A stretch of DNA of 64,000 bases from an uncultured Planctomycetales bacterium (GTDB lineage: Bacteria; Omnitrophota; Gorgyraeia; Zapsychrales; JANLHA01). Positions within the stretch are counted from its first letter, which is position 1. The number at the start of each line of letters is the position of its first letter. A program made the translations under genes and the position numbers. The DNA lies in the NCBI GenBank assembly GCA_964595465.1, contig CAZQQI010000007.1, forward strand, positions 3,930-67,929, read 5' to 3'. Of the stretch, positions 1 through 64,000 are shown one piece after another. The notes beneath the pieces were generated by a model. The model was not told the DNA's origin. It made no database searches and saw only the letters and a program-made list of their open reading frames with translations.

Positions 1-1
1 C

Positions 2-943
2 CTGGGAGAGACGCGGTCGGGCTGCCGGATCAACCAGATCGGCGTTAAGGATATTGAAGAAAGCGGTAAAAAGAACGTGGTCTTTAAAGACGGTCCCAGC
101 CGGAAGATCGCCCGGGAAAAAGAGAGTCTTGACCGCTGGGCAGAGATCGCGCCTGGTCTGACGCCGCGTGTTCTGGGATTCCGTAAAGGAAAGCGTGATT
201 CCTCGATCCTGCTGGAATTTTTAGCGGGGAGGAATTTTCGCGATATTGTGATCGAAGGTTCAGGCCGGGACGCGTCCGCGGCTTTTGATCGTATCGGTCA
301 CGTTGTCGATGACCTCTGGAGCCGGACGATCCGCAAGCGGCGGGTTCAGGTCAACATGGTGGATCAGATACGGGAGCGGATCGCGGATGTTTATACCGTT
401 CATCCTGATTTCCGTGCTCCGCATTATAAGATCGGGGCGCTGGACGTTCCGTCTTTTGAAGAACGTCTGCGTTCAGCCCGTCAGATTGAAAAAGAGCTGG
501 CTGCGCCGTTTTCGGTCTGGACCCACGGGGATTTTAATTTGGACAATATTCTGTTTGATCAACAGGAAAAGCAGGTGCATTTTCTGGATGTCTACCGTTC
601 CGGCAGAAAAGATTATGTCCAGGATGTCTCGGTCTTTATTGTGTCCGCGTTCCGCCTGCCTGTTTTTGAGCCTGCCGCGCGCCGCCGCATTTATCGCACG
701 ATTGAACGCATGTATGAATTTGCCCGCGGATTCGCATCCCGGCATCATGACGCCACATTTCAGGCGCGCCTGGCCTTCGGTCTGGTGCGTTCGTTCACAA
801 CGTCTACCCGGTTTGAACTGGACCAGGAATTTGCCAAGGATATGATGCTGCGTGCTTTTTATCTGCTGGAAAAAATAACCGATCACAAGGGGGAGGCCTG
901 GGAGGAGTTCTGTATTCCCGGGCATGTTTTGACGACGGCGTGA
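2..943 (+). CDS. Protein-kinase-like phosphotransferase of the APH/choline-kinase fold. The reading frame is open to the window edge, so the gene is 5' partial.
   Basis: The HGDFNLDNILF motif matches the Brenner catalytic loop (HGDxxxxN) of the aminoglycoside phosphotransferase / choline kinase family. A DVY-like motif follows. The frame has no stop back to nt 2. Confidence 0.55.
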   Translation: MGETRSGCRINQIGVKDIEESGKKNVVFKDGPSRKIAREKESLDRWAEIAPGLTPRVLGFRKGKRDSSILLEFLAGRNFRDIVIEGSGRDASAAFDRIGHVVDDLWSRTIRKRRVQVNMVDQIRERIADVYTVHPDFRAPHYKIGALDVPSFEERLRSARQIEKELAAPFSVWTHGDFNLDNILFDQQEKQVHFLDVYRSGRKDYVQDVSVFIVSAFRLPVFEPAARRRIYRTIERMYEFARGFASRHHDATFQARLAFGLVRSFTTSTRFELDQEFAKDMMLRAFYLLEKITDHKGEAWEEFCIPGHVLTTA

Positions 944-950
944 AAGGAAG

Positions 951-1847
951 ATGCCAATGGTTTTACATAAACCCCGTGTCGGGGTTATCGGTGTTGAAGA
1001 AAAATGGTCATGCGCCCGTCTGGCTGATGCGTTCGCGGAGCGGACCGGGTTCCGCCTTCTGGTGGATCTGACAGACGTGTCTCTGGATACCGGCACCGGT
1101 GTCATCTTATGCGGAGATGTTGATATCGGGGAACTGGACGCTTTAGTGATCAAAAAGATCGGGCCTGTCTACAGTCCGGAGATCCTGGACCGTCTGAACC
1201 TGCTGCGGTATCTGGAGCGCGGAGGCCTGCCGGTATTTTCCAGTCCCCGCTCGATAGCCGGGATGGTCAACCGCCTGCATTGCACCACCGAACTTCTTCT
1301 GGCGGGGATCCCGCTTCCGGAAACCGTCATTACGGAAAAGATTTCCATAGCCGCGGATGCTGTGAGGAGATATCGTAAAGCTGTTCTTAAGCCGTTATAC
1401 ACATCAAAAGCGCGCGGCATGGTTGTTGTTGCGGACAGCCCTTCTTTGGAGGACAGCATCAGCCGCTACCAGCAGGACGGCAATCCGGTGATCTATGTTC
1501 AAAAATTTTTGAAGCATTCCGGCCGGGATCTGGGGCTGGTATTCCTCGGGGGACGTTACTTAGGAGCCTATGCCCGTGTTCAGGGTTCAGAGTCCTGGAA
1601 CACGACAACCGCTTCCGGCGGAAAGTACGAAGCCGCCCAGGTGCCGGATGATCTGGTCGGTCTGGCCCACCGCGCCCAGGAGTGTATGGATCTGGATTAT
1701 ACCTCTGTTGACCTTGTTGAGACCGCAGAGGGACCGAAGATCTTTGAAGTCTCTGCTTTTGGAGGATTCAAGGGGCTCTGGGAGACCCAGCGCATCGATG
1801 CCGCCGGGTTATACGCGGATTATGTTCTGGAAAGGATCACGGTATGA
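951..1847 (+). CDS. ATP-grasp family ligase (RimK / glutathione-synthetase-like).
   Basis: The translation shows the typical ATP-grasp layout: VLKPLYTSKARGMVVV, then YVQKFL...GRDLGLVFLGG, then C-terminal DYTSVDLVE...KIFEVSAFGGF. It lies 8 bp after the upstream kinase. Confidence 0.7.
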   Translation: MPMVLHKPRVGVIGVEEKWSCARLADAFAERTGFRLLVDLTDVSLDTGTGVILCGDVDIGELDALVIKKIGPVYSPEILDRLNLLRYLERGGLPVFSSPRSIAGMVNRLHCTTELLLAGIPLPETVITEKISIAADAVRRYRKAVLKPLYTSKARGMVVVADSPSLEDSISRYQQDGNPVIYVQKFLKHSGRDLGLVFLGGRYLGAYARVQGSESWNTTTASGGKYEAAQVPDDLVGLAHRAQECMDLDYTSVDLVETAEGPKIFEVSAFGGFKGLWETQRIDAAGLYADYVLERITV

Positions 1848-2920
1848 GGGGCCCGAAGCCGTCAGCCCGTTTTTTATTAGAACAGCGGCTGATCCTGCAG
1901 TCCGATACAATCACCTTTCAGCTGAACTTTGACGGCTGCATCATTGAAGTGCGCACCAATGACCGCTGTCTGGCCGAACAGCTGCAGAATTATTTTGCGC
2001 TTTTTCAGGATCGGCAGCATCAGGCTCACTATGTGGTTCATGCTGTTCAGCAGCCGGAATGGGATCCGGGATTGGTTTTTGAGGAACGCCCGAGGGAAGT
2101 GCCGGGCAAAAAGATCAAAGAAGCAGTGTGTGACCTTTCAGACGGCCGGGCTGTCCGCAAGATTCAAACCGGCATGATCATGGTGATGACCGGCAACCGG
2201 AATGCCGTGGTCGGACCCTGCCGTCAGAACATTAATCAGGTCATCAATTTTATTAATAACCGCTATATTGAATGGCGGCTGAATCAGGGGGCGGTTCTGC
2301 TGCATTGCGCCGGTGTTCTTTTGCGGGGCAAAGGAGCGGCTTTATGCGGATTTTCCGGCGCCGGCAAATCGACCCTGGCCCTGCATTTGATGAATGAGGG
2401 CGCCAAGTTCGTGAGTAATGATCGGATTGCGGCCGCCCGGCAGAATGATCGGGTCAGGATGTATGGTGCGGCAAAACAGCCGCGGGTCAATCCCGGAACG
2501 ATCGTCCATAATCGTTCACTCTGGCACCTGATCCCCAAACAGCGCCGTCATGAACTGCAGGGGCTCACTCCGTCCGAATTATGGGCCCTGGAAGAAAAAT
2601 ATGATGTGGACATCCTTCGTTTGTATGGACAGGACAGTTGGCGGCTGCATTGTGCGATGGATCGTCTGGTCGTTTTGAATTGGCAGCGCGGCGCCGGGAG
2701 CACGAAGATAACGGAAGTGGATCTTTCCGCCCGCCGGGATCTTTATCCCGCGTTTATGAAGGGCCCCGGCGTATTTTTCCGCCCGGGCTGCGATGATTTT
2801 TATGACACGTATTGTACGGCGGAAGCATACCGGAAATGCCTGGAAGGGGTTCCGGTCTATGAGGTCACGGGCGGGGTGGATTTTCATCACCTCTGCAGAG
2901 AACTGAAAACCTTGTTATAG
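1844..2920 (+). CDS. HprK-related P-loop kinase (HPr kinase/phosphorylase C-terminal-like).
   Basis: The Walker-A-like motif GFSGAGKSTLALHL resembles the HprK family GxSGxGKS. The start overlaps the ATP-grasp stop as ATGA, which indicates translational coupling. Confidence 0.6.
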   Translation: MRGPKPSARFLLEQRLILQSDTITFQLNFDGCIIEVRTNDRCLAEQLQNYFALFQDRQHQAHYVVHAVQQPEWDPGLVFEERPREVPGKKIKEAVCDLSDGRAVRKIQTGMIMVMTGNRNAVVGPCRQNINQVINFINNRYIEWRLNQGAVLLHCAGVLLRGKGAALCGFSGAGKSTLALHLMNEGAKFVSNDRIAAARQNDRVRMYGAAKQPRVNPGTIVHNRSLWHLIPKQRRHELQGLTPSELWALEEKYDVDILRLYGQDSWRLHCAMDRLVVLNWQRGAGSTKITEVDLSARRDLYPAFMKGPGVFFRPGCDDFYDTYCTAEAYRKCLEGVPVYEVTGGVDFHHLCRELKTLL

Positions 2921-2930
2921 GGAGGACAGA

Positions 2931-3206
2931 ATGAAACAGGAGATCAAAACCATGGGCTTTTGGACCGGAGAACAGATGATCGCTTATCTGGAAAATCTGG
3001 TTAAGGCGTATAAATCCGGCAAGATCGTTCTGGAAGAGGACGGGAAAAGAATTGAACTGCAGCCGCCCGAACAAGTGGCTGTTGAGATCAAGGCAAAGAG
3101 TTCGGAGCAAAAAGGCAAGTTCAAGCTGGCCTTTTCTTGGAAATCGCCTGATCCCTCTGAAATCCCGGAAGAACCTGAAACGGTGAAATCAAAACATTCC
3201 GTCTGA
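2931..3206 (+). CDS. Small acidic/basic amphipathic protein (91 aa). It is a candidate amphi-Trp-type partner of the upstream ATP-grasp and kinase genes.
   Basis: It sits 10 bp after the HprK-like gene. The core IAYLENLVKAYKSGKIVLEEDGKRIELQPPEQVAVEIKAKSSEQKGKFKLAFSWK ends in a conserved-looking Trp. It has no signal peptide. Confidence 0.4.
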   Translation: MKQEIKTMGFWTGEQMIAYLENLVKAYKSGKIVLEEDGKRIELQPPEQVAVEIKAKSSEQKGKFKLAFSWKSPDPSEIPEEPETVKSKHSV

Positions 3207-3372
3207 ACTTGGGTTTTTCTTGATCAGCAAAGCTAAGGAGTTGCGGCGTCTTTTTTGCTTGCAAAGCGGCTGCGGATCATGTCAAAGAAATTGTCTTGTA
3301 CTTTTTTAAAATAAGAATAAAATTTATGAGGAGTTGATGGTGGAAGAAGGTTAATAGCCAAGGAGGGGAAGA

Positions 3373-3714
3373 ATGGTGCGTATTATCACAGGTGCTTTTT
3401 TGTTTTTTTTGCTGGGAGCGGCTGGAGTGTGGGCGCATCCCCCGCAAAGGATTGTCGCGGATTTTGACACGGCCAGAAATGAATTAAATCTTAAGGTCAC
3501 GCATTCCACGTCCAGTCCCGGATACCATTTTGTCAAGAAAGTCATTATTACAATTAATGGGGAAAAGGTGAAAGAAGAGAATCTTTCCGCGCAGAAAAGT
3601 GACGTGTTTGAATATTCCACCCGGCTTTATGGTGTTGGTCAGGGGGACCGTATCGGGATCGAGGCGCAATGCAGCCGTGCCGGCAGCAAGAAAGCCTCAT
3701 TCACGGTTGAGTGA
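3373..3714 (+). CDS. Small secreted protein of unknown function (113 aa) with a signal peptide.
   Basis: A strong RBS (aaggagggg) precedes the ATG. The hydrophobic N-terminus FLFFLLGAAGVWA is followed by a beta-rich mature region with His residues and a single Cys. Confidence 0.5.
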   Translation: MVRIITGAFLFFLLGAAGVWAHPPQRIVADFDTARNELNLKVTHSTSSPGYHFVKKVIITINGEKVKEENLSAQKSDVFEYSTRLYGVGQGDRIGIEAQCSRAGSKKASFTVE

Positions 3715-3811
3715 TCCGCGGGAATTTCTGAGATGGCTGTATTGTTAGAAGTGAAAACAGTTGGGTTAGGATTATCCTGATATTCTGATTGTTCGTGTTT
3801 TTCATGAAAAG

Positions 3812-3847
3812 AGCCTGCATAGAGATTTTCTTGCAGGCTTTTTTGTT
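3812..3847 (+). terminator. Rho-independent terminator.
   Basis: An 8-bp perfect stem (agcctgca / tgcaggct) is followed by TTTTTGTT. Confidence 0.5.
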
Positions 3848-3909
3848 GTTTCCGGTCCTGATTTAAGTTAAAATACCCGCGTTTCCTGCAATTTGAATGA
3901 AAGGATGTT

Positions 3910-6627
3910 ATGAGCGAGGCCGAACACTTTTTTCGATATCTGGATGACGGCGTCAGTTTTCAGTCAGAAAAAGCCGCGGATATCCGTGAGCTGTATTTTC
4001 CGTTATGCGGTGTGGACGGGAAGAGCGCGAAGTCTTCTATCACGCCGTATCTCAGCGGTGATATCAAGGTCGACCGGGACCGCTATATTACCCGACCGGT
4101 GTCCCGGCAGGATCTGCGTTTTCCTCTGCGCAATTTCTTTCTCTACATTGACAAGAGTCGAACGGTTGCGTTGACCGACCGCGGCGAACATATGGAAACT
4201 GCGGTTCGGATTGGTCAGCTGTGGCATCAGTTGACCGTTCGGGATCTGAATAATGGTCTGGAAATAGAGGCCCTGAATTTTGTCCCGGCGGACGGCGAGC
4301 CGGTAGAATTGATGAGGGTCGTCGTCCGTAATAAATCCGACAGCCTCCGCGTGGTGACACCCACGGGCTGTATTCCGATCTTCGCCCGGTCTCTGGCCAA
4401 TAAGCATGACCATGAACATGTTACGTCTCTCTTGAACCGCGTTGAGCAGCTGCCTGAGGGTATTCTTGTCTTTCCGACCATGAGATTTAATGAGCAGGGG
4501 CATTATGAGAACCATGATCAGTACTTTGTTTTCGGAATTGAAGGCAACGGGGTTTTGCCGGCGGGAAGTTTCCCCACGGTCGAGAGTTTTCTGGGCCGGG
4601 AGGGAACATTTGAGCGGCCGCGGGCGGTTTATGAAAATATGCCGCCGCGGATGATGGATCCCGTGCAGATCCAGGGAAAAGAGATCGCCGGCGCCCTGCG
4701 TTTTGACGCGGTCGAGATCGCGCCGGGAGAGTCCCGGGATTATTATATACTGATCGGTGCGGCGGAAAACGAGCAGCAGGCGCGTCAGTTTTTTTCGCGT
4801 TATCAGAATGCTTCCCATTTTGAAGCGGCTTTTGAGAAGGTGCGCAAATACTGGGACTCCCGTTCCACGGCTGTGATGTGCCGCACTGCCGACTCCGCGT
4901 TCGATTCCTGGATGCGCTGGGTCGCGATCCAGCCGGTTTTGCGCCGTATCTTCGGCTGTTCTTTTTTGCCGGATCATGATTATGGTAAAGGCGGACGCGG
5001 CTGGCGCGATCTCTGGCAGGATCTTTTATCGCTGATCCTGATCGAACCCGAGCATGTCCGCGGGGCTTTGATTAATAATTTCGCGGGCGTGCGTATTGAC
5101 GGGAGTAACGCCACGATCATTGGAGATAAACCCGGAGAATTTTCAGCAGACCGCAACGCGATCACCCGTGTCTGGATGGACCACGGTGCCTGGCCTGTCA
5201 TGACGACGTTAATGTATATAGAACAGTCAGGAGACAGTGATATCCTTTTTGAGCGCCAAAAATATTTCCGGGATCCCCAGCAGTCACGCAGCCGGTATAA
5301 AGATGAAAATTGGCAGGCCTCTGACGGGAATGTACTTAAAACTTCTGCCGGTAAGGCCTACCTGGGGACGGTGCTCGAACATATGCTGGTGCAGACACTG
5401 GTCCAGTTTTTTAATGTCGGAGAGCATAATATGATCCGTCTGGAAAGCGCTGACTGGAACGACGGTCTGGATATGGCCTTTGAACGGGGAGAAAGTGTGG
5501 CCTTCAGCGCTTTTTATGCGGGCAATCTTATGGCCTTGGCCGATATGCTGGAATATCTGAAGATGTTCAGCGGCCTGCCCAGCGTGACCGTACTGAAAGA
5601 GCTTGAGATCCTGTTTGATTTGGACGGACAGGCTGAAGAATGGGAGGATCATTCTGCCAAGCAGAAACGGCTGGATCATTATTTTTCCGCTGTTCAGCCT
5701 GACATCAGCGGGGAAGTGTCTGAAGTCGGCATTGAAACCCTGTCCGCTGATCTCCGCAGAAAAGGGCATTGGCTGATCGAGCGCATCCGGTTTCAGGAGT
5801 GGATAACGGCCGAAGAGGACGGGCAAATGTTCGGGTGGTTTAACGGGTATTATGACAATCAGGGTCGCCGGGTTGAGGGACAAAGTGAAGGGGATATCCG
5901 CATGACATTGACCGGACAGGTTTTTGCTCTGATGGCGGGGGCTGCGGGCCCGGAACATGCGCGCGGGATCATATCGAGTGCGGATCATTTTCTGAGAGAA
6001 CCGCGTCATGGCGGTCATCGGCTGAATACGGATTTCGGTGTGCGTAATGATCTGGATTTGGGCCGGGCGTTCAGTTTTGCGTACGGGACCAAAGAGAACG
6101 GCGCTGTTTTTTCTCACATGACCGTGATGTATGCCTACGCTCTGTATCGGCGCGGGTTTGCGCGGGAAGGATACACGGTCATACAAGCCCTTTATCATCT
6201 GGCCATGGATTCGGAACACAGCGGGATCTATCCTAATCTTCCGGAGTATTTTGATAGCCAGGGGAAAGGTATGTATTGTTATTTAACCGGTTCGGCCAGC
6301 TGGCTGGTGCTGACAATGCTCACGCAGAGTTTCGGAATGAGAGGGGATAAGGGAGATCTTTGTCTTGAGCCCAAGCTGGTAAGCGAACAGTTTGATGACG
6401 GAGGCTGCGCCGCCGCAGAAAGTTATTTTGCCGGGCGGCGGATCATTGTGTCGTATCATAATGCGGATCGCCTGGACTACGACCGTTACCGTATCGGCGC
6501 AGTCCGTGTCGGAGAAAGATCTTTGCCGGAGAAGCATATTGACTGCCGCAGGGCTTTGGTCCCGCGCGGGGAGCTTTCAGCAACCTCCGGCCCTCTTGCG
6601 GTCCGGGTGGAGTTGGTCGGCAAATAA
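3910..6627 (+). CDS. Glycoside phosphorylase / hydrolase with an (alpha/alpha)6-barrel, GH94-like (cellobiose/chitobiose phosphorylase-like).
   Basis: At 905 aa it fits the family size. An ADWNDGLDM motif resembles the DWND catalytic region of GH94 phosphorylases, and the C-terminal half shows barrel-type conservation. Confidence 0.5.
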   Translation: MSEAEHFFRYLDDGVSFQSEKAADIRELYFPLCGVDGKSAKSSITPYLSGDIKVDRDRYITRPVSRQDLRFPLRNFFLYIDKSRTVALTDRGEHMETAVRIGQLWHQLTVRDLNNGLEIEALNFVPADGEPVELMRVVVRNKSDSLRVVTPTGCIPIFARSLANKHDHEHVTSLLNRVEQLPEGILVFPTMRFNEQGHYENHDQYFVFGIEGNGVLPAGSFPTVESFLGREGTFERPRAVYENMPPRMMDPVQIQGKEIAGALRFDAVEIAPGESRDYYILIGAAENEQQARQFFSRYQNASHFEAAFEKVRKYWDSRSTAVMCRTADSAFDSWMRWVAIQPVLRRIFGCSFLPDHDYGKGGRGWRDLWQDLLSLILIEPEHVRGALINNFAGVRIDGSNATIIGDKPGEFSADRNAITRVWMDHGAWPVMTTLMYIEQSGDSDILFERQKYFRDPQQSRSRYKDENWQASDGNVLKTSAGKAYLGTVLEHMLVQTLVQFFNVGEHNMIRLESADWNDGLDMAFERGESVAFSAFYAGNLMALADMLEYLKMFSGLPSVTVLKELEILFDLDGQAEEWEDHSAKQKRLDHYFSAVQPDISGEVSEVGIETLSADLRRKGHWLIERIRFQEWITAEEDGQMFGWFNGYYDNQGRRVEGQSEGDIRMTLTGQVFALMAGAAGPEHARGIISSADHFLREPRHGGHRLNTDFGVRNDLDLGRAFSFAYGTKENGAVFSHMTVMYAYALYRRGFAREGYTVIQALYHLAMDSEHSGIYPNLPEYFDSQGKGMYCYLTGSASWLVLTMLTQSFGMRGDKGDLCLEPKLVSEQFDDGGCAAAESYFAGRRIIVSYHNADRLDYDRYRIGAVRVGERSLPEKHIDCRRALVPRGELSATSGPLAVRVELVGK

Positions 6628-6645
6628 ATAAGGGATAGAGATGAT

Positions 6646-7512
6646 ATGACCCCTGAGCTGCGCAAAGATGTCTGTGATGCTCAGCGCGCTGAAATCACCG
6701 AACACATGATCTATCGGCGGCTGAGCAGGATGGAGAAGGACCCGAAGAACTGCGAGATCCTGCGCTTGATCGCGGAAGATGAGTTGCGGCATTATCAATT
6801 TTACAGCAAGTTCACCGAGCGCGATATTGCGCCTGACAGGGTTAAGGCCTGGGGTTATATTTTGCTGGCGCGTTTGTTCGGGTTGAGCTTTATTCTCAGG
6901 CTCATGGAGCAGGGTGAGAATCTTGCTCAGAATAAATATGATCGTCTGCGTGTTTTGGATCCAGGGATTGACAATATCATACGGGATGAGGAGGAGCACG
7001 AACATCAGCTGCTCGCGCGTATTGATGACGAAAGCATGCGGTATGCCGGATCGATTGTGTTAGGTCTGAATGATGCTTTGGTCGAACTGACCGGAGCTCT
7101 GGCCGGGTTCACGCTGGCTCTGCCTAATACCCGTTTGATCGCCACGTCCGGACTTATTGTGGGTATTGCGGCGTCGTTATCTATGGCTGCGTCAGAATAC
7201 CTTTCCACCAAAGAAGAATCCCGGGACCGGCGTCCGATCAAGGCCTGTGTCTATACCGGTATAGCGTATATTGGTGTGGTCGTTTTGCTGATCCTGCCGT
7301 ATTTTTTTATCCCCAATGCTTTTGTATGTTTAGGCGTCGCCCTCGTTACTGCCGTAGTGGTGATCGCGGGTTTTAATTATTATATTTCCGTGGTCAGGGG
7401 CACAGGATTCCGCCGGCAGTTTCTGGAGATGCTGGCGATCAGCCTGGGTGTGGCGGTCCTGAATCTTTTTGTGGGGATGGCCGCCCGGCATTGGCTGAAT
7501 GTTGAGGTGTAA
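6646..7512 (+). CDS. mbfA: Membrane-bound ferritin-like / VIT1-CCC1 family iron or manganese transporter (MbfA-like).
   Basis: An N-terminal ferritin/erythrin-like four-helix region (EHxxY...EExRH...EEEHEHQ) is fused to a C-terminal multi-TM CCC1/VIT1-like domain. Confidence 0.7.
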   Translation: MTPELRKDVCDAQRAEITEHMIYRRLSRMEKDPKNCEILRLIAEDELRHYQFYSKFTERDIAPDRVKAWGYILLARLFGLSFILRLMEQGENLAQNKYDRLRVLDPGIDNIIRDEEEHEHQLLARIDDESMRYAGSIVLGLNDALVELTGALAGFTLALPNTRLIATSGLIVGIAASLSMAASEYLSTKEESRDRRPIKACVYTGIAYIGVVVLLILPYFFIPNAFVCLGVALVTAVVVIAGFNYYISVVRGTGFRRQFLEMLAISLGVAVLNLFVGMAARHWLNVEV

Positions 7513-7522
7513 GGAGGGGGCA

Positions 7523-7750
7523 GTGTTTTATCAGTATTATTGCGAACAGAACGGCCGCACGGTCGAAGTGGAGCATGGCGCGTCAAGGCGTTTCAAGACC
7601 TGGGGGGAGGTCTGCAAGAGGGCGGGGATCGCATGTGGAGACGTTTCTCCGGGTGCGCCGGTAACCCGTCTGATCAGCCGTCCCCAGCCGGCAATCTGGC
7701 GGCTGAAAGGTCTGGATAAAGATGCTCCGTCGGACAAATTAGAATTTTGA
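7523..7750 (+). CDS. FmdB-family-like zinc-ribbon small protein with degenerate Cys motifs.
   Basis: A GTG start sits 5 nt after a perfect SD (aaggaggggg). The sequence FYQYYCEQNG...VTRLIS aligns with the FmdB pattern IYEYxCExCG...KKLIS, but the second Cys of each pair is replaced. Confidence 0.4.
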   Translation: MFYQYYCEQNGRTVEVEHGASRRFKTWGEVCKRAGIACGDVSPGAPVTRLISRPQPAIWRLKGLDKDAPSDKLEF

Positions 7751-7756
7751 TGGCTG

Positions 7757-7905
7757 TGTGATGATATTGTGTTTTGAAGGACTTCGGAAATCCGGAGCGG
7801 GCAAGGTTCATCACGCGAAAGCGTGATGAGAGCGAAGGATTTTCGTTGAGTGAAGGTCTGCCTCGCCGGGGCAGAACGAACGATCCGAAAAAACACAATA
7901 TGATT
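7757..7905. repeat. Imperfect 15-bp inverted repeats flanking a structured core of about 112 bp. The core contains three tight hairpins. The right arm carries the CCGAAAAAACACAATATG motif that is also found upstream of nrdD.
   Basis: ATgATATTGTGTTTT at 7761-7775 is matched by the reverse complement of AAAACACAATATgAT at 7890-7904. Internal hairpins include tcatcacgc-GAAA-gcgtgatga and tctgcc-tcgccgg-ggcaga. Confidence 0.4.
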
Positions 7906-7997
7906 GCCGCATCGTTAACATCGTTTCTGAATACGACAAAGACATATTGAAATGATATTTTTGACAGTGCAATGTATTTGATGATTGGTGATTAAAA

Positions 7998-8918
7998 ATG
8001 GATTATGTTTTAAAGGACAAGATCAGGATCGGTATCAGCGCCTGTTGTTTCGGTGCCCGGACCCGCTATAATCACCGCGGTTGGGATTATGTGGAGAATC
8101 TGGGCCGTCAGCAATGGGACTATGAGTGGACGCCGGTCTGTCCCGAGGTTATAGCCGGCTTGGGTGTGCCCCGCGATCCGGTCCGCATGGTTAGCGGCAG
8201 CGGCGATGACCTCTGGCAAGGCGAGGCCAAGATGAAAAACCGGCACGGACGTAATGTTACGGGCCCGGTTAAGGACGCTTGCCGGGAGGCGGTGGTGACA
8301 TTGCAGCGGGCCGGGGTGGATGCGTTTGCCTTTATGGAGGGCAGTCCGACCTGCGGGGTGTACCGGACCACGCTTAAGGAAAAGCGTTTGGGCAGGCCGC
8401 CGGGCGCCTTCGGATCGCTTCTGCTCAAAGAGGATTGGTTCCTGATCCCGGCGATCAATCTGCAGAGTCCCTGGAAATGGTGGGACTGGAGCCGCCGTCT
8501 GGATGCTTTTGTCTGGCTTAAACGTCAGGAGATCAGCGGCAAGGCGGACATTTATGATATTTGGCATGCTTTGAAATTTTTATGTCAGGAAGCGGATGAG
8601 CCGGAGGCCCGCCGGATCGGGACCGATGTCGCGGCGATGCCCAAAAAGCTTAATGCGGAATTCATTGCTGAATGGAGGTCGCGCGTCCTGCGCCTGCTAC
8701 GCCGCCCGTCGACCCTTCCGCGTATCTCCAATGCGTTGTTCAAGCATTATAAACATTACCGCAGGACCTTCGGATTGAGTTTGGAAGAGAACCGTCCGCC
8801 GCGTAATGATCAGAGCCGGCACGTGTTTGTTGAAGAGGTGCAGAAACTTGAACGTCAGGCCTTTGACCAGGGCTATCAGTTCGCCGGCCGCCCTGTTATC
8901 TACCGTCCTTCCCGCTGA
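7998..8918 (+). CDS. DUF523 (TudS-like, putative 4Fe-4S thiouracil desulfidase fold) fused to DUF1722 (YbgA-like).
   Basis: The N-terminal IGISACCFGARTRYNHRGWDY...EGSPTCGV Cys pattern is typical of DUF523. The C-terminal region is DUF1722-like (LKFLCQEADEPEARRIG...). Confidence 0.65.
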   Translation: MDYVLKDKIRIGISACCFGARTRYNHRGWDYVENLGRQQWDYEWTPVCPEVIAGLGVPRDPVRMVSGSGDDLWQGEAKMKNRHGRNVTGPVKDACREAVVTLQRAGVDAFAFMEGSPTCGVYRTTLKEKRLGRPPGAFGSLLLKEDWFLIPAINLQSPWKWWDWSRRLDAFVWLKRQEISGKADIYDIWHALKFLCQEADEPEARRIGTDVAAMPKKLNAEFIAEWRSRVLRLLRRPSTLPRISNALFKHYKHYRRTFGLSLEENRPPRNDQSRHVFVEEVQKLERQAFDQGYQFAGRPVIYRPSR

Positions 8919-11256
8919 TCGATTTTTTTCGCATCAGCAGAGACCAAACGATAAAACTGAAGAGGGAAAGGATAATTCCCAGCCGGAATGATTCCGGGCG
9001 GAACCGCATTTTTACAGTGTGTTTTCCGGCAGGGACAAAGACCGCGCGGGTCAGGATGTTGGCAGGGTAGATCCGGGCGGGGCGGCCGTCGACGGTGGCC
9101 TCCCAATCCGGGTGATACGTGTCGCTTAAGACCAGCAATCCGTCATGTTCCATATCAGCAGAGATTGTAAGGCTGTTTGGTGTGTAGGAAAGGATTGTTG
9201 CGTGAGAGTTATCCCGCAAAGGGGTTTGTGCCAGACGATTGATGAGGGACTCGTCCGGCGCTGCTTCGAGGATAACACCGTCGGAGAGCGTGCCTCTGGA
9301 CCGTTGCAGGAGAGTTTCGCTTTGTTCGGGAGAGGAGGTCATGATCGCGCGGTGCACAATATACGCGCGGGGGAAGGCGGTATGCGCATAAACCGCGGCT
9401 TCTTTCCGGTAAACCGGCTGTCCTGTTGCAGACAGGTTGAAGCGGTTGAGGTAGGGATGGGTCGGGTAAGGAGCAGCGGTGTAACGGACGTTCAGCATAT
9501 CGAGATACGGCCGGGCAGACGGCATAAACGTGAGAGGCGTCGCGTGGATGGCTGAGGTGTCGCGTTCTTTGTTAAAATGTCCGGGGATCAGAACGGCGTT
9601 GGTGAAACGGACTAGGCGGTCCATAAGAAGTCCCTGATTGATCCCCAGATCATTCAGCCGGTAGGCGGTGGCGGTATTAGGGTAAAGGGTCCAGAAGACT
9701 CCGTAAGTGCGGTTGGGGCCGGGCTGGTTCTTGATATATTCAATATAGGGGGTTTTAGGGAATGAATCAAAACGCCGGGCATGGTCACGGGGGATATAGC
9801 TAAAGATCTCAATGGTCAGGATAAAAAAGAGAGCGGTCGCGGCGGTGCGATGAGAAAGAACCCGGTATCGGTATAAGAGAATGATGATAATAAGAATAAT
9901 TAAAAAAATCCCGCTCTTGGTCAATGCCGGAACAGCTGTCTGGTGATACGGGTTCCCGTAGGATAGCCAGGCCCATATACCCGCGGCAATAATCAGGGAT
10001 GAATACAGCAGGATCTTTGCGTCGATCAAGCGGCGGGAAAGTAATGTCCGCATCCCCATGCCGGCCAGCAGCGCAGTAAAAAACCCAAAGATATGCGGTG
10101 TATGAAAATCAAAGCGGATATGCCGGACCAGCGGAAGATAGCCGATCCAGTTGACGGCTGGGTGGTTGATATGATTTTTGGCAAAGACCAGAAAAAACAG
10201 GGCCAGAAAGAAAAAATTCAGGCCCCTCCGCTGCCGGGAGAAAATACTGAGAACGATCAGGCCTAGCGGAATGATGCCGATATATCCCCACCAGGAGGGG
10301 CGGGTGAAGTCCAGGGTGACCGGAACATTTTGAAAGAAGTGGGGAAAGACAAAGCCGATCAGACTTTCATGGATATGCCGGGATCCCGCTGCAGAGACAC
10401 CCATGGTTTCGGTATGGGAATGCCAGAAGACCCTCAGCCAATCCGCCAGAAAAGGCAGAAAGACGATGGCCGACAGGCCGAGGGCCAGGACATAGCTTCC
10501 CACGGCATACGCGCAGACAGCCGGCGGACGGGTTGATCTCCGCAGAACAATGCAGCGGAAGATCAGATAGAGCGCCGCGGCGCCGTTCACGATCACAATG
10601 TGCTCCGGGTGTCCGGCAAAAAAGGTCAGGGCAACGGCCAGGCTGAAAAAAGCGGCCCGGCGCCGGTCCGGCCGGCGGATGAGGCGTTCGGCGAAAAGCA
10701 GAAGGAGGGGGGTCAGGATCTCAACATTGGCATAGGCGTACTGGAACAGCACCATAGCACTGCTGAGCATAAAAATCACGCCGGTGGTCAGGGCCGGAAG
10801 AAAACGGTAACGCAGCTCCCGCATAAAACAGAATGCGAAAAATCCGCCCAGCAGAAGGCGCAGGAGGGTTACCGCGTCCCAGGCCCAGGTGTTGGGCAGA
10901 ATATAGAAAAGAAAATTCAGCGGCCAGAGCAGCCCCAGGTTCATCATGGCGATAAGCGGATAACCGCAGCCTTGATGAGGGTTCCAGAGAGGAAAAATGC
11001 CGTCCCGTAATGAGCGCCGGACAAATTCAAACATGGGCTCTTCCATAAAAGGTGTGGTGGTGCTGTGGACCGGGAAGGAGTCGAGCCGGTTTCCGGCCTG
11101 TTTGTAAGGTCCGCTGGTCAGGGCCTGGGGGTTGGCCGTCGAGACCTTGAGCGTGCGGTCGAAGAAAAGAATATCGTAAAAACAAAGTGCCAGCACGGCG
11201 CTGAGCAGCAGGCCGGCCCATAGCATGGTGTATTTGCGGGAAAATGGTAAATGCAT
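8896..11256 (-). CDS. YfhO-family polytopic membrane protein (putative glycosyltransferase for envelope glycans).
   Basis: At 786 aa it carries many TM helices and ends in the typical YfhO C-terminal beta region (ANILTRAVFVPAGKHTVKMRFRPESF) before a final TM. Its 3' end converges on the DUF523 gene. Confidence 0.55.
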   Translation of the reverse strand: MHLPFSRKYTMLWAGLLLSAVLALCFYDILFFDRTLKVSTANPQALTSGPYKQAGNRLDSFPVHSTTTPFMEEPMFEFVRRSLRDGIFPLWNPHQGCGYPLIAMMNLGLLWPLNFLFYILPNTWAWDAVTLLRLLLGGFFAFCFMRELRYRFLPALTTGVIFMLSSAMVLFQYAYANVEILTPLLLLFAERLIRRPDRRRAAFFSLAVALTFFAGHPEHIVIVNGAAALYLIFRCIVLRRSTRPPAVCAYAVGSYVLALGLSAIVFLPFLADWLRVFWHSHTETMGVSAAGSRHIHESLIGFVFPHFFQNVPVTLDFTRPSWWGYIGIIPLGLIVLSIFSRQRRGLNFFFLALFFLVFAKNHINHPAVNWIGYLPLVRHIRFDFHTPHIFGFFTALLAGMGMRTLLSRRLIDAKILLYSSLIIAAGIWAWLSYGNPYHQTAVPALTKSGIFLIILIIIILLYRYRVLSHRTAATALFFILTIEIFSYIPRDHARRFDSFPKTPYIEYIKNQPGPNRTYGVFWTLYPNTATAYRLNDLGINQGLLMDRLVRFTNAVLIPGHFNKERDTSAIHATPLTFMPSARPYLDMLNVRYTAAPYPTHPYLNRFNLSATGQPVYRKEAAVYAHTAFPRAYIVHRAIMTSSPEQSETLLQRSRGTLSDGVILEAAPDESLINRLAQTPLRDNSHATILSYTPNSLTISADMEHDGLLVLSDTYHPDWEATVDGRPARIYPANILTRAVFVPAGKHTVKMRFRPESFRLGIILSLFSFIVWSLLMRKKSISGKDGR

Positions 11257-11369
11257 ATGCCGTTATTATAGCCGTGGCGGGGGTATGACTCAAACAGAAT
11301 TTGCGGACTCTTGTCCGTCCCTGCACCCTTTGCTATTCTCCATTCGCTATTCGCTATTCTCTTGCCTCC

Positions 11370-11397
11370 TTGACAGGCGGGCGCAGGGATCTATAAT
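11370..11397 (+). promoter_or_regulatory. Near-consensus sigma-70 promoter (TTGACA-16-TATAAT) that gives a leaderless transcript for the downstream gene.
   Basis: TTGACA lies at 11370-11375 and TATAAT at 11392-11397. The start codon at 11407 is only about 10 nt downstream and has no SD. Tandem GCTATTC heptamers lie just upstream. Confidence 0.55.
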
Positions 11398-11406
11398 TAG
11401 GCCGCA

Positions 11407-12876
11407 ATGTCTACGCATAAAGTCCATATCCAATTTCCTCACAGCAAACGTCTCCGCAGGCCGACTGAAGCGGTCATCGCGCAAGTGGTTCGGGAGTTAT
11501 TTTCTGATAGCCGGCGCCCGGTTTTGATCGCGGTGGGTGGTCCGGGCGGGATCGGAAAATCCCGTTTCAGCCGCGCTTTAAAGAAAGAGCTGAAAGAAGC
11601 CGCCGTTCTCACATTGGATGATTATAAAACGCCTCGGGTCGAACGCGCGCGAAGCGGTGTCTTCGGCGCTGATCCCCGCGCGAACAAGATGGATCTTATC
11701 CGGGAACATCTGCGGGCGCTCCGGGAACGCCGCGCGGTCCGCAAGCCGGTTTATGATGCCGTGACCGGGGGTGCGGACCGTGACGAGTCTTTTGCACCGG
11801 AGTCTTTCGTCATCCTTGATGGGGAGATCTCGACTTATCGTCAATTTCGTGATCTCGTAGATTTTGCTGTCTTTATTGACGCGGATTGGAAGACCCAGCT
11901 GGCGACCCGTCTGGACCGGGATATTCAGGTCCGGAAATACAGCCATGAAAAGGCTGTGGCTACGTTTCTGCAAAGCAATTTACGGGAATTCAGTGTTCAT
12001 GGAGCAGAGAGTAAGAGCTGGGCGGATCTCCATCTTTTCTGTCTCGATGATTACCGCCTGGTGATCGAAGCCTTTCATGAAGATGTTTTTCAGCGTTGCC
12101 GTCCATTTCTGGACGATGGTATTCATACCCTTGACCTCAGGGAAGGGGTTATTGTTCCTGTGCTGACTCCGTTCCAAGAAGACGGTTCTGTCGATCAGCA
12201 GGCCTTTGCTGAACACCTGGCTTTTTTAAGCAGTGCCGGGATCCGCCGGATCCTGGTCAGCGGGTTTAGCGGAGAATTTTTTTCTTTGACGTATCAAGAG
12301 AGGCGGCTCCTGCTTAAGTTAGCCTGCGAATATTTTCCAGGGATGATACTCTTTCATACCGGCGCGGAAGGTCTTGCTCAGATCGAGGCCGAGGCGCATT
12401 GGGCAGATACTTATGGGGCTGACGGTATTGTTGTCAGCGTGCCCTATTTTTTAAGATCTTTTTCAGCAGAAGGTTTGCGCGCGTTCTTCCAGAGTGTAGG
12501 CGAAAGTGTTCAGCATCAGCTGGTCGTTGATGATCGGGAAGGCCTGATACCGGACGCGTTATACAAAAAGATCCCCTGCCATGCGGTAATTACTCGGCCT
12601 GCTTCCGGTTTTGAGAGGCGGATCGTTTTTTCGGATGATCTTGAATGTCCCGGTCCGGGCGCGGGAAGGATCAGCCAATTGGCGAACGCTTTTCCTGAGT
12701 GTTTCACCTCCGGGAGTGCGGGAAAAGGGTTTGTTATGGACATGGCGGACATGCCGTCCCGGCACGCGGGAAATATAGAAATGATCTCGCCGCTCAAACA
12801 GGCCCTGTCCCGGCGGATAGCGGGCTATCCGTCACGGGTGCGGCTTCCTCTGCTTGACGCAGCCGAGGAAAAATAA
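11407..12876 (+). CDS. Fusion protein: an N-terminal uridine-kinase/phosphoribulokinase-like P-loop domain joined to a C-terminal DapA/NAL-family (class I aldolase-like) domain.
   Basis: The N-terminus has the GGPGGIGKS P-loop and PRK/Udk-like core (VILDGE...FAVFIDAD). The C-terminus has the DHDPS-like VIVPVLTPFQEDGSVD...ILVSGFSGEFFSLTYQER. The region where the Schiff-base Lys is expected reads IPCHAVITRPASG, with no Lys. Confidence 0.55.
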   Translation: MSTHKVHIQFPHSKRLRRPTEAVIAQVVRELFSDSRRPVLIAVGGPGGIGKSRFSRALKKELKEAAVLTLDDYKTPRVERARSGVFGADPRANKMDLIREHLRALRERRAVRKPVYDAVTGGADRDESFAPESFVILDGEISTYRQFRDLVDFAVFIDADWKTQLATRLDRDIQVRKYSHEKAVATFLQSNLREFSVHGAESKSWADLHLFCLDDYRLVIEAFHEDVFQRCRPFLDDGIHTLDLREGVIVPVLTPFQEDGSVDQQAFAEHLAFLSSAGIRRILVSGFSGEFFSLTYQERRLLLKLACEYFPGMILFHTGAEGLAQIEAEAHWADTYGADGIVVSVPYFLRSFSAEGLRAFFQSVGESVQHQLVVDDREGLIPDALYKKIPCHAVITRPASGFERRIVFSDDLECPGPGAGRISQLANAFPECFTSGSAGKGFVMDMADMPSRHAGNIEMISPLKQALSRRIAGYPSRVRLPLLDAAEEK

Positions 12877-12934
12877 GGGGGCTGGCGACAAAAATCCTTT
12901 TGAATAAGGTGATTTCATTTTATACTGTTAATAT

Positions 12935-13324
12935 ATGAAGATGCGTTATTTCAAAATTTCAGCTGCCGTCCTTTTTCCTTTGATACTGGGCTGTGCTTCG
13001 GCAGTCCAGAGAGACTCCCGTTTAGCCACAGAAAAGGGGAGTCTGCTTAACACCAGTGAGACAGAGGATCTCGGAGAGGCGGCCGCGGCGCTCAAGTCAG
13101 TGGCCGGGTCACTCACGGAGAAAGAAATGACCAATGAAGAGGCCCGCGAGGCAGTGCAAAGGCTGAAAAATGACGAGGAGGCCCAATCAGCTGTCCGGGC
13201 GATATCGACCTCGTTTGATCATGAGGTGTCCAATGTCAAGTATTCCCCGGTGACCGGAAAGCGTTACAGCGGGGACCTGGAATATGATCCCGAGACCGGG
13301 GTGAAGCTGCTGCCGGTGGAGTAG
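12935..13324 (+). CDS. Hypothetical lipoprotein.
   Basis: A signal peptide carries the lipobox LILGC. The mature protein is acidic and low in complexity. Confidence 0.5.
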   Translation: MKMRYFKISAAVLFPLILGCASAVQRDSRLATEKGSLLNTSETEDLGEAAAALKSVAGSLTEKEMTNEEAREAVQRLKNDEEAQSAVRAISTSFDHEVSNVKYSPVTGKRYSGDLEYDPETGVKLLPVE

Positions 13325-13332
13325 GAGAGTTT

Positions 13333-13851
13333 ATGTTTGAAGGACTAAAGGGTAAAATTCTGGTGCTCGTGCTGATCATTTTTGCGGCGCGCGCGGCGGT
13401 TCACAATCTGCATGACCCTTTCCGCTATAAAGGTCCCTGGTATACGGTTAACCGTCCGGTAGGATGGAAGGTCGAAGAAGTCGAAAATGAAGTTCTTTTC
13501 AAAAGTCCGAAAACCCGCGGGGCAGTCCCTGAGGCGATCTTTTCCATCTACGGGATCAAGCCCGAGCAGGCGATCTTCATGGAGGATTTTTTTGCTGAGG
13601 TCCTGGAGCAGCTTCGTTATCAGAAGGGTGAACTGCTGGACAAGGGGCAGATCGAGATCGATGGGCAGGTTTCCCATTGGACCCTGTTCAAGAACCGCAC
13701 CCCGCCCCTGGCGATCCTGACTTTTTATACGGTGGATGATTTTAACCGGCTTACCAAGATTCAGTACATTGCTCCTTATCAAACCTTTGATGACTATCGG
13801 GAAAAATTTGATGCGTTCAAAGACAGCTTTCAATTCAAGGGAATTTTTTAA
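13333..13851 (+). CDS. Hypothetical exported protein.
   Basis: An N-terminal hydrophobic signal (ILVLVLIIFAARAAV) is followed by a mixed alpha/beta region with no recognisable catalytic motifs. Confidence 0.4.
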   Translation: MFEGLKGKILVLVLIIFAARAAVHNLHDPFRYKGPWYTVNRPVGWKVEEVENEVLFKSPKTRGAVPEAIFSIYGIKPEQAIFMEDFFAEVLEQLRYQKGELLDKGQIEIDGQVSHWTLFKNRTPPLAILTFYTVDDFNRLTKIQYIAPYQTFDDYREKFDAFKDSFQFKGIF

Positions 13852-13927
13852 GCTGTTAATTTTACATGAATGAATGCCTTCTCCTTACAGCATTAGAATT
13901 CTCCCCTCAGGATCTTTTCCGAGGTTT

Positions 13928-13977
13928 TTCACATGAATGTCACACCCATCCCGCCGTTTCTTCACTCACTATCCACA
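13928..13977 (+). promoter_or_regulatory. Pho-box-like direct repeats (hexamers with 11-bp periodicity) upstream of phoBR.
   Basis: TTCACA-N5-GTCACA lies at 13928-13944 and TTCACT-N5-TCCACA at 13961-13977. A TTTACA-tgaat-GAATG element lies near 13866. Confidence 0.3.
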
Positions 13978-14269
13978 TACTTTAAGCAGAGAAATGGATC
14001 AATGTTATACAGAAAGTGTGGGGAACTATGCAGAAAAAGATTTTTTTGCGTTATCGGATGAGGTATCAACCACGATTAGCCTCGAAAATCCGGTATAAAA
14101 AAGAAACACGGTCCAGCATTCTCGATTGGCGGCCTCAAGAAAATGTTCCGCGTCAGTTCAAAAACCGCCGGTTTATTTTTGCGGGCTGAAGAGATTGCCG
14201 GGATAGCTGTTGCGGGAAGTTCGGATTTTGGATACTATATTTATAAGGAATACATAAGGAGTAAAGGAT

Positions 14270-14965
14270 ATGGGGACAAAAGAATCTATCCTGATCGTTG
14301 AAGATGACAAGCATATCGCCAAGCTGATCCGGTATAATCTGGAAAAAGAAGGGTATGACTGTTCCCTGGTCATTACCGGGGAAGACGCCCTGGAAACGCT
14401 GGAAACAGCCCCGATCGATCTGATCGTGCTTGATGTCATGCTGCCCAAGATGGACGGGTTTGAAGTCTGTAAACGAATCCGTCAGGATAAATCCGTGTCC
14501 CATATTCCGATTATTATGCTCACAGCGCGCGGAGAAGAAGTCGACCGCATTGTGGGCCTGGAACTCGGCGCAGACGATTACATGATCAAGCCGTTCAGCC
14601 CGCGGGAGCTGATTCTGCGTATTAAATCCATTTTGCGCAGAGGAATACACAAAGAAGATGCCGAGCAGGATGTCTTGTCGGCGGATTGCATATTGGTCAA
14701 TATTCCTCGCCATACGGTTAAAGTGGATGGAGAAAAGGTCAATTTGACGCCGATGGAATTTAAACTGCTGACCACGATGCTGAAACGTAAAGGCCGTGTT
14801 CAATCCCGTGATATTCTGCTCGATAAAGTGTGGGGGATTTCGGCGGACGTGACCACCCGTACCGTGGATACTCATATTAAGCTTTTACGTCAGAAGCTGG
14901 GTTCTGCCGGGAAACTGATCGAAACCGTGCGCGGCCTGGGGTATAAGATCAATGATGACGAATAA
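14270..14965 (+). CDS. phoB: OmpR/PhoB-family response regulator, likely the phosphate regulon regulator.
   Basis: The receiver domain (LIVEDD...DLIVLDVMLP..DG) is followed by a winged-helix output domain (LTPMEFKLL...VRGLGYKI). Assignment as phoB rests on synteny with the phoR-like kinase and pstSCAB-phoU. Confidence 0.75.
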   Translation: MGTKESILIVEDDKHIAKLIRYNLEKEGYDCSLVITGEDALETLETAPIDLIVLDVMLPKMDGFEVCKRIRQDKSVSHIPIIMLTARGEEVDRIVGLELGADDYMIKPFSPRELILRIKSILRRGIHKEDAEQDVLSADCILVNIPRHTVKVDGEKVNLTPMEFKLLTTMLKRKGRVQSRDILLDKVWGISADVTTRTVDTHIKLLRQKLGSAGKLIETVRGLGYKINDDE

Positions 14966-16733
14966 GACAATCCGCTTTCCGGTCTATATCAAGATCACTA
15001 TAATTTTTACTCTCATTACCGCTGTTCTGCTTATCGGCCTATATCTGTCTTTACGCAGCAATTTCCGGGAAATGGCTTACAGCAACATTGAGCGGAGGCT
15101 TGAACACGAGATCTCCCTGGTGAGATACATGGCCGAACAGCAGCTTCCGGCAATGCATGCTGATGCCTTCGCGGACCGTATCGGCCGCGCCCTGGATTTG
15201 CGGGTCACGGTTATTGATATGACGGGGCGGGTGATCGGGGATTCTCAAGTTCCCGGACAGCACCTTGATCAGCTGGAGGACCACAGCACACGTCCGGAAG
15301 TTCAGCAGGCCCTGGCTGGAGAGATCGGCCGGAGCCGGCGCTTCAGTACAACGATCCAGCAGAATTTATTATATATGGCTGAAACCTATAGTCAGCCTCC
15401 GCAAGGGATTATCCGCCTGGCGATTCCGCTCATTGATATTGCGCAGATCTCCCGCCGTTTGAATAAGGACCTGTTGGGCGCGCTTGCCGGTGTTTTCTTT
15501 TTTACGATCATCATTGCTGTGATCGTTTCCCGCTGGATCACCCGCCCTTTGGCAGAGATCGTCCGCGGCGCCCGGCGTATTTCTGTAGGGAATTTCGGCA
15601 CCCGTATTATGATCAAGGCACGGGATGAGATCGGGGATCTGGCCCGGGTCTTTAATGATATGAGTGATCAGATCCGTTCCCGGATCAGTGACGTCTCTAT
15701 AGAGAAATCCCGTCTGGAAGCCGTTTTTTCCAGTATGATGGAGGGGGTTCTGGTCATAGACCGTCAGGGGCAGATCCTTCTGCTGAATGATGCTCTGCGT
15801 AATCTGCTGCATATCTCTAATAAGGCCGAAGGCCTCAGGCCTCTGGAGGTGATCCGTAACGCGGATATTCAGCAGATGGTCACGGAATGTCAGCAGAAGA
15901 AAGGGGCGGTTCTTTCCCGCGAAGTGGTTTTCATGCGGGAAGAAGAACGGGTTCTGCAGGTCCATGGGGCCTCTGTGATCAGAGAAGGAGAGAGTGAAGG
16001 GGTCGTGCTGGTTTTCCATGATATTACAGATATGCGTCATCTGGAAAAGGTTCGCAGGGATTTTGTGGCGAATGTTTCTCATGAATTACGCACTCCGATC
16101 GCCAGCATCAAAGGATATGCTGAGACATTATTAGACGGCGCTTTGCAGGATCAGGAGAACGCTGAAGAATTTGTGCGGATCATCTTTGCTGATTCCGACC
16201 GGTTGGCAAAATTGGTTGATGATATTCTGGCGCTTTCGGCGATCGAATCAGGAAAATTGATCCATGAGTTCGGCCCGTGTGAGCTTGAGCCTTTGATCGA
16301 TCGTGTTTTTCAGAGCGTTAAGGTTTTGGCTGAGGCGCGCCGGGTCCGCTTGGTCAAGCAGGGAGATTTTCAGGATCTTATCGTTCATGGAGATGAGATG
16401 AGCCTGTTCCGTATGCTGTTAAATCTGGTCGATAATGCTGTGAAGTACAATTCAGAAGGCGGTACGGTTACGGTTTCAGCCTTCCGTGAAGGGACGCGGA
16501 TCATTTTAAGTGTCCGCGACACCGGTCAGGGAATCCCCGCGGAAGATCAGTCCCGCATCTTTGAACGGTTTTACCGTGTTGATAAAGCGCATTCCCGCCA
16601 GATGGGCGGCACCGGGCTCGGTCTGGCCATCGTCAAACATATTGTCCAAGCGCACGGCGGTATGATCTCCCTGGAAAGTGCCCCCGGTGAAGGTTCCGTC
16701 TTTACTGCAGACTTACCTGCCTCTGACGCTTAG
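14952..16733 (+). CDS. phoR: Sensor histidine kinase with two TM helices, a periplasmic domain, and HAMP, PAS, HisKA and HATPase domains (PhoR-like).
   Basis: The H-box is HELRTPIASIKGY. The G-boxes are GGTGLGLAIVK. The start overlaps the response regulator stop. Confidence 0.75.
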   Translation: MMTNKTIRFPVYIKITIIFTLITAVLLIGLYLSLRSNFREMAYSNIERRLEHEISLVRYMAEQQLPAMHADAFADRIGRALDLRVTVIDMTGRVIGDSQVPGQHLDQLEDHSTRPEVQQALAGEIGRSRRFSTTIQQNLLYMAETYSQPPQGIIRLAIPLIDIAQISRRLNKDLLGALAGVFFFTIIIAVIVSRWITRPLAEIVRGARRISVGNFGTRIMIKARDEIGDLARVFNDMSDQIRSRISDVSIEKSRLEAVFSSMMEGVLVIDRQGQILLLNDALRNLLHISNKAEGLRPLEVIRNADIQQMVTECQQKKGAVLSREVVFMREEERVLQVHGASVIREGESEGVVLVFHDITDMRHLEKVRRDFVANVSHELRTPIASIKGYAETLLDGALQDQENAEEFVRIIFADSDRLAKLVDDILALSAIESGKLIHEFGPCELEPLIDRVFQSVKVLAEARRVRLVKQGDFQDLIVHGDEMSLFRMLLNLVDNAVKYNSEGGTVTVSAFREGTRIILSVRDTGQGIPAEDQSRIFERFYRVDKAHSRQMGGTGLGLAIVKHIVQAHGGMISLESAPGEGSVFTADLPASDA

Positions 16734-16767
16734 AATTCAGAGACGAAATATCCCGGACGGCAATGCC

Positions 16768-16806
16768 TTCACATACTTATCACAATCTCTTCATATATTG
16801 CACATG
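16768..16806 (+). promoter_or_regulatory. Pho box array: TTCACA-N5-ATCACA-N5-TTCATA-N5-(CACATG), followed by a TAATAT -10 element.
   Basis: Three to four hexamer repeats at an exact 11-bp period occupy 16768, 16779, 16790 and 16801. A -10-like TAATAT lies at 16816-16821 upstream of the small-ORF/porin/pstSCAB/phoU operon. Confidence 0.45.
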
Positions 16807-16848
16807 CTGCCCCGTTAATATGAACTTGGCAAAGAAAGGAGGTGAACC

Positions 16849-17052
16849 ATGGATTTGATAACCCGTGCCGACAGACCTTCGAGTCTGCACAAAGATGTTA
16901 TTTCTCGCTGTCTGAGAACAGAAATTCAATGTCTGGAAAGTCTTCTGAAAACCCTTGAGCAGTCAGAATGGCCGAAGGATGATTATATACAGGAGTCTTT
17001 GAAATTTTCCTGTTCCAACCTCAAAGACTTGACCCGTTATCTGTCGAATTAA
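16849..17052 (+). CDS. Hypothetical 67-aa protein. It is the first cistron of the putative Pho-regulated operon.
   Basis: A strong SD (aaggaggtgaacc) precedes the ATG. No motifs are recognised. Confidence 0.35.
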   Translation: MDLITRADRPSSLHKDVISRCLRTEIQCLESLLKTLEQSEWPKDDYIQESLKFSCSNLKDLTRYLSN

Positions 17053-17067
17053 TCAAGGGGGAGAGAA

Positions 17068-18348
17068 ATGAAACGAATTTTAAGTTTGCTGTTAGCGGTC
17101 ATGATGCTGTCCGGTGTTTCGGCTCTGACGGCCCGTGCCGCGGAGATCGATGTCCTGCTGAATAAACTGGTGGAAAAAGGTGTTCTGACGCCGCTGGAAG
17201 CCCAGATCATTCAGGATGAAACAAAACAGGATGTGGCAGAGCAGATCGCTAAGGGCACGCATAATACCCTGCCAAGCTGGCTTCAGACGATCAAGCTCAA
17301 AGGGGATCTGCGTCTGCGTTATCAGGCGGATGAAAAGGAAAGCGATACCAGTGTCCGCAATCGCGGCCGATACCGTCTGCGCCTGGGAGCGTATGCCCAG
17401 CCTCATCCTGATCTGGCTGTCGGTATGCGTATTGCCACCGGAAGCAGTAATGACAGCCGGTCCACTAATGAGACCATGGGAGACAATTTCAGCAAGGACG
17501 ATCTCTGGATCGATCTGGCCTATGCTGAGTACACTCCGACGACCAATTTTTCATTGATCGGCGGAAAATTCAAACGCAAATCCTATCTGTGGGCGGCGAC
17601 CGACCTGTTGTGGGACGGAGATATCAATCCGGAAGGTGTGTCCGCACACGTCAGTTATCCGCTGATGGGCGATACCACCTTATTTGGAAACGCGGGTGCC
17701 TGGCTGATCGATGAAAAAGATGGGCAGTCGACCAGCGATACGGATCCGTTCCTGCACTATTATCAGGGCGGGATGAAGATGAAGTCCGGGAACCTGGACG
17801 GGAAATTGGCCGCGATCTATTACGGATTCGATGGTGTTCAGGGCGAGCCGTTGGATAACTCCGCGGAGAGTAACACGGTAATCGATACGGTAATCAATGA
17901 AAAAGACGTAGGTTTGCTGGTTTATGATTACGATGCTGTGGGGGCTTCTGCCGAGTTCGGCATCAAAAAGCTCTTTGGCGGCCTGCCTATGGGGATCGAT
18001 AACAGGATCGCGGTGTTCGGCGATTATATCCAGAACATCTCGGATAATGTGGAGAAAGACAGCGGATTTGCTGTCGGTGCCAAATTCGGGCATAAGAGCG
18101 TGAAGAAACCCGGGACCTGGCAGATGAAGTACATCTATGCCGAACTGGAAAAAGACGCCTTTATCGACGCTTATCCGGATTCTGACCGCTACGGAGGGCA
18201 AACCGATATTCAGGCGCATGAACTTTCCTGGAAATATGCCTGGAAAAAGAATGTAACCTTCGGCCTGGATTACTATCATAGCGATAAATTGGATGCGGAC
18301 TCTGACGCCGAAGATCTGCTGCAGGCAGACCTTCTGATCAAATTCTAA
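17068..18348 (+). CDS. Outer-membrane beta-barrel porin, probably a phosphate-selective OprO/OprP-like porin.
   Basis: It has a signal peptide (ALTARA-AE), an N-terminal coiled segment, a porin-like alternating pattern (KLKGDLRLRYQ...) and a C-terminal aromatic residue (KF). It sits immediately upstream of pstS. Confidence 0.5.
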   Translation: MKRILSLLLAVMMLSGVSALTARAAEIDVLLNKLVEKGVLTPLEAQIIQDETKQDVAEQIAKGTHNTLPSWLQTIKLKGDLRLRYQADEKESDTSVRNRGRYRLRLGAYAQPHPDLAVGMRIATGSSNDSRSTNETMGDNFSKDDLWIDLAYAEYTPTTNFSLIGGKFKRKSYLWAATDLLWDGDINPEGVSAHVSYPLMGDTTLFGNAGAWLIDEKDGQSTSDTDPFLHYYQGGMKMKSGNLDGKLAAIYYGFDGVQGEPLDNSAESNTVIDTVINEKDVGLLVYDYDAVGASAEFGIKKLFGGLPMGIDNRIAVFGDYIQNISDNVEKDSGFAVGAKFGHKSVKKPGTWQMKYIYAELEKDAFIDAYPDSDRYGGQTDIQAHELSWKYAWKKNVTFGLDYYHSDKLDADSDAEDLLQADLLIKF

Positions 18349-18367
18349 CCAGTCAACCGAAATAGGA

Positions 18368-19246
18368 GTGATTATGAAAACATGGACACGAATTTTAGCA
18401 ATGATTATGATCCTTGCTGTGGGTGCCGGTGCTGCCGGCGCGGAGATGATTCAGATCAAGGGATCGGATACCCTGATCAACATGGTTCAGCGTATAGCCG
18501 AGGTCTATATGGAAAAGAACCCCGGGGCTATGATCGCGGTCACCGGTGGGGGGTCAGGGACCGGGATCGCGGCCTTGATCAACGGCAAATGTGATATCGC
18601 CAATGCCTCACGCACGATGAAGCCTAAAGAGACCAGCAGGGCGGTCGCCGCGGGGGTTCAGCCGATCCGTGTTGTTGTGGCTATGGACGGCTTAAGTGTT
18701 ATCGTGAACGATAAAAATCCTATTGATAAACTGACGGTTCCTCAATTAGGCAAGATCTTCCGCGGCGAAGTGACTAATTGGTCTGATCTCGGCGGTCCGG
18801 ATATGCCGATCACGCTCTATGGGCGTCAGTCGAATTCCGGGACGTTCGTCTTTTTTATGGATCAGATCCTCAAAGGAGACTATTCTCCTAAAATGAACCG
18901 CATGAACGGTAACGCCCAGATCGTGGCCGCAGTCCGCAGTGATCCGTCCAGTATCGGTTATGTCGGTGTGGGATATGTCAAAAACGCAGGCGGGATCACT
19001 GTCCTTAAGGTCGCACGCAATGCTGATGCCGAATACGCCAGTCCTCTGAGCACAGCAGATGTTCAAAGCGGCGCGTATCCGATCGCCCGTCCTTTGAACC
19101 AGTATCTGAACGGAACACCGGAAGGGGATGTGCGCAAGTTCATTGAGTTTGAGCTGAGCCCTGAAGGACAGAAGGTCGTTGAAGAAGAAGGTTTCTTTGT
19201 GCTTCCTGAGGAATACGAAGCATATAACAAAAAAGCAGGACTTTAA
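18368..19246 (+). CDS. pstS: Phosphate ABC transporter substrate-binding protein PstS.
   Basis: A signal peptide is followed by the PstS-family core (GSDTL...TGGGSGTGIAAL...ANASR). Confidence 0.85.
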   Translation: MIMKTWTRILAMIMILAVGAGAAGAEMIQIKGSDTLINMVQRIAEVYMEKNPGAMIAVTGGGSGTGIAALINGKCDIANASRTMKPKETSRAVAAGVQPIRVVVAMDGLSVIVNDKNPIDKLTVPQLGKIFRGEVTNWSDLGGPDMPITLYGRQSNSGTFVFFMDQILKGDYSPKMNRMNGNAQIVAAVRSDPSSIGYVGVGYVKNAGGITVLKVARNADAEYASPLSTADVQSGAYPIARPLNQYLNGTPEGDVRKFIEFELSPEGQKVVEEEGFFVLPEEYEAYNKKAGL

Positions 19247-19270
19247 TTGCAGAATTAATGGTGTTTGATT

Positions 19271-19325
19271 ATAATATGCTCGCTGCGGGACCGCCTGGCA
19301 GGGGATTCTGCAGTGAGCATATTAT
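19271..19325 (+). promoter_or_regulatory. Intercistronic hairpin between pstS and pstC. It may stabilise the pstS mRNA segment or act as a partial terminator.
   Basis: A 15-bp inverted repeat (ATAATATGCTCGCTG / CAGtGAGCATATTAT, one mismatch) encloses a 25-nt loop. Confidence 0.4.
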
Positions 19326-19342
19326 CAACCGGGGTGTTGGGC

Positions 19343-20230
19343 ATGAATAAAGCCAGAATAAAAGAGAAACTGATTGAAGTTGTTTTTTTCGTCAACGGGA
19401 TGATCGTGGTCGGGGCCCTGGCCGCGATCTTTCTGCTGCTTTTGCGCAGTGCCTTGCCTGCTTTTGAAGAGATCAAGATCACTGAATTTTTATTCAGCGC
19501 CCGCTGGAATCCCACATCGTACTATAAAGAAACATACGGTATCCTGGCTATGGTGGCCAGCACGTTTATGGTGACTATCGGCGCCTTACTGATCGCGGTG
19601 CCTCTGGGGGTCGGGACGGCCGCGTATTTGTCTGATGTGGCCAGCCCAAGGGTGCGTGAGATCGCCAAGCCTGTCGTCGAGATCCTGGCCGGGATCCCCT
19701 CGGTCGTTATCGGGTTTCTGGGTATCGTCCTGGTGGGGCCGATGATCGCTAAATTAACGGGTCAGTATAACGGCCTGAACGTGCTTAACGGTTCCGTGCT
19801 TCTGGCGGTTATGGCCTTGCCCACGATCGTCAGTTTGTCCGAGGACGCTCTGGGCAGTGTTCCCAACGGCTTCCGCGATGCCTCATTGGCGCTGGGCGCC
19901 AACCCCTGGCAGACCCTGATCCGGGTGCGTATCCCGGCGGCGTCTTCCGGGATCCTGGCCGCCTGCATGCTGGGGATGGGGCGGGCCATCGGTGAGACCA
20001 TGACCGTTTTGATGGCGACCGGGAACGCTCCGGCGATGCCGTCTTCGATCCTTGATTCTGTGCGGACCATGACCGCGACCATAGCCATTGAATTGGGCGA
20101 AGTGCCGTATTTCACGACGCATTATTATGCTTTGTTCGCTATCGGACTGGTCCTGTTTATTATTACCTTTATCATCAATATGATCTCAGATATTGTTCTG
20201 GAAAATTATAAAAAGAAAACCCGTTATTAG
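19343..20230 (+). CDS. pstC: Phosphate ABC transporter permease PstC.
   Basis: It carries the PstC-type EAA loop region (ALGANPWQTLIRVRIPAASSGI). The start is taken at the internal ATG (MNKARIKEK) after the hairpin. Confidence 0.85.
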   Translation: MNKARIKEKLIEVVFFVNGMIVVGALAAIFLLLLRSALPAFEEIKITEFLFSARWNPTSYYKETYGILAMVASTFMVTIGALLIAVPLGVGTAAYLSDVASPRVREIAKPVVEILAGIPSVVIGFLGIVLVGPMIAKLTGQYNGLNVLNGSVLLAVMALPTIVSLSEDALGSVPNGFRDASLALGANPWQTLIRVRIPAASSGILAACMLGMGRAIGETMTVLMATGNAPAMPSSILDSVRTMTATIAIELGEVPYFTTHYYALFAIGLVLFIITFIINMISDIVLENYKKKTRY

Positions 20231-20241
20231 GATGACCGGCT

Positions 20242-21105
20242 ATGCCTGTTAGGGATAAACGAAAATTGATACAGCGTATCGGGTTCCTTATGCTCCGGGC
20301 CTGCATGGCCTTTGTTGTGCTGATCCTGATCGTGATCTTTTATGACATTTTCAGTAATGGGGCGCCGGTGATCAACTGGGAATTTATTTCCAAGCCTCCG
20401 CGTCAGGGCATGACCGAAGGCGGGATCTTCCCGGCGATCGTCGGGACCTTTTTTGTAACCCTGATCACCGCGGTTTTTTCCGTTCCCCTGGGTATGGGCT
20501 GCGCGATCTACCTTAATGAATACGCCGAACCGAACATGCTGACCCGGCTGATCCGTATGTCGATCCGCAATCTTTCCGGCGTACCGTCGATCGTTTACGG
20601 CCTTTTTGGTGTGGCCTTATTTGTAGAGATGCTCAATATGGGGACGGGGATTTTAGCTGCGGGGTGTACTCTTGGACTAATGACCTTGCCCTGGACGATC
20701 ACGGCCTCGGAAGAAGCGCTGCGTTCGGTTCCGAAGTCGTACCGGGAGGGATCGTTGGCTTTAGGCGCGACCAAATGGCAGTCCATCCATACCAATGTCC
20801 TGCCGTATTCCATTCCCGGCATGCTGACCGGAACGATTCTTGGTCTGGCCCGCGCTGCCGGAGAAACCGCGCCGATCCTGTTCACCGGGGCCGCGTTTTT
20901 TCTGCCGTATCTGCCCAAATCATTGTCTGATCAATTTATGGCTCTGCCGTATCACCTCTATATCATGGCGACCCAGCATCATGATATTGACGCTGTGCGT
21001 CCGATCGCCTATGGGACGGCGCTGGTCCTGATCACACTGGTTTTTATGATGAACCTGACCGGGATTATTTTCCGGTATCATCTGCGTAAATTAAAAAAGG
21101 AATGA
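20242..21105 (+). CDS. pstA: Phosphate ABC transporter permease PstA.
   Basis: The core is PstA-like ([27 protein letters not shown]). Confidence 0.85.
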
Positions 21106-21109
21106 CGTT

Positions 21110-21868
21110 ATGCCACAGGTACGAGTCCGCATTAAAAATTTCGATTTTTATTATGGTGATAATTATACGGTCAAGGATGTGACCTTTGATATCCTGCCGT
21201 GCGAGGTGACGAGCATCATCGGTCCCTCGGGCTGCGGAAAATCCACGTTTCTGCGCTGTCTGAACCGCATGAATGATCTGATCCCGGGTACGCGGTCCAG
21301 CGGATTGATCGAGATCGACGGTGAAGATATTAATCAGGCCCATTTGGACGTGGTTCAGCTGCGGAAAAAGGTCGGCATGGTCTTTCAGAAGCCCAACCCC
21401 TTTCCCAAATCTATTTTTGAAAATATTGCCTACGGGCTCAGGATTAATGGTATAAAGAATAGAGATTATATCACGGAAAAGGTTGAGCAAAGCCTGAAAG
21501 ACGCCGCGTTATGGGATGAAGTAAAAGACCGCCTGCAGGAGAACGCCCTGTCTTTATCCGGCGGCCAGCAGCAAAGGCTGTGTGTGGCCAGGGCCCTGGC
21601 TATTGAACCGGAGATCATTTTGATGGACGAGCCGGCTTCTGCCCTGGACCCGATCGCGACCGCGAAGCTGGAGGAATTGATCATCCGCCTGAAAGAGAGA
21701 TATACGATCATTATTGTGACACATAACATGCAGCAGGCGGCACGGATCTCGGATAAGACCGCGTTTTTTATGCAGGGGGAATTGATCGAGTTCGGAGTGA
21801 CTAAAAACGTGTTTACTAATCCGGAGAAGCCGATCACTGAAGAATATATTACCGGCCGGTTCGGTTAA
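21110..21868 (+). CDS. pstB: Phosphate ABC transporter ATPase PstB.
   Basis: Walker A is GPSGCGKST, the ABC signature is LSGGQQQRL, and Walker B is IILMDEP. Confidence 0.9.
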
Positions 21869-21944
21869 TGGCTGTCATCAGTTTCCCGGCGGCAGGAGGC
21901 GCATGGCCGGCTGCGGGATACTGTATTAAGGAAAGGAACGAGCT

Positions 21945-22628
21945 ATGGAGCGGCATTTTCATGAAGAGCTGGAACAGTTCAATGCCAATATATTAAAAAT
22001 GGCGGAATTGACCGAGCAGGGCCTTGATAAGGCCTTTCAGGCCCTGCGTGATCAGAACGTCCCTCTGGCGGAAGAGGTGATCAGGGCGGATAAGGTTATT
22101 GACGAATTGGAGTTAAAGGTCGATGAGCTGGCTGTGGCCCTGCTGGCCCTGAACCAGCCTATGGCAGTCGACCTGCGCATGATCACGACGGGCATGCATG
22201 TGAACGCAGCGATCGAACGCATCGCGGATCTGGTCGTCAACATTGCCCAGCGCGCCATTGAGGTGTCTCGTGAGCCTCTGCTTAAGCCCTTGATCGATAT
22301 CGAAAAAATGACCCATGTGGCCAAGCGCATGGTCCGGGGGGCCAGCGATGCCTTGATCCAGCGGGATATCAGGCTGGCGAAAGAGGTGATCATGTCGGAT
22401 GGGGAGTCGAACGCTTTGCGGGATGCCGTGTATGATGAGGTGATCCATGATCATATTGTGAAAGACGGCAGTCTGGCCCCGCGGGCCGTTCCGCTGATCC
22501 TGGTTGCCAGGGACCTGGAGCGGATCTGTGATAATGCCGCGGCCATTGCCGAAGATGTGATCTATATGATCCAGGCCAAGACGGTGCGGCATCATCCCGA
22601 GCGTCTGGAGAATGGGGGATTATCGTAG
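21945..22628 (+). CDS. phoU: Phosphate signalling complex protein PhoU.
   Basis: Two PhoU repeats are present, each with an ...ADLVVNIAQRA... / ERICDNAAAIAEDVIYM pattern. Confidence 0.85.
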   Translation: MERHFHEELEQFNANILKMAELTEQGLDKAFQALRDQNVPLAEEVIRADKVIDELELKVDELAVALLALNQPMAVDLRMITTGMHVNAAIERIADLVVNIAQRAIEVSREPLLKPLIDIEKMTHVAKRMVRGASDALIQRDIRLAKEVIMSDGESNALRDAVYDEVIHDHIVKDGSLAPRAVPLILVARDLERICDNAAAIAEDVIYMIQAKTVRHHPERLENGGLS

Positions 22629-22654
22629 ATCCTTAAAAACTAGTGCGGGTTTTC

Positions 22655-22684
22655 AGCGGGCCTGATTTCAGGCCCGCTTTTTTT
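22655..22684 (+). terminator. Strong rho-independent terminator ending the pst-phoU operon.
   Basis: An 11-bp GC-rich perfect stem (agcgggcctga / tcaggcccgct) is followed by T7. Confidence 0.7.
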
Positions 22685-23134
22685 AACTCAACTAAATAAA
22701 TCTGACTCTTTGAAAAAATAAATGGGTATGACGGATACGATAATGCTTTCGTGTGCCATTTTGCAGGCGAATGGCTCAGGAAGATCGGGAGAGACTCGTT
22801 CGCTCAAACAACCTCCCGAACGTTTTTATAATGACCCGTTCGGTTCGGAACTCGCTCTGCGTGTCCCTCCCGATCTTTTTTATCGCCATTCGAGCAGAAA
22901 CTGTTTAAATACGAAACATCACATTATCCTTTGTTTTATCCACGCAAAAGTTCATAGAGCCATAAATCTACGTAATTCTTTCGATTACCAACTTTTTTCC
23001 ACTATATTGGCATTAATATTGCTTCAGTTTAGAGTGGGTAAAGCAATTTATGTTGAATTAACGTTTTGTTTACATTGCCCCTTGTTTTTTTGCCTGTTTT
23101 TCCGGCATACTTATGAAAATCTGTAAACGGTGTT

Positions 23135-24799
23135 ATGAGAATGATTTTGAACCTAATGGAAAACCGGACACAAAAAATCGGCGAAATTCTTCTAGGTCAG
23201 GGTCTGATCCAGGAGCATCAGCTGGAGGACGCGCTTTCCGAGCAGAAGAATGACCAGCGCCGCCTGGGTGAGCTTCTTGTGGCTAAAGGTTTGATCAAAG
23301 AAGAGGTGCTCTATGAGATCCTGGCTGAATTATTTCAGGTTCCTTTTATTCAGGAAAGCGATATTCTGCCTGAAGAGGAGGCGGTCAGGGCCGTTCCGCT
23401 GGACCTTATCGAAGGGAATCATATTCTGCCTTTGACGGTTGAAGGGAAGAATTTAACGGTCGCCACCAGTGATCCGCTGAATTTTGATATTATTCAGAAA
23501 GTTCAATATAAATCAGGATTTTTCGTTCGGGTCGTTATGACCACTCCCCGGGCGGTGGAAGCAGGCCTGCAGGATGTTCTCGACACCCTGAATACCAGCG
23601 CTGCTGTTAAGGCCCTGAAAGGCGATTCTGGTGATCACAGCAATATTCGTGAGCTGGTTCACGCCATTCTGAACAGAGCCATAAGGGAACGGGCATCAGA
23701 TGTCCATTTTGAGCCTCTGCCGGAATTTTTACGTGTCCGTTTCCGTATTGATGGTGTCCTGCATGAACGCAATACCATCCCTAAAGAATTGGAACGCAAC
23801 ATTTTATCACGTATTAAGATCGTGTCGGGTATGGATGTTGCAGAAAATCGACGTCCGCAGGACGGACGCACATCATTTGAAAACCGCAATAAAGAATATG
23901 ATATACGGGTTTCGTCCCTGCCGGATGTTCAGGGAGAGAACCTGGTATTGCGTATTCTCAGCAAAGAGGCTATAGGATGGAGTTTCAAACACCTGGGGGT
24001 GTCTGACAACGATCAGAAAACTCTGCACCGCTTGTTGAGACTGCCTTATGGATTGATCCTGGTGACCGGGCCGACCGGGGCAGGGAAGACGACAACACTT
24101 TATTCCATGCTGAATCTCTTGAATAAAACTGAACGCAAGATCATTTCAGTGGAAGAACCGGTTGAATATCAGCTGAAGGGGGTCACCCAGACCGCGGTGA
24201 ACCCGCATATTGACTACACCTTTGCCAATGCGATCCGTCAGATCCTGCGTCATGATCCCGACGTGATCATGGTCGGGGAGATCCGCGATCTCCCCACTGC
24301 GGAGATGGCAGTGCGCGCGGCATTAACCGGACATCTTGTGCTATCGACTATGCACACGAATACGGCGGCCGGGGCCATTACCCGCCTTTTGGAAATGGAT
24401 ATTGAGCCGTTTTTGATCAGCTCAGCCCTGTCAGGGGTTTTAGCTCAGCGTCTGGTCCGGTCGGTCTGTCCGTATTGTGTGCAGGAAAGCCGCTTGCCCG
24501 GAAATAAAAGGCAGAAGCTGTCCCGTCTGGGTGTCAGCATAGAAGATGTGAAAGAAGTTAAGGCTGCAGGGTGCGCGCGGTGTCACCAATCGGGGTATCG
24601 AGGCAGGGAAGGTCTTTTTGAGATTTTGGAAGCTGATAGTGAAATTCAGGCCATGATCCTTAAACGCTGTTCAGAGAAAGAGATCATGGAGAGGGCTCAG
24701 GAAAAAGGCATGGCGGATTTGAGGGAAGCCGCTCTGCAGAAATTTTTGAAAAAACAAACCACCTGGCAGGAGATCATGCGGGTGGTTGCTTTTGAGTGA
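23135..24799 (+). CDS. pilB: Type IV pilus / T2SS assembly ATPase (PilB/GspE family).
   Basis: It has an N-terminal MshEN-like domain, the Walker A GPTGAGKTT, Asp and His boxes, and the tetracysteine motif CPYC...CARC. Confidence 0.85.
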   Translation: MRMILNLMENRTQKIGEILLGQGLIQEHQLEDALSEQKNDQRRLGELLVAKGLIKEEVLYEILAELFQVPFIQESDILPEEEAVRAVPLDLIEGNHILPLTVEGKNLTVATSDPLNFDIIQKVQYKSGFFVRVVMTTPRAVEAGLQDVLDTLNTSAAVKALKGDSGDHSNIRELVHAILNRAIRERASDVHFEPLPEFLRVRFRIDGVLHERNTIPKELERNILSRIKIVSGMDVAENRRPQDGRTSFENRNKEYDIRVSSLPDVQGENLVLRILSKEAIGWSFKHLGVSDNDQKTLHRLLRLPYGLILVTGPTGAGKTTTLYSMLNLLNKTERKIISVEEPVEYQLKGVTQTAVNPHIDYTFANAIRQILRHDPDVIMVGEIRDLPTAEMAVRAALTGHLVLSTMHTNTAAGAITRLLEMDIEPFLISSALSGVLAQRLVRSVCPYCVQESRLPGNKRQKLSRLGVSIEDVKEVKAAGCARCHQSGYRGREGLFEILEADSEIQAMILKRCSEKEIMERAQEKGMADLREAALQKFLKKQTTWQEIMRVVAFE

Positions 24800-24833
24800 T
24801 GCGTACCGGGTGATACAGGGGTAACATAAGCAT

Positions 24834-26039
24834 ATGAAGACGTTTATTTATCAGTTGCGGGATAAAAAGGGGCGGTCTCTCTACGGTTTTGAGCGGGCCG
24901 CGGACAAGCGCGCCCTGCGCCGCAAGATCGTGGATAAAAATCTGTTTTTCGTCTCCGCGCAGAAAACAGACCGCAAAAAGATCTTTCGTCAGGGGATCTC
25001 TTTAACCGCCTTGTCGGTTTTCACGCATCGTCTCAGTTCATTGGTCGAAGCCGGGATCCCGATCCTTTCCGCCCTTAATGTTCTTTGGCATCAGACAGAA
25101 GACAAACAGATGCAGCTGGTCATCAGTTATTTGACCCGACGGCTGGAACAGGGCGCGCGGATTTCTGAGGCTATGGCCAGTTTTCCCAATGTCTTTCCGC
25201 CGGTCTACCGGGCTCTGGTGGGCATCGCGGAAAAATCCGGTGGTCTGGTCGAGATCCTGCGCCGTCTGGTCATTTATCTGGAATATCAGCGCAATCTGAT
25301 CATGCGGACCAGAAAGGCCATGTTTTATCCGATCGTCGTTTTGGTCTTTTCTCTGCTGATCCTGATCGGCATGTTTGTCTTTGTGGTCCCGGTCTTTCAG
25401 CGTTTTTTGGAAAAATTAAACGTCGAATTGCCTCTTTTGACCCGGGCGGTGCTGAACGTATCTGCCTTTTTACGGAATCCGTTCGCTATCGCCGGTATTT
25501 TCCTGCTTATTGCTGCGGGGTATTTTGTGCATCGATATATCAAGTCCTCGGTTTCAGCACGGCAGGTGCTGGACCGCATGAAGCTCAGGATCCCCTTTTA
25601 TGGGAATATTTTATATACGTCGAATATGAGCCGTTTTGTCAACGCCTTCAGTCTGATGGTCGGCGCCGGACTGCCTTTATTGGAAAGTTTTCAGGCGGCA
25701 GCCTCAACCGTGGACAACCGCTCTGTGTACAAGAGTATTGACCGGGTCCGCGCGCGCGTTGAGCAGGGGATGGGTCTGCATGAATCATTTGACCGGGAAC
25801 GGGATTTTCCGCAGATGATGGTGGAAATGGTCGGGATAGGGGAGCAGAGCGGCAAGATCTCCCGCTCTCTGGACCGTATGGCCCAGCATTTTGACGAAGA
25901 TGTGGATTATAAATTGAACCGGGGTCTGACATTATTGGAGCCCGCTCTGATCGTAGTCGTCGGTGTTATGGTCCTGCTGACTTTGATGGCGATCTATCTA
26001 CCGGTGGTCTCAATGTGGCAGGGCTTGTCGGGAGGATAA
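24834..26039 (+). CDS. pilC: Type IV pilus / T2SS inner-membrane platform protein (PilC/GspF family).
   Basis: Two GspF repeats and three TM helices are present. The size (401 aa) is typical. Confidence 0.8.
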   Translation: MKTFIYQLRDKKGRSLYGFERAADKRALRRKIVDKNLFFVSAQKTDRKKIFRQGISLTALSVFTHRLSSLVEAGIPILSALNVLWHQTEDKQMQLVISYLTRRLEQGARISEAMASFPNVFPPVYRALVGIAEKSGGLVEILRRLVIYLEYQRNLIMRTRKAMFYPIVVLVFSLLILIGMFVFVVPVFQRFLEKLNVELPLLTRAVLNVSAFLRNPFAIAGIFLLIAAGYFVHRYIKSSVSARQVLDRMKLRIPFYGNILYTSNMSRFVNAFSLMVGAGLPLLESFQAAASTVDNRSVYKSIDRVRARVEQGMGLHESFDRERDFPQMMVEMVGIGEQSGKISRSLDRMAQHFDEDVDYKLNRGLTLLEPALIVVVGVMVLLTLMAIYLPVVSMWQGLSGG

Positions 26040-26232
26040 AAAAAATGTTATATTTATTTAATTATCTTTCGGAGTAAAAATACAGCGGATAATGTGCTGA
26101 ATCATTTAAGGGAGGGCGGACTGACAAATGGTACCAATATGATCGATTATGACCTCTCAGCCTGCAGCACTTGGAATAGAACATGAAAAAATAGCGATAA
26201 CAACGATAACGAAAAAAATAAGGAGCAAGAAA

Positions 26233-26559
26233 ATGAAAAAGATGAATACACAAGGGTTTTCATTGGTAGAGGTCCTGGTCGTTTTAGCGATCATCGGAGC
26301 GTTGGTCGCGATGATCCTGCCGAACGCTTTTCGCGCTATGAATCAGTCTGACAGCACCCGTTCAACTGCTTCGGACCGTGCTGTCGAGGCGGCTTACGCG
26401 GCCTGCCGTCTGGATAACAACACCGATCATACAGCTTGTGATACCGCAGCTGAATTAGCACCGTACGTTGACGGGACCATTCCGAATTCGTGTACGATTA
26501 CAGGGGTTGATCAGGACGGCGACGGTACGGATGACAGCATAAACGTCACCGGATGTTAA
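26233..26559 (+). CDS. Type IV major pilin / pseudopilin with a class III signal peptide.
   Basis: The leader MKKMNTQG precedes the mature FSLVEVLVVLAIIG, with Glu at +5. A C-terminal disulfide loop lies between C...C. Start is taken at ATG 26233 with the RBS aaggagc. The long upstream ORF extension is rejected. Confidence 0.8.
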   Translation: MKKMNTQGFSLVEVLVVLAIIGALVAMILPNAFRAMNQSDSTRSTASDRAVEAAYAACRLDNNTDHTACDTAAELAPYVDGTIPNSCTITGVDQDGDGTDDSINVTGC

Positions 26560-26602
26560 ATTCCGTTTTGGTGCGTTTATCAGCGACTAAGGACGATCAT
26601 TT

Positions 26603-28120
26603 ATGAGAAAAGGGTACTTAGCGATAGATATTTACGGGCCCGGGTTGAGATGGGTCTTTGCCGAACCGAAGGGGCGTTCTCTGCGGATTGTCCGCAGCGG
26701 CGTTTGTCCGGCTCCGCAGGGATTTCTTCAGCCCGGTGCCCTGCGCACTGTTCTGGTCGATCTTTTCCGTGAAGAAGAGATCGCGGTTAAGAGGATCTTT
26801 GTGTCCTATTCGGATCCGGATACCCTGATCCATAAAGCCGTCTTTCCTAAAATGACGCAGGCCGAGCTGAAAGAAGCTGTTACGGCGGAGATTGAACGGG
26901 TCCCATCCTTTGAAGACCGGCCGTTTGATTTCGTTTTTACCCGCCGCCCGTTGCCGGATGATAAAGAACAAATCATTTTCGCGGCGGTTTTGCAGGAATC
27001 CCTGGACCGGATTATGGATGAGATCCGGGAGACAGGTATTCCCGCTGATCATTTGGAATTGGCACCTATTCATTTGGATAAGGTCTTCTCTCTCATACAG
27101 AGGCCGGATGTCCCTGAAAAGTCACAATCGGAGTTGTCTTCCGGCGTTGAGGCGGTCATCGTGGTCCATGAACAGGCATCTTCGGTTCTGTTGAGTGAGG
27201 ACGGACACATTGAAGAATTTTTCCGCTCTTCGGCCGGGATGCATCAGATCAAAAAGGGCACGGACCCGTCCGGCATTGTCAAGCAATGGACATCGGAATT
27301 TGTCCGTATGATGCGCTCTTATGAAGAGGTGCATGGCGGAAAACGTGTTCAGCGGGTTTGGCTGGTTTGGGATAAAACACGCTTGGAAGATCTGCCGCGG
27401 GCCTTTGAGCGTGCCATGCCCATTGAGATTATTGAGCCTAAATTGGAATGGATTTCCCGTCTCGAAACGGCGGGTGAGTCGGATAATCCTCTGAACCTTG
27501 TCGCTTTGACACCGCTGATTTGCGCCTGGAAAAAGATGCGGACACGTGTATCTCTTCAGCATTTCTTCCGCCGGATGCAGACCCGCAAAACGATTTTGAC
27601 TGCCGCTGTGATCACCGCGGTTCTGATCGCGGGGATGAGTCTGGGGCTGAAAATGTATACCCAGCAGTTGACCAATAAAGTTGAACGTGTCAAACAGGCT
27701 TCCCAGATCGAAATGTTGGAAATCAAGGGTCTGAAGAAAGAGGCTCAGGAATTGTACGCGGAACAAAAAGAATTTTTAGAGAATCAACAGCGCCTTCTGG
27801 AACAGGCTATGTTTGTGCGTGCTCTTAACCGGGTGAGCTGGGCCCAGGTCCTGTCGGAATACGCGCGTGAGATGCCGGAAGATCTGGCGCTGACGCATTT
27901 TCGGTTTGCTGATGACGGCAAGGCCACCATTAAAGGACAGAGTTTCGATATGGATTCGGTCGCGGAGATGATCCGCCGCATTGAGGATTCCGATATTCTC
28001 GAGAACGGCATGTTTGACTTTTTAAAAGAACGCACGATCCGTGATCAACAACTCTATGAGTTCGGCATTGTCGCGCGTTTGAAGAGACAGAAAGAGGTTC
28101 CGGAGAGTGAGTATGAATAA
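26603..28120 (+). CDS. Fused PilM-PilN (GspL-like architecture): a cytoplasmic actin-like domain, then a TM helix, then a coiled-coil periplasmic domain.
   Basis: The first ~300 aa form an actin/FtsA-like fold. A TM helix (ILTAAVITAVLIAGMSLGL) follows, then a coiled coil and a ferredoxin-like C-terminal region. Confidence 0.55.
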   Translation: MRKGYLAIDIYGPGLRWVFAEPKGRSLRIVRSGVCPAPQGFLQPGALRTVLVDLFREEEIAVKRIFVSYSDPDTLIHKAVFPKMTQAELKEAVTAEIERVPSFEDRPFDFVFTRRPLPDDKEQIIFAAVLQESLDRIMDEIRETGIPADHLELAPIHLDKVFSLIQRPDVPEKSQSELSSGVEAVIVVHEQASSVLLSEDGHIEEFFRSSAGMHQIKKGTDPSGIVKQWTSEFVRMMRSYEEVHGGKRVQRVWLVWDKTRLEDLPRAFERAMPIEIIEPKLEWISRLETAGESDNPLNLVALTPLICAWKKMRTRVSLQHFFRRMQTRKTILTAAVITAVLIAGMSLGLKMYTQQLTNKVERVKQASQIEMLEIKGLKKEAQELYAEQKEFLENQQRLLEQAMFVRALNRVSWAQVLSEYAREMPEDLALTHFRFADDGKATIKGQSFDMDSVAEMIRRIEDSDILENGMFDFLKERTIRDQQLYEFGIVARLKRQKEVPESEYE

Positions 28121-28742
28121 ATCGCGTATTATCATAGCCGCTGTTGTTTTGTGTCTTGCCTTTGCCGGCGTGTGTGTTTATATCGGCTGGCAAAGCTATC
28201 GATCCTTTTATCAACTGCAGGTGGATCGGCAGGCGCATGAGAATCGCATTGTCAAATTGAAAAAAGATATCCGCGAGATTAAATCTTTTATCAAACGGTA
28301 TAAGCGCGATAACGAAGAATTTCAGAAATTTTTATTCAAAGAAAAAGATGTCCCGGAATTCCTGGAGGGAGTCTCTCAGTTTGCCGGTAAGGCGGGAGTC
28401 GATATTATCGATATGAAAACTCAGAAGTTTGAAGAAGTCCGCTCCGCGTATGTGAAGCAGGCGCAGTCCCCTGTGGTCCAACGGCGAATGCGGAAGCGCG
28501 TCGGGGAGGACAGCCAAAAGCAGAGAATGGAGGAATTTACCCTGGCGGCTATGCCGGTCCACATTACGGTTAAGGGAGAGTTTGAAGCGTTCGTGTATTT
28601 TCTGAGTTATTTGGAAAAATTCAAACAATTGATCACGGTCAACGCTGTTGAGATCGCATCCGGTACGGATTACCCGGTTTTACGGTATTCGTTCACCGTG
28701 AAGATCTACAGCTTGAAGACTGTGGAAGATCTTATGGAATGA
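28107..28742 (+). CDS. PilO / GspM-like inner-membrane pilus alignment protein.
   Basis: An N-terminal TM helix, a coiled coil and a C-terminal ferredoxin-like region are present. The start overlaps the upstream gene. Confidence 0.5.
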   Translation: MSMNKSRIIIAAVVLCLAFAGVCVYIGWQSYRSFYQLQVDRQAHENRIVKLKKDIREIKSFIKRYKRDNEEFQKFLFKEKDVPEFLEGVSQFAGKAGVDIIDMKTQKFEEVRSAYVKQAQSPVVQRRMRKRVGEDSQKQRMEEFTLAAMPVHITVKGEFEAFVYFLSYLEKFKQLITVNAVEIASGTDYPVLRYSFTVKIYSLKTVEDLME

Positions 28743-28746
28743 TGAT

Positions 28747-29199
28747 ATGAAACGGAAATTTATTTTTATGATGATCGTTGTCCTGTTCGCAGGCTGCGGT
28801 TATATGGATGCGGGTGAGGACAGGCCTGCGGCATTAGAACAGGAAGACCAGCGCGTTGTTGAACGGATCGAAGATCCCCGGCTGGCCAAGCTGATTTTGA
28901 CGCCGAAAGAGTATAGGGTTGATATTTCCCGTGACCCTTTTAAGCCGCTGATCAGCCGTGAGAAAAATATGGAAAAAAAGAGTGACCCCCAGAGCGAGGC
29001 TATTGAACGGATGGAGTATTTAGGGAGTGTTCAATTCGGAGATGATGTTCAGGCCTTACTCAAGAGTCAAACTCAAACGGGTGTCTATCGTTCGGGCGAT
29101 GTGATCGGCCCATATACAATTGATTCTATTAAGGTGGATGAAATCCGGTTTTCTCATCGCGATTCCGGGGAAGCCGTTGTCTTAAAAAGGAGAGAATGA
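28747..29199 (+). CDS. PilP-like lipoprotein.
   Basis: A lipobox (FAGCG) and the conserved RDPF motif (SRDPFKPL) are present, followed by a C-terminal beta domain. Confidence 0.5.
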   Translation: MKRKFIFMMIVVLFAGCGYMDAGEDRPAALEQEDQRVVERIEDPRLAKLILTPKEYRVDISRDPFKPLISREKNMEKKSDPQSEAIERMEYLGSVQFGDDVQALLKSQTQTGVYRSGDVIGPYTIDSIKVDEIRFSHRDSGEAVVLKRRE

Positions 29200-29200
29200 T

Positions 29201-30805
29201 ATGTGTTATAAATTTAAGTGTTTGGTCATGATGGCCGTGATCAGTTTTATATGCCCGCCGGGAATGGCAGCAGCTCAGAATTTTGCTTCGACGGCTCAGG
29301 AGCAGAGTTCTGAATCCGGCGATGTGCTGGCTCAGCTGGAGAATATGGAGACGATGATCACGGAGCAGGAACAGCAGGTCGAGCAGCTGAAAACCCGGGA
29401 TATTCCTAAGGATGATGTCGCGCCAGCGGCTGTGGTGGAGCGGGAGATGAGTATGGAGGAACAGCAGGCTTATTGGCAGCAGGACGTTGCTGATCAGAGT
29501 ATTCCGGATATCAAGAAACGTCTCAGGATCGATGCGGCTTTTCGGGAGGCCAAGGAATTCATGAAGCAGGTCGACCAGGATTTGGAAAATGTTCCGCAGC
29601 GTGTCGAAAAAGACGTTATTTACGAAATTAAGACCCCGGAAGAGATCATTCGTGGTGTGATCCCGGAAGAGGTCGCCGGCCGTGAGATCGATCTGGATTT
29701 TGACGAGACCCCGCTGGAAGATGTTTTAATGACGTTAGGGGCCAGTGCCGAGGTGAATATCATGCTTGATCCGTCTTTACGCGGAAAAACGCTGGATCTT
29801 CATCTGAAATCTGTGACCGTTGAGCATGCTTTGCTGCTTATCGCCCAGCCGTTTGATCTGGGGTTTAAGCAGATCGGGAATTCCCTGCTGGTCACCGAAC
29901 GTCAAAAATTGCGGAATGAGACTCTTGAATCCAAGGTCTTCACCCTGCGCAATATCAGCGCGGACCAGGTCGAGATCCTGGTGCGGGATATGGTCGAGAC
30001 GGTCAATATTAGTCCGGACATTAACAGCCTTCTGGTCATGGGGTCTCCCCAGGAGATCCGCAAGGTCGAACGAATCATAAAAGAGGTCGATAAGCCTCAG
30101 CTGCAGGTTATTCTTGAGGCTAAGATCGTAGAGGTCGACAAGGGGGCGTTAAAACAATTGGGCGTGGATTGGTCAGATTCGATCTCGCTTTCGTATCAGG
30201 AAAGCGGCCGCCCCAATGAGTTTGATACGACAGAAGATGCCCCGGATAATCCCTTTAAGATCTTTCAGCTTTCACGCAGCGCTTTGCAGTTTGATACGGT
30301 CTTAAAAATGCTGGAGACGCAGGATAAGGCAAAAGTTTTGTCTAATCCTCGGGTGGCGACTATGAACGACCGTCAGGCGGAGATATTTGTCGGAGACCGC
30401 ATTCCGTATACGGTCACGACCGTGTCCGGGGGAGTCGCGACCACAGATGTCCGTTTTGAAGAGCCCGGGATCCGCTTGCAGATCACCCCTTCGATCATCG
30501 ACGAGGATTTTGTTGTCATTAAGGTCGAACCGGAAGTGAGTTACATTTTTTCATTCCGGGGAGATGCCGATGAATATCCCTGGACCAAAAAGCGCAGCGC
30601 GACGGCATATGTGAGGGTGAAGAACAATCAGCCGTTTGTCATGGGCGGACTGTTAAGCCAGCAGGATAAAGAGACGTTATACAAGGTGCCGTTTTTGGGA
30701 GATATTCCGCTCATCGGCAATTTGTTTAATTATGATGACAGAACCCTGGAAGATGTTGAATTGATCATTACCGTCGTTCCCAAGATCGTCCGGGGAGAAG
30801 AATAG
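29201..30805 (+). CDS. pilQ: Secretin (PilQ/GspD family) outer-membrane channel.
   Basis: It has a signal peptide and N-domains. The C-terminal secretin motif is VPFLGDIPLIGNLF...ELIITVVPKIV. Confidence 0.85.
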   Translation: MCYKFKCLVMMAVISFICPPGMAAAQNFASTAQEQSSESGDVLAQLENMETMITEQEQQVEQLKTRDIPKDDVAPAAVVEREMSMEEQQAYWQQDVADQSIPDIKKRLRIDAAFREAKEFMKQVDQDLENVPQRVEKDVIYEIKTPEEIIRGVIPEEVAGREIDLDFDETPLEDVLMTLGASAEVNIMLDPSLRGKTLDLHLKSVTVEHALLLIAQPFDLGFKQIGNSLLVTERQKLRNETLESKVFTLRNISADQVEILVRDMVETVNISPDINSLLVMGSPQEIRKVERIIKEVDKPQLQVILEAKIVEVDKGALKQLGVDWSDSISLSYQESGRPNEFDTTEDAPDNPFKIFQLSRSALQFDTVLKMLETQDKAKVLSNPRVATMNDRQAEIFVGDRIPYTVTTVSGGVATTDVRFEEPGIRLQITPSIIDEDFVVIKVEPEVSYIFSFRGDADEYPWTKKRSATAYVRVKNNQPFVMGGLLSQQDKETLYKVPFLGDIPLIGNLFNYDDRTLEDVELIITVVPKIVRGEE

Positions 30806-30876
30806 TATTTTTCCGATCCAGCAATATTCTTCAGGCCCCGTCAGCGATGGCGGGGTTTTTTCTTAAAGAGGAGATC

Positions 30877-33138
30877 ATGCGCAATTTTTCAAAGGAACAA
30901 GGGCGTCAGGGATTTTCGCTGGTCGATGTTTTGGTCGGGACAGTGATCCTGTTCACTGTGGCGGGGTTCGGGCTGACGGCCAGCCGGGCGTTACGGTATT
31001 CTCATGAGATCGCCCGGAACAATCTCACCGCCACAAATCTTCTTCAGCAAAGCCAGGAAGAACTGCGGTATGCCATTGGGATCGGGAACAATTATGATTC
31101 GATCCAAGCCTGTGATTTTCCGGCGCCGGGGGAAGACGCGGCCTGCGGATTAGAGGCCCATGATCCCGTTATTTTTCCGGGAATGGAGCGTCACTATGAG
31201 ATCGATTTTATTGCCGGCAGTACAGAGCTAAAAAAAGCTACGGTTTCTGTGCGCTGGCAGGGGGTAATGGGAAGTCCGCGCCAGGTTCAATCAGTGATGC
31301 TGCTGGCCCGTCCGCCGGATCCTTTGCCGGCGAATCTTTATGGTCTGGTGAGCAATGCTCTGACCGGCCGTCCAGTCCGCGGAGCGCGGATTGTCCTGAA
31401 TCATGAAAGACAGGATGTGGTGCCCCTTTCGAGTGTAACCAGTGCGGAAGAAGACGGTATCAATTATGATTTCAGTGATCCTTCGACCGGGATTTACCGG
31501 CTTGAGACAGGTTCCTGGAGCGTCGAAGTGACGCATCGGGATTATGAAACCTTCGGTCCGGTGAACATTGTGCCTCATTTGGTTAACAATGAGTCCCGTC
31601 GTTATGATATCGAACTTGATCCTAAGCCGCGCGCGTATCTGCGGGTTAACATTGTGGACTTGGCCGGAAGCCCTGTGACCCTGCATGATCGGGATACCAC
31701 GCTCAGGGCTTATCATGACGGAGGAATTTTAACAGATCATGCGTCTCAAAAATGTGAAGTGAGGGGAGGCGGATTGCGTTCTGTGGAGTGGGAGTTTACG
31801 GATGAGCAGATCTCCGGAGGAGAATTAGCTGTTACGGTGAACACTTCTGACGCTTATCAGTCTTTTTATGTGGGCGATTTTGACTGTGATTCATATGCCG
31901 GGACCAGCCTGTGTGCCGACGGGTGGTCGTCATCTTTTTCTGCCGGTCACAGCTGGAACGGAGGCGGGGACGGTGATACCGTCATCCTGCGTATCGGAGA
32001 AACCACAGAAGTGGATGTTCCTTTACGGCCTGTTCCGCAGGCTGTTGTTTACGGTCAGTTCACATTGTCCGGACAGCCATTAACGCGCAGCGCGGCTCTC
32101 TATATGAAGACCAGCAGGTGGGCTTCTATCCATAGTTACGCGTCGTCTCGCTGTGACCCCGCGCAGGGACATTTTCCTTGTAACGGGATACGCACTACGG
32201 CGACAGGGACCTACCGCCTGCCGGTCCCGGCTCTGCAGGAGTTTTTGCCGGATACCGCTACGCATCAGCTGCGTATTCAGGCCAGAGAGATCTGGGCGGA
32301 TGTCGAACAATGCTGTCAAACGGTCGAGCAGACCCGTCTTTATGATTCGTACCGTTATCTTGACGCAGATGGCGAGGGAAGCCGGTCTTTATTATCCGGA
32401 ACGATAGAACAATATAACACGGACAAGGTGCCTCCGCCGCCGTATGTCTGCGGCGATGTTGAAGGTGAGGTCTTTGATGATAAAACCGGTGATCCCATTG
32501 TCAGCGGGGCGGTTCAGCTTTCTTACGGGGGGCGAGAATCTACCGACGGATCCGGAGATTATGAATATGTCTGTCCGGACCCGATGTTTGATGAACAGGG
32601 TAACCAGACAGCCTTCCGCGTTAAAAAAGGGAATAACGCATTATATGCCTGGAAAGGCGGGTATTATTCTTATCGTATGCCGGGGAATCTTTGGTATGAC
32701 AGCGGATCGTCTTATTTATATGTGAAGGAAAATGAGCGGATCGATGCCGGGCGCATTGAACTGTGGCCGCGGGGATACGGCGACCTGAGAGTTACTGTTC
32801 TGGATGCCGATACGGCGGAGCCGTTAAACGGGATGACTGTGGATCTTTCGTATTACAGTAGTGCCGGTCCTGGTGATCCGTCAGCTTTGACAACGGATGA
32901 TGCCGGAAGCGTTCTGTTTTCGCGGGTTCTGGAGACCTGGCCGCCGGAGGATCTTCCGGAAACCGGATACAAGACCACGGTACGTCGGCACAGCGCGGCC
33001 GCGGAGGATCCGGCGGGAAGATATCTTCAGGTTAACCGCGATGCCCAAGACCGGCCGGTACCGTACCCGGTTTCTGTGATTGCGGACGGCCTGCAGACAC
33101 TGACAATACTTATGGAGGATACCGGTGGCGGGATGTGA
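30877..33138 (+). CDS. Very large (753 aa) prepilin-type protein: an N-terminal pseudopilin helix fused to a Cys-rich extracellular region. It is a candidate tip adhesin or minor pilin.
   Basis: The GFSLVDVLVGTVILFTV cleavage/methylation motif lies after a short leader. Start is chosen at ATG 30877. Downstream are more than 700 aa with many Cys and carboxypeptidase-regulatory-like beta repeats. Confidence 0.55.
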   Translation: MRNFSKEQGRQGFSLVDVLVGTVILFTVAGFGLTASRALRYSHEIARNNLTATNLLQQSQEELRYAIGIGNNYDSIQACDFPAPGEDAACGLEAHDPVIFPGMERHYEIDFIAGSTELKKATVSVRWQGVMGSPRQVQSVMLLARPPDPLPANLYGLVSNALTGRPVRGARIVLNHERQDVVPLSSVTSAEEDGINYDFSDPSTGIYRLETGSWSVEVTHRDYETFGPVNIVPHLVNNESRRYDIELDPKPRAYLRVNIVDLAGSPVTLHDRDTTLRAYHDGGILTDHASQKCEVRGGGLRSVEWEFTDEQISGGELAVTVNTSDAYQSFYVGDFDCDSYAGTSLCADGWSSSFSAGHSWNGGGDGDTVILRIGETTEVDVPLRPVPQAVVYGQFTLSGQPLTRSAALYMKTSRWASIHSYASSRCDPAQGHFPCNGIRTTATGTYRLPVPALQEFLPDTATHQLRIQAREIWADVEQCCQTVEQTRLYDSYRYLDADGEGSRSLLSGTIEQYNTDKVPPPPYVCGDVEGEVFDDKTGDPIVSGAVQLSYGGRESTDGSGDYEYVCPDPMFDEQGNQTAFRVKKGNNALYAWKGGYYSYRMPGNLWYDSGSSYLYVKENERIDAGRIELWPRGYGDLRVTVLDADTAEPLNGMTVDLSYYSSAGPGDPSALTTDDAGSVLFSRVLETWPPEDLPETGYKTTVRRHSAAAEDPAGRYLQVNRDAQDRPVPYPVSVIADGLQTLTILMEDTGGGM

Positions 33139-33628
33139 GCAGATAAAATGTTATGCGGGCAAGGACTTGCGTCGCGGCTATAGTTTGATCGAAATGATCG
33201 TATCGATGATGATCTTTTCTACTCTTGCTGTGGTCGGGGGGATGGTGTTTTTTAGCAATGTGGTCATGTTTGATAAGCGGATGTCCAGTGCAGATCTTTG
33301 GCAGGAGGCCAATGTCTTTATTGAAGCGGTCACTGAAGATGTCCGGGAGGCCTCCCGTGTGGATGTTCCCAGCGGTTCGGACGATGTATTAATCGGGTAT
33401 GACCGTGATGGAAATCAGGCGTTCCGTTATGAAATTGCTGATGACGGCAAGGTCCGCGCTCTCTCGGGACCCTGGGGCGGCACGGTCTTTACCCGGCGTG
33501 CCGATAGCAGTAAGAGCGGGTTTGAACATTACGGCAATATGATCGATGTGAGCATAACGCTTATTGATCCGTCTTTTGTTAAAGATATAGCGGTCGCGAC
33601 CGGGACACGCATTGTTCTGAGGAATTAA
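33125..33628 (+). CDS. Minor pseudopilin (GspJ/PilW-like).
   Basis: The prepilin motif RRGYSLIEMIVSMMIFS is present. The true start is probably an internal TTG or GTG near 33161, which would give the leader MRRG. Confidence 0.55.
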   Translation: MAGCEQIKCYAGKDLRRGYSLIEMIVSMMIFSTLAVVGGMVFFSNVVMFDKRMSSADLWQEANVFIEAVTEDVREASRVDVPSGSDDVLIGYDRDGNQAFRYEIADDGKVRALSGPWGGTVFTRRADSSKSGFEHYGNMIDVSITLIDPSFVKDIAVATGTRIVLRN

Positions 33629-34936
33629 ATGAGAAAAAAAACACTGAAAATGCGCAGGTACAGGAACGGATCAAAAGGACAGGCCTTGCTGGGGGCGCTG
33701 TTTGTTATCATTATGGTCTTCGGCTACCTCACGGCGGCTGTGATCCGTTCCAACAGTGATATGCATCAGGCCGAATTTCGTAAATATTCACAAGAGGCTT
33801 TTTATGCTGCTGACTCAGGTGTACAGTGGGCTCTCTTTAATTTCCGTCGAGATCCGAGCTGGGGGTGGACGACCGAAAGCGGAGTGCAGACCTTTGATAT
33901 CAATGTCGCAGCAGAGAATTTCAGTTATCCGGTGGAGGATTGGGATTGCCGTGTCAGTGTGGATGACGGCGGCGCCTGGAGGGGGTGGACCAGAACACGG
34001 CTGGTGACGTCTGTCGGCAGGGATCCCGGTCGGAATGTGAACCGGACGGTCGTCGCACGTATCGTGGTCGAGAATCCTGCGCGCTTTCTGGTCTCGACGC
34101 TGGGGGATCTTATCCTGGAGAATGGAGCGGATATTCACGCACCAATTTTGGCCCAGAACATTATTTTTCGCGGACCGGATATTGATTTTATTGATCATGA
34201 CGTTTTGGGGATAGAGGCCAAGGCGTATTACTTTAATGCTGTTTTTGGTGCCGACAGCACTGGTACGCCGTATTATAGCGTTTCCGATGTTGAGGAGACC
34301 GATCCGATTGTCTTTTCATCTGTTGATGAACAATATTTCAGAACTCTCGCCAATGATGTCCGTTTAGGGGGGATGGTCGAATATTCTGCTTTGCCGGAAA
34401 AACATATGACTCTTCAGAATTATTCTGAAGGGTTTTCCGGTGAAGGGGCCGGTCTGATCTTCAGTGAAGGGGATGTCTATGTACAGGGAAGGTACGATCA
34501 TTCTATGATGGTTGTGGCAAAGGGGGATATCCATATAGCCGGCTCCCTGGATGCGCAGCTGCCGGATTCTGGTCCGGCTCCCCAATTAGCGCTTTTTTCC
34601 CGGGGGGATATTCTCATTGATGATGGGGCTGTTGATGCTGAAGGAAATTTAACAATAGAAGCAATGCTTGTCGCTGACGGTCAGGAAGATGGCGGGGACG
34701 GAAGGTCGTACGGGGGTGTGGTCCGTGCGCTGGCAGAGAATAATGTTTTTAATCATTTAAACTTTTTCGGGACCATTGCGGCCCGGGGGGAAGGGACGGA
34801 AGGCGACAGTTCGGCTGTAACGCTTTCGGCATTTCGCACTCGCAGTTATACGTTTAATCCCGCTTTGAGCCAGGACAACACCCTGCCGTTCAACATTCCG
34901 CATTTTGTCAATATTCTTTCCTGGGAACGGCAATGA
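33629..34936 (+). CDS. GspK/PilX-like minor pseudopilin (435 aa).
   Basis: The N-terminal GQALLGALFVIIMV matches the GspK-type non-canonical prepilin helix. A large periplasmic domain follows. Confidence 0.5.
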   Translation: MRKKTLKMRRYRNGSKGQALLGALFVIIMVFGYLTAAVIRSNSDMHQAEFRKYSQEAFYAADSGVQWALFNFRRDPSWGWTTESGVQTFDINVAAENFSYPVEDWDCRVSVDDGGAWRGWTRTRLVTSVGRDPGRNVNRTVVARIVVENPARFLVSTLGDLILENGADIHAPILAQNIIFRGPDIDFIDHDVLGIEAKAYYFNAVFGADSTGTPYYSVSDVEETDPIVFSSVDEQYFRTLANDVRLGGMVEYSALPEKHMTLQNYSEGFSGEGAGLIFSEGDVYVQGRYDHSMMVVAKGDIHIAGSLDAQLPDSGPAPQLALFSRGDILIDDGAVDAEGNLTIEAMLVADGQEDGGDGRSYGGVVRALAENNVFNHLNFFGTIAARGEGTEGDSSAVTLSAFRTRSYTFNPALSQDNTLPFNIPHFVNILSWERQ

Positions 34937-34964
34937 AAAGCTTTTCCTTGACGCATTGTATATA

Positions 34965-34992
34965 TTGACAAAAGCAACACATTGAATACAAT
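34965..34992 (+). promoter_or_regulatory. Sigma-70-type promoter (TTGACA-16-TACAAT) in an AT-rich gap.
   Basis: TTGACA lies at 34965-34970 and TACAAT at 34987-34992, upstream of the XRE::CBM48 gene. Confidence 0.45.
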
Positions 34993-35075
34993 ATAAAAGT
35001 CATGTGTATATAGTTATATTTTTTTACAATGAATGCAGCGCAAGGTTAACAGAGCGTTAATCTGATCTCTCTCTT

Positions 35076-35516
35076 ATGATCGGCAGTAATCTTAAAAAAT
35101 TTCGACAGCAGAAAGGTTTGACTCAAAAAGATCTGGCCGATATTTTGGGTGTTTCCCGTCAGGCGGTCTGTCTTTGGGAGGCAGGTAAGCGTGAAGTCCG
35201 TGTGGGTTTTTTAAGTCTGCTGGCCGATATCTTAGGGATTACGGTCGATGAATTGGTCCGCTGCGGATCGGCCACAGGTTTTCAGTACTTGTCTGTTTCT
35301 GCTGTAGAGGTTGGCCTGGTTGGGGATTTTAATCATTGGGCGAAACCGTTGCCCTTGAAAAATGAAGGGAACGGTCTTTGGCGCATCACGCTCGATCTTA
35401 AACCCGGACGCTATGAATATAAATTTTATGTCGACGGAGAATGGTGCCTCGATCCGGAAAACGGCCAGACAGTCAGCAATCGTTACGGAACACAAAATTC
35501 TGTTGTGACGGTTTAG
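35076..35516 (+). CDS. Fusion of an XRE-family HTH DNA-binding domain with a CBM48 / AMPK-beta-like glycogen-binding module.
   Basis: The N-terminal LKKFRQQKGLTQKDLADILGVSRQAVCLWE is a classic Cro/C1 HTH. The C-terminal GDFNHWAKPLPL...WRITLDLKPGRYEYKFYVDGEWCLDP is the CBM48/E-set starch-binding signature. Confidence 0.7.
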   Translation: MIGSNLKKFRQQKGLTQKDLADILGVSRQAVCLWEAGKREVRVGFLSLLADILGITVDELVRCGSATGFQYLSVSAVEVGLVGDFNHWAKPLPLKNEGNGLWRITLDLKPGRYEYKFYVDGEWCLDPENGQTVSNRYGTQNSVVTV

Positions 35517-35552
35517 TTTACGGCTGCAGGTCACTTAAATGGCGAATACGAA

Positions 35553-36971
35553 ATGTTAAGCAGGGGACAAGAAAAGGAGAATACGGTGGCAGATAAAAAG
35601 AAAACGCCTAAAAAAACAACCAGGCAAACATCCGCTAAATCAAAGTCTAAAAAATCAGCCGTAAAAAAATCTCCGAAAAAGAAAACGGGTAAAAAGGCGG
35701 CGAAAAAGGCGGTAAAAAAATCCCCGCTCCAAAAGGGCGCGTCTGTAAAGAAGAAAACGGCAGTGAAAAAAAAGGGTTTATCCGCAAAAAAGAAAACCGT
35801 TGCGAAGAAAAAAAGCTTATCCGCAGAAAAGAAAACGACAGCGAAGAAAAAGAGCCCGGTTACCAATAAGAGGGTAAAGGGCATGATCCGTACCAACCTG
35901 GAGTATGCCTCCCGCGCCAAGCGTCCGGTCTTTATCGACAGCGAAGCCATGCCGGAAAGTTACGGCTCCACCAGTGTGGTCTTGATCGCGCGTGATCCCC
36001 GCTGGATCCATGCTTATTGGGAGATCGCCCCGTCCAGTATTGAAGAGGTCCGCGCGCGTTACGGAAAATCTGTCGACCGCGCTGTTAAAGTCCTGCGCAT
36101 GTATGACGTGACCATGATCAATTTTGACGGCCGTAATGCCAATCATATTTTTGATATTGAGGTGGGGGACGCTAATAATTGGTATGTGAATTTGCCTAAT
36201 GATCATGTCTCCTATTGCGCGGACATCGGCTTATTGACCCCGGAGAGTGATTTTTTTACGCTGGCCCGTTCGAATTTTGTGACGACCCCGCGTGCTCATG
36301 TGTCTCCCCGCAAAGAATTGGTCTGGATGGCTGTCGAGCCCGGGGCTGAACCAACGGCTTTTGTCTATGACGGAGAGGATCCCGCTCTGGAGACGGGTAA
36401 GACAAGTGTGCCTTCAGATGTCGTGATCGGCGAAGCGCATATCCGTGATTATTATTCACGGGTCTTTCCCTTGCTGCGCCGTGTCCTGATGCGGCATGCT
36501 TCTGAAGAAGGAGCCACAGCCCAAAGCGCGGTGGACGCTGCTTTGCAGTATATCGAAGACCAGGATATGATGGCCTATGATTATTTCCGCCGGATCCTGC
36601 TCGGAGCTTCTGAAGAAATGATGGAAAAGGGCCGTATGGGGGAAGAAGGTATCGGCGGAATTTCCAGTGAAGAATTGGCCCCTTCATCCTGGGGCGGGGC
36701 CTCGGAAGAGGGTGCACCAGGTCCGCAGAGCGGATTCTTTTTTGAGCTCGGTACGGAATTGATCGTTTATGGGCGGACCGAGCCTGACGCGAAAGTGGAG
36801 TGGGGTGGGAAACCGATCATGCTCCGAGAGGACGGGACCTTTACGCTAAGAATGGCCCTGCCCACGGATACGCATATTCCTCTGGATTTTACTGCTGTTA
36901 AGTATGATGGGCGGCATCGCCGTTCGATCAATACAGCCGCACAGCGGGACTCTACGGAATATAAAGAATAA
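35553..36971 (+). CDS. DUF4912-like protein with a long N-terminal histone-H1-like Lys/Ala-rich tail.
   Basis: The first ~110 aa are KKKT/AKKK repeats. The remainder carries a DPRWIHAYWEI-type motif that I associate with DUF4912 proteins found next to GH57 genes. Confidence 0.45.
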   Translation: MLSRGQEKENTVADKKKTPKKTTRQTSAKSKSKKSAVKKSPKKKTGKKAAKKAVKKSPLQKGASVKKKTAVKKKGLSAKKKTVAKKKSLSAEKKTTAKKKSPVTNKRVKGMIRTNLEYASRAKRPVFIDSEAMPESYGSTSVVLIARDPRWIHAYWEIAPSSIEEVRARYGKSVDRAVKVLRMYDVTMINFDGRNANHIFDIEVGDANNWYVNLPNDHVSYCADIGLLTPESDFFTLARSNFVTTPRAHVSPRKELVWMAVEPGAEPTAFVYDGEDPALETGKTSVPSDVVIGEAHIRDYYSRVFPLLRRVLMRHASEEGATAQSAVDAALQYIEDQDMMAYDYFRRILLGASEEMMEKGRMGEEGIGGISSEELAPSSWGGASEEGAPGPQSGFFFELGTELIVYGRTEPDAKVEWGGKPIMLREDGTFTLRMALPTDTHIPLDFTAVKYDGRHRRSINTAAQRDSTEYKE

Positions 36972-37003
36972 TGTAACGGATATTTTCTGAAGACCTTTTT
37001 TTC

Positions 37004-38638
37004 GTGGTCTTATTTGAATATGTTAGGAGCAGTATGGCCCAGGGTTATCTTTCATTGGTTCTGCACGCGCACCTGCCTTTTGTCCGGCATCCGGAAGAAG
37101 AGTATTTCCTTGAAGAGAACTGGCTGTATGAGGCGATCACCGAGACCTACCTGCCTTTGCTGATGACGCTGGAACAGCTGGTCCGGGACGGGGTGTATTT
37201 CCGTCTGACTTTGTCGCTTAGTCCTACATTGGTCAGCATGTTGAGGGACCCTTTTTTACAAGAGCGGTATATCCTTCATTTGGACCGCATGATCGAACTG
37301 GCCGGCCGGGAGATCGAACGGACCGGTTTCGATGCCCGGTATCATGGATTAGCCCTGATGTATCATCGTCGTTTTGTTGATTTTCGTCATATGTTCTGCG
37401 AGACCTATCAGCGGGACCTGGTCGGTGCGTTCAAATACTTTCAGGATACGGGCTGTTTGGAGATCATGACCAGCTGTGCGACACATGGATTCCTGCCGAT
37501 TTTGGCCGTTAATCCGCGGGCAGCTGAGGCCCAGATCCGTATCGGTGTCGACTCGTATACAGAAGTATTCGGACGTCCGCCGCGCGGGATCTGGCTGCCG
37601 GAATGCGGCTTTGTCCCGGGCATCGACACGATGCTTAAGCGGGTCGGGATCAGATATTTCATAGTGGATTCCCACGGTCTGATGTATTCAGATCCGCGCC
37701 CTAAATATGGGATCTTTGCGCCGGTCTATACACCTGCGGGGGTTGCTGCTTTCGGCCGGGATTGGGAATCGTCCAAACAGGTTTGGAGTGCCAAAGAGGG
37801 ATATCCCGGGGATCCGGCCTATCGCGAATATTATCGGGATATCGGCCATGAACTGGAATATGAATACGTCAGGCCGTATATTGATCCGGCCGGCACCCGT
37901 GTCAATACCGGTCTGAAGTATTGGCGGGTAACGGGGCAGACCGCGGCCAAAGAGCCTTACCGTCCGGATATTGCCAGGGAAAAGGCGGCGGAGCACGCCG
38001 CGGATTTCATCGCCCGGCGGCAGTCTCAGGTAAGGGATCTTCATAATAGAATGCACCGTGATCCGATCATTGTCGCGCCTTACGATGCTGAACTTTACGG
38101 CCATTGGTGGTATGAAGGGCCTGTTTTTATGGATTTTCTTTTTCGTAAACTGGCTTTTGATCAGTCACTGATCCGTCCCGCGACGCCGACAGAATATCTT
38201 ACGGCTTACCGTGTGAACCAAATGGCCATGCCGTCATCTTCCAGCTGGGGTTATAAAGGTTACAGTGAGTATTGGCTGGATAAAAGCAACGACTGGATCT
38301 ACCGGCATATCCATAAGGCAGCTGAACGTATGCAGGAGCTGGCCGTTAAATTCAGCACAGAGATACAGAATCCCAAGGATTCTGTGACAAAGCGGGCACT
38401 TAATCAGGCGGCACGGGAACTTTTGTTGGCTGAATCCAGCGATTGGCCCTTTATTATGCGGACCGGGACGATGGTGGCATATGCCCAACGCAGGATCCGT
38501 CTGCATATTTCCCGGTTTACCCGTTTATATGATGATTTGCTGGAGAAAAACATATCGGAAGAATGGTTGACAGAAATCGAAGAACGCGATAATCTCTTTT
38601 CTGATATGGAATGTGCCCGTTATTATCTCCCTGAATGA
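37004..38638 (+). CDS. GH57 family alpha-glucan enzyme, probably a 1,4-alpha-glucan branching enzyme (DUF1957-containing).
   Basis: GH57 signatures are present: LVLHAHLPF near the N-terminus, a GIWLPECGF nucleophile region and a C-terminal helical DUF1957-like region. Confidence 0.8.
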   Translation: MVLFEYVRSSMAQGYLSLVLHAHLPFVRHPEEEYFLEENWLYEAITETYLPLLMTLEQLVRDGVYFRLTLSLSPTLVSMLRDPFLQERYILHLDRMIELAGREIERTGFDARYHGLALMYHRRFVDFRHMFCETYQRDLVGAFKYFQDTGCLEIMTSCATHGFLPILAVNPRAAEAQIRIGVDSYTEVFGRPPRGIWLPECGFVPGIDTMLKRVGIRYFIVDSHGLMYSDPRPKYGIFAPVYTPAGVAAFGRDWESSKQVWSAKEGYPGDPAYREYYRDIGHELEYEYVRPYIDPAGTRVNTGLKYWRVTGQTAAKEPYRPDIAREKAAEHAADFIARRQSQVRDLHNRMHRDPIIVAPYDAELYGHWWYEGPVFMDFLFRKLAFDQSLIRPATPTEYLTAYRVNQMAMPSSSSWGYKGYSEYWLDKSNDWIYRHIHKAAERMQELAVKFSTEIQNPKDSVTKRALNQAARELLLAESSDWPFIMRTGTMVAYAQRRIRLHISRFTRLYDDLLEKNISEEWLTEIEERDNLFSDMECARYYLPE

Positions 38639-38811
38639 GTTTCCCGGATCAAAGGAACTCCTATAAAAAACGCCTAATATATTGTTTTTATGTTAAAAAT
38701 ATTGCATACTTGAATAAGTATGTGCGAAGTAAATTGATGTTGCTTGATAGATGCGGCCGTACGGGGGAATTGGTCTTAGCGTCTAAAAGGAAATTCTAAA
38801 AAGGACAGGAC

Positions 38812-39459
38812 ATGGTCTGCTTAAAAGAATCGCCCCTGCGGATAGAACGTGTTTGTTTTACGGATAATGACCGCATGCGTCATCTTTATCGGCTCCGTTT
38901 GAAAGTTTATGGCGAGCAATGTGGTTTTTTTAATATTGATGAGTATCCTGAAGGCGAAGAGCGGGATAAATATGATGCCCAATCCGCGCATTTTCTGATC
39001 CGCGACGGGTTAAGCCGGAAAATCCTGATCGCTGCCCGTCTGATCTTACCCGGAGCACATCGTCTGCCGGTTTTTGATCATGTTCCTGAATTGTACCGTC
39101 AGTATGCTTCCTGCACGAAGGCCTGTGCCGAGATTTCCCGATTTGTCTTAAATAAATCTGCTTATTTTGATTATCAAAAACGCAGAGCGGCGGCTTTGGG
39201 GGGCGTCCCTACACTTGCGGTCTATCGTGAGATGTTCTCCATTCTCTATGCCCAGTTGTATCAGCGGGCGGTTGAATCGGGTATTCAGCATGGTTTTGCT
39301 CTGATGGAGAAGGGTCTTTACCGTTTGGCCAAATTGCAGGGGTTCTCTTTTGCGCCGGTCGGAGAGACCATTGATGTTTACGGCCCGGTCAAGCCGTATT
39401 ATCTTGAAGTCGCGTCTTTGGGCTATCTCCAGCAATATGCTGCCGCGCAGAACAATTGA
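38812..39459 (+). CDS. GNAT-fold N-acyltransferase of the LuxI / N-acyl amino acid synthase-like family, possibly of the exosortase-associated acyltransferase type.
   Basis: The 215-aa size, the HFLIRDGLSRKILIAARL core and the single-domain architecture fit. It lies 46 bp upstream of the giant gene on the same strand. An operator-like palindrome sits at 38705-38722. Confidence 0.4.
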   Translation: MVCLKESPLRIERVCFTDNDRMRHLYRLRLKVYGEQCGFFNIDEYPEGEERDKYDAQSAHFLIRDGLSRKILIAARLILPGAHRLPVFDHVPELYRQYASCTKACAEISRFVLNKSAYFDYQKRRAAALGGVPTLAVYREMFSILYAQLYQRAVESGIQHGFALMEKGLYRLAKLQGFSFAPVGETIDVYGPVKPYYLEVASLGYLQQYAAAQNN

Positions 39460-39505
39460 TAATACAATTTGATAGCATCGTAGAATATTCAACAAAGGAT
39501 TTGTC

Positions 39506-42500
39506 ATGACAGAAGCGCATCGGCACAAGCATCCTCTGCTTAAATTTATATCGCTCGTTCTCGCAACAGTCTTTTTAACCACCACAATTCTTCCGCCTCG
39601 GTTGGCCCGGGCGCAGGTCCTGCCGACCCTGCCGGTCCCCGGAACCCTTTTGAGCACCTCACAGGGGTATGTTCCGCTTTTGCTCAAGGGGATCCAGGTT
39701 GACCCGCAGAATCCGCTGTCCTTCAACTTTATTATGAATACCGGTGAACTGCGCGCCGATACCGATGGCCTGCGTGAAGAGATGCAGCGCCAGATCAAAT
39801 ATTTTCTGGCTTCGCTGACCGTGCCCGAGGCAGAGATGTGGGTCAACCTGTCGCCTTATGAAGGCGACCGTATCATCCCGGATGCCTTCGGGCAGACCGA
39901 GATGGGCATGGACCTGCTGGCCCAGGATTATCTGCTGAAACAGCTGACCGCCAGCCTGATGTATCCTGAAGAAGAACTGGGACAGGCCTTTTGGAAACGC
40001 GTGTATCAGCGGGCCGAAAAAGAGTTCGGGACGCGGGATATTCCGGTGGATACCTACAACAAGGTCTGGATCGTGCCTGAAGACGCCACGGTCTTTCAGA
40101 AAGACGGCAGTGCTTATGTGATCGAGAGCAGTCTGAAGGTCATGCTGGAAGAGGATTATGTGGCCAAGATGGAAGGCCGCCAGGTCAGCCGCAGCAGCAG
40201 TGTTCAGGATATTGATGCTCAGATCATCCGTGAAGTGATTATTCCTGAAATTGAACGGGAAGTCAATGAAGGGCAGACCTTTGCTAAACTGCGGCAGATC
40301 TATCAGGCCATGATCCTCGCGACCTGGTATAAGATCAACCTGCGGGAGACTTTGCTCGGCCGGATCTATGTGGACCGCAATAAAGTCGCCGGGGTTGACA
40401 CCGCAGACAAACAGCTCAAAGAAAAAATTTATCAGCAGTATATAGACGCCTTTAAAAAAGGTGTCTACAACTATATTAAGGAAGAGCAAGATCCGGTATC
40501 CGGTCAGATCATCCCGCGGAAATATTTTTCCGGCGGGTTTACGACAGATGAAGCCCTGCTGACTACTGTGCAGGGCAGCCTGATCGACGGGAATGGCGGA
40601 TTGGCGCCTTATCAGCAGGAGCAAATCGTAACATCCTTGGGCACATTCGCCGCCGGGAGCCGTACCATTGCGGTCGATGTTAACCTGGTTGAAGATCCCG
40701 CAGCTAAAGGATGGTCGCAGGTCGTCACGGCCGAGACCTTCAGCCGAGATGCCCAGGGTCTTGTCCGCGCGGATGCCGCCATGCTGACAGAAAACAGCAA
40801 GGATTATTTGCGAGACAATAATCCGGAGCTTCTGCACAATGTTGATAACGGTAATTTTTCGCCCGAGCAGGTCGAGGCAATTAATATTATGGTCGACATC
40901 GGTAATGCCGGTATACTCAAAGAGAGTTCTAACGTTGGAGGGCTGTTAGACCAAGTGGCCCGACGGGATAAGACCTATCCGACCGGGCTCCGAGGATATC
41001 ATGCAAATGCTGCTAGAAAGATGAAAATTTTTTATGAGGGCGGCAATCCCATGGCCGATGTCATCAAGATCAGTGCCCCTGCGACAAAAGATCTTACGTC
41101 GGCAGATTCTGAAACTCTTAATGTGCTGAATCGTGAAGGTTTAAAGGTTGTTAATAAAACAGTCTTTGTCATGCCAGCCGGGGGGCTGGGGGAACGGCTT
41201 GGCTATGGCGGATTAAAGTTGGATCTGCCGCTGGATTCGCTTACTCGGAAATCGTATTTGCAGATGTATGCAGAAAATATCCTGGCGCTACAAGAAAGGT
41301 CAAATAATTTAAATGGAGAAGATGAACGCATTCCTTTGGTGATGATGACCTCGGCAGACAATCATCAGCGGACCCTGGATTTTATTCAGAAAAACAATCT
41401 GTTCGGCATGGATGGGCTGACGGTTATTGATGTGACCAAGGATATTGCGGTCTATGATGCTGGCGCGGGAAAGGTCGTGGTTGCGGATCGCAGGGCATAT
41501 GAAGATCGTAATGAGATCGTTAACCCCCGTGATATCGGTCAAATGGTGATCTTTCAGCAGGATTCTGTTTTTGCTTTTACAGGAGAGGATGCTAAGTTTG
41601 TTCTGCAGGAAGATGGTCTTATTAAAGAAAAACCTCATAATCATGGAGATATCGAACTGCTTTTACATCTTTCCGGTGTGGCTAAAGCCTTTGAACAGGC
41701 CGGCAAGAAGCAGAGCCTCTTTTTCCAGGATACTAACGGAGAGGCCTTTAATGCGGTCCTGCCCGGATTGGGGGCATCGGTTACAGAAGGATACAAGGTA
41801 AATTTATTGGCCGTCGAACGCAAGCCCGGGGATGCTGTTGGAGCCATTGCCGAGATGACCCTTGAAAATGGGACGACACAGGTCGGGAATATCGAATATA
41901 ACGATGTGCCGAATGTCGCCAAAAATTATGGTCTTCCAGAAGAAAATTTTTCTTCAGGGAATATCAACATCTTTATTGTTAACCAGCAGGCATTGGCCGC
42001 TGCACTGGATGAAACTAATGGTTTAATGCCGGAGATTGTTAACCCCAAGCCGGATACCGGAGAAGCTCGCTTAGAAGCCATGATGCAGGATATCGCCAAA
42101 GCTGTTCCCGGTTCTCAGGTAGGGGTCACGTCATTCCCGGTAAGAATGATCTTTGCCGCCACCAAAAATGCTTTACCCCGGGCCTTGAGTAAGGTTGAAA
42201 AGGGCAATTTCCCCGAGCACCTGGCTGCGACTGAAGGCGTTTATCATATGAACACGCGGGAGATGTTGGCCCGGGCTGGTGTTGAGATTAATCCAGAAGG
42301 GAATACGAGGTACGCATTTGAGGATCTTTTACAACCCGCCTTTGGGCTTGAATCAGAAGTTCCCGGTATTCCTTATCAGGACGGAGCGCGGATATCTCTT
42401 TCCCCGTTTTTTGCTCAGTCTGTTGAAGACATTCAGCAAAAGATGAAGGGCGTCAGCATCAGCGACCGGTCTTTTGTGGTGATTGAAGGGGAACGTGTTT

Positions 42501-44527
42501 TCTTGAAAGATGTCAAGATCGATGGTGCTGTCGATATCCGGACCAATCCCGCTCAGACTCTTGTCCTCGAAAATCTCACGATAGAGAATGCCGGCTGGGA
42601 GTTTGTGCCTTTGACCGCCGAGGAAGTTTTGGATGAGCGAGGGCTGCCGGAAGATATCCGCATGAGAGGATATAAGCTGGTTAAACGCGATCAATTTTCA
42701 GTAGACATTACAGATCAAGGCCCTGGTGTGTACACGGTTGATACGGAAGGAAATGTCCGCCGGGCTGATCCGGCTGTGCTGACAGAAGTGCTGGATCCGT
42801 CAGAAGCTATCCGCCTCATTACAGAAAGTGCTGATCCCGGTTTTCTTGAATTTCTGCTCGACTATGCCCGTCATGACGGGCATGTTGAACAGCGTCAGAT
42901 CGACCCGCAGATATTAGCGCGGCAATTACGGGAGACCGGTCTGGCCGATGCCGGATCTGAACAGGATCGGGCTATTCAGCAGGGGATTCCCCGGTTAGGA
43001 GAATTGCGTGAGGCACGGGACCCGCGCGGGTATCGGATCTTAAGCGAGATGGCCGGCCGGGAGTTGTTCGCCGATCGTGATTTTCAGAGACAGATCCTGT
43101 CCGAGATCCGGCAGGGGAGGGTTACGTTCGCTTTATTGAAGCCCGACACCATTGGGTTAGGAGAAGAAGAACGGATGCTGGCGGCCTTGGAATCAGCGGA
43201 CTTTGAGGTTATTGAAGGCCCCCATATCCGTTTGTCGGAGGCTGAGGCGGAAGAGCTTTATCAGGAGCATAAAGGACAACGTTATTTTTCTGCTTTGATC
43301 GATTTTATGACCGGAACCGGAGAGTACGCCGGTCGGGAGCAGAGCGTGGTCCCGCTGTTTTTAAAAACGGCGGCTCAACGTGCCGAGACCGCGGCTCAGC
43401 TTTTTGAGAGAAACCGGAATATCTTGCGCGGAATTATTCCGCACTATGATCAGGATTTGGCTAAACGCGAAAATCGTATCCACGGTTCTGACAGCATCAA
43501 TAGCGCTGAACGCGAGGCCGGGCTGATCTTTAAGATGTTCCCGGAGAGAGAGGGTGTCGGGAAACCGGTGCTTTCATCCTCTTCGGATGTTATGAGTACG
43601 AGCGATGAGCAGGGAGAATTTGTTGCTCTGGAAAGTAGTGGAATATTTCGGACATCCCTGAAAGACGGACAGCATGTCCTTATTGATGTCACGGACTCCC
43701 GGTATGATATTGCTAAGACATTTCATGTGGCCAGGCAAGGCGGCCGGATCATGATCGATGGGGAAATTAAGAGACAATATACTGATGAGCGTGATCGTGA
43801 CGTCATGATTTTACCGGTCATTGATGATGCAGCAGCAGAGGGTCCTTTGCTGAGTATCGTTGTTGCCCAAAATGAGGGGGATCTGGAGGTGACGCACAAT
43901 CTTTCCGGACCCGGCAGCTCGGTCAAGATCCGCAATGTCGATGCGGCGCAATTGAGCCGTTCAGAGAGCGAGCAGGATCAGCAGTATGCCCTGGAGTTGC
44001 TGCAGAATCGGCTGTCCCTGCTCCAGCAGGAAGTTCGGAATATGGAAGCTGAGATCAAATCCATTCAAACTCAGCAGGCGCGTTTTCGAGATAATTCTGT
44101 TCAATGGAACCGCCGGCATAATCGGATGCAGGACTTAAGAGAACAGCTGAATAGAAAACGTGCGGAGATCGCTCAAACAGAGCAGCAAATACGCAGGGTA
44201 ACGGATCAAGCGGGCCCCGTTATGACGGCCCGCCAAGATGATGATAGAGTGGGTGGTATTGATCTGAACAGCGCGCATCTGAACCTCAAGATCGAACGCG
44301 ATGACCGCGGCGTGCCTCTGCCGATGGATCAGCAGCCCATGCCGGAGCTTATGAACATAGACGGGTTTTTGCCGGTGATCATTAATGTGACGCCTATCCA
44401 GAGCGTCCCGATGCTGTTGGGCCTGGAGGATTCTCCGGCTGATCAGCGGCAGACCGGGACAGAATCCGTGCCGGGTGAGCAGCCCCGTGCGCGTTTGGAA
44501 AAAGCGGTTATAGAGGCCGCCATTTAG
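39506..44527 (+). CDS. Giant (1673 aa) multi-domain protein. In order: an N-terminal signal anchor, an unknown domain of ~500 aa, a UDP-sugar pyrophosphorylase (UDPGP/USP)-like domain, a nucleoside diphosphate kinase domain, a coiled coil and a C-terminal tail.
   Basis: The ORF is uninterrupted. The N-terminus is positively charged (HRHKH) before a TM helix. A UDPGP motif (MPAGGLGERLGYGG, about 41171) and a pyrophosphorylase signature (KPHNHGDIELL) are followed by a beta-helix-like region. The NDK domain (about 43118-43540) reads RVTFALLKPD...YQEHKGQRYF...NRIHGSDSINSAEREAGLIF, compared with NDK ERTFxIIKPD...NxxHGSDSVESAxREIxxFF. A coiled coil lies at about 43980-44200. Confidence 0.75.
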   Translation: MTEAHRHKHPLLKFISLVLATVFLTTTILPPRLARAQVLPTLPVPGTLLSTSQGYVPLLLKGIQVDPQNPLSFNFIMNTGELRADTDGLREEMQRQIKYFLASLTVPEAEMWVNLSPYEGDRIIPDAFGQTEMGMDLLAQDYLLKQLTASLMYPEEELGQAFWKRVYQRAEKEFGTRDIPVDTYNKVWIVPEDATVFQKDGSAYVIESSLKVMLEEDYVAKMEGRQVSRSSSVQDIDAQIIREVIIPEIEREVNEGQTFAKLRQIYQAMILATWYKINLRETLLGRIYVDRNKVAGVDTADKQLKEKIYQQYIDAFKKGVYNYIKEEQDPVSGQIIPRKYFSGGFTTDEALLTTVQGSLIDGNGGLAPYQQEQIVTSLGTFAAGSRTIAVDVNLVEDPAAKGWSQVVTAETFSRDAQGLVRADAAMLTENSKDYLRDNNPELLHNVDNGNFSPEQVEAINIMVDIGNAGILKESSNVGGLLDQVARRDKTYPTGLRGYHANAARKMKIFYEGGNPMADVIKISAPATKDLTSADSETLNVLNREGLKVVNKTVFVMPAGGLGERLGYGGLKLDLPLDSLTRKSYLQMYAENILALQERSNNLNGEDERIPLVMMTSADNHQRTLDFIQKNNLFGMDGLTVIDVTKDIAVYDAGAGKVVVADRRAYEDRNEIVNPRDIGQMVIFQQDSVFAFTGEDAKFVLQEDGLIKEKPHNHGDIELLLHLSGVAKAFEQAGKKQSLFFQDTNGEAFNAVLPGLGASVTEGYKVNLLAVERKPGDAVGAIAEMTLENGTTQVGNIEYNDVPNVAKNYGLPEENFSSGNINIFIVNQQALAAALDETNGLMPEIVNPKPDTGEARLEAMMQDIAKAVPGSQVGVTSFPVRMIFAATKNALPRALSKVEKGNFPEHLAATEGVYHMNTREMLARAGVEINPEGNTRYAFEDLLQPAFGLESEVPGIPYQDGARISLSPFFAQSVEDIQQKMKGVSISDRSFVVIEGERVFLKDVKIDGAVDIRTNPAQTLVLENLTIENAGWEFVPLTAEEVLDERGLPEDIRMRGYKLVKRDQFSVDITDQGPGVYTVDTEGNVRRADPAVLTEVLDPSEAIRLITESADPGFLEFLLDYARHDGHVEQRQIDPQILARQLRETGLADAGSEQDRAIQQGIPRLGELREARDPRGYRILSEMAGRELFADRDFQRQILSEIRQGRVTFALLKPDTIGLGEEERMLAALESADFEVIEGPHIRLSEAEAEELYQEHKGQRYFSALIDFMTGTGEYAGREQSVVPLFLKTAAQRAETAAQLFERNRNILRGIIPHYDQDLAKRENRIHGSDSINSAEREAGLIFKMFPEREGVGKPVLSSSSDVMSTSDEQGEFVALESSGIFRTSLKDGQHVLIDVTDSRYDIAKTFHVARQGGRIMIDGEIKRQYTDERDRDVMILPVIDDAAAEGPLLSIVVAQNEGDLEVTHNLSGPGSSVKIRNVDAAQLSRSESEQDQQYALELLQNRLSLLQQEVRNMEAEIKSIQTQQARFRDNSVQWNRRHNRMQDLREQLNRKRAEIAQTEQQIRRVTDQAGPVMTARQDDDRVGGIDLNSAHLNLKIERDDRGVPLPMDQQPMPELMNIDGFLPVIINVTPIQSVPMLLGLEDSPADQRQTGTESVPGEQPRARLEKAVIEAAI

Positions 44528-44558
44528 ATTTGAGGCCGTATTGTCTGCTGGAAAAAAA

Positions 44559-44588
44559 CAGCGCTGAATCCAATTCAGCGCTGTTTTT
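44559..44588 (+). terminator. Rho-independent terminator after the giant gene.
   Basis: An 11-bp perfect stem (cagcgctgaat / attcagcgctg) with a 3-nt loop is followed by T5 and preceded by A7. Confidence 0.7.
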
Positions 44589-44725
44589 GCATATGGACAA
44601 AGTGATATATGGCCCATCAGATGACGTGTACCTTGAGACAGGTGATTTGCACTTCTTTCCTCTTGAGTTCCCGGTGTTAATTTATTACAATACAATTCAT
44701 CATTTAATATCGTGGAAGGACAGCT

Positions 44726-45448
44726 ATGAACATCGTCGATGGTGTGGTCTTGGGATTGTGCGCGGTCTATGCCTTTTTCGGCTGGCGTAAAGGATTGGCG
44801 CGGACTTTGATCGGTCCTGTTGTGCTGTTTTTGTGCCTCTATCTGGCCTGGGGGTATTGGCAGCGGGGAGGAGATTGGCGGTTGGTGATGACGATCTCTG
44901 TTCTGGGGCCCCTGGTGCTGACTTTTTTGCTGGGCATGATGCTGACATTGCTCTCCCAGGGGGAAAACGGTGAAGAGCAGAAAATGATGTCTCCGTTAAA
45001 CCGCACTTTGGGTGCTTTGACTAATACAGCCTGGAACGGCGCGCTGGTGATCGCCGCGGTTGTTTTTTTTGCGCTTATCCCGTTACGCTTTGAATCCTTA
45101 TTATCGTTTCGCGAAACTGTTCGGGAATCGCTGATCTTTCAGGCTGTCGGGCGGCCGATCGAAAAACGTTTTCCGCAGATCAGCCGTCTCGGTGATCCTT
45201 CGCGCATGTCTGCGGAGGATTTTCAGGACGTGCAGAAAACGGATGAATTTCAGCAGTTAATGAATGATGAACGGCTGCAGCAATTATTTCAGGACCCTGT
45301 CATTCAGGAAAAATTGCGTTCGCGTGATGTCGCCGGCCTGATTGAAGATCAACGGATCAAAGAGATCATACAGGACCGCGCCCTGCTGAAAAAGATGTGG
45401 TCTTTTCAAAAACGTCTTATGCAGCAGACTGATACTGGATCCAAATGA
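44726..45448 (+). CDS. cvpA: CvpA-family membrane protein.
   Basis: The N-terminus MNIVDGVVLGLCAVYAFFGWRKGL is CvpA-like and is followed by four TM helices. Confidence 0.55.
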   Translation: MNIVDGVVLGLCAVYAFFGWRKGLARTLIGPVVLFLCLYLAWGYWQRGGDWRLVMTISVLGPLVLTFLLGMMLTLLSQGENGEEQKMMSPLNRTLGALTNTAWNGALVIAAVVFFALIPLRFESLLSFRETVRESLIFQAVGRPIEKRFPQISRLGDPSRMSAEDFQDVQKTDEFQQLMNDERLQQLFQDPVIQEKLRSRDVAGLIEDQRIKEIIQDRALLKKMWSFQKRLMQQTDTGSK

Positions 45449-45464
45449 ATGGTAAGAGAGGAGT

Positions 45465-45854
45465 ATGAAAATGCCGACGATTTTCACCAAGATCATCAAT
45501 GGGGAAATTCCCTGTCATAAGATCGCCGAGGATGACAAGCATTTGGCGTTTCTGGATATACGCCCGATCCGGGAAGGACATACTCTGGTCATCCCCAAGA
45601 AAGAGGGGGACTACATCTTCGATATGAACGATCAGGATCTCTCTGATCTCATGGTTTTTGCCAAGGCCGTTGCCCGTAAAATTGAAGCCAAAATCACGTG
45701 CAAGCGTGTGGGCGTCATGGTCGCCGGGATTGAAGTTCCTCATACCCATGTGCATTTGATCCCTTTTGAAAAGATCCCGGATTTGAATTTCGCCAACGCC
45801 AAGGAGGTCCCGCAGGAGGAGTTGGCGCGGACCGCAGACAAGATCACCGGATAG
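45465..45854 (+). CDS. HIT-family nucleotide hydrolase (HinT-like).
   Basis: The histidine triad HTHVHLIP (HxHxHxx) is present. Confidence 0.85.
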   Translation: MKMPTIFTKIINGEIPCHKIAEDDKHLAFLDIRPIREGHTLVIPKKEGDYIFDMNDQDLSDLMVFAKAVARKIEAKITCKRVGVMVAGIEVPHTHVHLIPFEKIPDLNFANAKEVPQEELARTADKITG

Positions 45855-45955
45855 ATAATGGGATGCGTATGAATTTTATACCCCCTCTTTTAAAAAGGGG
45901 TGGGTGGATCCATTATTCTTTTTTCTTGTTTTCTCGACGATAAATTCTCCTTGCG

Positions 45956-45984
45956 TTGACTGCTCAATAGGAATAGAATACAAT
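45956..45984 (+). promoter_or_regulatory. Sigma-70-type promoter (TTGACT-17-TACAAT) upstream of the acetyl-CoA synthetase gene.
   Basis: TTGACT lies at 45956-45961 and TACAAT at 45979-45984. Confidence 0.45.
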
Positions 45985-46011
45985 CAGTTTTTCACTCCCA
46001 CATAAAATCCA

Positions 46012-48111
46012 TTGAATCCATTTCCAGAAAGGGGTATATCGATGTCTGAGGCATCATCCGGCAAAGACCTGACAGGACTGTTTTCTCCGTGCGGTATCGC
46101 TGTGATCGGCGCGTCGTCCAATCCGGAGAAGATCGGTTATCAAATTCTTTTTAATCTTGTCGAAGGCGGTTTTGAGGGCGAGATCTATCCGATCAACCCC
46201 AAGACGGATGAGATCCTGGGAAAAAAGGCTTTTGCCTCAGTGAATGATATCGGTAAAGATATCGGTCTGGCCGTGATCGCCATTCCTGCTCCTTATGTCA
46301 AGGCGGCCCTGGAAGACTGCGCCCAAAAAGGGATCAAGAATGTTGTGGTGATCACGTCGGGTTTCGGAGAAGTGGGAAAGAAAGACGAAGAGGAAGAACT
46401 GAAACGCATTGCCGATGAAAACGGCATGTCTCTGGTCGGACCGAATACTCTCGGCGTTGTCTACACTTCTGCCAAAATGAATGCCAGTTTCGGGCCGAAA
46501 GACGTCCTGCCGGGAAATATCGCTTTTATTTCTCAGAGTGGGGCCCTGGCCATTTCTTTAATGGGCTGGACCATGATGGAACGTATCGGTCTGGCCGCGC
46601 TGGTCAGCCTCGGGAATAAGGCTGATGTGGGCGAGAAGGAGCTGATCGAATATTTTAATCATGATGAGCAGACCCAGGTGATCGTGATTTACATGGAGGG
46701 GATCAAGGACGGGCGCCAATTTATGCAGACCGAGATCAAAAAGCCGGTGGTCTGTCTGAAAGTGGGCCGCTCACAGCGGGGGGCCAAGGCCGCTGCATCG
46801 CATACCGGCTCGCTGTCCGGTTCTGATAAGATCTATGACGCGGCGTTCCGCCAGATCGGAATTCTGCGTGCCGATACATTTACGGAGGCCTTTGCCTGGT
46901 CGCGGGCTTTGTCGCTGCCGGTCCCGGCGGGGGATGAGGCTGTGATCATTACCAACGGCGGCGGGATCGGGGTAGCCGCCACTGATGAATGTGAAAAGTA
47001 CGGCGTAAAATTGTTGGATGACCCGGATTGGCTGGAAGAGCAATTCCGTCCGACCATGCCGGATTACGGCAGTACAAAAAATCCGGTGGATATCACCGGC
47101 GGGGCGCACGGCGACAAATACGGCAAGGCCGCCCGGGTGGCCTTTGAGAGCGATAAGGTCGGGTCGGTTATTATTCTCTATTGTGAAACAGCGGTGACCG
47201 ATCCTTTGGAAATCGCTAAGTCCCTGGAGGGGGAATACACACGGACCGGGCGCAGTAAGCCGTTGGTTATCTCTATGGTCGGCGGTGAACGTTCCCGCGA
47301 GGCGCTTCATTTTCTCGATGAAAAAGGGATTCCGGCCTATACTTCGGTTGATGAAGCGGTCTCGGCGCTGGACGTTTTGTACCGCTGGCGTGAGATCCGG
47401 CAGAATCCCCGGGAAAAGATCGGGATCCCGGAGGCCCCGGATGATGTGAAGCAGTTTTTAAGCCGTCTGAAATCCGAAGGTCGAGAGGCTCTGCTGGAGC
47501 ATGAGGCCCGCGAGGTTATGGAAAAATGCGGTGTGCCGACTCCGAAATGGGGTTTTGCCTCCAGTCTGGATGAGGCCCTGGAGAAGGCCGACGGCATGTA
47601 TCCGCTGGCCATGAAGGTCGCCTCGCACGATATTCTTCATAAGACCGATGTCGGCGGTGTGGCGGTTAATATCCGCGACGCCGAAGAGCTCAAGCAAAAA
47701 TATGAGCAGATGATGGCAACGGTCAAAGACCGTCAGCCGGATGCCGAGGTTTTGGGCGTCAATCTGGTCCAGATGGTCAAGGGCATTGAATGTATTGTGG
47801 GGATGAGCCGGGACCCGCAGTTCGGTCCGGTGATCATGTTCGGTCTGGGCGGGGTCTTTGTCGAGGCTCTGAAAGATGTCACCTTCCGGGTGGTTCCCTT
47901 CGCCGAACGCGAGGCCGAGAAAATGCTGGACGAGATCAAGGCGCGTAAGATCCTTAAAGGTTTCCGCGGGATGCAGGCCCATCGTGAGACACTGGTCAAG
48001 ACCCTGATGGCGATCCAGAAATTAGCCCCCCTGGTTAAAGAGATCGATATCAATCCTCTGCTGACCGATCAGCAGGGAAGTTTCGCGGTGGACGCGCGGA
48101 TTATTCTTTAG
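46012..48111 (+). CDS. Acetate--CoA ligase (ADP-forming) with fused alpha/beta subunits (ACD family).
   Basis: A CoA-binding Rossmann region (GIAVIGASSNPEKIGY), a succinyl-CoA-synthetase-like flavodoxin domain and a C-terminal ATP-grasp domain (MKVASHDILHKTDVGGVAVNI...) are present. Confidence 0.75.
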   Translation: MNPFPERGISMSEASSGKDLTGLFSPCGIAVIGASSNPEKIGYQILFNLVEGGFEGEIYPINPKTDEILGKKAFASVNDIGKDIGLAVIAIPAPYVKAALEDCAQKGIKNVVVITSGFGEVGKKDEEEELKRIADENGMSLVGPNTLGVVYTSAKMNASFGPKDVLPGNIAFISQSGALAISLMGWTMMERIGLAALVSLGNKADVGEKELIEYFNHDEQTQVIVIYMEGIKDGRQFMQTEIKKPVVCLKVGRSQRGAKAAASHTGSLSGSDKIYDAAFRQIGILRADTFTEAFAWSRALSLPVPAGDEAVIITNGGGIGVAATDECEKYGVKLLDDPDWLEEQFRPTMPDYGSTKNPVDITGGAHGDKYGKAARVAFESDKVGSVIILYCETAVTDPLEIAKSLEGEYTRTGRSKPLVISMVGGERSREALHFLDEKGIPAYTSVDEAVSALDVLYRWREIRQNPREKIGIPEAPDDVKQFLSRLKSEGREALLEHEAREVMEKCGVPTPKWGFASSLDEALEKADGMYPLAMKVASHDILHKTDVGGVAVNIRDAEELKQKYEQMMATVKDRQPDAEVLGVNLVQMVKGIECIVGMSRDPQFGPVIMFGLGGVFVEALKDVTFRVVPFAEREAEKMLDEIKARKILKGFRGMQAHRETLVKTLMAIQKLAPLVKEIDINPLLTDQQGSFAVDARIIL

Positions 48112-48157
48112 CTGTACTGGGAATGTAAAATGATTTCTTTTTGGGTGGGCCAGCAGA

Positions 48158-48658
48158 TTATTGAACAGCATCGATAATAATAAAATCACCTTCGGGGCAT
48201 AAGTTCTGATCTGAGAAGCACAGGATTTCCCCTTCATCGGCATTTAACCAGTCTTCGAATCGAATGTACAATGAATACATAGTGTGACCGGCAACTTTTT
48301 TAGCTCTTCCCGCTCTGATAATATCATTGCCTGCGGAATAGCTGAATTTATCATCACGAGGCAGGTTTAAATGAAGTTTTTGATTGATTTCATCAAGGCT
48401 GTTTAGGAAGCCCGGGGGAAAGGGCTTTGCATCACATCCGTTATTTGAAGGGCCGCAAGAGGTCCCTCCGCCGGCCTCGTATTCTTTGCCCGCGAGATAG
48501 ATCGACTGCATATTTCGGGCGGCCTTTTCAGCATACTGTCGTTCTACGGAGTCCAGATACCGCGGCAGGGCCAGTCCGGCCAGAACGCCGATGATCACTA
48601 CTGTGATCATGATCTCGACCAGCGTAAAGCCCCAAGGGTTTTTAGTAAGATCGTTCAT
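48158..48658 (-). CDS. Type IV pilin / GspG-like pseudopilin, unlinked to the main pilus cluster.
   Basis: The leader MNDLTKNPWG precedes FTLVEIMITVVIIGVLAGLALP. The C-terminal region contains Cys. Confidence 0.8.
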   Translation of the reverse strand: MNDLTKNPWGFTLVEIMITVVIIGVLAGLALPRYLDSVERQYAEKAARNMQSIYLAGKEYEAGGGTSCGPSNNGCDAKPFPPGFLNSLDEINQKLHLNLPRDDKFSYSAGNDIIRAGRAKKVAGHTMYSLYIRFEDWLNADEGEILCFSDQNLCPEGDFIIIDAVQ

Positions 48659-48796
48659 ACGCCCCGTATTGTTAAACTGTTAAGGTTCTCTACATAAAGT
48701 ATACTGCATTTCTGCGGTGATAACGAATATTATTATTCAATATTAGTATTGAAAGAAATTTGTTGCGGCTGACAGGGAATTCCATATAATAGCTTT

Positions 48797-48834
48797 GGGG
48801 GGTGACAATCGGCTGATTGTCCCCTTTTCTTTTT
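48797..48834 (+). promoter_or_regulatory. Terminator-like hairpin plus T-run in the 5' leader of the ArsB/NhaD permease gene. It is a possible attenuator or riboswitch expression platform.
   Basis: The stem ggggtgacaatc / gattgtcccc with loop ggct is followed by TTTTCTTTTT. It lies 20 nt before the RBS and immediately after a TATAAT at 48785-48790. Confidence 0.3.
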
Positions 48835-48853
48835 ATATGCGGCAGGAGAGAGC

Positions 48854-50236
48854 ATGAAACAAAAATTTATTATTTTAGCGGCCATCGCCGTTGCTTTGGG
48901 TCTGTTAGGAAAAATGATCGGGTTTTCGCATGAACAGGCTCTGATCGTGTCGATCTTTACCATGTCCATTGTGGGGACACTGTTTTTTTGGGATTTCCGT
49001 CTGAGTTTTGTTTTTATCGGCGCCGGCATTCTGGTTTCGATGGGCGCTGTGGATATGGAACATTTTATCCAGTACGCGTCTCTGGATGTTATTTTGTTTT
49101 TGATCGCCATGATGATCATTGTCGGCATGATGAAAGATGCCGGCTTTTTTGAATGGCTGATCACGGTGGTCTTGCGGGTTAAAAATCTGACCGGGATCAA
49201 GATGTTTGCCATTCTCATGGTGGCCTCGGCGGTCTTCTCGGCTTTGATGGGGGAGGTGGCCTCGATCATTGTGATGGCTATGATCATCCTGAATATTTGT
49301 GATTTTCTGGAGATCGATCCGCTTCCCATGATCCTCTCGTCTGTTTTGGCCACAAATATCGGTTCCGCGTCCACGGTTTTAGGGAATCCGGTCGGCGTCC
49401 TGATCGCCGCGCGCGGAAATCTTTCGTTTGAAGATTTTATTACACACGCCCTGCCGTTATCATTTTTTGTGCTGATCATTACGATTCTGATCCTCTTGGT
49501 CTGGTACCGTAAATATCTGCGATTGCTGAACGAACGGATTCAGCCGTTTGAAGAAGATAAGGGTTTTTTATATTTGATCTCCATCCCCCCGGATCTGCGG
49601 ACTAAGGTCAGCATCGGGATCTTTTTAGTGACGATCGGTCTGATCGCGATGCACCGCCGCATTGAGGTGTTTTTGGGGCTGGAGCACAACACCATGCTGA
49701 TCATGATTCCCATTATCGCAGCCGGGATCGTGATGATCTACCGTTATGACCGCGCACGGCATTATATTGAACATGAGATCGAATGGCCGTCCCTGCTTTT
49801 TTTTATGTTTCTCTTTGCTCAGGCCGGCGTGATCCGGGCATCCGGTATTGCGGACATTCTTGCCGGGAAGATCTTCAGTTCGGTGGGGGATGCCCCGCGT
49901 GCCCTGACAGGCGTCGTGCTGTTTTCGGCCGGGATCCTGTCGTCGGGTCTGGATAACGTGGTGACCGTCGCTTCGTATGTTCCAATTGTTAAGAGCCTTG
50001 AGGCCTTTCATTATAATCTGAAGCCGCTCTGGTGGGCCCTTTTGTTCGGCGCCTGCTACGGCGGCAACATTACTATGATCGGTTCAACGGCCAACATTGT
50101 TGCACTCGGCCTGCTGGAAAAAGAACGCAACATCAAAGTCACGTTCGCGATGTGGCTGAAGGTCGGCGCGACTGTGGGTCTGATCAGTATGGCGATTGCC
50201 TACTTGGCGGTTCTTTTTATCCCAATTTATGGGTAA
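48854..50236 (+). CDS. ArsB/NhaD-superfamily ion transporter (Na+/H+ antiporter NhaD-like permease).
   Basis: It has 460 aa and about 12 TM helices with the internal repeat organisation typical of ArsB/NhaD/CitMHS permeases. Confidence 0.55.
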   Translation: MKQKFIILAAIAVALGLLGKMIGFSHEQALIVSIFTMSIVGTLFFWDFRLSFVFIGAGILVSMGAVDMEHFIQYASLDVILFLIAMMIIVGMMKDAGFFEWLITVVLRVKNLTGIKMFAILMVASAVFSALMGEVASIIVMAMIILNICDFLEIDPLPMILSSVLATNIGSASTVLGNPVGVLIAARGNLSFEDFITHALPLSFFVLIITILILLVWYRKYLRLLNERIQPFEEDKGFLYLISIPPDLRTKVSIGIFLVTIGLIAMHRRIEVFLGLEHNTMLIMIPIIAAGIVMIYRYDRARHYIEHEIEWPSLLFFMFLFAQAGVIRASGIADILAGKIFSSVGDAPRALTGVVLFSAGILSSGLDNVVTVASYVPIVKSLEAFHYNLKPLWWALLFGACYGGNITMIGSTANIVALGLLEKERNIKVTFAMWLKVGATVGLISMAIAYLAVLFIPIYG

Positions 50237-50411
50237 AATGGCCAAAATTATCCGTTTTTTCAGAATCCGAAACCTGGCGTTCGGAATTTAGACGGTCATT
50301 ATTCGGTCTATATAATTTTTCGGGAGTTTTCTGCCGGTCATTTCTGCGCGGATTGAACATTCAGGAAACATATTTTAATTTTTAAAAAAGCTGTGTGTTT
50401 GAGGTGCTGTC

Positions 50412-51128
50412 TTGGGGGGGAGAACTAAAAGCTATATTAAGCAGAAGCCGGAACCCGGTCACTGGCTCGCGGCCTCACGTGCCGCTGTTTTGTTATGCGT
50501 TATCAATATTGCCGTCTTTATTTGGATGCTTACTCCTGCCGGCCGGCAGTACTTCACCGAACTGATCGTTTACCCCGGCAACCTTATCAAGGGAAATTAC
50601 TGGTGCCTGCTGACCGGCGGGTTTGTGCACTCCAGCTTGAGCCATTTATTTTTTAATATGCTGGGTCTGCTGGCATTCGGTCATGTGGTGGAACGTCATT
50701 TGGGTTTTTGGAAAACGGTTTTTATTTATCTGGGCGCCTTATTGATCTCCATGCTGTTTTCTACAGTGGTCTATGCCCTGATCCTGCATAAAAATGTGGC
50801 GATCATGGGCGCGTCCGGTGCAGTGATGGGCCTCATGGGCGCGGCAGTCCTGCTGGCGCCGTTTTCCGTGACCTGGGAAATGATCGTCCCGATCCCGACC
50901 ATGTTCAAAGGCTGGCTGTTTCTTTATGCTGATCTGCAGGGCTTTCTGGGAGGCGAACGCGACGGGATATCACATCTGGCGCATCTGATCGGCTTTGCCT
51001 CGATCGTTATTCTGGTCTATTTTCTTACGGATGAAGACAAACAGCGTCTGTTCGCCGGTCTGGTGATCAACCTTGTTTCTCTGGCTCTGTTTGTCTGGAT
51101 CTGGCAAAAATATTTTATCGCGACTTAG
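50412..51128 (+). CDS. Rhomboid-family intramembrane serine protease (TTG start).
   Basis: The catalytic GxSG motif (GASGAVMGLMG) lies in a TM helix and the His (AHLIGF) in a later TM helix. Six TM helices are present. Confidence 0.7.
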   Translation: MGGRTKSYIKQKPEPGHWLAASRAAVLLCVINIAVFIWMLTPAGRQYFTELIVYPGNLIKGNYWCLLTGGFVHSSLSHLFFNMLGLLAFGHVVERHLGFWKTVFIYLGALLISMLFSTVVYALILHKNVAIMGASGAVMGLMGAAVLLAPFSVTWEMIVPIPTMFKGWLFLYADLQGFLGGERDGISHLAHLIGFASIVILVYFLTDEDKQRLFAGLVINLVSLALFVWIWQKYFIAT

Positions 51129-51146
51129 GACATTGAAGAAAAAGGG

Positions 51147-52004
51147 GTGATCATGGCACACGCAATTCTGTTGATTTCCTGCTCTGACCGCAAAGGCATT
51201 ACGGCCGCAGTGACCGGGTTTATCTCGGAACACAACGGAAATATCATCCATGCCGATCAGCATATTGATGAGCAAAGCAACACCTTTTTCATGAGGGTGG
51301 AATGGGACCTGCGGGAATTTGATATTGTCCGGGAAGATCTTCCGGCTTCATTTTCCCATGTCAGCGAGCCGTTCGGCATGGATTGGCAGCTTTTCTTTAC
51401 CGACGAGATTTCTCGTCTGGCAGTTTTTGTCTCAGGCCGGACGCACTGCCTTTACGATCTTTTGCTCAAATACCGATCAGGTCACTTGCCGTGTGAGATC
51501 CCGCTGGTGATCAGCAATCATGAACATCCCGGAGACATTGCCCGTGAATTCGGCATCGACTTCCGCTGTTTTCCCAAAACGCCTGAAAATAAAAAACAGC
51601 AGGAACAGCAGGAGATCGCGCTTCTTAATGAGAACGGCATTGATCTGGTTGCGCTGGCCCGTTATCATCAGATCTTTTCCCCGGAATTTGTTGAAGCGTT
51701 TCCGCAGAAGATCATCAATATTCACCATTCTTTTTTGCCGGCTTTTCCGGGCCGAGAGCCGTATGCCCGGGCGTATGAGAGAGGGGTTAAGATCATCGGA
51801 GCGACCAGCCATTTTGTTACCGCGGAGCTTGACCAGGGGCCGATCATTGAGCAGGATATTGTGCGGGTCAGCCATCGGGACACGGTCGAGGACCTGATCC
51901 GTAAAGGGGAAGATCTGGAGCGTCTGGTTTTCTCCCGCGCGGTTCGCTGGGCTCTTGAACGTAAGATCCTTTCCTACGGGAATAAGACAGTTGTGTTTGA
52001 TTAA
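51147..52004 (+). CDS. purU: Formyltetrahydrofolate deformylase.
   Basis: An N-terminal ACT domain precedes a formyltransferase core (IINIHHSFLPAFPG...GATSHFVTAELDQGPIIEQDIVRVSHRDTVEDL). Confidence 0.9.
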   Translation: MIMAHAILLISCSDRKGITAAVTGFISEHNGNIIHADQHIDEQSNTFFMRVEWDLREFDIVREDLPASFSHVSEPFGMDWQLFFTDEISRLAVFVSGRTHCLYDLLLKYRSGHLPCEIPLVISNHEHPGDIAREFGIDFRCFPKTPENKKQQEQQEIALLNENGIDLVALARYHQIFSPEFVEAFPQKIINIHHSFLPAFPGREPYARAYERGVKIIGATSHFVTAELDQGPIIEQDIVRVSHRDTVEDLIRKGEDLERLVFSRAVRWALERKILSYGNKTVVFD

Positions 52005-52161
52005 GCGCACAAGAGATCATGACAAAAAATGGTGCCGGATCTCATAAAATATTTATTAGCAATGGTTTATGAATAAATCATTTCTGATTTTCAAGGCTGG
52101 AGCGGTATTTGCGTATTGATAAATAACGAATTAATTATAACCTGCTGATTTCAAACAAGAT

Positions 52162-53397
52162 ATGAGATCCGACACCATTTTTTCCAAGCCGGAATTGCTG
52201 GCCCCGGCCGGGGACCGGGCTGCCTTGAGCGCGGCCCTGAATAACGGCGCGGATGCGGTTTATCTGGGTGTTAAGGGCATGAATATGCGGCATGCCGCCG
52301 CGAACTTTTCCCTTAATCAATTAGCCAAGATAGCCGGAGATATCCATCGCCGCGGAAAAAAGATCTATGTGACGTTGAATACGGTGATCCTTCCGGGGAA
52401 TATTAAGCGGACCGAGCAGATCTTGGCCGCGGCACAGGAAGCGGAGGTGGACGCGGTGATCGCCTGGGATATGGCGGTTCTGTCGCGCTGCCGGCAGATG
52501 GGGATCCCTCTGCACATTTCGACTCAAGCCAGCGCCGCCAGCTTTGAAGCTGTCCGGGCCTATGCCGAGTTCGGCGCGCGCCGGGTTGTTCTGGCCAGAG
52601 AGTGCACGCTGAATGATATCCGCAGGATTTCCCGGCGTGTCAAGGAAGAAAAACTCCCCTGCGGCATCGAGGCCTTTGTGCACGGGGCCATGTGTGTTTC
52701 CGTTTCCGGACGGTGTTTTCTCTCCCAGCAGGCCTTTGCCAAATCCGCCAATGAAGGACAGTGTCTGCAGCCCTGCCGGCGAGAATTCCACATCCGCGAT
52801 GCCGACGGAGAAACCGAATATATCCTGGGGCCGGATTATATTTTAAGTCCCAAGGATTTGTGCGCGATCGATTTTCTGGACCGATTGATCCGGGCGGGGA
52901 TCACGGCCTTTAAGATCGAAGGGCGGATGCGTTCTCCGGAATATGTCGCTGAAGTCACGGCCTGTTACCGCCAAGCCATTGATGCCTTTTTTGATTGCAA
53001 ATTTGATGATGCGTTGAAGACTGATCTGAAGACCCGCTTGAGCGCGGTTTACAACCGTGGGTTCTCTCCCGGGTTTTATTTCGGCCGGCCGGGTTATGAT
53101 GATTGGAGCACGGGCCTGGGGACACGCAGGGAGAAGGTATTCGCCGGTGAGGTAACGCGTTATTTCAAAAAGATCGGAGTCGCTGAAGTCTGCCTGCGGG
53201 CAGCGTCTTTGAGTAAGGGGGATGATATCCTGGTGATCGGTCCGCGGACCGGAGCGGAGACTGCCGTTATCGGTGAGATGCAGAATGCCGGGGAATTTGT
53301 CAAACGGGCAGAGAAAAAAGACACGGTCGGTGTCAAGCTGGATTTTTCGGTCCGTCCCGGCGACAAAGTATTTCTGTGGCGTGAAAGGAGGGATTAG
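52162..53397 (+). CDS. Peptidase U32 family protein.
   Basis: The U32 signature EAFVHGAMCVSVSGRC is present. Confidence 0.85.
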   Translation: MRSDTIFSKPELLAPAGDRAALSAALNNGADAVYLGVKGMNMRHAAANFSLNQLAKIAGDIHRRGKKIYVTLNTVILPGNIKRTEQILAAAQEAEVDAVIAWDMAVLSRCRQMGIPLHISTQASAASFEAVRAYAEFGARRVVLARECTLNDIRRISRRVKEEKLPCGIEAFVHGAMCVSVSGRCFLSQQAFAKSANEGQCLQPCRREFHIRDADGETEYILGPDYILSPKDLCAIDFLDRLIRAGITAFKIEGRMRSPEYVAEVTACYRQAIDAFFDCKFDDALKTDLKTRLSAVYNRGFSPGFYFGRPGYDDWSTGLGTRREKVFAGEVTRYFKKIGVAEVCLRAASLSKGDDILVIGPRTGAETAVIGEMQNAGEFVKRAEKKDTVGVKLDFSVRPGDKVFLWRERRD

Positions 53398-53450
53398 TAT
53401 ATTGTGTCCGTCATGGCCGCCTTTGGTTCAGACACGATGTTCTGATTGAT

Positions 53451-54776
53451 ATGATGACAACCAACGAGACATTTGATTTTAATACAGAATTTGCGGAAGC
53501 CTACAGCCTGATGGAAAATTCCCGCAGGCATATCTTTGTGACCGGCCAGGCCGGGACAGGCAAGTCGACCCTGCTGGGCTACTTCCGCGATCACACGACC
53601 AAGAATGTCGTCGTCCTTGCGCCGACCGGCGTTGCGGCCGTGAATGTGAAGGGGCAGACCATCCATTCGTTTTTTCATTTCCGTCCGGATATCACGCCTG
53701 ATTCTGTCCGTAAGATCTATCTCAGGAAAGAAGCCCGCAAGCTGTTCGCGAATCTGGAAACCATTATTATCGACGAGATATCCATGGTCCGGGCTGATCT
53801 GCTGGACTGTATCGATCTGTTTTTACGGATGCATGGGCCGGACGGGCGCAAGCCGTTCGGCGGTGTGCAGATGATCTTTATCGGGGACCTCTTTCAACTG
53901 CCGCCGGTCGTAACCCGGCGCGAAGAAGAGATCTTTCGTGATCATTATGAGAGCCCGTACTTTTTTTCGGCCCGGGTCATGCGCGAGCTGGATTTGGCCT
54001 GTATCGATCTTTCCCGGATCTACCGTCAGGCTGATGATGAATTTATCGCATTGCTTCAATCCGTCCGCACGAATACGATGCAGGCGGAAGATCTGGCTCT
54101 GCTCAATGAACGCTGCGCCCCCGGGTTCGCTCCGGATGATGAGGAGTTTTATATTTATTTAACCACGACCAACGCTTTGGCGGACAAAATGAACGCACGC
54201 CGTCTGGCCTCTGTTCCGGGAGAACCGTTTCTATTTCAGGCGACGCGCGAAGGCGCATTTGAAGGACGCGCGCTCCCGACGCAGGAGCATTTGAAGTTAA
54301 AGACCGGGGCGCAGGTTATGCTGCTGAATAATGATCCCGCCGGGCAGTGGGTCAACGGCAGTATCGGACGGATCACCTCTGTGGCGGAAGACCTGGCCGA
54401 AACCGATATTATCCGTGTAGAACTGGAGGACGGACGGGAGGTCGAGGTCGGGCCGTTCCGGTGGGACATGTATAAATTTTATTACGACGAGGTAACCAAA
54501 GAGGTTGAATCCGAGAGCGTCGGGGCGTTTATTCAGTATCCTTTAAAGCTGGCCTGGGCGGTTACCGTCCACAAAAGCCAGGGGAAGACCTTCCAGCGGG
54601 TCGTTCTGGATGTGGGCCGCGGCGCCTTCGCTCACGGACAGACCTATGTCGCCTTAAGCCGCTGTACTCATCTCAACGGATTGATCCTGCGCCGGCCGCT
54701 TAATTTAAGAGATATTATTGTTGACCCCCGCATTGGCAAGTTCATGCGGGGATTGGAATATCAGGGGAAAAACTAG
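53451..54776 (+). CDS. PIF1/RecD-like SF1B ATP-dependent DNA helicase.
   Basis: Walker A is GQAGTGKST and the DExx motif is IIIDEISMV. The Pif1 signature region and a C-terminal SH3-like or 2B domain are present. Confidence 0.75.
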   Translation: MMTTNETFDFNTEFAEAYSLMENSRRHIFVTGQAGTGKSTLLGYFRDHTTKNVVVLAPTGVAAVNVKGQTIHSFFHFRPDITPDSVRKIYLRKEARKLFANLETIIIDEISMVRADLLDCIDLFLRMHGPDGRKPFGGVQMIFIGDLFQLPPVVTRREEEIFRDHYESPYFFSARVMRELDLACIDLSRIYRQADDEFIALLQSVRTNTMQAEDLALLNERCAPGFAPDDEEFYIYLTTTNALADKMNARRLASVPGEPFLFQATREGAFEGRALPTQEHLKLKTGAQVMLLNNDPAGQWVNGSIGRITSVAEDLAETDIIRVELEDGREVEVGPFRWDMYKFYYDEVTKEVESESVGAFIQYPLKLAWAVTVHKSQGKTFQRVVLDVGRGAFAHGQTYVALSRCTHLNGLILRRPLNLRDIIVDPRIGKFMRGLEYQGKN

Positions 54777-54894
54777 TGCAGCTGGAGTGTCTGTTCTTTT
54801 TTCAGCCCGAACAGCGTGTTTACAAAGCCCGTCTTTAGTATTAATATAAAATCATAATCGAAAGCACTTAAGCCCGTAAAACAAGGAGGGCCGC

Positions 54895-56238
54895 ATGTCA
54901 TTTTTTAAAAAGATCAAACAGACAGTATCCAAATTATTTCATAAAGAGGGGGAGCCCATGACAAAAGAGCAGAAAGGGGAGGTGCATCCGGAAACCCTGG
55001 CGGTTCATGCCGGCCAGAAAGCAGACCCCGCGACCGGCGCCTGTGCCGTGCCGATCTATCAGACCGCGTCGTATGAATTCCGTGATACCGATCATGCCGC
55101 GGATCTGTTCGCGCTCAAAGAGTTCGGGAATATCTACACCCGCATTATGAACCCCACCAGTGAGGCCTTGGAGAAACGCGTGGCCGCTCTGGAAGGCGGT
55201 GTAGCGGCCCTGGCAACCGCCAGCGGCATGGCTGCGGTCACCCTTTCGATCTTAACCATTGCCCGTGCCGGCGATGAGATCGTATCCTCTGCCGAATTAT
55301 ACGGGGGAACGCGGACATTGTTTCAGCATACCCTGAAACGGTTCGGCATCACCGTTCATTTTGTCGACACCAATGATCCGGCGGCTGTTAATGCCGCTTT
55401 GACCGATAAGACGCGGGCGGTATACGCAGAGACCGTGGGAAATCCCAAGCTCAGAGTTCTCAATATCAAGGCTGTCGCGGATGTCGCGCATAACCATGGC
55501 GTCCCGCTGATCATTGATAATACGGCGTCTCCGTTTTTGATCAAACCCCTGGACCACGGCGCTGATATTGTCGTCTATTCCGCGACCAAATACCTCGGCG
55601 GTCACGGGACCACGATCGGCGGACTGATCGTCGACTCCGGCCGTTTTAATTGGGATAATGGGAAATTCCCGGAACTGACCGAACCCGAGGAAAGTTATCA
55701 CGGGATCACTTTTCTCGAGACGTTCGGGAACCTGGCCTATCTCCTGCGCGCACGCACGACTTTGCTGCGCGACCTGGGGCCGGCCCTGTCCCCGTTCAAT
55801 GCCTTTCTGATCCTGCAGGGGATCGAGACCCTGCATGTGCGCATGCCCCGGCATACCGAAAATGCTTTACGTGTCGCGCAGTATCTTAGGGAACATCCAA
55901 AAGTCAGCTGGGTCAATTATCCCGGTCTTCCCGGTCATCCTGACGCTGAAAGAGCAAAGGAGTATTCTCCGCAGGGTATTTGCGCCTTGATCGGGTTTGG
56001 GGTGAAGGGAGGGCTGGCCTCCGGAAAGGCCTTTATTAATAATCTCAAGCTGATCAAGCATCTCGCTAATATTGGCGACGTCAAGACACTGGCGATCCAT
56101 CCCGCGAGTACAACGCATCAGCAGCTGTCCGCGGAAGAACAGCAGGCGGCCGGTGTGACCGATGACTTTGTCCGCCTTTCGATCGGGATCGAACACGCGG
56201 ATGATATTATCGCGGATATTCAGCAGGCCCTGGAGTAG
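54895..56238 (+). CDS. metY: O-acetylhomoserine aminocarboxypropyltransferase (sulfhydrylase), a PLP-dependent enzyme.
   Basis: The Cys/Met-metabolism PLP fold is present, with ETLAVHAGQ and the PLP-Lys region [11 protein letters not shown]. Confidence 0.85.
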
Positions 56239-56246
56239 ATTTTACC

Positions 56247-59200
56247 GTGTGTGTTCTCTTAAAAAAGAGTGTGTCCAAAAAAGGCCTAATGTTCGCTTCG
56301 AAAAAAAACATTTTATGCGCTGTTCTGTTTGCGGCCTCGTTTTTTTGCGCCACCCCTGCGCCGGCTCAGTCCGCGGACGGGCCGGAATCGTTATATGAGA
56401 TCGGTGTTCTGGCGGATTACAGTCGTGATGATGTTATCCGGCACTGGGTCCCTACCGCGCGGTATCTTTCCGATTATATCCAGCACGCCGATTTTACCAT
56501 AGTCCCTTTAAATTATAGTCAGATCTACGGAGCGGTTTCAAAAGGGCAGGTGGATTTTGTCATTGCCAATCCTGGAATTTTAGTGGAGGCCATGTATTTG
56601 TATAAGGTCCGCTGTATGGCTTCTTTGTCCAGGGAATATAACGGGTGGGAATTCACTCATTATGGCTCGGTGCTTTTTACCGCCCAAGACAGCGGGATCA
56701 AGACACTAGGGGACTTGAAAGGCGCCCGGTTTGCCGCCCCGGCTCCGGATTCTTTCGGCGGCTGGATCCTCGCGGCCAGAGAAATGCAGTATGCCGGACT
56801 TAATGTCCAGTCAGATCTGAGTGAGATCATTTTTGTCGGATCTCATGATCATGTCGTTGACGCAGTGCTGGAAGGAAAAGCTGATGCCGGCGCGGTACAC
56901 AGCGGTGTTCTGGAACATCTTTCCTTATGGGCAGAAGTTGACCTTGGCCGGCTCCGTATTCTTAAAGGCCGTTTGACCATGAACAGGAGTCTGGAAGGAC
57001 TGCCGTTCCATACCAGTACTCCGCTTTTTCCGGAATGGTCGATCGCTAAATTGCCGCATGTTTCGGAAGATCTTGCCGGTTTGGTGACCGAAGGACTGTT
57101 CCGCTTGTCCCAACTGAATCCTGATGCCGCTCAGCAGGGAGGGTATAAACGCTGGATCGTGCCGCTGAATTATACATCAGTCAGACAGGCTTTAAGTGAT
57201 GTGCAGGGGAGTCAGCAGGGGGCGGCATACCGTTTGCTCTTTTTGGACTTTTTGAGGGATTATTGGTATGTGTTCTTTCTGGTATTTCTCATCTTTTTCT
57301 ATCTTATGTTCACCATCCTTCACCGCGCAGGTTTGTCCCGGGCGCTTCGCCGGTCCAAGCTGGCTTTGGAAAAAGAACTGCTTCAGCATAAACAGGCGGA
57401 AGAATCGCTGCGGGAATCTCAGAAAATGCTCACTCTGGTCATGGATTCCATACCGGTACGGGTGTTCTGGAAAGACCGCAACCTGACCTATCTGGGTTGC
57501 AATCAGGTTTTTGCCGAGGATGCCGGGCTGTTATCTTCGGAATCGATCGTTGGAAAAACAGATTATGAGCTCAGCTGGACCCGGGACCAGGCCGACAGCT
57601 TCCGGGAATATGATCAGCGCGTGATCGGGACCGGCCGGCCGATATACAATATCATTGAATCTCAGCAGCATGCCGATGGTAATCTTTATTGGCTGAAGAC
57701 CAATAAAGTGCCGATGCGCGACAGCTACGGCAACGTGATCGGTATGTTGGGAACGTATGAAGATATTACCGAATCCCGCCGTGCTGAGGAGGCGTTGCGG
57801 ACCAGTGAGGCGAAATACCGGGATCTGGTCGAAAACGCCAATAGTATTATTATCCGGCTGAACGCCCGGGGAGACATCCTGTTCTTTAATGAGTTCGCTG
57901 AAAAGTATTTCGGCTATTCAGAAGATGAAGTGGTCGGAAAAAATTTAAAAGAGACCATATTGCCGTCTGATATTGTTCCTCCGGAATGGGTCGACAATGC
58001 GCTGAACAAGATCCTTATGGATTCTGACGAATGGCGTTTTGCGGAAAATCAGAATGCCAAGAAGAATGGCGAGATTGTCTGGGTGGCCTGGACAAACCGC
58101 GCGGTTGTGAACGAGCAGGGGGAAAAGGAGATCCTGGCCGTCGGTACAGACATTACCCAGCGGCGCCATATGGAAGAAGAACTGCGTAAACTGTTTACCG
58201 CGGTGGAGCAGAGTCAGAATGTTATTCTGATCACAGATCCCCGCGGAGATATTGAATATGTGAATCCGAAATTCACCGAGCTGACCGGGTATCAGGAAGA
58301 GGAGGTTTTGGGAAAGAACCCCAGGCTGCTTAAATCCGGTGAATCCCCTCCTGAGGTTTATAAGGTTTTGTGGCAGACCATCCGCGATGGCGAGACCTGG
58401 CGGGGCGAATTTCATAATCGCAGAAAAGACGGTTCGCTCTATTGGGAACGGGCTGCAATCTCCCCGGTTAAAAACGACCAGGGTGAGACGGTGTATTATA
58501 TCGCGATCAAAGAAGACATCACTGAACAGAAGAAACTGTCTCAGGAGCTCCAGAAGGCCTTCGGCCGCCTGAAGGAGATGGAGAGGATCATCAATTTAAG
58601 TAACGCTATGGTCTTTCTCTGGGATCCCCAGGATGAATGGCCTGTCCGCTTTGTTTCGGATAATGTGCGCGTCCTGGGCTATGAACCCCGGGAGTTTTAC
58701 GAAAACCAACTGCATTTTCAGCATCTTATTTATGAAGAAGATGTGGCTATGGTCAAGGCAGAGGTTGAGCGCAATATTAAAGCTCGCAAAGATGAATTTT
58801 CTCAGCAATACCGGCTGCAGACCCGTGATGGACGTGTTCGCTGGTTTGAGGTCTACACTTGGGTGACCTATTGGAAGGCCGGACAGCCGTCGCAGTATCA
58901 GGGCGTGGCCTTTGATATCACTGAACGCAAACTTGCCGAAGAGCGCATGTTTGAAGCCATTAATATGAAGGCGGAATTCATCTCGATCGTGTCGCATGAA
59001 TTGCGGACGCCTCTGACTGCGATCAAGGAGAGTATTAATATTGTTATCGAAGATGAGGATAGCGGGATCAATGATTCTCAGAAGCATTTTTTGAGTATTG
59101 CCAAGAGAAATGTTGACCGTCTCGGCGTTCTGATCAATGACGTGCTGGATTATCAGAAGCTGGACGCCGGCCAGCTCAAATTTCAGTGGCAGGAAGGGGA

Positions 59201-59648
59201 TATCCGCACGGCGATCGATGAGGTCGTTCAGACCATGGGTGTGGTCGCAAAAAATAAAGGACTCAGTTTAAAAAAGAAAGTGCCGGAAAATATCCCTTCA
59301 GTTTATTTCGATCAATATCGGATTATACAGGTTTTGAATAACCTGGTGAACAACGCAATTAAATTTACTGAGAAGGGGGAGGTTGTCATCAGCGCTTCTG
59401 TTATGAAGGATTGTGTTGAGATCTCTGTGCGGGACACTGGGATCGGGATCAAGGCCGAGGATATGCATAAGCTGTTTCAGACCTTCAGCCAGATCCAGCA
59501 GGGGATCGCCCGTAAGCCCGGTGACAGCGGACTGGGTCTGGCGATCTCTAAAAAAATTATTAATGGACACGGCGGTGAGATTTGGGTAGAATCAGAACCC
59601 GGAGAAGGAAGCGCGTTCTTTTTTACACTTCCATTGACCCGGAGTTAG
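56247..59648 (+). CDS. Hybrid sensor histidine kinase: a periplasmic PhnD/SsuA-like substrate-binding domain, a TM helix, about four PAS/PAC domains, then HisKA and HATPase domains.
   Basis: A signal peptide is followed by a phosphonate-type SBP-like region (GVLADYSRDDVIRHW...FVIANPG), a TM helix (YWYVFFLVFLIFFYLMF) and multiple PAS domains. The H-box is HELRTPLTAIKES and the G2-box is GLGLAISKK. Confidence 0.8.
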   Translation: MCVLLKKSVSKKGLMFASKKNILCAVLFAASFFCATPAPAQSADGPESLYEIGVLADYSRDDVIRHWVPTARYLSDYIQHADFTIVPLNYSQIYGAVSKGQVDFVIANPGILVEAMYLYKVRCMASLSREYNGWEFTHYGSVLFTAQDSGIKTLGDLKGARFAAPAPDSFGGWILAAREMQYAGLNVQSDLSEIIFVGSHDHVVDAVLEGKADAGAVHSGVLEHLSLWAEVDLGRLRILKGRLTMNRSLEGLPFHTSTPLFPEWSIAKLPHVSEDLAGLVTEGLFRLSQLNPDAAQQGGYKRWIVPLNYTSVRQALSDVQGSQQGAAYRLLFLDFLRDYWYVFFLVFLIFFYLMFTILHRAGLSRALRRSKLALEKELLQHKQAEESLRESQKMLTLVMDSIPVRVFWKDRNLTYLGCNQVFAEDAGLLSSESIVGKTDYELSWTRDQADSFREYDQRVIGTGRPIYNIIESQQHADGNLYWLKTNKVPMRDSYGNVIGMLGTYEDITESRRAEEALRTSEAKYRDLVENANSIIIRLNARGDILFFNEFAEKYFGYSEDEVVGKNLKETILPSDIVPPEWVDNALNKILMDSDEWRFAENQNAKKNGEIVWVAWTNRAVVNEQGEKEILAVGTDITQRRHMEEELRKLFTAVEQSQNVILITDPRGDIEYVNPKFTELTGYQEEEVLGKNPRLLKSGESPPEVYKVLWQTIRDGETWRGEFHNRRKDGSLYWERAAISPVKNDQGETVYYIAIKEDITEQKKLSQELQKAFGRLKEMERIINLSNAMVFLWDPQDEWPVRFVSDNVRVLGYEPREFYENQLHFQHLIYEEDVAMVKAEVERNIKARKDEFSQQYRLQTRDGRVRWFEVYTWVTYWKAGQPSQYQGVAFDITERKLAEERMFEAINMKAEFISIVSHELRTPLTAIKESINIVIEDEDSGINDSQKHFLSIAKRNVDRLGVLINDVLDYQKLDAGQLKFQWQEGDIRTAIDEVVQTMGVVAKNKGLSLKKKVPENIPSVYFDQYRIIQVLNNLVNNAIKFTEKGEVVISASVMKDCVEISVRDTGIGIKAEDMHKLFQTFSQIQQGIARKPGDSGLGLAISKKIINGHGGEIWVESEPGEGSAFFFTLPLTRS

Positions 59649-59692
59649 CTTTTTATAAAGCGTGGCAAATGACCGTGTTTTAAGGGGGGCGT

Positions 59693-60055
59693 ATGGCTTA
59701 TAAAATTTTATTGGTGGACGACGAGCCTGATATCGTGCAGATCATATCTTTTCGGCTGGAAAAGGCCGGTTACGATGTTGACATTGCTGTGGACGGGGCC
59801 GGGGCGATGAAAGCGTATGAAAAAGGGTGCCCTGATCTGATTCTGCTGGATGTTATGCTGCCGGATATGGAAGGCTTTGATGTCTGTGCAAAGATCAAGG
59901 CCGCTGATCCCCAGCAGAAGATCATTATTTATACGGCCAAGGTCGACGGCGTTGATGCTGCTAAAGCCAGAAACTGCGGTGCCGATGAATTTACGGTCAA
60001 GACAACAGATTTGAAATTTATCCTCGAGGCGATTCAGAATTTGCTGTCAGCTTGA
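59693..60055 (+). CDS. Single-domain CheY-like response regulator.
   Basis: The receiver domain (ILLVDDEPD...DLILLDVMLPDMEGF...K) has no output domain. Confidence 0.85.
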   Translation: MAYKILLVDDEPDIVQIISFRLEKAGYDVDIAVDGAGAMKAYEKGCPDLILLDVMLPDMEGFDVCAKIKAADPQQKIIIYTAKVDGVDAAKARNCGADEFTVKTTDLKFILEAIQNLLSA

Positions 60056-60092
60056 TATTTCCGTTCCTTCATTGTTTTATTCTGCACACGAC

Positions 60093-60139
60093 CCCCGAAA
60101 AAACACAATATGTAAGTATAATTACGTATTGACACACAA
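60093..60139 (+). promoter_or_regulatory. Tandem NrdR boxes upstream of nrdD.
   Basis: Box 2 (ACACAATATCTAGTGT, 60124-60139) matches the NrdR palindrome consensus acaCwAtATaTwGtgt at 15 of 16 positions. Box 1 (ACACAATATGTAAGTA, 60093-60108) is a half-site match. The 31-bp spacing is typical. Confidence 0.55.
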
Positions 60140-60215
60140 TATCTAGTGTGTAAGATAGTGTTAGTCATAAGATCTCGTATTTCCCCTGAAGATGCTTTAA
60201 CCAAAGGAGGACGCT

Positions 60216-62324
60216 GTGGGTCCAACCGCAACCATCAGCAAAATCACCAAGCGCAATGGCGCCGCCGAAGAATTTGATCCCCAAAAGATTATCAATGCCA
60301 TTTTGAAAGCCGGCTCAGCGACCGGCGAGTTCGGAGACGTTGTCGCCCGTAATCTGACCATGCGGGCTATTAATATTGCCCAGCAGCTGTCGGCCAGCCG
60401 GTCTCTTTCCGTCGAAGATGTCCAGGATATTGTTGAAGAAGTCCTGCTGACGTCACCCTACCGCAAGACCGCTAAGGCTTACATTATATACCGTGACCAG
60501 CATGCCAAGATCCGTGAGATTACGTCTCGCAGCCAGGTGGGCCTGGTCGACCAGTATTTAGAGCGTCTCGACTGGAAGGTCAATGAGAACAGCAATATGT
60601 CTTATTCCCTTCAGGGGCTGAACAATTATATTTCGACGGAAGTCACCAAGATCTATTGGCTGAATAAGATATACCCGCCGGAGATCCGCGAAGCGCATAT
60701 GAACGGTGATCTTCATGTTCATGATCTGGGCCTGCTGAGTGTCTATTGTGTCGGCTGGGATCTGCAGGACCTTTTGCGTCAAGGGTTTCATGGAGCATCA
60801 GGAAAGATGGAGTCCTGTCCGGCCAGGCATTTCCGGACAGCCCTCGGACAAATTGTCAATTTCTTTTATACTCTGCAGGGAGAGGCGGCCGGAGCCCAGG
60901 CGTTCTCCAATTTCGACACCTTGCTGGCTCCGTTCATCCGGTACGACAGCCTGAGTGAGAAAGAAGTCAAACAGGCTCTGCAGGAGTTTGTCTTTAATGT
61001 TAATGTACCGACGCGGGTCGGTTTTCAGACACCGTTCACCAACCTCACGCTGGACCTGAACTGCCCATCGCATCTCAAAGATCAGGCTGTCATCTATAAA
61101 GGGGAACTGCAGAATGAGACGTATAAGGAATTTCAGCATGAGATGGATGTTCTGAACAAGGCCTTCCTTGAGGTTATGCTGGAAGGCGACGCCAAGGGCC
61201 GGGTCTTTACTTTTCCGATACCGACGTACAATATTACAGAGGATTTTGACTGGGATAATCAGAATATAGATCTGCTCTGGAAAATGACCGCCAAGTATGG
61301 GATCCCGTATTTCGCGAATTTTGTTAATTCGGAAATGAGCCCGGACGATGCCCGCAGTATGTGCTGCCGCCTGCGTCTGGACAATCGTGAACTGCGTAAG
61401 CGGGGAGGGGGCCTGTTCGGCGCCTCACCTCAGACCGGGTCTGCCGGCGTGGTGACGATCAACCTGCCGCGGCTGGGCTATCTGGCCAAGAACGCGGAAG
61501 ATTTCTATGCCCGCCTGGACCATTTAATGCTGCTGGCCCGGGAAAGCCTGGAGATCAAGCGCAAGGTTCTGGAAGACTTTACCGCTTCCGGTCTTTATCC
61601 GTATTCCCGGTTTTATCTGCGTGATGTGAAAAAGCGTAATGATCAGTACTGGATGAACCATTTTTCCACTATTGGTCTGGTCGGCATGAATGAAGCCTGT
61701 CTGAATATCTTTGGCGAGGACATCGCCTCGGAAAAAGGGCAGAAGTTTGCCGGTGAGGTGCTGGATTTCATGCGCGACCGCCTGGTCGCCTTCCAGGAGG
61801 AGACCGGAAATAATTATAATCTGGAAGCGACTCCGGCTGAAGGCGTGTCTTACAGAATGGCCCGTGTGGACAAGGACACCTATCAGGACATTGTCTGCGC
61901 CAACGAAGCGGATTATCAGGAAGGGAAGGATCCCTACTATACGAATTCGACCCATCTTCCGGTCAATTATTCTGATGATATCTTTGAGGTTCTGGATATC
62001 CAGGATAACCTGCAGATCAAGTATACCGGCGGGACGGTTCTGCATATCTTTGTCGGTGAACAGATCATGGATACTGAGGCACTCAAGCAGTTCATCCGTA
62101 CGGTGTGTCAGAAGTATCGTATGCCGTATTTCACCATCAGTCCGACCTTCAGTGTCTGTCCCAGCTGCGGCTATGTTGCCGGTGAGCACAGCCTTTGTCC
62201 TAAATGTGAAGATGAATGCGAAGTCTATTCCCGTGTGGTCGGGTATCTGCGCCCGGTCAAACAGTGGAATAAAGGCAAACAGGTGGAATTTCAGCAACGC
62301 AAGACGTTTAAAGTATGCGCATAG
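60216..62324 (+). CDS. nrdD: Anaerobic ribonucleoside-triphosphate reductase (class III).
   Basis: It has an N-terminal ATP-cone, a C-terminal Zn-ribbon (CPSCGY...CPKCEDEC) and a glycyl-radical motif (RVVGYLRP). The GTG start follows the SD aaggagg. Confidence 0.9.
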   Translation: MGPTATISKITKRNGAAEEFDPQKIINAILKAGSATGEFGDVVARNLTMRAINIAQQLSASRSLSVEDVQDIVEEVLLTSPYRKTAKAYIIYRDQHAKIREITSRSQVGLVDQYLERLDWKVNENSNMSYSLQGLNNYISTEVTKIYWLNKIYPPEIREAHMNGDLHVHDLGLLSVYCVGWDLQDLLRQGFHGASGKMESCPARHFRTALGQIVNFFYTLQGEAAGAQAFSNFDTLLAPFIRYDSLSEKEVKQALQEFVFNVNVPTRVGFQTPFTNLTLDLNCPSHLKDQAVIYKGELQNETYKEFQHEMDVLNKAFLEVMLEGDAKGRVFTFPIPTYNITEDFDWDNQNIDLLWKMTAKYGIPYFANFVNSEMSPDDARSMCCRLRLDNRELRKRGGGLFGASPQTGSAGVVTINLPRLGYLAKNAEDFYARLDHLMLLARESLEIKRKVLEDFTASGLYPYSRFYLRDVKKRNDQYWMNHFSTIGLVGMNEACLNIFGEDIASEKGQKFAGEVLDFMRDRLVAFQEETGNNYNLEATPAEGVSYRMARVDKDTYQDIVCANEADYQEGKDPYYTNSTHLPVNYSDDIFEVLDIQDNLQIKYTGGTVLHIFVGEQIMDTEALKQFIRTVCQKYRMPYFTISPTFSVCPSCGYVAGEHSLCPKCEDECEVYSRVVGYLRPVKQWNKGKQVEFQQRKTFKVCA

Positions 62325-63004
62325 GCGGACTGCAGAAAATCTCACTTATCGATTATCCCGGGAATGTTGCGGCCGTGGTCTTTACCCAGGGCTGCAACTT
62401 CCGGTGTCCTTACTGCCATAATGTCAATTTGGTATCCCCGGCATGTTTTGCTGATCCTATCTCAGAATACGATGTTTTGGATTTTCTCTCCACGAGAGTG
62501 GAAAAACTCAAGGGCGTTGTGGTGACAGGAGGCGAACCAACCCTTCAGCCGGATTTGCCGGAGTTTTTACAAAAGATACGCACGCTTGGGTTTTTGGTCA
62601 AGCTGGATACCAACGGCAGCCGCCCCGCTGTTCTGCGCTGGCTGATAGATGAAGGTTTGGTGGATTTTATCGCCATGGACATTAAGGCTCCGCTGGAACG
62701 TTATGACGAGGTTGCCGGTGTGCGTGTGAAGACAGACTATATCCGCCAATCCATTGATCTGATCAAGGGTTCCGGTATTTCTTATCAGTTCCGCACAACA
62801 GTTGTCAAATCACTATTGAGTGAAACAGATATCGGTCAGATTGCAGATATGCTGGGAGATATTGAGTACTATCGTCTGCAGAATTTTGCCGGTCAGGATG
62901 TTCTTTTGGATAACAGTCTTCTTGATCAGGCTCATTTTACTGAAGAAGAACTTTCCCGTCTCAGGGCACGCTGGGAGCGTCATCCCCAATCGGTGTGCTC
63001 TTAA
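62315..63004 (+). CDS. nrdG: Anaerobic RNR activating protein (radical SAM).
   Basis: The CNFRCPYCHN radical-SAM cluster motif is present and the gene overlaps the nrdD stop. Confidence 0.85.
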   Translation: MRIGGLQKISLIDYPGNVAAVVFTQGCNFRCPYCHNVNLVSPACFADPISEYDVLDFLSTRVEKLKGVVVTGGEPTLQPDLPEFLQKIRTLGFLVKLDTNGSRPAVLRWLIDEGLVDFIAMDIKAPLERYDEVAGVRVKTDYIRQSIDLIKGSGISYQFRTTVVKSLLSETDIGQIADMLGDIEYYRLQNFAGQDVLLDNSLLDQAHFTEEELSRLRARWERHPQSVCS

Positions 63005-63513
63005 TCTTTCTTTTCTTCTGAATCATCATCCTGGTTTTCCGCCTTTTCTCCGGAAGCGGAATGGTCCGGGGTACGGTAGGAGAGTTTTTTGATCTGGTCA
63101 AGGAAGCGGTCTGTGTCGAGGGGTTTGGGGTGGAAGGCATCGGCACCCGCGGCCAGAAAGGAATCTTCGGTATTGCGGCGGGCGGAAAGGACGAGGATCG
63201 GGATCTCCTTGGTCTCGTCATTCTTTTTCAGTTCTTTAAAGAAGCTGAAACCGTCCATTTCAGGCATCAGGAAATCTGTGACAATAATATGCGGCATGGT
63301 ATCGGGTTTCAGTGAGTCCCAGCCTTCCTGTCCGTTTTGAGCGGTCAGCACCTCGAACCCGGTGGAAGTCAATATTTTGGATACCAATTCTGCGCTGGTC
63401 GGGTCATCTTCAACCAGCAGAACACGTTTTCCCTCGCCGAAGGGAGGGAGGCTGTTTTCCGGTTTAGCTGCAGGTTCTTGAGAAGCTGTCTGCTCTGTGC
63501 TGGATTCATTCAT
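63001..63513 (-). CDS. Single-domain CheY-like response regulator with a low-complexity N-terminal extension.
   Basis: The receiver motifs are VLLVEDDP...IIVTDFLMPEMDGF...K. Confidence 0.8.
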   Translation of the reverse strand: MNESSTEQTASQEPAAKPENSLPPFGEGKRVLLVEDDPTSAELVSKILTSTGFEVLTAQNGQEGWDSLKPDTMPHIIVTDFLMPEMDGFSFFKELKKNDETKEIPILVLSARRNTEDSFLAAGADAFHPKPLDTDRFLDQIKKLSYRTPDHSASGEKAENQDDDSEEKKD

Positions 63514-63688
63514 AAAGGCATTCTCTTATAATTTGCGGATAAAGTCAATATCAGGAGGCTAGTATTTTTCTCCCGCAGAAATTTTTGCGATAATTGGGAA
63601 TTCCGCCTTTTCTTTTTTTGTTCTCTGGTATATAATGGAACAAATTTTCGTTATACATCCTGTTACAAATTCCACTGTGAAATATTAA

Positions 63689-64000
<312 letters not shown>

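Follow-up and report, generated by a model that had tools for sequence, protein, structure and literature searches.

A reduced GAK-system operon lacking the CofD-like and XXXCH genes in a Candidatus Omnitrophota genome

Identity and organization of the locus

A compact run of genes for two kinases, an ATP-grasp enzyme and a small tryptophan-containing protein raises the question of which gene system it belongs to and what chemistry that system could perform. An earlier note had proposed the GAK system, a computationally defined gene neighbourhood (NCBIfam/TIGRFAMs TIGR04354-TIGR04358) for which a literature search found no publication, experiment or proposed function. In the 64-kb window, that is, the whole stretch of DNA that was analysed, four tightly packed genes occupy positions 2..3206 of the forward strand. 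ORF1 (2..943, +) is the 3′ part of a gene for a kinase with two PhoU repeats and an APH fold, cut by the window edge (residues 233-545 of 545 aa). It is followed on the same strand by ORF2 (951..1847, +; 298 aa), a GAK-system ATP-grasp ligase of the RimK/LysX/MptN superfamily whose start lies 6 nt later in the NCBI annotation, by ORF3 (1844..2920, +; 358 aa), an HprK-related kinase B, and by ORF4 (2931..3206, +; 91 aa), the amphi-Trp protein AT2. The tight packing described earlier was borne out by the ATGA overlap of ORF2 and ORF3 and by the 7-nt gap between ORF1 and ORF2, but not the claim that all gaps are of 8 bp or less, since ORF3 and ORF4 are separated by 10 nt.

The GAK-system identity was confirmed with the curated NCBIfam models, which place the ATP-grasp enzyme, the kinase and the small protein in GAK families, each above its cut-off. 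ORF2 matched TIGR04356 over its full length (389.5 bits against a cut-off of 300, E 7.6e-117, match 9-296), ORF3 matched TIGR04355 (395.1 bits, cut-off 200, E 2.7e-118) and ORF4 matched TIGR04354 (58.8 bits, cut-off 31, E 4.8e-16), and judged by these scores the three family matches are far beyond chance. Extension of the contig upstream (locus L001) did not yield the CofD-like and XXXCH partners that the earlier note had anticipated; it revealed instead a PHP-fold phosphoesterase, here designated U388, a second amphi-Trp protein (56.4 bits against TIGR04354) and the N-terminal PhoU domain of the truncated kinase, whose gene begins 695 nt upstream of the window edge (L001 3235..4872). For the CofD-like family (TIGR04357), no tblastn match better than E 0.6 was obtained in the 64-kb window, and none in the 5.8 kb upstream; the XXXCH domain (TIGR04358) had no match in the window or in L001. 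The full operon thus consists of six genes, encoding U388, amphi-Trp protein 1, the PhoU+APH kinase, the ATP-grasp ligase, the HprK-related kinase B and amphi-Trp protein 2, and the locus almost certainly represents the downstream two-thirds of such a GAK-system operon, in a reduced form without the CofD-like and XXXCH genes, in a Candidatus Omnitrophota genome.

The small secreted protein that had been noted before the terminator is present as ORF5 (3373..3714, +; 113 aa). It has a signal-peptide-like N-terminus and its own Shine-Dalgarno sequence after a 166-nt AT-rich spacer, and a terminator hairpin with a U-run follows at 3807..3845 (-20.2 kcal/mol, z -4.6). Its inclusion in the GAK module was not upheld: homologues were found only in L001 and L002, on this same contig, among 82 loci, and the protein had no Pfam, NCBIfam or PADLOC match. 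A GH94 gene was likewise set aside as a system member, not being conserved.

Conservation and the constant core

Species-representative genomes supplied 80 loci for comparison, with matches in at least 587 species, and the genes were kept together throughout these loci and across many phyla, as the earlier proposal required, in the order U388, AT1, PhoU-APH kinase, ATP-grasp, kinase B. The five-gene core was complete in 48 of the 56 related loci that had sufficient flanking sequence at either end, and core-complete loci span Desulfobacterota, Planctomycetota, Nitrospirota, Nitrospinota, Ignavibacteria, Spirochaetia, SAR324, Zixibacteria and Gemmatimonadota. The two closest relatives carry an identical six-gene unit with unrelated flanks and also lack the CofD-like gene. 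Among the 56 loci, that gene is present in 44 and absent from 12 and is therefore accessory rather than core, and the XXXCH domain occurs in 28, usually directly upstream of U388. Where at least 5.5 kb of upstream sequence was available, the PhoU-APH kinase was found in 60 of 62 loci and the ATP-grasp enzyme in 61. The kinase called "additional" in the earlier note is correctly described as APH-like but is a core component.

U388 and the PhoU+APH kinase, for neither of which a GAK model exists, are more constant than the CofD-like or XXXCH genes; the conserved core of the system also takes in a phosphatase-type enzyme, not recognised before, and a phosphate-sensor-fused kinase. This core, with its two kinases, its ATP-grasp ligase, a PHP phosphoesterase that had stayed hidden and a pair of small proteins, is larger than, and different from, what the name implies. 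The number of amphi-Trp paralogues kept is always two or three, and each adjoins one particular enzyme gene. In a representative-library search the family comprised 1769 clusters, with no informative fusion partner among the best 150 matches. When flanking ORFs were clustered all against all and the Pfam families of 125 upstream neighbours were tallied, no family predominated that would indicate a conserved transporter or further enzyme. A pstC-pstA-pstB-phoU cluster of phosphate-uptake genes adjoins the system in about 11 of the 80 loci (~14%), often directly upstream on the same strand; many of these loci are from related Desulfobacterota, and the linkage is absent from this window. Additionally, a Mg2+ P-type ATPase (MgtA-type pump) adjoins two reduced loci.

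The two kinases

The kinase domain of ORF1 matched Pfam PF01636 (APH) with 44.6 bits, and the full-length protein in L001 combines it with two PhoU repeats (PF01895, 82.9 bits). Across 73 orthologues the HGDxxxxN loop of the catalytic site and the Asp that binds Mg are kept, with at least 97% conservation in both PhoU ExxxD motifs, at the beta3 Lys and alphaC Glu, in HGDxNxxN and at the Mg-binding Asp. The protein has the APH fold without being an aminoglycoside resistance kinase of the APH(3′) type (NF033068, 34.6 bits against a cut-off of 205), and it is a PhoU-domain protein fused to a kinase rather than a stand-alone PhoU of about 220 aa (TIGR02135, 76.8 bits against 130). APH-family kinases mostly act on small molecules.

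The same domain also weakly matched the conflict-system kinase-like domain TCAD9, below threshold (22.8 bits against 40), which, together with the compact operon and its variable flanks, is what an anti-phage defence or conflict system might show. However, none of eight proteins matched PADLOC (E up to 0.01), no nuclease, NTPase-STAND or toxin-like effector was present, and the neighbours are housekeeping or phosphate-homeostasis genes, so that a defensive role is highly improbable.

In ORF3, the P-loop reported earlier (GFSGAGKSTLALHL) is present, with the motif GFSGAGKST, and a protein 100% identical to ORF3 is named "HprK-related kinase B" in an Omnitrophota MAG record. In a profile search of the PDB, this kinase matched the catalytic domain of HPr kinase/phosphorylase (E 5e-6). 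It does not qualify as a true HPr(Ser) kinase/phosphorylase (TIGR00679, 31.4 bits against a cut-off of 240; PF07475, 27.9 against 33.3); only the Walker-A region aligns. The substrates of HPr kinase relatives are small proteins or peptides, and inorganic phosphate inhibits and reverses the characterised HPr kinase/phosphorylase members.

The ATP-grasp ligase and the amphi-Trp proteins

After its own family, the best models for ORF2 were MptN (153 bits) and rimK_fam (113 bits), both under their own cut-offs, and among solved structures the nearest to it in sequence are LysX/ArgX and RimK, enzymes that modify small-protein tails. Membership of the RimK/LysX families was rejected on the scores (rimK_fam 113.1 against 143.4, LysX 92.9 against 275.6 and the RimK equivalog 47 against 331 bits).

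Since MptN and CofF, the best non-GAK matches, are both small-molecule alpha-glutamate ligases, the enzymes could instead make or recycle a metabolite that is both phosphorylated and glutamylated, for example a cofactor-like tail, a compatible solute or a store of organic phosphate, and the amphi-Trp proteins would then be carriers, chaperones or regulators rather than substrates. Such a product would resemble F420 and methanopterin, which carry phospho-hydroxyacid-glutamate tails. The frequent CofD-like phosphotransferase, the small-molecule or nucleotide substrates typical of APH-fold kinases and TrpH-type PHP enzymes, and the amphi-Trp tails without a conserved acceptor residue all agree with this. 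However, the CofD-like gene is dispensable, no conserved transporter, CofC-like nucleotidyltransferase or other biosynthetic enzyme was found in the neighbourhood, and two or three amphi-Trp paralogues, each beside a specific enzyme gene, would be left unexplained. A small-molecule pathway is accordingly possible but doubtful, and nearly as likely as a protein-modification circuit.

The Trp of the 91-aa ORF4 that had looked conserved is indeed so: when 32 and 54 amphi-Trp proteins were aligned, no column other than W70 was invariant. These proteins consist of a folded 70-residue domain with a conserved core and variable tails, for which no structural relative was detectable in the PDB. The tails are predicted to be disordered, and that of ORF4 is acidic and then basic. 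No invariant Ser, Thr, Glu or C-terminal residue was found in the tails, conservation being confined to the Trp and a handful of structural positions; as both the conserved C-terminal Glu expected from RimK/LysW logic and an invariant Ser/Thr acceptor are absent, no modification site is claimed. The common post-Trp strand motif, h-x-I-x-S/T, carries its S/T in only about half of AT1 proteins. Neither amphi-Trp protein of this locus has the motif, and the Ser of the N-terminal ES.QD of AT1 is replaced by Phe here. Most AT2 tails, including the one of this locus, are acidic, and some are Lys/Ala/Pro-rich and histone H1-like. In a single case (L053), kinase B and an amphi-Trp protein form one fusion ORF, which may be a sequencing error.

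ATP-grasp and HPr-kinase-like enzymes are found in RiPP clusters (PMC8498205), which raises the idea of a secreted natural product with the small protein as precursor peptide, as in graspetides and phosphorylated lasso peptides. Weak matches to ATP-grasp RiPP maturases were obtained (e.g. TIGR04187), but at 29 bits this one is far under its cut-off of 350. Moreover, the amphi-Trp proteins are folded domains, the secreted 113-aa neighbour is not conserved, and the neighbourhood holds no conserved protease, cyclase, RRE/PqqD or exporter; we give this interpretation very little credence.

U388

U388 adopts a PHP (beta/alpha)7 barrel with an intact metal site formed by HxH, H, E, H, H and DxH ligands, and it was undetected by Pfam PF02811 and by the PDB profile search. 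Its top structural matches were the BAD_1165 family and Vibrio cholerae RNase AM. This RNase AM/pAp-phosphatase-like character raises the idea of a nucleotide or RNA-end processing system, in which the PHP enzyme, the P-loop kinase and the ligase would act on nucleotides or RNA 5′/3′ ends and the amphi-Trp proteins would be adaptors or regulatory subunits; the pairing of each amphi-Trp gene with one enzyme gene and the histone H1-like tails, which could bind polyanions, would suit such a role. Against it, the ATP-grasp enzyme falls in the amino-acid ligase (RimK) branch and in no nucleic-acid ligase family, the neighbouring genes show no conserved RNA-binding or nuclease domain, and acidic AT2 tails predominate, making this role unlikely.

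A possible phosphate-linked modification circuit

The leading reading, held tentatively, is a cytoplasmic circuit linked to phosphate that phosphorylates, dephosphorylates and ligates the amphi-Trp proteins. It would be self-contained and tied to phosphate status, with covalent modification and reset of the amphi-Trp proteins taking place on their disordered tails. The two kinases would add phosphate, sensing it through the fused PhoU domain in one and through HPr kinase/phosphorylase kinship in the other; the RimK/LysX-like ATP-grasp enzyme would attach an amino acid, glutamate being the likeliest, to a carboxylate, and U388 would remove phosphate. The analysis establishes the gene identities, the fold and intact metal site of U388, the intact catalytic motifs, the strict synteny and the partial linkage to pst-phoU; the amphi-Trp proteins as substrates, the residues modified, the ligated amino acid and any response to phosphate are inferred.

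Modification of proteins is favoured because the closest solved relatives of the ATP-grasp enzyme act on small-protein tails, because HPr kinase relatives use small proteins or peptides, and because each amphi-Trp paralogue stands beside one enzyme gene, with the L053 fusion and the disordered tails pointing the same way. The reading is also favoured by the conserved PhoU motifs of the kinase, the pst-phoU adjacency and the Mg2+ P-type ATPase of two loci. Conversely, it is weakened by the lack of an invariant acceptor residue, the strand motif missing here and the Phe in place of the AT1 Ser, as well as by MptN, a small-molecule ligase, being the best cross-family match. The small-molecule preference of APH-family kinases, the low frequency of pst linkage and a lone fusion that is possibly an error weaken it further. 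In a paper on D. alaskensis fitness under phosphate limitation, there is no mention of HPr kinase, ATP-grasp, RimK, aminoglycoside phosphotransferase or CofD.

A bolder and rather unlikely extension is that the GAK core constitutes a previously unrecognised bacterial pathway of phosphate, perhaps Mg2+, homeostasis, in which the amphi-Trp proteins would be HPr-like phospho-carriers or switches, written by PhoU-gated and phosphate-reversible HprK-like kinases, tagged by the RimK-like ligase and erased by the new PHP phosphatase. Where a CofD-like gene is present, the mark might be a phospho-hydroxyacid-glutamate group attached to protein, comparable to the tail of F420.

The system is widespread in many, mostly anaerobic phyla, and the organisms that encode it are central to the cycling of sulfur and nitrogen. 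The PhoU-kinase fusion, the pstCAB-phoU adjacency in about one locus in seven and the MgtA-type pump offer a testable lead towards phosphate-linked modification of a protein or metabolite, and the six-gene, CofD-less form found here is the minimal version and thus the simplest to reconstitute.

Comparison with known systems

This locus resembles the GAK system as defined in its ATP-grasp enzyme, HprK-related kinase B and amphi-Trp protein, all over cut-off, and in a gene order shared with 80 other loci; it differs in having neither TIGR04357 nor TIGR04358 members and in both amphi-Trp tails lacking the usual post-Trp strand motif. U388 is related to the TrpH/YciV (RNase AM) and BAD_1165 PHP phosphoesterases but shares only 14-17% identity with them, and it is enlarged by a helical insertion of some 130 residues and by about 60 extra residues at the N-terminus. 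Canonical GAK loci, like the enzymes of F420 and methanopterin tails, pair a CofD-like transferase with an MptN/CofF-like alpha-glutamate ligase; however, CofC, CofE and Fo/pterin synthesis genes are absent, as is the CofD-like gene from this locus.

In the LysW/LysX (ArgX) and RimK-S6 systems, an ATP-grasp enzyme of the same superfamily is encoded beside a small protein with a disordered acidic tail, and the LysW pathway also uses a kinase. The amphi-Trp C-termini, in contrast, are variable and lack the terminal Glu that those enzymes need, and a reductase, an aminotransferase and a hydrolase are all absent here. HPr kinase/phosphorylase with HPr or Crh likewise pairs an HprK-type P-loop kinase with a small protein, and in the Bacillus yvcJ(rapZ)-yvcK(CofD-like)-whiA-crh cluster a CofD/YvcK-like protein is present, as it is in most GAK loci. 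The dependence of HPr kinase/phosphorylase on phosphate and pyrophosphate fits the PhoU and pst links of the GAK system.

Gene organization and identity of the operon

The window begins inside the third gene of the operon, whose 3′ part extends on the forward strand from the window start (position 2) to 943 and encodes an APH phosphotransferase fold (PF01636, 44.6 bits); this truncated ORF scored far under every aminoglycoside-resistance model. On the same strand, it is followed by ORFs for an ATP-grasp enzyme (951..1847, 298 aa; TIGR04356, 389.5 bits, cut-off 300), an HprK-related kinase B (1844..2920, 358 aa; TIGR04355, 395.1 bits, cut-off 200) and an amphi-Trp protein (2931..3206, 91 aa; TIGR04354, 58.8 bits, cut-off 31). 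All three exceed the curated NCBIfam cut-offs. With the three families that give the GAK system its name all represented, the locus belongs to this computationally defined gene neighbourhood. The observation made in the earlier note from the sequence alone was confirmed and its GAK interpretation supported. The P-loop GFSGAGKSTLALHL and the Trp closing the core of the small protein were both found in the window proteins. The junctions had been described as 8 bp or less, which holds for the first two (7 nt and a 4-nt ATGA overlap) and not for the last, which at 10 nt is two bases over. The locus proteins all remained under the cut-offs of the RimK, LysX, HprK, APH(3′) and PhoU equivalog families and so are not members of these. 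The kinase B is 100% identical to a protein of the Candidatus Omnitrophota MAG GCA_046542295.1 (contig JBKHBP010000004.1).

Behind a 166-nt spacer, a 113-aa protein is encoded (3373..3714, +) with a ribosome-binding site of its own, followed by a strong intrinsic terminator (3807..3845, –20.2 kcal/mol, z –4.6) and, downstream of the operon, by a GH94-family glycoside phosphorylase-like gene (3910..6627, 905 aa). No relation to GAK was found for either protein. Moreover, like the VIT1 gene, these two genes were found again only in a duplicate of the window contig, and all three are therefore regarded as neighbours rather than components; accordingly, both the 113-aa protein and the GH94 gene were rejected as system members. 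The 113-aa protein carries a signal peptide, probably cleaved after VWA, and has no family match. A GH94 domain was found near GAK genes only twice, namely in the window gene and in a 2852-aa protein standing behind a partial GAK module in another genome (L028, 12414..20969).

Conservation of the gene neighbourhood

A further 5.8 kb of upstream sequence is available in L001, an extended stretch of the same contig (window position equals L001 position minus 3929). There, the gene cut by the window edge is complete and encodes a protein of 545 aa in which two PhoU repeats (PF01895, 82.9 bits) are fused to the APH domain (PhoU-APH); it is immediately preceded by the gene of a second 91-aa amphi-Trp protein with a basic tail (TIGR04354, 56.4 bits) and, 5′ of it, by that of U388, a 388-aa PHP-fold protein. 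The two accessory GAK families have no member at this locus: across these 5.8 kb and the whole 64-kb window, no gene was found for either the CofD-like or the XXXCH partner, which the earlier note had proposed to look for upstream.

When one genome per species was scanned with a pattern, relatives of kinase B came up in at least 587 species, and 80 loci were fetched, whose ORFs were searched with the proteins of this operon. These loci belong to Desulfobacterota, Planctomycetota, Nitrospirota, Nitrospinota, Ignavibacteria, Spirochaetia, SAR324, Zixibacteria, Gemmatimonadota and others, and the conservation of neighbouring genes anticipated for a GAK module was borne out by a near-invariant collinear block in the order U388, amphi-Trp 1, PhoU-APH, ATP-grasp and kinase B. 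Among the 56 loci with enough flank on both sides, all five core genes were present in 48, a further amphi-Trp protein in 48, a CofD-like gene in 44 (TIGR04357; 538 bits in L025, for example) and an XXXCH-domain protein in 28. The CofD-like gene usually lies immediately 3′ of the kinase and the XXXCH gene immediately 5′ of U388. The two closest relatives of the window locus carry the identical six-gene set within unrelated flanks, with 47–48% identity in kinase B and, in one of them, 67% in U388.

Just 5′ of U388, a conserved 47–61-aa protein with the Cys pattern C...CxxC...C was observed at L001 1480..1665, some 2.3 kb before the window starts. It is shared by the two closest relatives of the window locus and by three further loci without XXXCH, these five copies being L083 4753..4926, L084 4732..4899, L014 5065..5238, L026 5420..5653 (reverse strand) and L013 158..343. 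It looks like a zinc ribbon and may be an alternative accessory component, in place of the XXXCH proteins found elsewhere. In a Desulfococcus MAG (L073, 2433..4977), PhoU-APH is split into three ORFs and the ATP-grasp into two, which could reflect a decaying copy or assembly frameshifts.

Core enzymes

U388 matched nothing in Pfam, NCBIfam, PADLOC or the PDB sequences, and its homologues, which form about 1,600 clusters vs about 1,500 for kinase B, are nearly all annotated as "hypothetical protein". Alignments of 25 and 40 homologues revealed the invariant motifs HWHPE, PTxHN, ExDC, a lone His, PHPE, EVWNPQS and GDDxH. Because, according to secondary structure and alignment, the invariant residues are located at the C-terminal ends of barrel strands, like PHP metal ligands, U388, a hidden PHP phosphoesterase, is most probably active and metal-dependent. 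A helical stretch of about 130 residues is inserted in the protein.

Among 73 PhoU-APH orthologues, conservation is 97% or more at both ExxxD motifs of the PhoU part, at the Lys and Glu of the kinase, at HGDxNxxN and at the Asp that binds Mg; among 78 ATP-grasp orthologues, the nucleotide- and Mg-binding residues are conserved. Judged by these residues, both enzymes look active.

Amphi-Trp proteins

The amphi-Trp proteins form a small family (1769 clusters at 50% identity, among 1.84 billion) and fall into two classes. AT1, of about 90 aa and usually with an N-terminal F.HES.QD motif, is always encoded 5′ of PhoU-APH, and AT2, encoded 3′ of kinase B or of the CofD-like gene, has a long tail that is acidic or sometimes Lys/Ala/Pro-rich. 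In both classes, a helix precedes a four-stranded sheet ending in ...K.S.K.SWK, where the Trp is the sole invariant residue. An h-x-I-x-S/T strand motif is found 10–12 residues past this Trp in 70 of 72 AT1 and 39 of 49 AT2 proteins, its S/T being only about 50–60% conserved, and is missing from both amphi-Trp proteins of this locus; the C-terminal residue shows no conservation.

In some Desulfovibrionaceae, the usual acidic AT2 tail is replaced by a long, histone H1-like Lys/Ala/Pro-rich one (L008 11609..12664, L031 4824..5351, L033 12177..12722, L046 9707..10264 and L069 12247..12690), and DNA, polyphosphate or other polyanions are possible ligands of such tails. In a Nitrospina MAG (L053, 1013..2446), one 477-aa ORF joins kinase B to an AT2-type protein through a 12-residue linker resembling a translated intergenic spacer, and may represent a genuine fusion or a lost stop codon or assembly error. 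The one mention of an amphi-Trp protein found in the literature places DITHS69_2464 in the top 20 by protein abundance in Dissulfuribacter thermophilus (PMC13490349).

Possible links to phosphate

In addition to the PhoU domain built into PhoU-APH, a pstC-pstA-pstB-phoU operon adjoins the system in about 11 of the 80 loci, often immediately upstream on the same strand (for example in L019, L021, L023, L043 and L058). It was found upstream in L019 (1599..5087), L021, L023, L043, L058, L005, L065 and L010, and also in L017 (17248..20754), L003 and L049; the window contains no pst genes. PhoB-like regulators also occur close to GAK loci. This pst enrichment is suggestive of a phosphate link and not proof of it, many of the pst-linked loci coming from related Desulfobacterota.

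Beyond the pst genes and the pumps named below, the flanks are heterogeneous. Twelve loci encode, no more than 10 kb away from the system, a protein of about 810 aa that combines a GT4 glycosyltransferase domain with a weak PHP match at its N-terminus (L012 1414..3867 on the reverse strand, L014, L015, L017, L019, L024, L034, L050, L066, L076, L077 and L081); its top NCBIfam match, under the cut-off, is GlcN-phosphatidylglycerol synthase, and it might be a glycolipid synthase acting in lipid remodelling under phosphate starvation. In two reduced loci without U388, the GAK genes abut a gene for an MgtA-type P-type ATPase that translocates Mg2+ (L028 6097..8889 and L072 9875..12718; TIGR01524, about 1100 bits), and an ACR3 arsenite pump adjoins the system in L036 (11924..13066).

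Proposed mechanism and comparison with known systems

The operon is self-contained and combines two kinases of unlike fold, one with a PhoU domain built in, an amino-acid-type ATP-grasp ligase, a PHP phosphoesterase and two small paralogues whose tails are predicted to be disordered, the gene of each being paired with a particular enzyme gene. The HprK, RimK/LysX and PHP (CpsB-type) families provide protein- or peptide-directed precedents. These precedents, the gene pairing and the L053 ORF argue for the amphi-Trp proteins as substrates of a write/erase cycle, in which the kinases would phosphorylate them, the ATP-grasp would ligate onto them and U388 would dephosphorylate them. Such a cycle may report or buffer phosphate status. 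This reading as a whole, substrate role included, is put forward tentatively, at somewhat below even odds. The chief point against the amphi-Trp proteins as substrates is that no acceptor residue is invariant.

The chief rival, only a little less likely, is a small-molecule pathway akin to the synthesis of F420 or methanopterin tails, as the combination of a CofD-like protein with an MptN/CofF-like ligase would suggest; the amphi-Trp proteins would then serve as carriers or regulators. Against this pathway, the CofD-like gene is dispensable, being missing from 12 of the 56 loci and likewise from the window locus, and further biosynthetic genes are not conserved. A nucleotide or RNA-end role is improbable, and the RiPP and defence readings, both poorly supported, are very improbable.

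This locus is an ordinary instance of a widespread, uncharacterised system, for which there is now a sharper and testable hypothesis. No paper describing the GAK system was found in the literature, and the system is already known through automatic annotation; what is new is the recognition of a five-gene core, the assignment of U388 to the PHP enzymes and the suggested phosphate link. Compared with known enzymes, the ATP-grasp has LysX/ArgX and RimK as its closest solved structures by sequence, and its top family match outside GAK is MptN.

Follow-up and report, generated by a model that had tools for sequence, protein, structure and literature searches.

An HTH-CBM48 fusion protein of Omnitrophota as a candidate autorepressor of an alpha-glucan operon, possibly titrated by its polymer

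We know of no account of how a bacterium measures the size of its glycogen reserve. The glycogen controls described to date (CsrA, ppGpp, cAMP-CRP and allosteric control of GlgC) read, to our knowledge, metabolites and not the polymer. In eukaryotes, the CBM48 of the AMPK beta subunit is the classic candidate for a glycogen sensor. The window, a 64,000-nucleotide stretch of Omnitrophota DNA, contains a gene in which a module of this type is joined to a DNA-binding domain. The question raised by this locus is whether such a protein could read the polymer at a promoter.

The gene (35076..35516, plus strand) starts with ATG and encodes 146 aa. The XRE/Cro-C1 HTH domain occupies residues 1-62 (35076..35261, plus strand) and was recognized by Pfam HTH_3 (PF01381; residues 6-60, E 6e-15, 55.5 bits against a cut-off of 23). 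The AMPK-beta-type glycogen-binding module, CBM48, occupies residues 65-146 (35268..35513, plus strand) and was recognized by AMPK1_CBM (PF16561; residues 75-146, E 4e-16, 59.4 bits against a cut-off of 26.8) and CBM_48 (residues 53-123, E 1.4e-8, 35.3 bits against a cut-off of 22.4). In the structure model (pLDDT 90), the linker between the two was about three residues long. A Cro/C1-type HTH joined directly to a CBM48 was what the initial annotation had described, and the ORF and the quoted motifs (GDFNHW, residues 83-88; YEYKFYVDGEWCLDP, residues 113-127) were as given there. No membrane segment was found in the protein, and no sigma gene near the fusion gene.

The identical 146-aa product was present on three independently assembled contigs, from NCBI GCA_046542295.1 and from Logan assemblies (SRR11308339 among them). 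The same HTH plus CBM48 architecture recurred in many genomes, as about 31 further 90%-identity clusters with 36-56% identity. The fusion is therefore not an artefact of a frameshift or of assembly; a frameshift joining two separate genes, a doubt raised at the outset, was not seen. The family is small and nearly restricted to Candidatus Omnitrophota. The best 150 matches of a profile search were mostly poly-CBM48 and poly-HTH repeat proteins, and the only single-stretch full-length fusions among them were P0198, P0204, P0208 and P0212, so that the search gave no dependable size for the family.

The C-terminal half modeled as a beta-sandwich of the CBM48/E-set fold, as had been anticipated. 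Its best PDB match by Foldseek was 1z0m, the glycogen-binding domain of AMPK beta1, with 38% identity (1z0m_C: E 6.6e-10, target-normalised TM 0.90, rmsd 1.5 Å over 82 columns), and the CBMs of SEX4 and SNF1 were also matched. Among 32 homologues with 41-56% identity, W88, K116 and N141 were invariant, and W123 was kept in at least 90%. In AMPK beta1, the counterparts of W88, K116, W123 and N141 in the alignment are the W in FNNW, the K in YKF, the W in DGQW and the N in GTVNN, respectively. In the 1Z0M work, the residues of AMPK that contact sugar are reportedly W100, K126, W133 and N150. The module thus appears intact, with conserved residues at the sugar-contact positions of AMPK, and would be expected to bind glucan in vivo.

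The model of the HTH domain showed the five helices of a lambda-repressor-like fold (residues 2-12, 17-24, 28-35, 43-53 and 57-61; pLDDT 85-94). In the region of helices 2 and 3, it aligned one to one with dh434, a designed derivative of the DNA-binding domain of 434 repressor. T16, Q17, S27, R28 and Q29 were invariant or almost so across the family, and the last four align with Q17, D27, Q28 and Q29 of dh434. In 434 repressor, DNA is contacted through these positions, which lie where helix 2 begins and within the recognition helix. Neither Pfam nor the structure model revealed a dedicated dimerization domain in the window protein.

Two co-directional genes follow, one 36 bp after the fusion gene and the other 32 bp further on. 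The first (35553..36971, plus strand) encodes a DUF4912 protein (DUF4912 E 2e-33, residues 137-253) with a Lys-rich N-terminal tail. Its start codon is uncertain; the gene callers gave 362 or 461 aa against 472 aa for the ORF. The tail resembles histone H1, and Pfam HC2 matches the orthologue in locus L006. We found no paper on the function of DUF4912. The second (37004..38638, plus strand) encodes a glucan branching-type enzyme with GH57 and BE_C domains (PF03065 E 9e-35; PF09210 E 1.5e-36). It scored 362 and 316 bits with the NCBIfam branching-enzyme models, under their equivalog cut-offs, and was 61-70% identical to its cluster orthologues. A GNAT-type acyltransferase gene (38812..39459, plus strand; TIGR03694, 108.7 bits against a cut-off of 111.95; Acetyltransf_5), 173 bp beyond the GH57 gene, is possibly the last gene of the unit. 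No such gene was found beside the cluster in other loci, and it is peculiar to the cluster version of the window genome.

The initial annotation had placed the fusion at the head of an operon with a DUF4912-like protein and a GH57 branching-type enzyme. Both genes were confirmed, and the cluster proved to be conserved. In about 20 loci, the fusion is the first gene of a cluster of GT4 synthase, DUF4912, GH57 branching enzyme and GH57-like protein (18/18 distinct loci with downstream DNA). The sole exception was L016, in which the fusion lies downstream of a GT5 GlgA. The DUF4912 gene was a member of the cluster in all loci with downstream DNA. The window cluster lacks the GT4 synthase, which is present in all other loci, and also the GH57-like gene. 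That GT4 genes adjoining GH57 genes may be unrecognised glycogen synthases has been raised as speculation in a review (PMC11046441).

The modules also occur apart. Ten Omnitrophota loci have a CBM48-only protein as the first product of this cluster, and L083 has an HTH-only protein in that place. In 11 long-linker homologues, a canonical AAGGAGG-ATG was retained inside the linker. Members of the window clade have lost this internal start, and only a few residues of linker remain. Neither a riboswitch nor any other known RNA was matched in Rfam at E <=1 within 34000-40000, which covers the 80-nt leader and the cluster.

The fusion gene is preceded by a sigma-70-type promoter, TTGACA-16-TACAAT (34965..34992, plus strand). 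It matched the consensus at 11 of 12 positions, in agreement with the near-consensus promoter noted earlier. About 19 other loci likewise have a TTGACA...(T/C)A(T/C)AAT promoter in front of the orthologous gene. The spacer of this family promoter carries an 18-nt bipartite motif, of which a second copy is often found in the leader. The motif (GTTAACAnnnTGTGnCAt) was conserved across loci together with the near-consensus promoter.

Two candidate operators were scored in the window with a weight matrix trained on other genomes only. O1 (AGCAACACATTGAATACA; 34973..34990, plus strand; 9.0 bits) lies inside the promoter spacer, where the orthologous loci have GTTAACAnnnTGTrnCA. Weak as a site alone, O1 gains support from its position. 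It partly overlaps a TGn extended -10 element, so part of its conservation may reflect promoter function. O2 (GTTAAC-AGAGC-GTTAAT, a 17-bp palindrome; 35045..35062, plus strand; 10.3 bits) lies within the leader and precedes the ATG by 14-31 bp; in orthologues, the equivalent site precedes it by 26-70 bp. The spacing between O1 and O2 was 72 bp in the window and 70-72 bp in L001, L006, L009 and L010.

O2 was a perfect match to the clade pattern GTTAACNNNNNGTTNAY. The candidate operator may be an inverted or a direct repeat. Sites of the window clade form the 17-bp palindrome RTTAAC-N5-GTTNAY; those of the long-linker clade are invariant at AAC (positions 4-6) and GT (positions 12-13) only. With at most one mismatch, the palindrome pattern of the clade gave 5 hits in the window against 0.99 expected, and none of 100 shuffles reached 5. 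A window-wide regulon search with the weight matrix gave no enrichment (7 hits at >=10 bits, against about 8 in shuffles).

Matrices built with one locus left out each time placed the best match of the whole locus, on both strands, within 300 bp upstream of the fusion in 18/21 loci. These included L016, in which no site had been picked beforehand. Upstream of the HTH-only gene of L083, the motif was found at -44 with 15.7 bits, whereas upstream of the ten CBM48-only cluster heads it did not exceed 7.2 bits. The motif therefore tracks the HTH rather than the cluster. A role as a transcription factor is thus supported by a predicted promoter and operator-like motif that co-occur with the HTH across about 20 divergent loci, and the HTH would be the part that binds the bipartite motif. 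Repressors classically bind at sites that overlap a strong promoter or lie in the leader.

We interpreted the protein, tentatively and with a little less than even confidence, as an autorepressor of the glucan operon that is drawn off the DNA by glucan binding, which de-represses the genes. As a one-component regulator, it would bind the bipartite operator of about 17-18 bp through its XRE-type HTH. From O1, in the spacer of its own strong promoter, and O2, in the leader, it would repress itself and the co-transcribed alpha-glucan genes. These would be the DUF4912 and GH57 branching enzyme genes in the window, and those of the GT4 synthase, DUF4912, GH57 and the GH57-like protein in relatives; because the window cluster has no GT4 synthase, a reduced gene set would be regulated there.

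The CBM48, about three residues from the HTH, would bind glycogen or malto-oligosaccharide chains. With alpha-glucan present, the protein would be pulled onto the polymer and off the DNA, and the operon would be de-repressed. The repressor is itself the first product of the operon, and free repressor would be back only once the glucan binding sites were filled, so that the supply of enzymes would be scaled to the amount of glucan. Judging from the model, a linker of only three residues makes it sterically unlikely that the protein could sit on a glycogen particle and on DNA at once. The initial annotation had offered two mechanisms, the coupling of transcription to glucan status and the sequestration of the regulator on granules, and we rank sequestration above sensing. 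Repression, glucan binding by the CBM48 in vivo and release of the DNA upon glucan binding are steps that we infer.

Against titration, either module can hold this operon position by itself (CBM48 in the ten loci, HTH in L083). This, together with the internal AAGGAGG-ATG in the 11 long-linker homologues, suggested that the CBM48 may serve glucan synthesis in a separate role. The operator sites of the window are also weak (9.0 and 10.3 bits), and matrix hits are not enriched across the window.

The separate modules would suit a Rosetta-stone fusion, in which the HTH would simply repress its own operon, the CBM48 would help the synthase and branching machinery by binding glycogen or by targeting, as in the CBM48-only relatives, and the fusion would serve co-expression with no coupling of signals. 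The HTH-only gene of L083 has the same promoter and motif, and free CBM48 is probably made as well from the internal SD-ATG of the 11 long-linker fusions. The plant PTST/FLO6 proteins are CBM48 proteins able to act as targeting scaffolds (PMC13475482). On the other hand, over 30 lineages have kept the fused form, at identities as low as 36%, and the shrunken linker and lost internal start of the window clade suggest that the joined form is selected for. A protein bound to DNA would also be a poor granule-targeting factor, and vice versa. We consider such an uncoupled fusion unlikely, at about one chance in a few.

Release triggered by the product would mean that a synthesis operon is under positive feedback, a less intuitive arrangement than a negative loop. 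The intuitive logic would be obtained if glucan were a co-repressor: multivalent alpha-glucan would cluster weakly binding monomers, raise the occupancy of the operators and perhaps bridge O1 and O2 across about 71 bp, and the synthesis genes would be off when glycogen is plentiful. The lack of a dedicated dimerization domain and the two operator copies 70-72 bp apart in five window-clade loci are in line with this. However, the HTH-only protein of L083 keeps the motif without a CBM48, which suggested that the HTH needs no glucan-mediated clustering. Many long-linker loci have one strong site only, and the three-residue linker, as modeled, speaks against joint binding of DNA and a bulky particle. 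We regard the co-repressor as improbable.

Still less probable, and in our view a slim chance, is a structural tether that would anchor glycogen granules to the chromosome for positioning or inheritance in the manner of PhaM, without control of transcription. DNA-binding and polymer-binding modules do share one polypeptide, and the adjoining DUF4912 protein with its histone-H1-like tail (HC2 match in the L006 orthologue) would fit. However, in about 18 genomes the sites fall exactly within the promoter spacer and the leader of the operon that encodes the protein, which is the signature of regulation. An anchor with one or two sites per genome region would be a poor one, and the very short linker disfavors simultaneous binding.

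That the protein is an artefact or a misassigned family (a frameshift fusion, the antitoxin of a toxin-antitoxin pair or a prophage repressor) has a negligible chance and is refuted as far as sequence evidence reaches: besides the identical ORF in three assemblies and the 31 homologous fusions, the NCBIfam HTH models of the HipB, RstR, PezA and MqsA type matched far under their cut-offs and over the generic HTH only (44.8 bits against 71.65 for the best type II antitoxin model among HipB, MqsA and PezA), no toxin gene adjoins the fusion gene, and no toxin or phage genes were found nearby.

Titration of an autorepressor by glucan, the interpretation we prefer, resembles the logic of PhaR (Cupriavidus/Paracoccus). 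PhaR represses at the promoters of granule-associated genes and is titrated off the DNA by PHB (PMC3079617). In both proteins, DNA-binding and storage-polymer-binding parts share one polypeptide, and glycogen would replace PHB in the proposed logic. The two-part architecture is present in the fusion, and the operators at the promoter are predicted. The resemblance is functional only, as homology is absent (no PhaR-family domain among the Pfam hits of the fusion). The fusion uses an XRE HTH, which is another DNA-binding fold, and its contact with the polymer would be a defined CBM48 sugar site, whereas that of PhaR is hydrophobic adsorption.

AMPK beta and the Snf1 subunits Gal83-Sip2 have the same CBM48, likewise on a regulatory protein and not on a glucan-acting enzyme. 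The AMPK CBM sits in a kinase complex, whereas that of the fusion sits directly on a bacterial DNA-binding domain, without a kinase or any other go-between.

With the small XRE/Cro-C1 repressors (434 repressor/Cro, the C-proteins of restriction-modification systems and HipB), the fusion shares the five-helix HTH_3 and the conserved DNA-reading positions. The 17-bp palindromic candidate operator of its clade is a further likeness, and the sites overlap its own promoter, implying autoregulation. We know of none of these repressors with a carbohydrate-binding module; their C-terminal parts, if any, serve dimerization or are peptidases.

Carbohydrate-binding modules serve as signal-input domains for transcription control in the RsgI-type anti-sigma factors of Clostridium thermocellum (PMC10328401). 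CBM48 was also found in anti-sigma-like, membrane-anchored proteins encoded directly after ECF sigma genes; P0050 and P0053 have a membrane segment and an adjoining ECF sigma gene. This position suggested that CBM48 is a sensor module elsewhere too. The RsgI-type proteins and the ECF-sigma/membrane-CBM48 pairs share with the fusion a carbohydrate-binding module as the sensor input. Both of these kinds are membrane proteins that respond to extracytoplasmic polysaccharide through a sigma factor, whereas the window protein is a cytoplasmic one that lacks a membrane segment, and it would sense a polymer inside the cell and bind DNA itself.

The CBM48 proteins PTST/FLO6 of plants are not enzymes themselves but partners of glucan synthases (PMC13475482). 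By analogy, they are a likely counterpart of the CBM48-only cluster heads of other Omnitrophota. PTST/FLO6 proteins differ from the fusion in being coiled-coil scaffolds of eukaryotic plastids without a DNA-binding domain.

No report of an HTH-CBM48 fusion was found among papers naming both 'CBM48' and 'helix-turn-helix', judged by title or abstract, and nothing was found on this protein in Omnitrophota. The protein may, though we hold this with less than even confidence, be the first bacterial transcription factor to read an intracellular storage polysaccharide through direct binding: a glycogen counterpart of PhaR that would set the expression of GT4, DUF4912 and GH57 by the amount of glucan. 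The long-linker genes may then yield both a full repressor and a free CBM48 that competes for glucan. If this is true, then, taken with the anti-sigma-like CBM48 proteins of the ECF loci, CBM48 would be a general signal-input module of bacterial transcription.

A CBM48 and a DNA-binding domain in 146 aa, with a predicted operator, make a minimal system in which the reading of a polymer at a promoter could be tested in vitro. The fusion also gives a handle on an uncharacterised and widespread glucan cluster of Omnitrophota (GT4, DUF4912, GH57 and GH57-like), and would offer synthetic biology a compact glucan-responsive switch. Two limits apply: the family hardly extends beyond one uncultivated phylum, and the coupling of glucan to DNA binding is one that we infer.

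A tentative third operator-like site (ATTAAC-GTTTT-GTTTAC; 23057..23074, plus strand) was found elsewhere in the window, 61-78 bp before a T2SSE/PilB-like gene that opens a pilus cluster (23135-34936). It was the top-scoring matrix hit of the window, with 16.2 bits, but scores of at least 16 bits were reached in 22% of shuffled windows. Over its 18 nucleotides, the stretch 23058-23075 is identical to O2 of locus L001. No flanking similarity to the upstream regions of the fusion was found past the 18-mer, which ruled out a plain duplicated promoter region. A promoter-like sequence, TTGGCA-17-TAGAGT, lies near this site at 23007-23035.

The 146-codon ORF at 35076–35516 (+) gave Pfam matches to HTH_3 at residues 6–60 (E 6e-15), AMPK1_CBM at residues 75–146 (E 4e-16) and CBM_48 at residues 53–123 (E 1.4e-8), all exceeding the curated cut-offs. 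The XRE-type HTH and the CBM48 of the initial annotation are joined in one reading frame. Three contigs that had been assembled independently, from the NCBI MAG GCA_046542295.1 (named Candidatus Omnitrophota) and from Logan assemblies, gave the identical 146-aa product in gene calls. This ruled out a frameshift artefact that had fused two separate genes.

An AlphaFold2 model built from 32 family members (mean pLDDT 90) contained five helices (residues 2–61), about three linker residues and a beta-sandwich (65–145). Its best PDB matches were the glycogen-binding domains of AMPK beta1 and beta2, followed by the CBMs of SEX4 and SNF1. The match to 1z0m_C (E 6.6e-10, target-normalised TM 0.90, rmsd 1.5 A, 38% identity) agreed with the CBM48 fold predicted for the C-terminal half. 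The putative sensor module is thus of the AMPK beta type.

In the HMMER alignment to AMPK beta1, W88, K116, W123 and N141 fell on the W of FNNW, the K of YKF, the W of DGQW and the N of GTVNN, respectively. These correspond to the AMPK beta1 sugar contacts W100, K126, W133 and N150 of the 1Z0M work. Across the family alignment (41–56% overall identity), W88, K116 and N141 were invariant, and W123 was at least 90% conserved. A 1:1 alignment paired the HTH with dh434, a protein designed from the DNA-binding domain of the 434 repressor. Residues T16, Q17, S27, R28 and Q29 were invariant or nearly so in the family; the aligned positions Q17, Q28 and Q29 read DNA in the 434 repressor. With both sets of positions conserved, the HTH and the CBM48 both look functional.

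The same fusion was present in other genomes. A protein search returned about 31 further full-length fusions (149–186 aa, 36–56% identity), with stand-alone CBM48 proteins ranking below them. Few of the fusions were named, and then only as 'helix-turn-helix domain-containing protein' or 'transcriptional regulator with XRE-family HTH domain'. When GTDB species genomes were searched, 15 full-length fusion loci (L009–L023) were recovered, nearly all titled Candidatus Omnitrophota.

Loci were examined by gene calls, and all of them were mapped by tblastn. Every fusion locus with downstream DNA followed a single order, apart from the cases given below: HTH-CBM48, a GT4/GT5-like glycosyltransferase, DUF4912, a GH57 branching enzyme and a protein of about 480 aa, which matched GH57 in L002. 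Two loci differed: L004 ended at a contig edge, and in L016 a GalT-like gene and a GT5 GlgA precede the fusion instead. In the window, profile matches (Pfam/NCBIfam) placed a DUF4912 protein (35553–36971, +) and a GH57 + BE_C branching-type enzyme (37004–38638, +) after the fusion gene, as first annotated. A GNAT-type acyltransferase (38812–39459), in this position only in this genome, and a 1673-aa UDPGP/NDK protein came next. The window was the only locus lacking the GT4 and 480-aa genes. No GT4 homologue was found in its 64 kb by tblastn, and no glgA, glgC or glgP among the 30 window ORFs scanned with Pfam.

The HTH and the CBM48 also occurred separately. In ten further Omnitrophota loci (L024, L027, L028, L029, L033, L038, L039, L054, L066 and L067), the GT4-DUF4912-GH57-GH57-like cluster starts with a CBM48-only protein of about 100–140 aa, which has a basic N-tail but lacks an HTH. 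In L083 this cluster was headed by a 67-aa HTH-only protein. Among the fusions, 11 with long linkers (L002, L005, L007, L013, L015 and L018–L023) had a Shine-Dalgarno-like sequence, canonical AAGGAGG in seven, 2–8 nt before an in-frame ATG within the linker DNA. This ATG lies where stand-alone CBM48 genes begin. It resembles a remnant of what were once two genes, and is probably a live start that also yields free CBM48. The clade of the window (with L001, L006, L009–L011 and L017) has short linkers and has lost the internal start. By eye, the CBM48-only heads of L027 and L054 come after an apparent LuxR-type C-terminus.

The near-consensus promoter assigned to the fusion gene was confirmed at 34965–34992 (TTGACA-16-TACAAT, 11/12 matches), and the consensus TTGACA...(T/C)A(T/C)AAT was common to the upstream regions of fusion genes. 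Their promoter spacers contained a motif, GTTAACAnnnTGTrnCA (O1), and many loci had a second copy (O2) 26–70 bp 5' of the ATG. Leave-one-locus-out weight matrices from 28 hand-picked sites were run over both strands of whole loci (up to 16 kb). In 18 of the 21 loci the best match fell in the 300 bp 5' of the fusion gene, including L016 (18.5 bits at −295), where no site had been hand-picked. The HTH-only L083 kept the family promoter and the motif (15.7 bits at −44). Scores in the 400 bp upstream of the ten CBM48-only heads did not exceed 7.2 bits, and other palindromes were present there instead (e.g. GGTAAATAAGCACTTTTGCTTATTTACC in L067). The motif tracks the HTH, not the cluster.

The candidate operators of the window, O1 (34973–34990, AGCAACACATTGAATACA, 9.0 bits) and O2 (35045–35062, GTTAACAGAGCGTTAATC, 10.3 bits), scored lower than the sites of other loci. 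Matrix matches were not enriched across the window; two of at least 9 bits inside the 140-bp intergenic region were expected about 0.03 times, as estimated from the window-wide scan. The O2 sites of this clade form a 17-bp palindrome, RTTAAC-N5-GTTNAY, and the O1–O2 spacing is 70–72 bp in the window, L001, L006, L009 and L010. The palindrome pattern was enriched in the window (5 matches against 0.99 expected; 5 reached in none of 100 shuffles). The leader matched no Rfam family. No recognisable Shine-Dalgarno sequence preceded the ATG (35060–35075, CTGATCTCTCTCTTATG); several orthologues have a GGAGG-like sequence there.

A near-consensus promoter calls for repression rather than activation, and sites within the spacer and leader are repressor positions. 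On these grounds the fusion protein was read as an autorepressor of the glucan operon. Simultaneous binding of DNA and a glycogen particle would be sterically unlikely, because an intact CBM48 lies three residues from the HTH. The best-supported model, rated tentatively at a little short of an even chance, is titration. Alpha-glucan would draw the repressor away from its operators and, since the repressor is the first product of the operon, enzyme output would scale with the available glucan.

The existence of CBM48-only and HTH-only variants, together with the internal start in long-linker fusions, favours a fusion of the Rosetta-stone kind, in which a regulator and a glucan-targeting accessory protein are joined with no coupling between them. 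We consider this rather unlikely. A role for glucan as a co-repressor that clusters the protein, with negative feedback as the outcome, seems improbable. A PhaM-like tether between granule and chromosome is very improbable.

For titration, the closest known system in function is PhaR, which PHB granules titrate from DNA (PMC3079617). The proposed logic is the same, but the fusion protein has no PhaR homology in Pfam. CBMs are known to feed transcription in the membrane RsgI anti-sigma factors (PMC10328401), whereas the fusion protein is cytoplasmic and would bind DNA itself. No description of an HTH + CBM48 combination was found in the literature searched. The component domains are ordinary HTH_3 and CBM48 members; a cytoplasmic CBM48 protein with predicted DNA binding would be a new form of one-component regulator. 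The fusion described in the initial annotation was confirmed. Its reading as a glucan-sensing regulator was supported as a hypothesis and is strengthened on the DNA-binding side.

The top matrix match of the window (16.2 bits) was at 23057–23074 (ATTAACGTTTTGTTTACA, palindrome ATTAAC-GTTTT-GTTTAC). Positions 23058–23075 were identical over 18 nt to O2 of L001, with no similarity in the flanks. By score alone the match was not significant (22% of shuffles attained 16 bits). It lies 61–78 bp 5' of a T2SSE/PilB-like gene, the first of a pilus-type cluster (23135–34936; T2SSE, T2SSF, pilins, PilN, PilO and secretin), and a promoter-like site (23007–23035) lies upstream. We compared 14952–35075 of the window with positions 1–8000 of L006, which share synteny: histidine kinase, porin (Porin_5), PstSCAB, PhoU, a CBS protein and the fusion in L006. 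Only in the window does the 12-kb pilus-type cluster separate PhoU from the fusion gene; in L006 the CBS-domain gene occupies that place. The difference points to an insertion or rearrangement beside the fusion gene. The operator-like site may have been displaced from elsewhere, or it may extend the regulon.

Moderate matrix matches of 9–16 bits recurred at one position inside the GT4 coding sequence of L013, L014, L015, L018, L019 and L020, roughly +720 to +780 relative to the start of the fusion gene. Operator mimicry by a conserved peptide motif is the probable cause, but an intragenic site is conceivable.

About 110 residues at the start of the DUF4912 ORF (35553–35950) form a histone H1-like tail rich in Lys, Ala and Ser (KKTPKKTT...AKKKSPV), which recalls the Lys-rich DNA-binding tail of PhaM. 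Whether the tail is translated is uncertain (gene callers gave 362 or 461 aa for the 472-aa ORF). The L006 orthologue matches Pfam HC2.

The acyltransferase scored just under the cut-off of TIGR03694 (108.7 against 111.95 bits), the PEP-CTERM/exosortase-associated acyltransferase family. The 1673-aa ORF (39506–44527), directly 3' of the cluster, has a UDP-glucose-pyrophosphorylase-like region (residues 521–631) and a nucleoside-diphosphate-kinase domain (1207–1343), and could supply sugar nucleotides for the glucan pathway. Downstream of the cluster in L001 (14313–16462) is a gene for a 1909-aa protein, an unusual fusion of alanine-dehydrogenase/PNT domains and a starch-synthase (GT5) catalytic domain.

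CBM48 proteins of about 200–240 aa with a membrane segment were found directly 3' of ECF sigma genes in Gemmatimonadota and others. Two such proteins, P0050 (JGI 3300042731) and P0053 (L090, 2501–3127), have an N-terminal cytoplasmic part, one membrane segment (by eye) and a C-terminal CBM48; an ECF sigma gene (Sigma70_r2 + r4_2) immediately precedes each. The N-terminal part of P0050 matched zf-HC2 weakly. From the membrane segment and the position after ECF sigma genes, these proteins probably act as anti-sigma factors that sense alpha-glucan. They are common in Gemmatimonadota-type genomes and were grouped with the RsgI factors.

Follow-up and report, generated by a model that had tools for sequence, protein, structure and literature searches.

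A cysteine-free protein with USP and NDK domains from a large family of predicted exported multi-enzyme proteins in Omnitrophota

Very long proteins in which one chain unites several enzymes of the same pathway are known from the phylum Omnitrophota (West-Roberts et al. 2023 preprint; Nielsen & Lui 2026 preprint). According to the accessible parts of these preprints, more than 90% of the giants begin with a signal peptide or a TM segment and T2SS-like loci are found near giant genes; the catalogues cover proteins from 10 kAA upwards (or the largest genes of all), sorted by Pfam content and DeepTMHMM class. A similar overall design (conserved terminal modules, swappable passengers, large size, acidic and Cys-poor composition, long signal peptide) is seen in T9SS CTD cargo, TpsA two-partner secretion and RTX adhesins. 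Concerning the enzymes, the characterised UDP-sugar pyrophosphorylases (USPs, EC 2.7.7.64; 9uml, and 3oh0 of Leishmania major) are stand-alone soluble proteins of ~600 aa, and the housekeeping nucleoside diphosphate kinase (NDK) is a free 140-aa subunit of a hexamer or tetramer. USPs interconvert sugar-1-P + UTP and UDP-sugar + PPi; NDKs interconvert NTP + UDP and NDP + UTP via a phospho-histidine.

The gene analysed here lies in a window of 64,000 nucleotides (the whole stretch of DNA studied), and the features of its product are presented in Table 1. Like the giants described in the accessible preprint text, the protein comes from Omnitrophota and belongs to a family with several enzymes of one pathway per polypeptide, and the two sets have the cargo Pfams GT5 starch/glycogen synthase, PGM, receiver, HEAT, HD and GGDEF in common. 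At 1673 aa (1.67 kAA) it is far below the 10,000-aa length of the catalogued giants, whereas it does carry several enzymes on a polypeptide with a signal peptide or TM segment. Its pair of N- and C-terminal modules, the family size, the arrangement with one module per end and the exclusion of cysteine are not described in the accessible parts of the giant-protein preprints. As far as these sources go, the protein is an addition to the multi-enzyme long proteins already known from Omnitrophota, and the module pair and cysteine exclusion are new. The modules have no sequence or fold match to those of T9SS, TpsA or RTX proteins, and the passengers are enzymes of metabolism and signalling rather than adhesins, toxins or hydrolases. 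Unlike its stand-alone relatives, the USP domain is flanked by family modules, follows a signal peptide and is free of cysteine, and the NDK domain is embedded in a 1673-aa protein. Our main reading, to which we give a probability of roughly 0.6, is that the gene encodes a member of an Omnitrophota family in which a Sec-exported USP–NDK cargo lies between handling modules, likely serving an alpha-glucan pathway.

Table 1. Features of the gene and its product (nucleotide positions are those of the window; a slash marks the predicted cleavage site)
Feature	Residues	Position	Strand	Basis or remark
Complete ORF, 1673 aa + stop codon		39506..44527	+	Sole ORF listed there, ATG start
Long Sec-type signal peptide (probable)	1-36	39506..39613	+	Basic n-region, h-region LLKFISLVLATVFLTTTIL, PP helix break, c-region LARA/Q
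N-module, conserved alpha/beta domain of the family	37-345	39614..40540	+	LPxPG, WVNLSPYE, DLLAQDYxLKQL, NKVWIVP, EKEVNEG, RKYFSGG
Variable linker past the N-module	346-422	40541..40771	+	Low AF2 confidence; similarity to most members stops at ~345
Junction motif DAAML	423-427	40772..40786	+	Directly ahead of the USP domain; context GLVRADAAMLTEN
UDP-sugar pyrophosphorylase (USP / UDPGP superfamily) domain	433-1077 (approx.)	40802..42736	+	PDB phmmer, Pfam PF01704, motifs
Junction motif DPAVL	1088-1092	42767..42781	+	Directly past the USP domain; context GNVRRADPAVLTEV
Probably helical linker region	1097-1199	42794..43102	+	No Pfam match, no homolog among 231 family members
Nucleoside diphosphate kinase domain	1207-1343	43124..43534	+	Pfam PF00334, PDB matches
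All-beta domain	1380-1478	43643..43939	+	AF2: eight strands, pLDDT 60-70
Weak third junction motif DAAQL	1479-1483	43940..43954	+	Position 4 differs from the main motif; context RNVDAAQLSRSE
Antiparallel helical hairpin (coiled-coil stalk) running into the C-module	1487-1568	43964..44209	+	AF2
C-module RVGGIDLNSAHLNLKIERDDRGVPLPMDQQPMPELMNIDGFLPVIINVTPIQSVPMLLGLED	1581-1642	44246..44431	+	Recurs near the C-terminus family-wide
Variable acidic tail	1643-1673	44432..44524	+	Family tail 0-48 aa, D/E-rich

Based on profile matches, the protein is one member of a huge, undescribed paralogous Omnitrophota family and not a one-off. The N-module profile matches no fewer than 8,355 clusters of proteins grouped at 50% identity, 6,715 of them at E <= 1e-30. 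All genome loci inspected belong to Omnitrophota MAGs, whose genomes carry many copies. At least 598 loci in reference genomes were confirmed by tblastn; the best 80 of these are found in MAGs labelled Omnitrophota, 'uncultured Planctomycetales' or 'bacterium', with several loci per MAG. The N-module begins at residue 64 or earlier in all 150 matches listed, and the length of the N-module proteins varies from 420 to 5312 aa among the fetched or listed matches. The majority of the homologs (109 of 119) share with our protein only residues ~5-345 and ~1582-1642, both located at their own extreme ends. We propose a family layout of a long Sec-type signal peptide, the ~310-aa N-module, a variable enzyme cargo, often a helical stalk, the ~60-aa C-module and a short acidic tail, in which the two modules would be common handling modules for post-export sorting, anchoring or assembly. 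Our protein has the N-module at its start, a single C-module near its end and no cysteine, and belongs to the family on these grounds. The preliminary description did not recognise the architecture as that of a described family; this stands for the two ends, which have no Pfam or NCBIfam match, but the architecture is not unique, given the size of the family.

The cargo enzymes of the family include PGM, GT5 glycogen synthase, FBPase, enolase, TIM, ICL, PGI, PGK and acyl-CoA dehydrogenase; receiver, GGDEF, cNMP-binding, HTH and ACP domains, as well as acyl-CoA and B12 enzymes, are also found. Enzymes of glycogen and UDP-glucose metabolism predominate. One contig holds three tandem members, each with pathway-coherent cargo.

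Concerning the N-terminal region, which was first described as a basic N-terminus with a TM helix (HRHKH...LLKFISLVLATVFLTTTILPP, residues 5-31), the basic and hydrophobic character is confirmed, but the ARA/Q pattern is better read as that of a long signal peptide, which is probably cleaved at this site. The n-region (HRHKH...K) is followed by an h-region of ~17-19 residues and by PP, and AF2 places a helix at residues 10-28. The same pattern is found in the organism's own secretin (FICPPGMAAA/QNF), porin (ALTARA/AEI) and PstS. Across the family the median predicted length of the signal peptide is 38 aa, the n-region has a mean net charge of +3 with a neutral C-flank, and, of the 116 members with an LPxPG motif, 91 have a small-x-small site ahead of it. 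There is no further hydrophobic segment ahead of the C-module. A Tat signal is not indicated: RR is present in 12 of 210 family n-regions and absent from that of our protein; YR or YK is present in 96 of the 210. The length of the h-region would also permit an uncleaved anchor, which speaks against cleavage.

The ~500 aa reported as unrecognised indeed match no curated family, but that account was incomplete, as they hold the ~310-aa N-module shared across the family. Pfam at E <= 10 gave nothing relevant in eight family N-termini or in residues 1-480 of our protein, and no relative of the N-module or the C-module was found in Pfam, NCBIfam or PDB. The AF2 model of the N-module is of moderate confidence (pLDDT 64.7) and has an alpha/beta fold, giving no hint to function.

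By homology, residues ~433-1077 are a USP domain, whose activity and range of sugar-1-P substrates are predicted. In a phmmer search against PDB the best match was MbUSP (9uml/9umk, E = 2.6e-76; residues 480-1062 on chain positions 48-585 of 600, with 9uml aligned in two blocks, 480-636 and 679-1062), and matches to Leishmania USP (3oh0, E = 5.8e-34) and to 8tg2 (E = 2.5e-33) followed. Pfam PF01704 is found with E = 7e-7 (28.7 bits vs a cutoff of 22). The solved USPs, aligned over nearly the full chain, share with our protein GGLGERLGY, KPH(N/G)HGD, FFQDTN, N(I/V)EYN, NPK, R(L/I)E(A/S)(M/L)MQD and a C-terminal beta-helix-type domain. The motifs, located at GGLGERLGY 559-567, KPHNHGD 709-715 (G to N at one position relative to the KPHGHGD signature), FFQDTNG 739-745 and VNPKP 845-849, together with NIEYN and RLEAMMQD, align with the same motifs of MbUSP and LmUSP. 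The UDPGP/USP-like domain of the preliminary description is genuine according to these profile searches, and all the motifs quoted there, including that of the NDK below, were located.

The NDK domain matches Pfam PF00334 over profile positions 3-131 of 135 (E = 1.7e-15, 57.5 bits vs a cutoff of 27), i.e. over the whole domain length of known NDKs, and matches NDKs in PDB with E-values down to 4.8e-12. The active-site His, Lys, Tyr, Arg-Gly, Asn, Ser and Glu are all kept in the alignment: NRIHGSDS (1323-1330) contains the catalytic His, LLKPD (1210-1214) contains the Lys, and ELYQEH, ILRG and AEREA align with the corresponding residues of 3vvu. An NDK domain with its catalytic His, as claimed earlier, is borne out as homology. 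The domain scores below every NCBIfam equivalog cutoff (best 53.4 bits vs 155; cutoffs 155-255), and the canonical Kpn loop with Arg and Thr was not found, the stretch between alpha-3 and ILRG aligning poorly; NDK activity is therefore not certain. Judged from its alignments, this is an NDK-fold domain of a divergent subtype and not a housekeeping enzyme.

The two cargo domains would form a self-contained unit making UDP-sugars with UTP regeneration or, run in reverse, converting UDP-sugars into sugar-1-P and NTP. Among the 20 fetched USP-carrying members, an NDK domain is present in two, our protein and P0004, in the latter in reversed order; other members combine USP with PGM, PGI, transaldolase or phosphorylase. 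The pairing is sporadic, and its conservation, which the preliminary description had proposed to check, did not hold. The idea of a channelled nucleotide-sugar factory is plausible for this cargo, but is not established as a conserved design because the pairing is not conserved.

Looking at the regions around and past the NDK domain, residues 1097-1199 have no Pfam match and no homolog among 231 family members, and residues 1380-1478 have no Pfam match and no homolog among the fetched family members. The 80-aa coiled coil noted before corresponds to a helical hairpin which AF2 models with confidence (residues ~1487-1568, pLDDT 84-92). What had been taken for a mere C-terminal tail, on the other hand, includes the conserved C-module. 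This module of ~60 aa has the pattern GGIDLN...FxPVIINVTP...LLGL, in which the GGI, G and P positions are invariant. It is present in 197 of 231 members and as a single copy near the C-terminus in 112 of 120; in N-module proteins of at least 1000 aa, exactly one copy is found in 69 of 72, at most 77 aa from the C-terminus. AF2 models its first half with confidence, though without regular structure, and gives low confidence to the hydrophobic half. The tail behind it has a 'PRARLE' element in common with P0020.

Described sorting signals were compared with the modules and rejected. Concerning T9SS cargo, the C-module has no Pfam or NCBIfam CTD match (PF18962 / TIGR04183) and AF2 gives no beta-sandwich; the sole PF18962 match, in P0029, is internal (residues 1068-1139 of 1502). 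Concerning type V passengers and RTX adhesins, there is no ESPR (PF13018), TPS or RTX match, and the N-module is alpha/beta, not a beta-helix. A sortase, exosortase or rhombosortase signal has no NCBIfam match here, and the hydrophobic stretch, which has three prolines in it, leads into an acidic tail of 0-48 aa.

The protein contains no cysteine, either in the total of 1673 aa or in the 1637 mature residues. In the same organism, Cys makes up 0.085% of the mature exported proteins and 1.37% of 14 cytoplasmic enzymes; by Fisher's test our protein differs from the cytoplasmic enzymes (p = 3.5e-9) and not from the exported proteins (p = 0.42). Cys is the sole depleted residue in the family (0.04%, a more than 20-fold avoidance), and the remaining Cys cluster in CxxC-type groups. 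Exclusion of cysteine from exported proteins is known where bacteria are not dependent on forming disulfides (PMC2823432).

Directly upstream of the gene are genes for an HTH-CBM48 protein, a DUF4912 protein and a GH57 branching enzyme; the closest ortholog has the same upstream set and a GT5 glycogen synthase. This glycogen synteny is limited to the closest ortholog and is not seen at P0003 or P0004. The neighbourhood suggests alpha-glucan (glycogen-type) metabolism as the likely pathway. A T2SS/T4P-type cluster including a secretin is located 6-16 kb upstream.

Two explanations concern the integrity of the chain. An assembly chimera or gene-calling artefact fusing separate USP and NDK genes has a negligible probability. 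It might be argued from the closest ortholog, P0002, which is truncated C-terminally where its contig ends, just past the USP domain, and from the majority of USP-carrying members, which lack NDK. The single ORF reported in the preliminary description is nevertheless real: it has an AAGGA Shine-Dalgarno 6 nt 5' of the ATG, a uniform GC content without a break and no in-frame stops, and an independent assembly (Logan, SRR11308339) contains an identical 1673-aa product with the same neighbours. N-module and USP are also joined within a single ORF in 19 other members, P0004 likewise joins NDK and USP, and the N- and C-modules are at opposite ends as in 96% of full-length members. The fear of a chimera voiced earlier is unfounded on this evidence. 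It is also improbable, though less remotely so, that the intact product is a polyprotein in which D-x-A-M-L and lineage-specific equivalents are processing sites, cutting the ORF into an N-module, a USP, an NDK-containing and a C-terminal piece. The D-x-A-[MV]-x motif occurs 264 times in 120 members vs 43 expected (~6-fold), and, along with SSSP[VI], it ranked first when 4-mers in cargo regions were counted without bias. In our protein it stands on both sides of the USP domain, at 423 and 1088, with an equivalent motif at both USP boundaries in orthologs, and it is often near module borders (at most 30 aa ahead of the C-module in 41 of 127 members, at most 40 aa past the N-module in 48 of 130); peptidase domains of giant Omnitrophota proteins were earlier proposed as their cleavers, as far as the accessible preprint text goes. 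However, the motif is without any linked protease, its flanks are not conserved, and it is equally explicable as a structural linker or docking element. Such processing is compatible with either localisation.

The other two explanations concern the place where the cargo works. The protein and its family bear the sequence signatures of exported proteins, export itself being predicted. The Sec system would thread the polypeptide across the cytoplasmic membrane and probably cut it at ARA/Q; translocation and likely cleavage would mean that USP and NDK act outside the cytoplasm, in the cell envelope, on the cell surface or at a host/prey interface. Catalytic domains outside the cytoplasm, as the preliminary description had proposed, thereby gain three independent supports (signal peptide, charged n-region, Cys exclusion), but conflicts remain. 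USP and NDK depend on UTP, ATP and sugar phosphates, which are not provided in an ordinary periplasm or outside the cell, and other family cargo is typically cytoplasmic (receiver, GGDEF, cNMP-binding and HTH domains, acyl-CoA and B12 enzymes). Both points, together with the ACP domains, would suit a membrane-tethered metabolon, with an N-terminus which only anchors or targets and a cargo on the cytoplasmic face feeding UDP-glucose to the neighbouring glycogen enzymes. An argument for a cytoplasmic pathway is the lack of a signal peptide in the syntenic GH57 branching enzyme; the product of the other syntenic gene is the HTH-CBM48 protein, and TM-only giants of Omnitrophota are read as cytoplasmic-face proteins in the accessible part of the 2026 preprint. 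We nevertheless regard the tethered metabolon as unlikely: the basic n-region and neutral C-flank predict N-in/C-out, the organism's secretin shares the AxA/Q c-region, no second hydrophobic segment would return the chain, and the Cys depletion fits the organism's exported, not its cytoplasmic, proteins. Delivery of the protein through a dedicated outer-membrane path into or onto a host or prey, where USP-NDK would use the other cell's nucleotides and sugar phosphates, is a more specific form of the export model and is likewise doubtful. Every export signature applies here too, and the cargo would be sensible only where NTPs exist, i.e. in another cell's cytoplasm. Ultra-small epibiotic predators and host-dependent forms occur among Omnitrophota (PMC10066038), dead prey cells were seen to contain predator RNA (PMC13153191), and the upstream secretin cluster resembles loci which the accessible preprint text reports near giant genes of the phylum. 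On the other hand, our analyses tied no delivery machinery to the modules, the known signals searched for (T9SS CTD, ESPR, Tat, sortase-type) were all negative, and dozens of effectors of 1-5 kAA would be costly for a small genome.

Export of a USP-NDK cargo between handling modules remains the preferred reading. A broader proposal, which we put forward tentatively and consider possible rather than probable, is that signal peptide, N-module and C-module constitute an undescribed, phylum-wide Omnitrophota sorting system exporting cysteine-free sets of 'cytoplasmic' enzymes, which would place part of metabolism in the envelope, on the surface or in a host or prey, with USP-NDK as a nucleotide-sugar unit. 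The enzyme sets concerned are those of glycogen/UDP-sugar synthesis, glycolysis, acyl-CoA metabolism and second-messenger signalling.

If export is true, dozens of genes per Omnitrophota genome which are annotated as cytoplasmic central metabolism are not cytoplasmic, reconstructions of metabolism in this phylum, which is widespread, uncultured and host-dependent, need revision, and the extracytoplasmic or host-directed metabolism implied has little precedent. Even if the cargo is cytoplasmic, the modules define one of the larger uncharacterised metagenomic families (at least 8,355 clusters at 50% identity) with a strict architecture, and the more than 20-fold avoidance of cysteine calls for explanation. 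The vague statement that Omnitrophota have long multi-enzyme proteins is replaced by defined, testable features: a cleavage site, two modules, junction motifs and cysteine exclusion.

The USP–NDK protein (USP, UDP-sugar pyrophosphorylase; NDK, nucleoside diphosphate kinase) is encoded in the window by one unbroken ORF of 1673 aa (39506..44527, + strand, from the ORF listing). An AAGGA ribosome-binding site, preceded by a 46-nt AT-rich spacer, lies 6 nt 5′ of the ATG, and GC content is uniform along the gene. A 20-kb contig of an independent Logan assembly (SRR11308339) contains the identical 1673-aa product with unchanged neighbours; this makes a chimeric assembly very unlikely, and the single giant ORF of the preliminary description stands, as do all the motifs quoted there, which are found in this ORF in the order given. 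Minus-strand ORFs of up to 392 aa within the gene, e.g. 39659-40837 (-), are probably shadow ORFs. The credible genes of the window are almost all on the + strand, and its GC skew stays positive along the whole length.

When the whole protein was searched against the database, 3,615 of the 8,000 candidates scored were significant matches, and the named ones are almost all Candidatus Omnitrophota. Only about 20 of the matches share the USP domain; the others align solely at query residues ~5-345 (50-63% identity) and ~1582-1642, which correspond to their own extreme termini. These regions are referred to as the N-module (residues 37-345, after the signal peptide) and the C-module (residues 1581-1642). 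The hallmarks of the N-module are LPxPG, WVNLSPYE, DLLAQDYxLKQL, NKVWIVP, EKEVNEG and RKYFSGG; the consensus of the C-module is VGGIDLNPxxLxLQIKRDGxGVPLPxxQQPxxxMxIxGFxPVIINxTPxxNLPxLLG. Pfam and NCBIfam returned nothing for the protein ends up to E = 10, and the C-module profile had zero matches in the PDB at E <= 10. The ends, of which the N-terminal ~500 aa had been called unrecognised, thus have no counterpart in the domain databases but recur at the termini of many family members. The AF2 model of residues 1-400 (36-sequence alignment) is of moderate confidence (pTM 0.62; pLDDT 70-86 in the core, residues 55-280); in it, a helix at the N-terminus leads into an alpha/beta domain that has two long beta-hairpins and six to seven helices. 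The features of the C-terminal part, the junction motifs and the neighbouring genes are listed in the table.

Features of the USP–NDK protein and of the genes in its neighbourhood
Feature	Residues	Window position	Setting
GspE/PilB		23135-24799	T2SS/T4P-like cluster
GspF/PilC		24834-26039	T2SS/T4P-like cluster
PilN-domain protein		26603-28120	T2SS/T4P-like cluster
Secretin		29201-30805	T2SS/T4P-like cluster
763-aa protein, prepilin-like N-terminus (…GFSLVDVLVG…)		30847-33138	T2SS/T4P-like cluster
Small N_methyl pseudopilin		~33125-33628	T2SS/T4P-like cluster
HTH-CBM48		~35076-35516	upstream of USP–NDK gene
DUF4912		35553-36971	upstream of USP–NDK gene
GH57 alpha-glucan branching enzyme with BE_C		37004-38638	upstream of USP–NDK gene
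GNAT		38812-39459	upstream of USP–NDK gene
Junction motif	423	40772-40786	directly before USP
Junction motif	1088	42767-42781	directly after USP
Junction motif, weaker	1479	43940-43954	after beta domain
All-beta domain	~1380-1478		AF2 model of 1344-1673
Helical hairpin, confident	~1487-1568		AF2 model of 1344-1673
C-module: GGIDLN...GVPLP half confidently placed, irregular; hydrophobic half low confidence			AF2 model of 1344-1673

A profile built from 36 N-modules was searched against 1.84 billion cluster representatives without a word index, and retrieved 8,355 proteins at E <= 1e-3, of which 6,715 also reach E <= 1e-30. The N-module starts at or before residue 64 in 150/150 of the matches listed, with protein lengths of 420-5312 aa. 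The C-module profile returned only fragments of <=109 aa from the big protein database, so the coupling of the modules was tested on the N-profile set: in the N-module-retrieved subset, 69 of the 72 proteins of >=1000 aa carry exactly one C-module, ending <=77 aa from the C-terminus, and none of the 231 members examined carries more than one. Entries below 1000 aa are fragments truncated by contig ends, among them the 'minimal' members (608-655 aa), which have neither C-module nor Pfam cargo. Stand-alone C-modules were rejected: of the two cases on long contigs, one is a 2176-aa family gene split in two, and the other lies on a contig of 2x coverage that is fragmented by errors. The split gene (L086; JACRHP010000079.1, 151-6920) has FBPase and PGM cargo and its own C-module on an 80-aa ORF; the two overlap by 4 nt, and the split could stem from a frameshift or a sequencing error, possibly also from programmed recoding. 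Taken together, we place the USP–NDK protein in this family, with its architecture of N-module, enzyme cargo and C-module, at a probability of about 0.95.

The one-genome-per-species reference genomes contain at least 598 tblastn-confirmed family loci. The best 80 of these are all in MAGs labelled Omnitrophota, 'uncultured Planctomycetales' or just 'bacterium', with five to seven of the best 80 coming from single MAGs. One contig (L005; JAGOSC010000005.1, 2062-25184) has three tandem members of 2640, 1727 and >3472 aa, each with pathway-coherent cargo (HpcH/MaoC/ADH; two acyl-CoA dehydrogenases; acyl-CoA synthetase/ACAD/B12-dependent mutase); combined, the cargo resembles an acyl-CoA/propionate-type pathway. 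In the window, tblastn found no further paralogs of the N-module, C-module or middle part besides the gene itself. The window also codes for ordinary enzymes without the modules, and a 489-aa ORF (11407-12876), likewise without them, is an unusual fusion of phosphoribulokinase/uridine-kinase and DHDPS-family domains. The N-module closest to that of the query belongs to a member with PGM cargo (P0020, 63% identity), and both have a 'PRARLE' C-terminal tail; for the USP orthologs P0003-P0006, identity is no higher than 41-51%. Module similarity thus follows lineage and not cargo, a pattern that points to modules evolving in concert, or together with a partner specific to the lineage.

Concerning the cargo of the query, the claim of a UDPGP/USP-like domain is borne out by Pfam (UDPGP, PF01704, E = 7e-7) and far more strongly by comparison with solved structures, in which residues 480-1062 match 9uml/9umk ('MbUSP', E = 2.6e-76), Leishmania major USP 3oh0 (E = 5.8e-34) and 8tg2 (E = 2.5e-33). 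Nearly the whole chain is aligned, C-terminal domain included, and GGLGERLGY, KPHNHGD, FFQDTNG, NIEYN, VNPKP and RLEAMMQD each align with the counterpart motif of the solved USPs; the USP domain is very probably active. A literature search found no paper on 'MbUSP'. The NDK domain (residues 1207-1343) scores 57.5 bits with PF00334 (cutoff 27) and retains the catalytic His (NRIHGSDS) as well as the Lys, Tyr, Arg-Gly, Asn, Ser and Glu positions of solved NDKs; however, the segment aligned with the Kpn loop is divergent and the domain falls below every NCBIfam housekeeping-NDK cutoff. Judging by its sequence it is an atypical NDK-fold domain, probably active, with somewhat less confidence than for the USP. 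Residues 1097-1470, which span the linker, the NDK and the beta domain, gave no match when used as a homology query, not even the query's own cluster, probably a candidate-selection artefact.

USP domains are carried by 20 of the 231 fetched family members, and only two of these, the query (USP then NDK) and P0004 (NDK 496-613, USP 633-1267), also have an NDK domain. In other USP members the fusion partner is PGM, PGI, transaldolase or phosphorylase; in P0082, an NDK domain lies beside other sequence without domain assignment. The pairing is thus sporadic and has arisen in two orders. This fits a functional link via UTP regeneration but falls short of a conserved architecture. The general rule of the family is cargo that is pathway-coherent but variable: sugar and glycogen enzymes (phosphoglucomutase, GT5 glycogen synthase, glycogen phosphorylase), central carbon enzymes (FBPase, PGI, PGK, TIM, enolase, aldolase-type domains, isocitrate lyase/malate synthase), other enzymes (acyl-CoA dehydrogenases, CofD, NAPRTase), and signalling and other domains (receiver domains, GGDEF, cNMP-binding, HEAT repeats, HTH).

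Short motifs recur at the borders between modules across P0003-P0120 (D-x-A-M-L-T, S-S-S-P-[VI] and T-N-A-A-V-L), and in many members they follow the N-module or precede the C-module immediately. D-x-A-[MV]-x has 264 occurrences, where shuffled sequences predict 43. SSSP[VI]-type and DAAM/AMLT-type words, which appear to be lineage-specific alternatives, top an unbiased count of cargo 4-mers. If the motifs are sites of processing, the family proteins would be polyproteins; alternatively, the motifs may serve as structural linkers or docking elements.

Three independent lines make export of the USP–NDK protein rather likely. The N-terminus has the build of a signal peptide: its n-region is basic, a hydrophobic core of ~17 residues follows, and a PP break comes before LARA↓Q. 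This design matches that of the organism's own secretin (...VISFICPPGMAAA↓QNF), porin (...ALTARA↓AEI) and PstS. Across the family the n-region has a mean net charge of +3, and of the 116 members with the conserved LPxPG, 91 have a small-x-small site ahead of it. The family signal is unusually long, with a median of 38 aa where Sec substrates of the window have 24-25, and contains a conserved F-x-Y-R-[IL]-L-S element. Candidate special routes were rejected: RR occurs in only 12/210 n-regions (Tat), the family N-termini have no Pfam match to the ESPR of type V passengers, and a T9SS CTD is ruled out as the protein ends have no Pfam/NCBIfam match. There are no hydrophobic segments between the signal and the C-module, so by the positive-inside rule everything past residue ~30 would be outside.

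The third line is cysteine content. The USP–NDK protein has no cysteine in its 1673 aa (mature part 0/1637), compared with 1 in 1178 residues (0.085%) of the window's mature exported proteins and 88 in 6444 (1.37%) of fourteen soluble cytoplasmic enzymes of the window (Fisher's test on the mature protein, p = 0.42 vs exported and p = 3.5e-9 vs cytoplasmic). The pooled family (n=231) has 0.08% cysteine, and 0.04% past residue 45, where 145/231 members have none; the few that remain are in CxxC or CxxxCxxC clusters. Cysteine is the sole residue affected (cargo-to-other ratio 0.03; others 0.68-1.44). Exclusion of cysteine from exported proteins is established in bacteria not reliant on disulfide formation (PMC2823432). 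The placement of the catalytic domains outside the cytoplasm, proposed from the positive-inside rule, thus gains support from the signal-like N-terminus, the absence of a hydrophobic segment before the C-module and the near-absence of cysteine.

The genomic context points elsewhere. A glycogen-type cluster (from the small HTH-CBM48 gene to GNAT, 35076-39459), whose GH57 branching enzyme has no signal peptide, adjoins the gene on its 5′ side. The neighbourhood is retained in the closest ortholog (P0002, 54% identity), on whose contig a GT5 glycogen synthase and a GH94 gene join the set; more distant orthologs do not share it. The context suggests a role in glycogen-type glucan metabolism, a link to which we give about even odds. 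A small HIT-family (nucleotide hydrolase/transferase) gene (45465-45854), ~0.9 kb downstream past a CvpA-like membrane protein, is possibly linked to nucleotide-sugar metabolism. Glycogen-type glucan metabolism is normally cytoplasmic, USP and NDK require UTP, ATP and sugar phosphates, and the other family cargo is equally 'cytoplasmic' in type. The conflict between the export signature and this cargo and context is a real functional paradox. One candidate resolution is extracytoplasmic or host-facing metabolism in host-dependent ultra-small bacteria, in favour of which Omnitrophota include ultra-small, host-dependent forms (PMC10066038) and predator RNA is found within prey cells (PMC13153191). 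Another is delivery via the nearby T2SS/T4P-like system, a complete cluster (23135-33628) 6-16 kb upstream of the gene; such loci have also been reported close to giant genes of Omnitrophota. A third candidate is a non-standard use of the hydrophobic N-terminus.

In design the family resembles T9SS cargo, TpsA proteins and RTX adhesins, but the tests for membership in these groups were all negative. Long SP/TM-bearing multi-enzyme proteins with identical recurrent cargo Pfams have been reported in Omnitrophota at >=10 kAA, and the USP–NDK gene, whose USP and NDK are known enzyme families, is a variant of this kind at 1673 aa. For the membrane spans called in section 9 of the Nielsen & Lui 2026 preprint, hydrophobic beta segments or C-module-like junctions are a possible alternative to true spans. 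In the Omnitrophota literature found, the N/C module pair, the one-per-end architecture, the family size and the cysteine exclusion are undescribed, while other papers (e.g. Kizina et al. 2022, AEM) might mention them. The observation of the preliminary description is sound and its interpretation only partly so, as the NDK–USP pairing is sporadic and the ends are family modules. The value of the USP–NDK gene is that it exposes a very large, sharply defined and uncharacterised family with a clear export signature.
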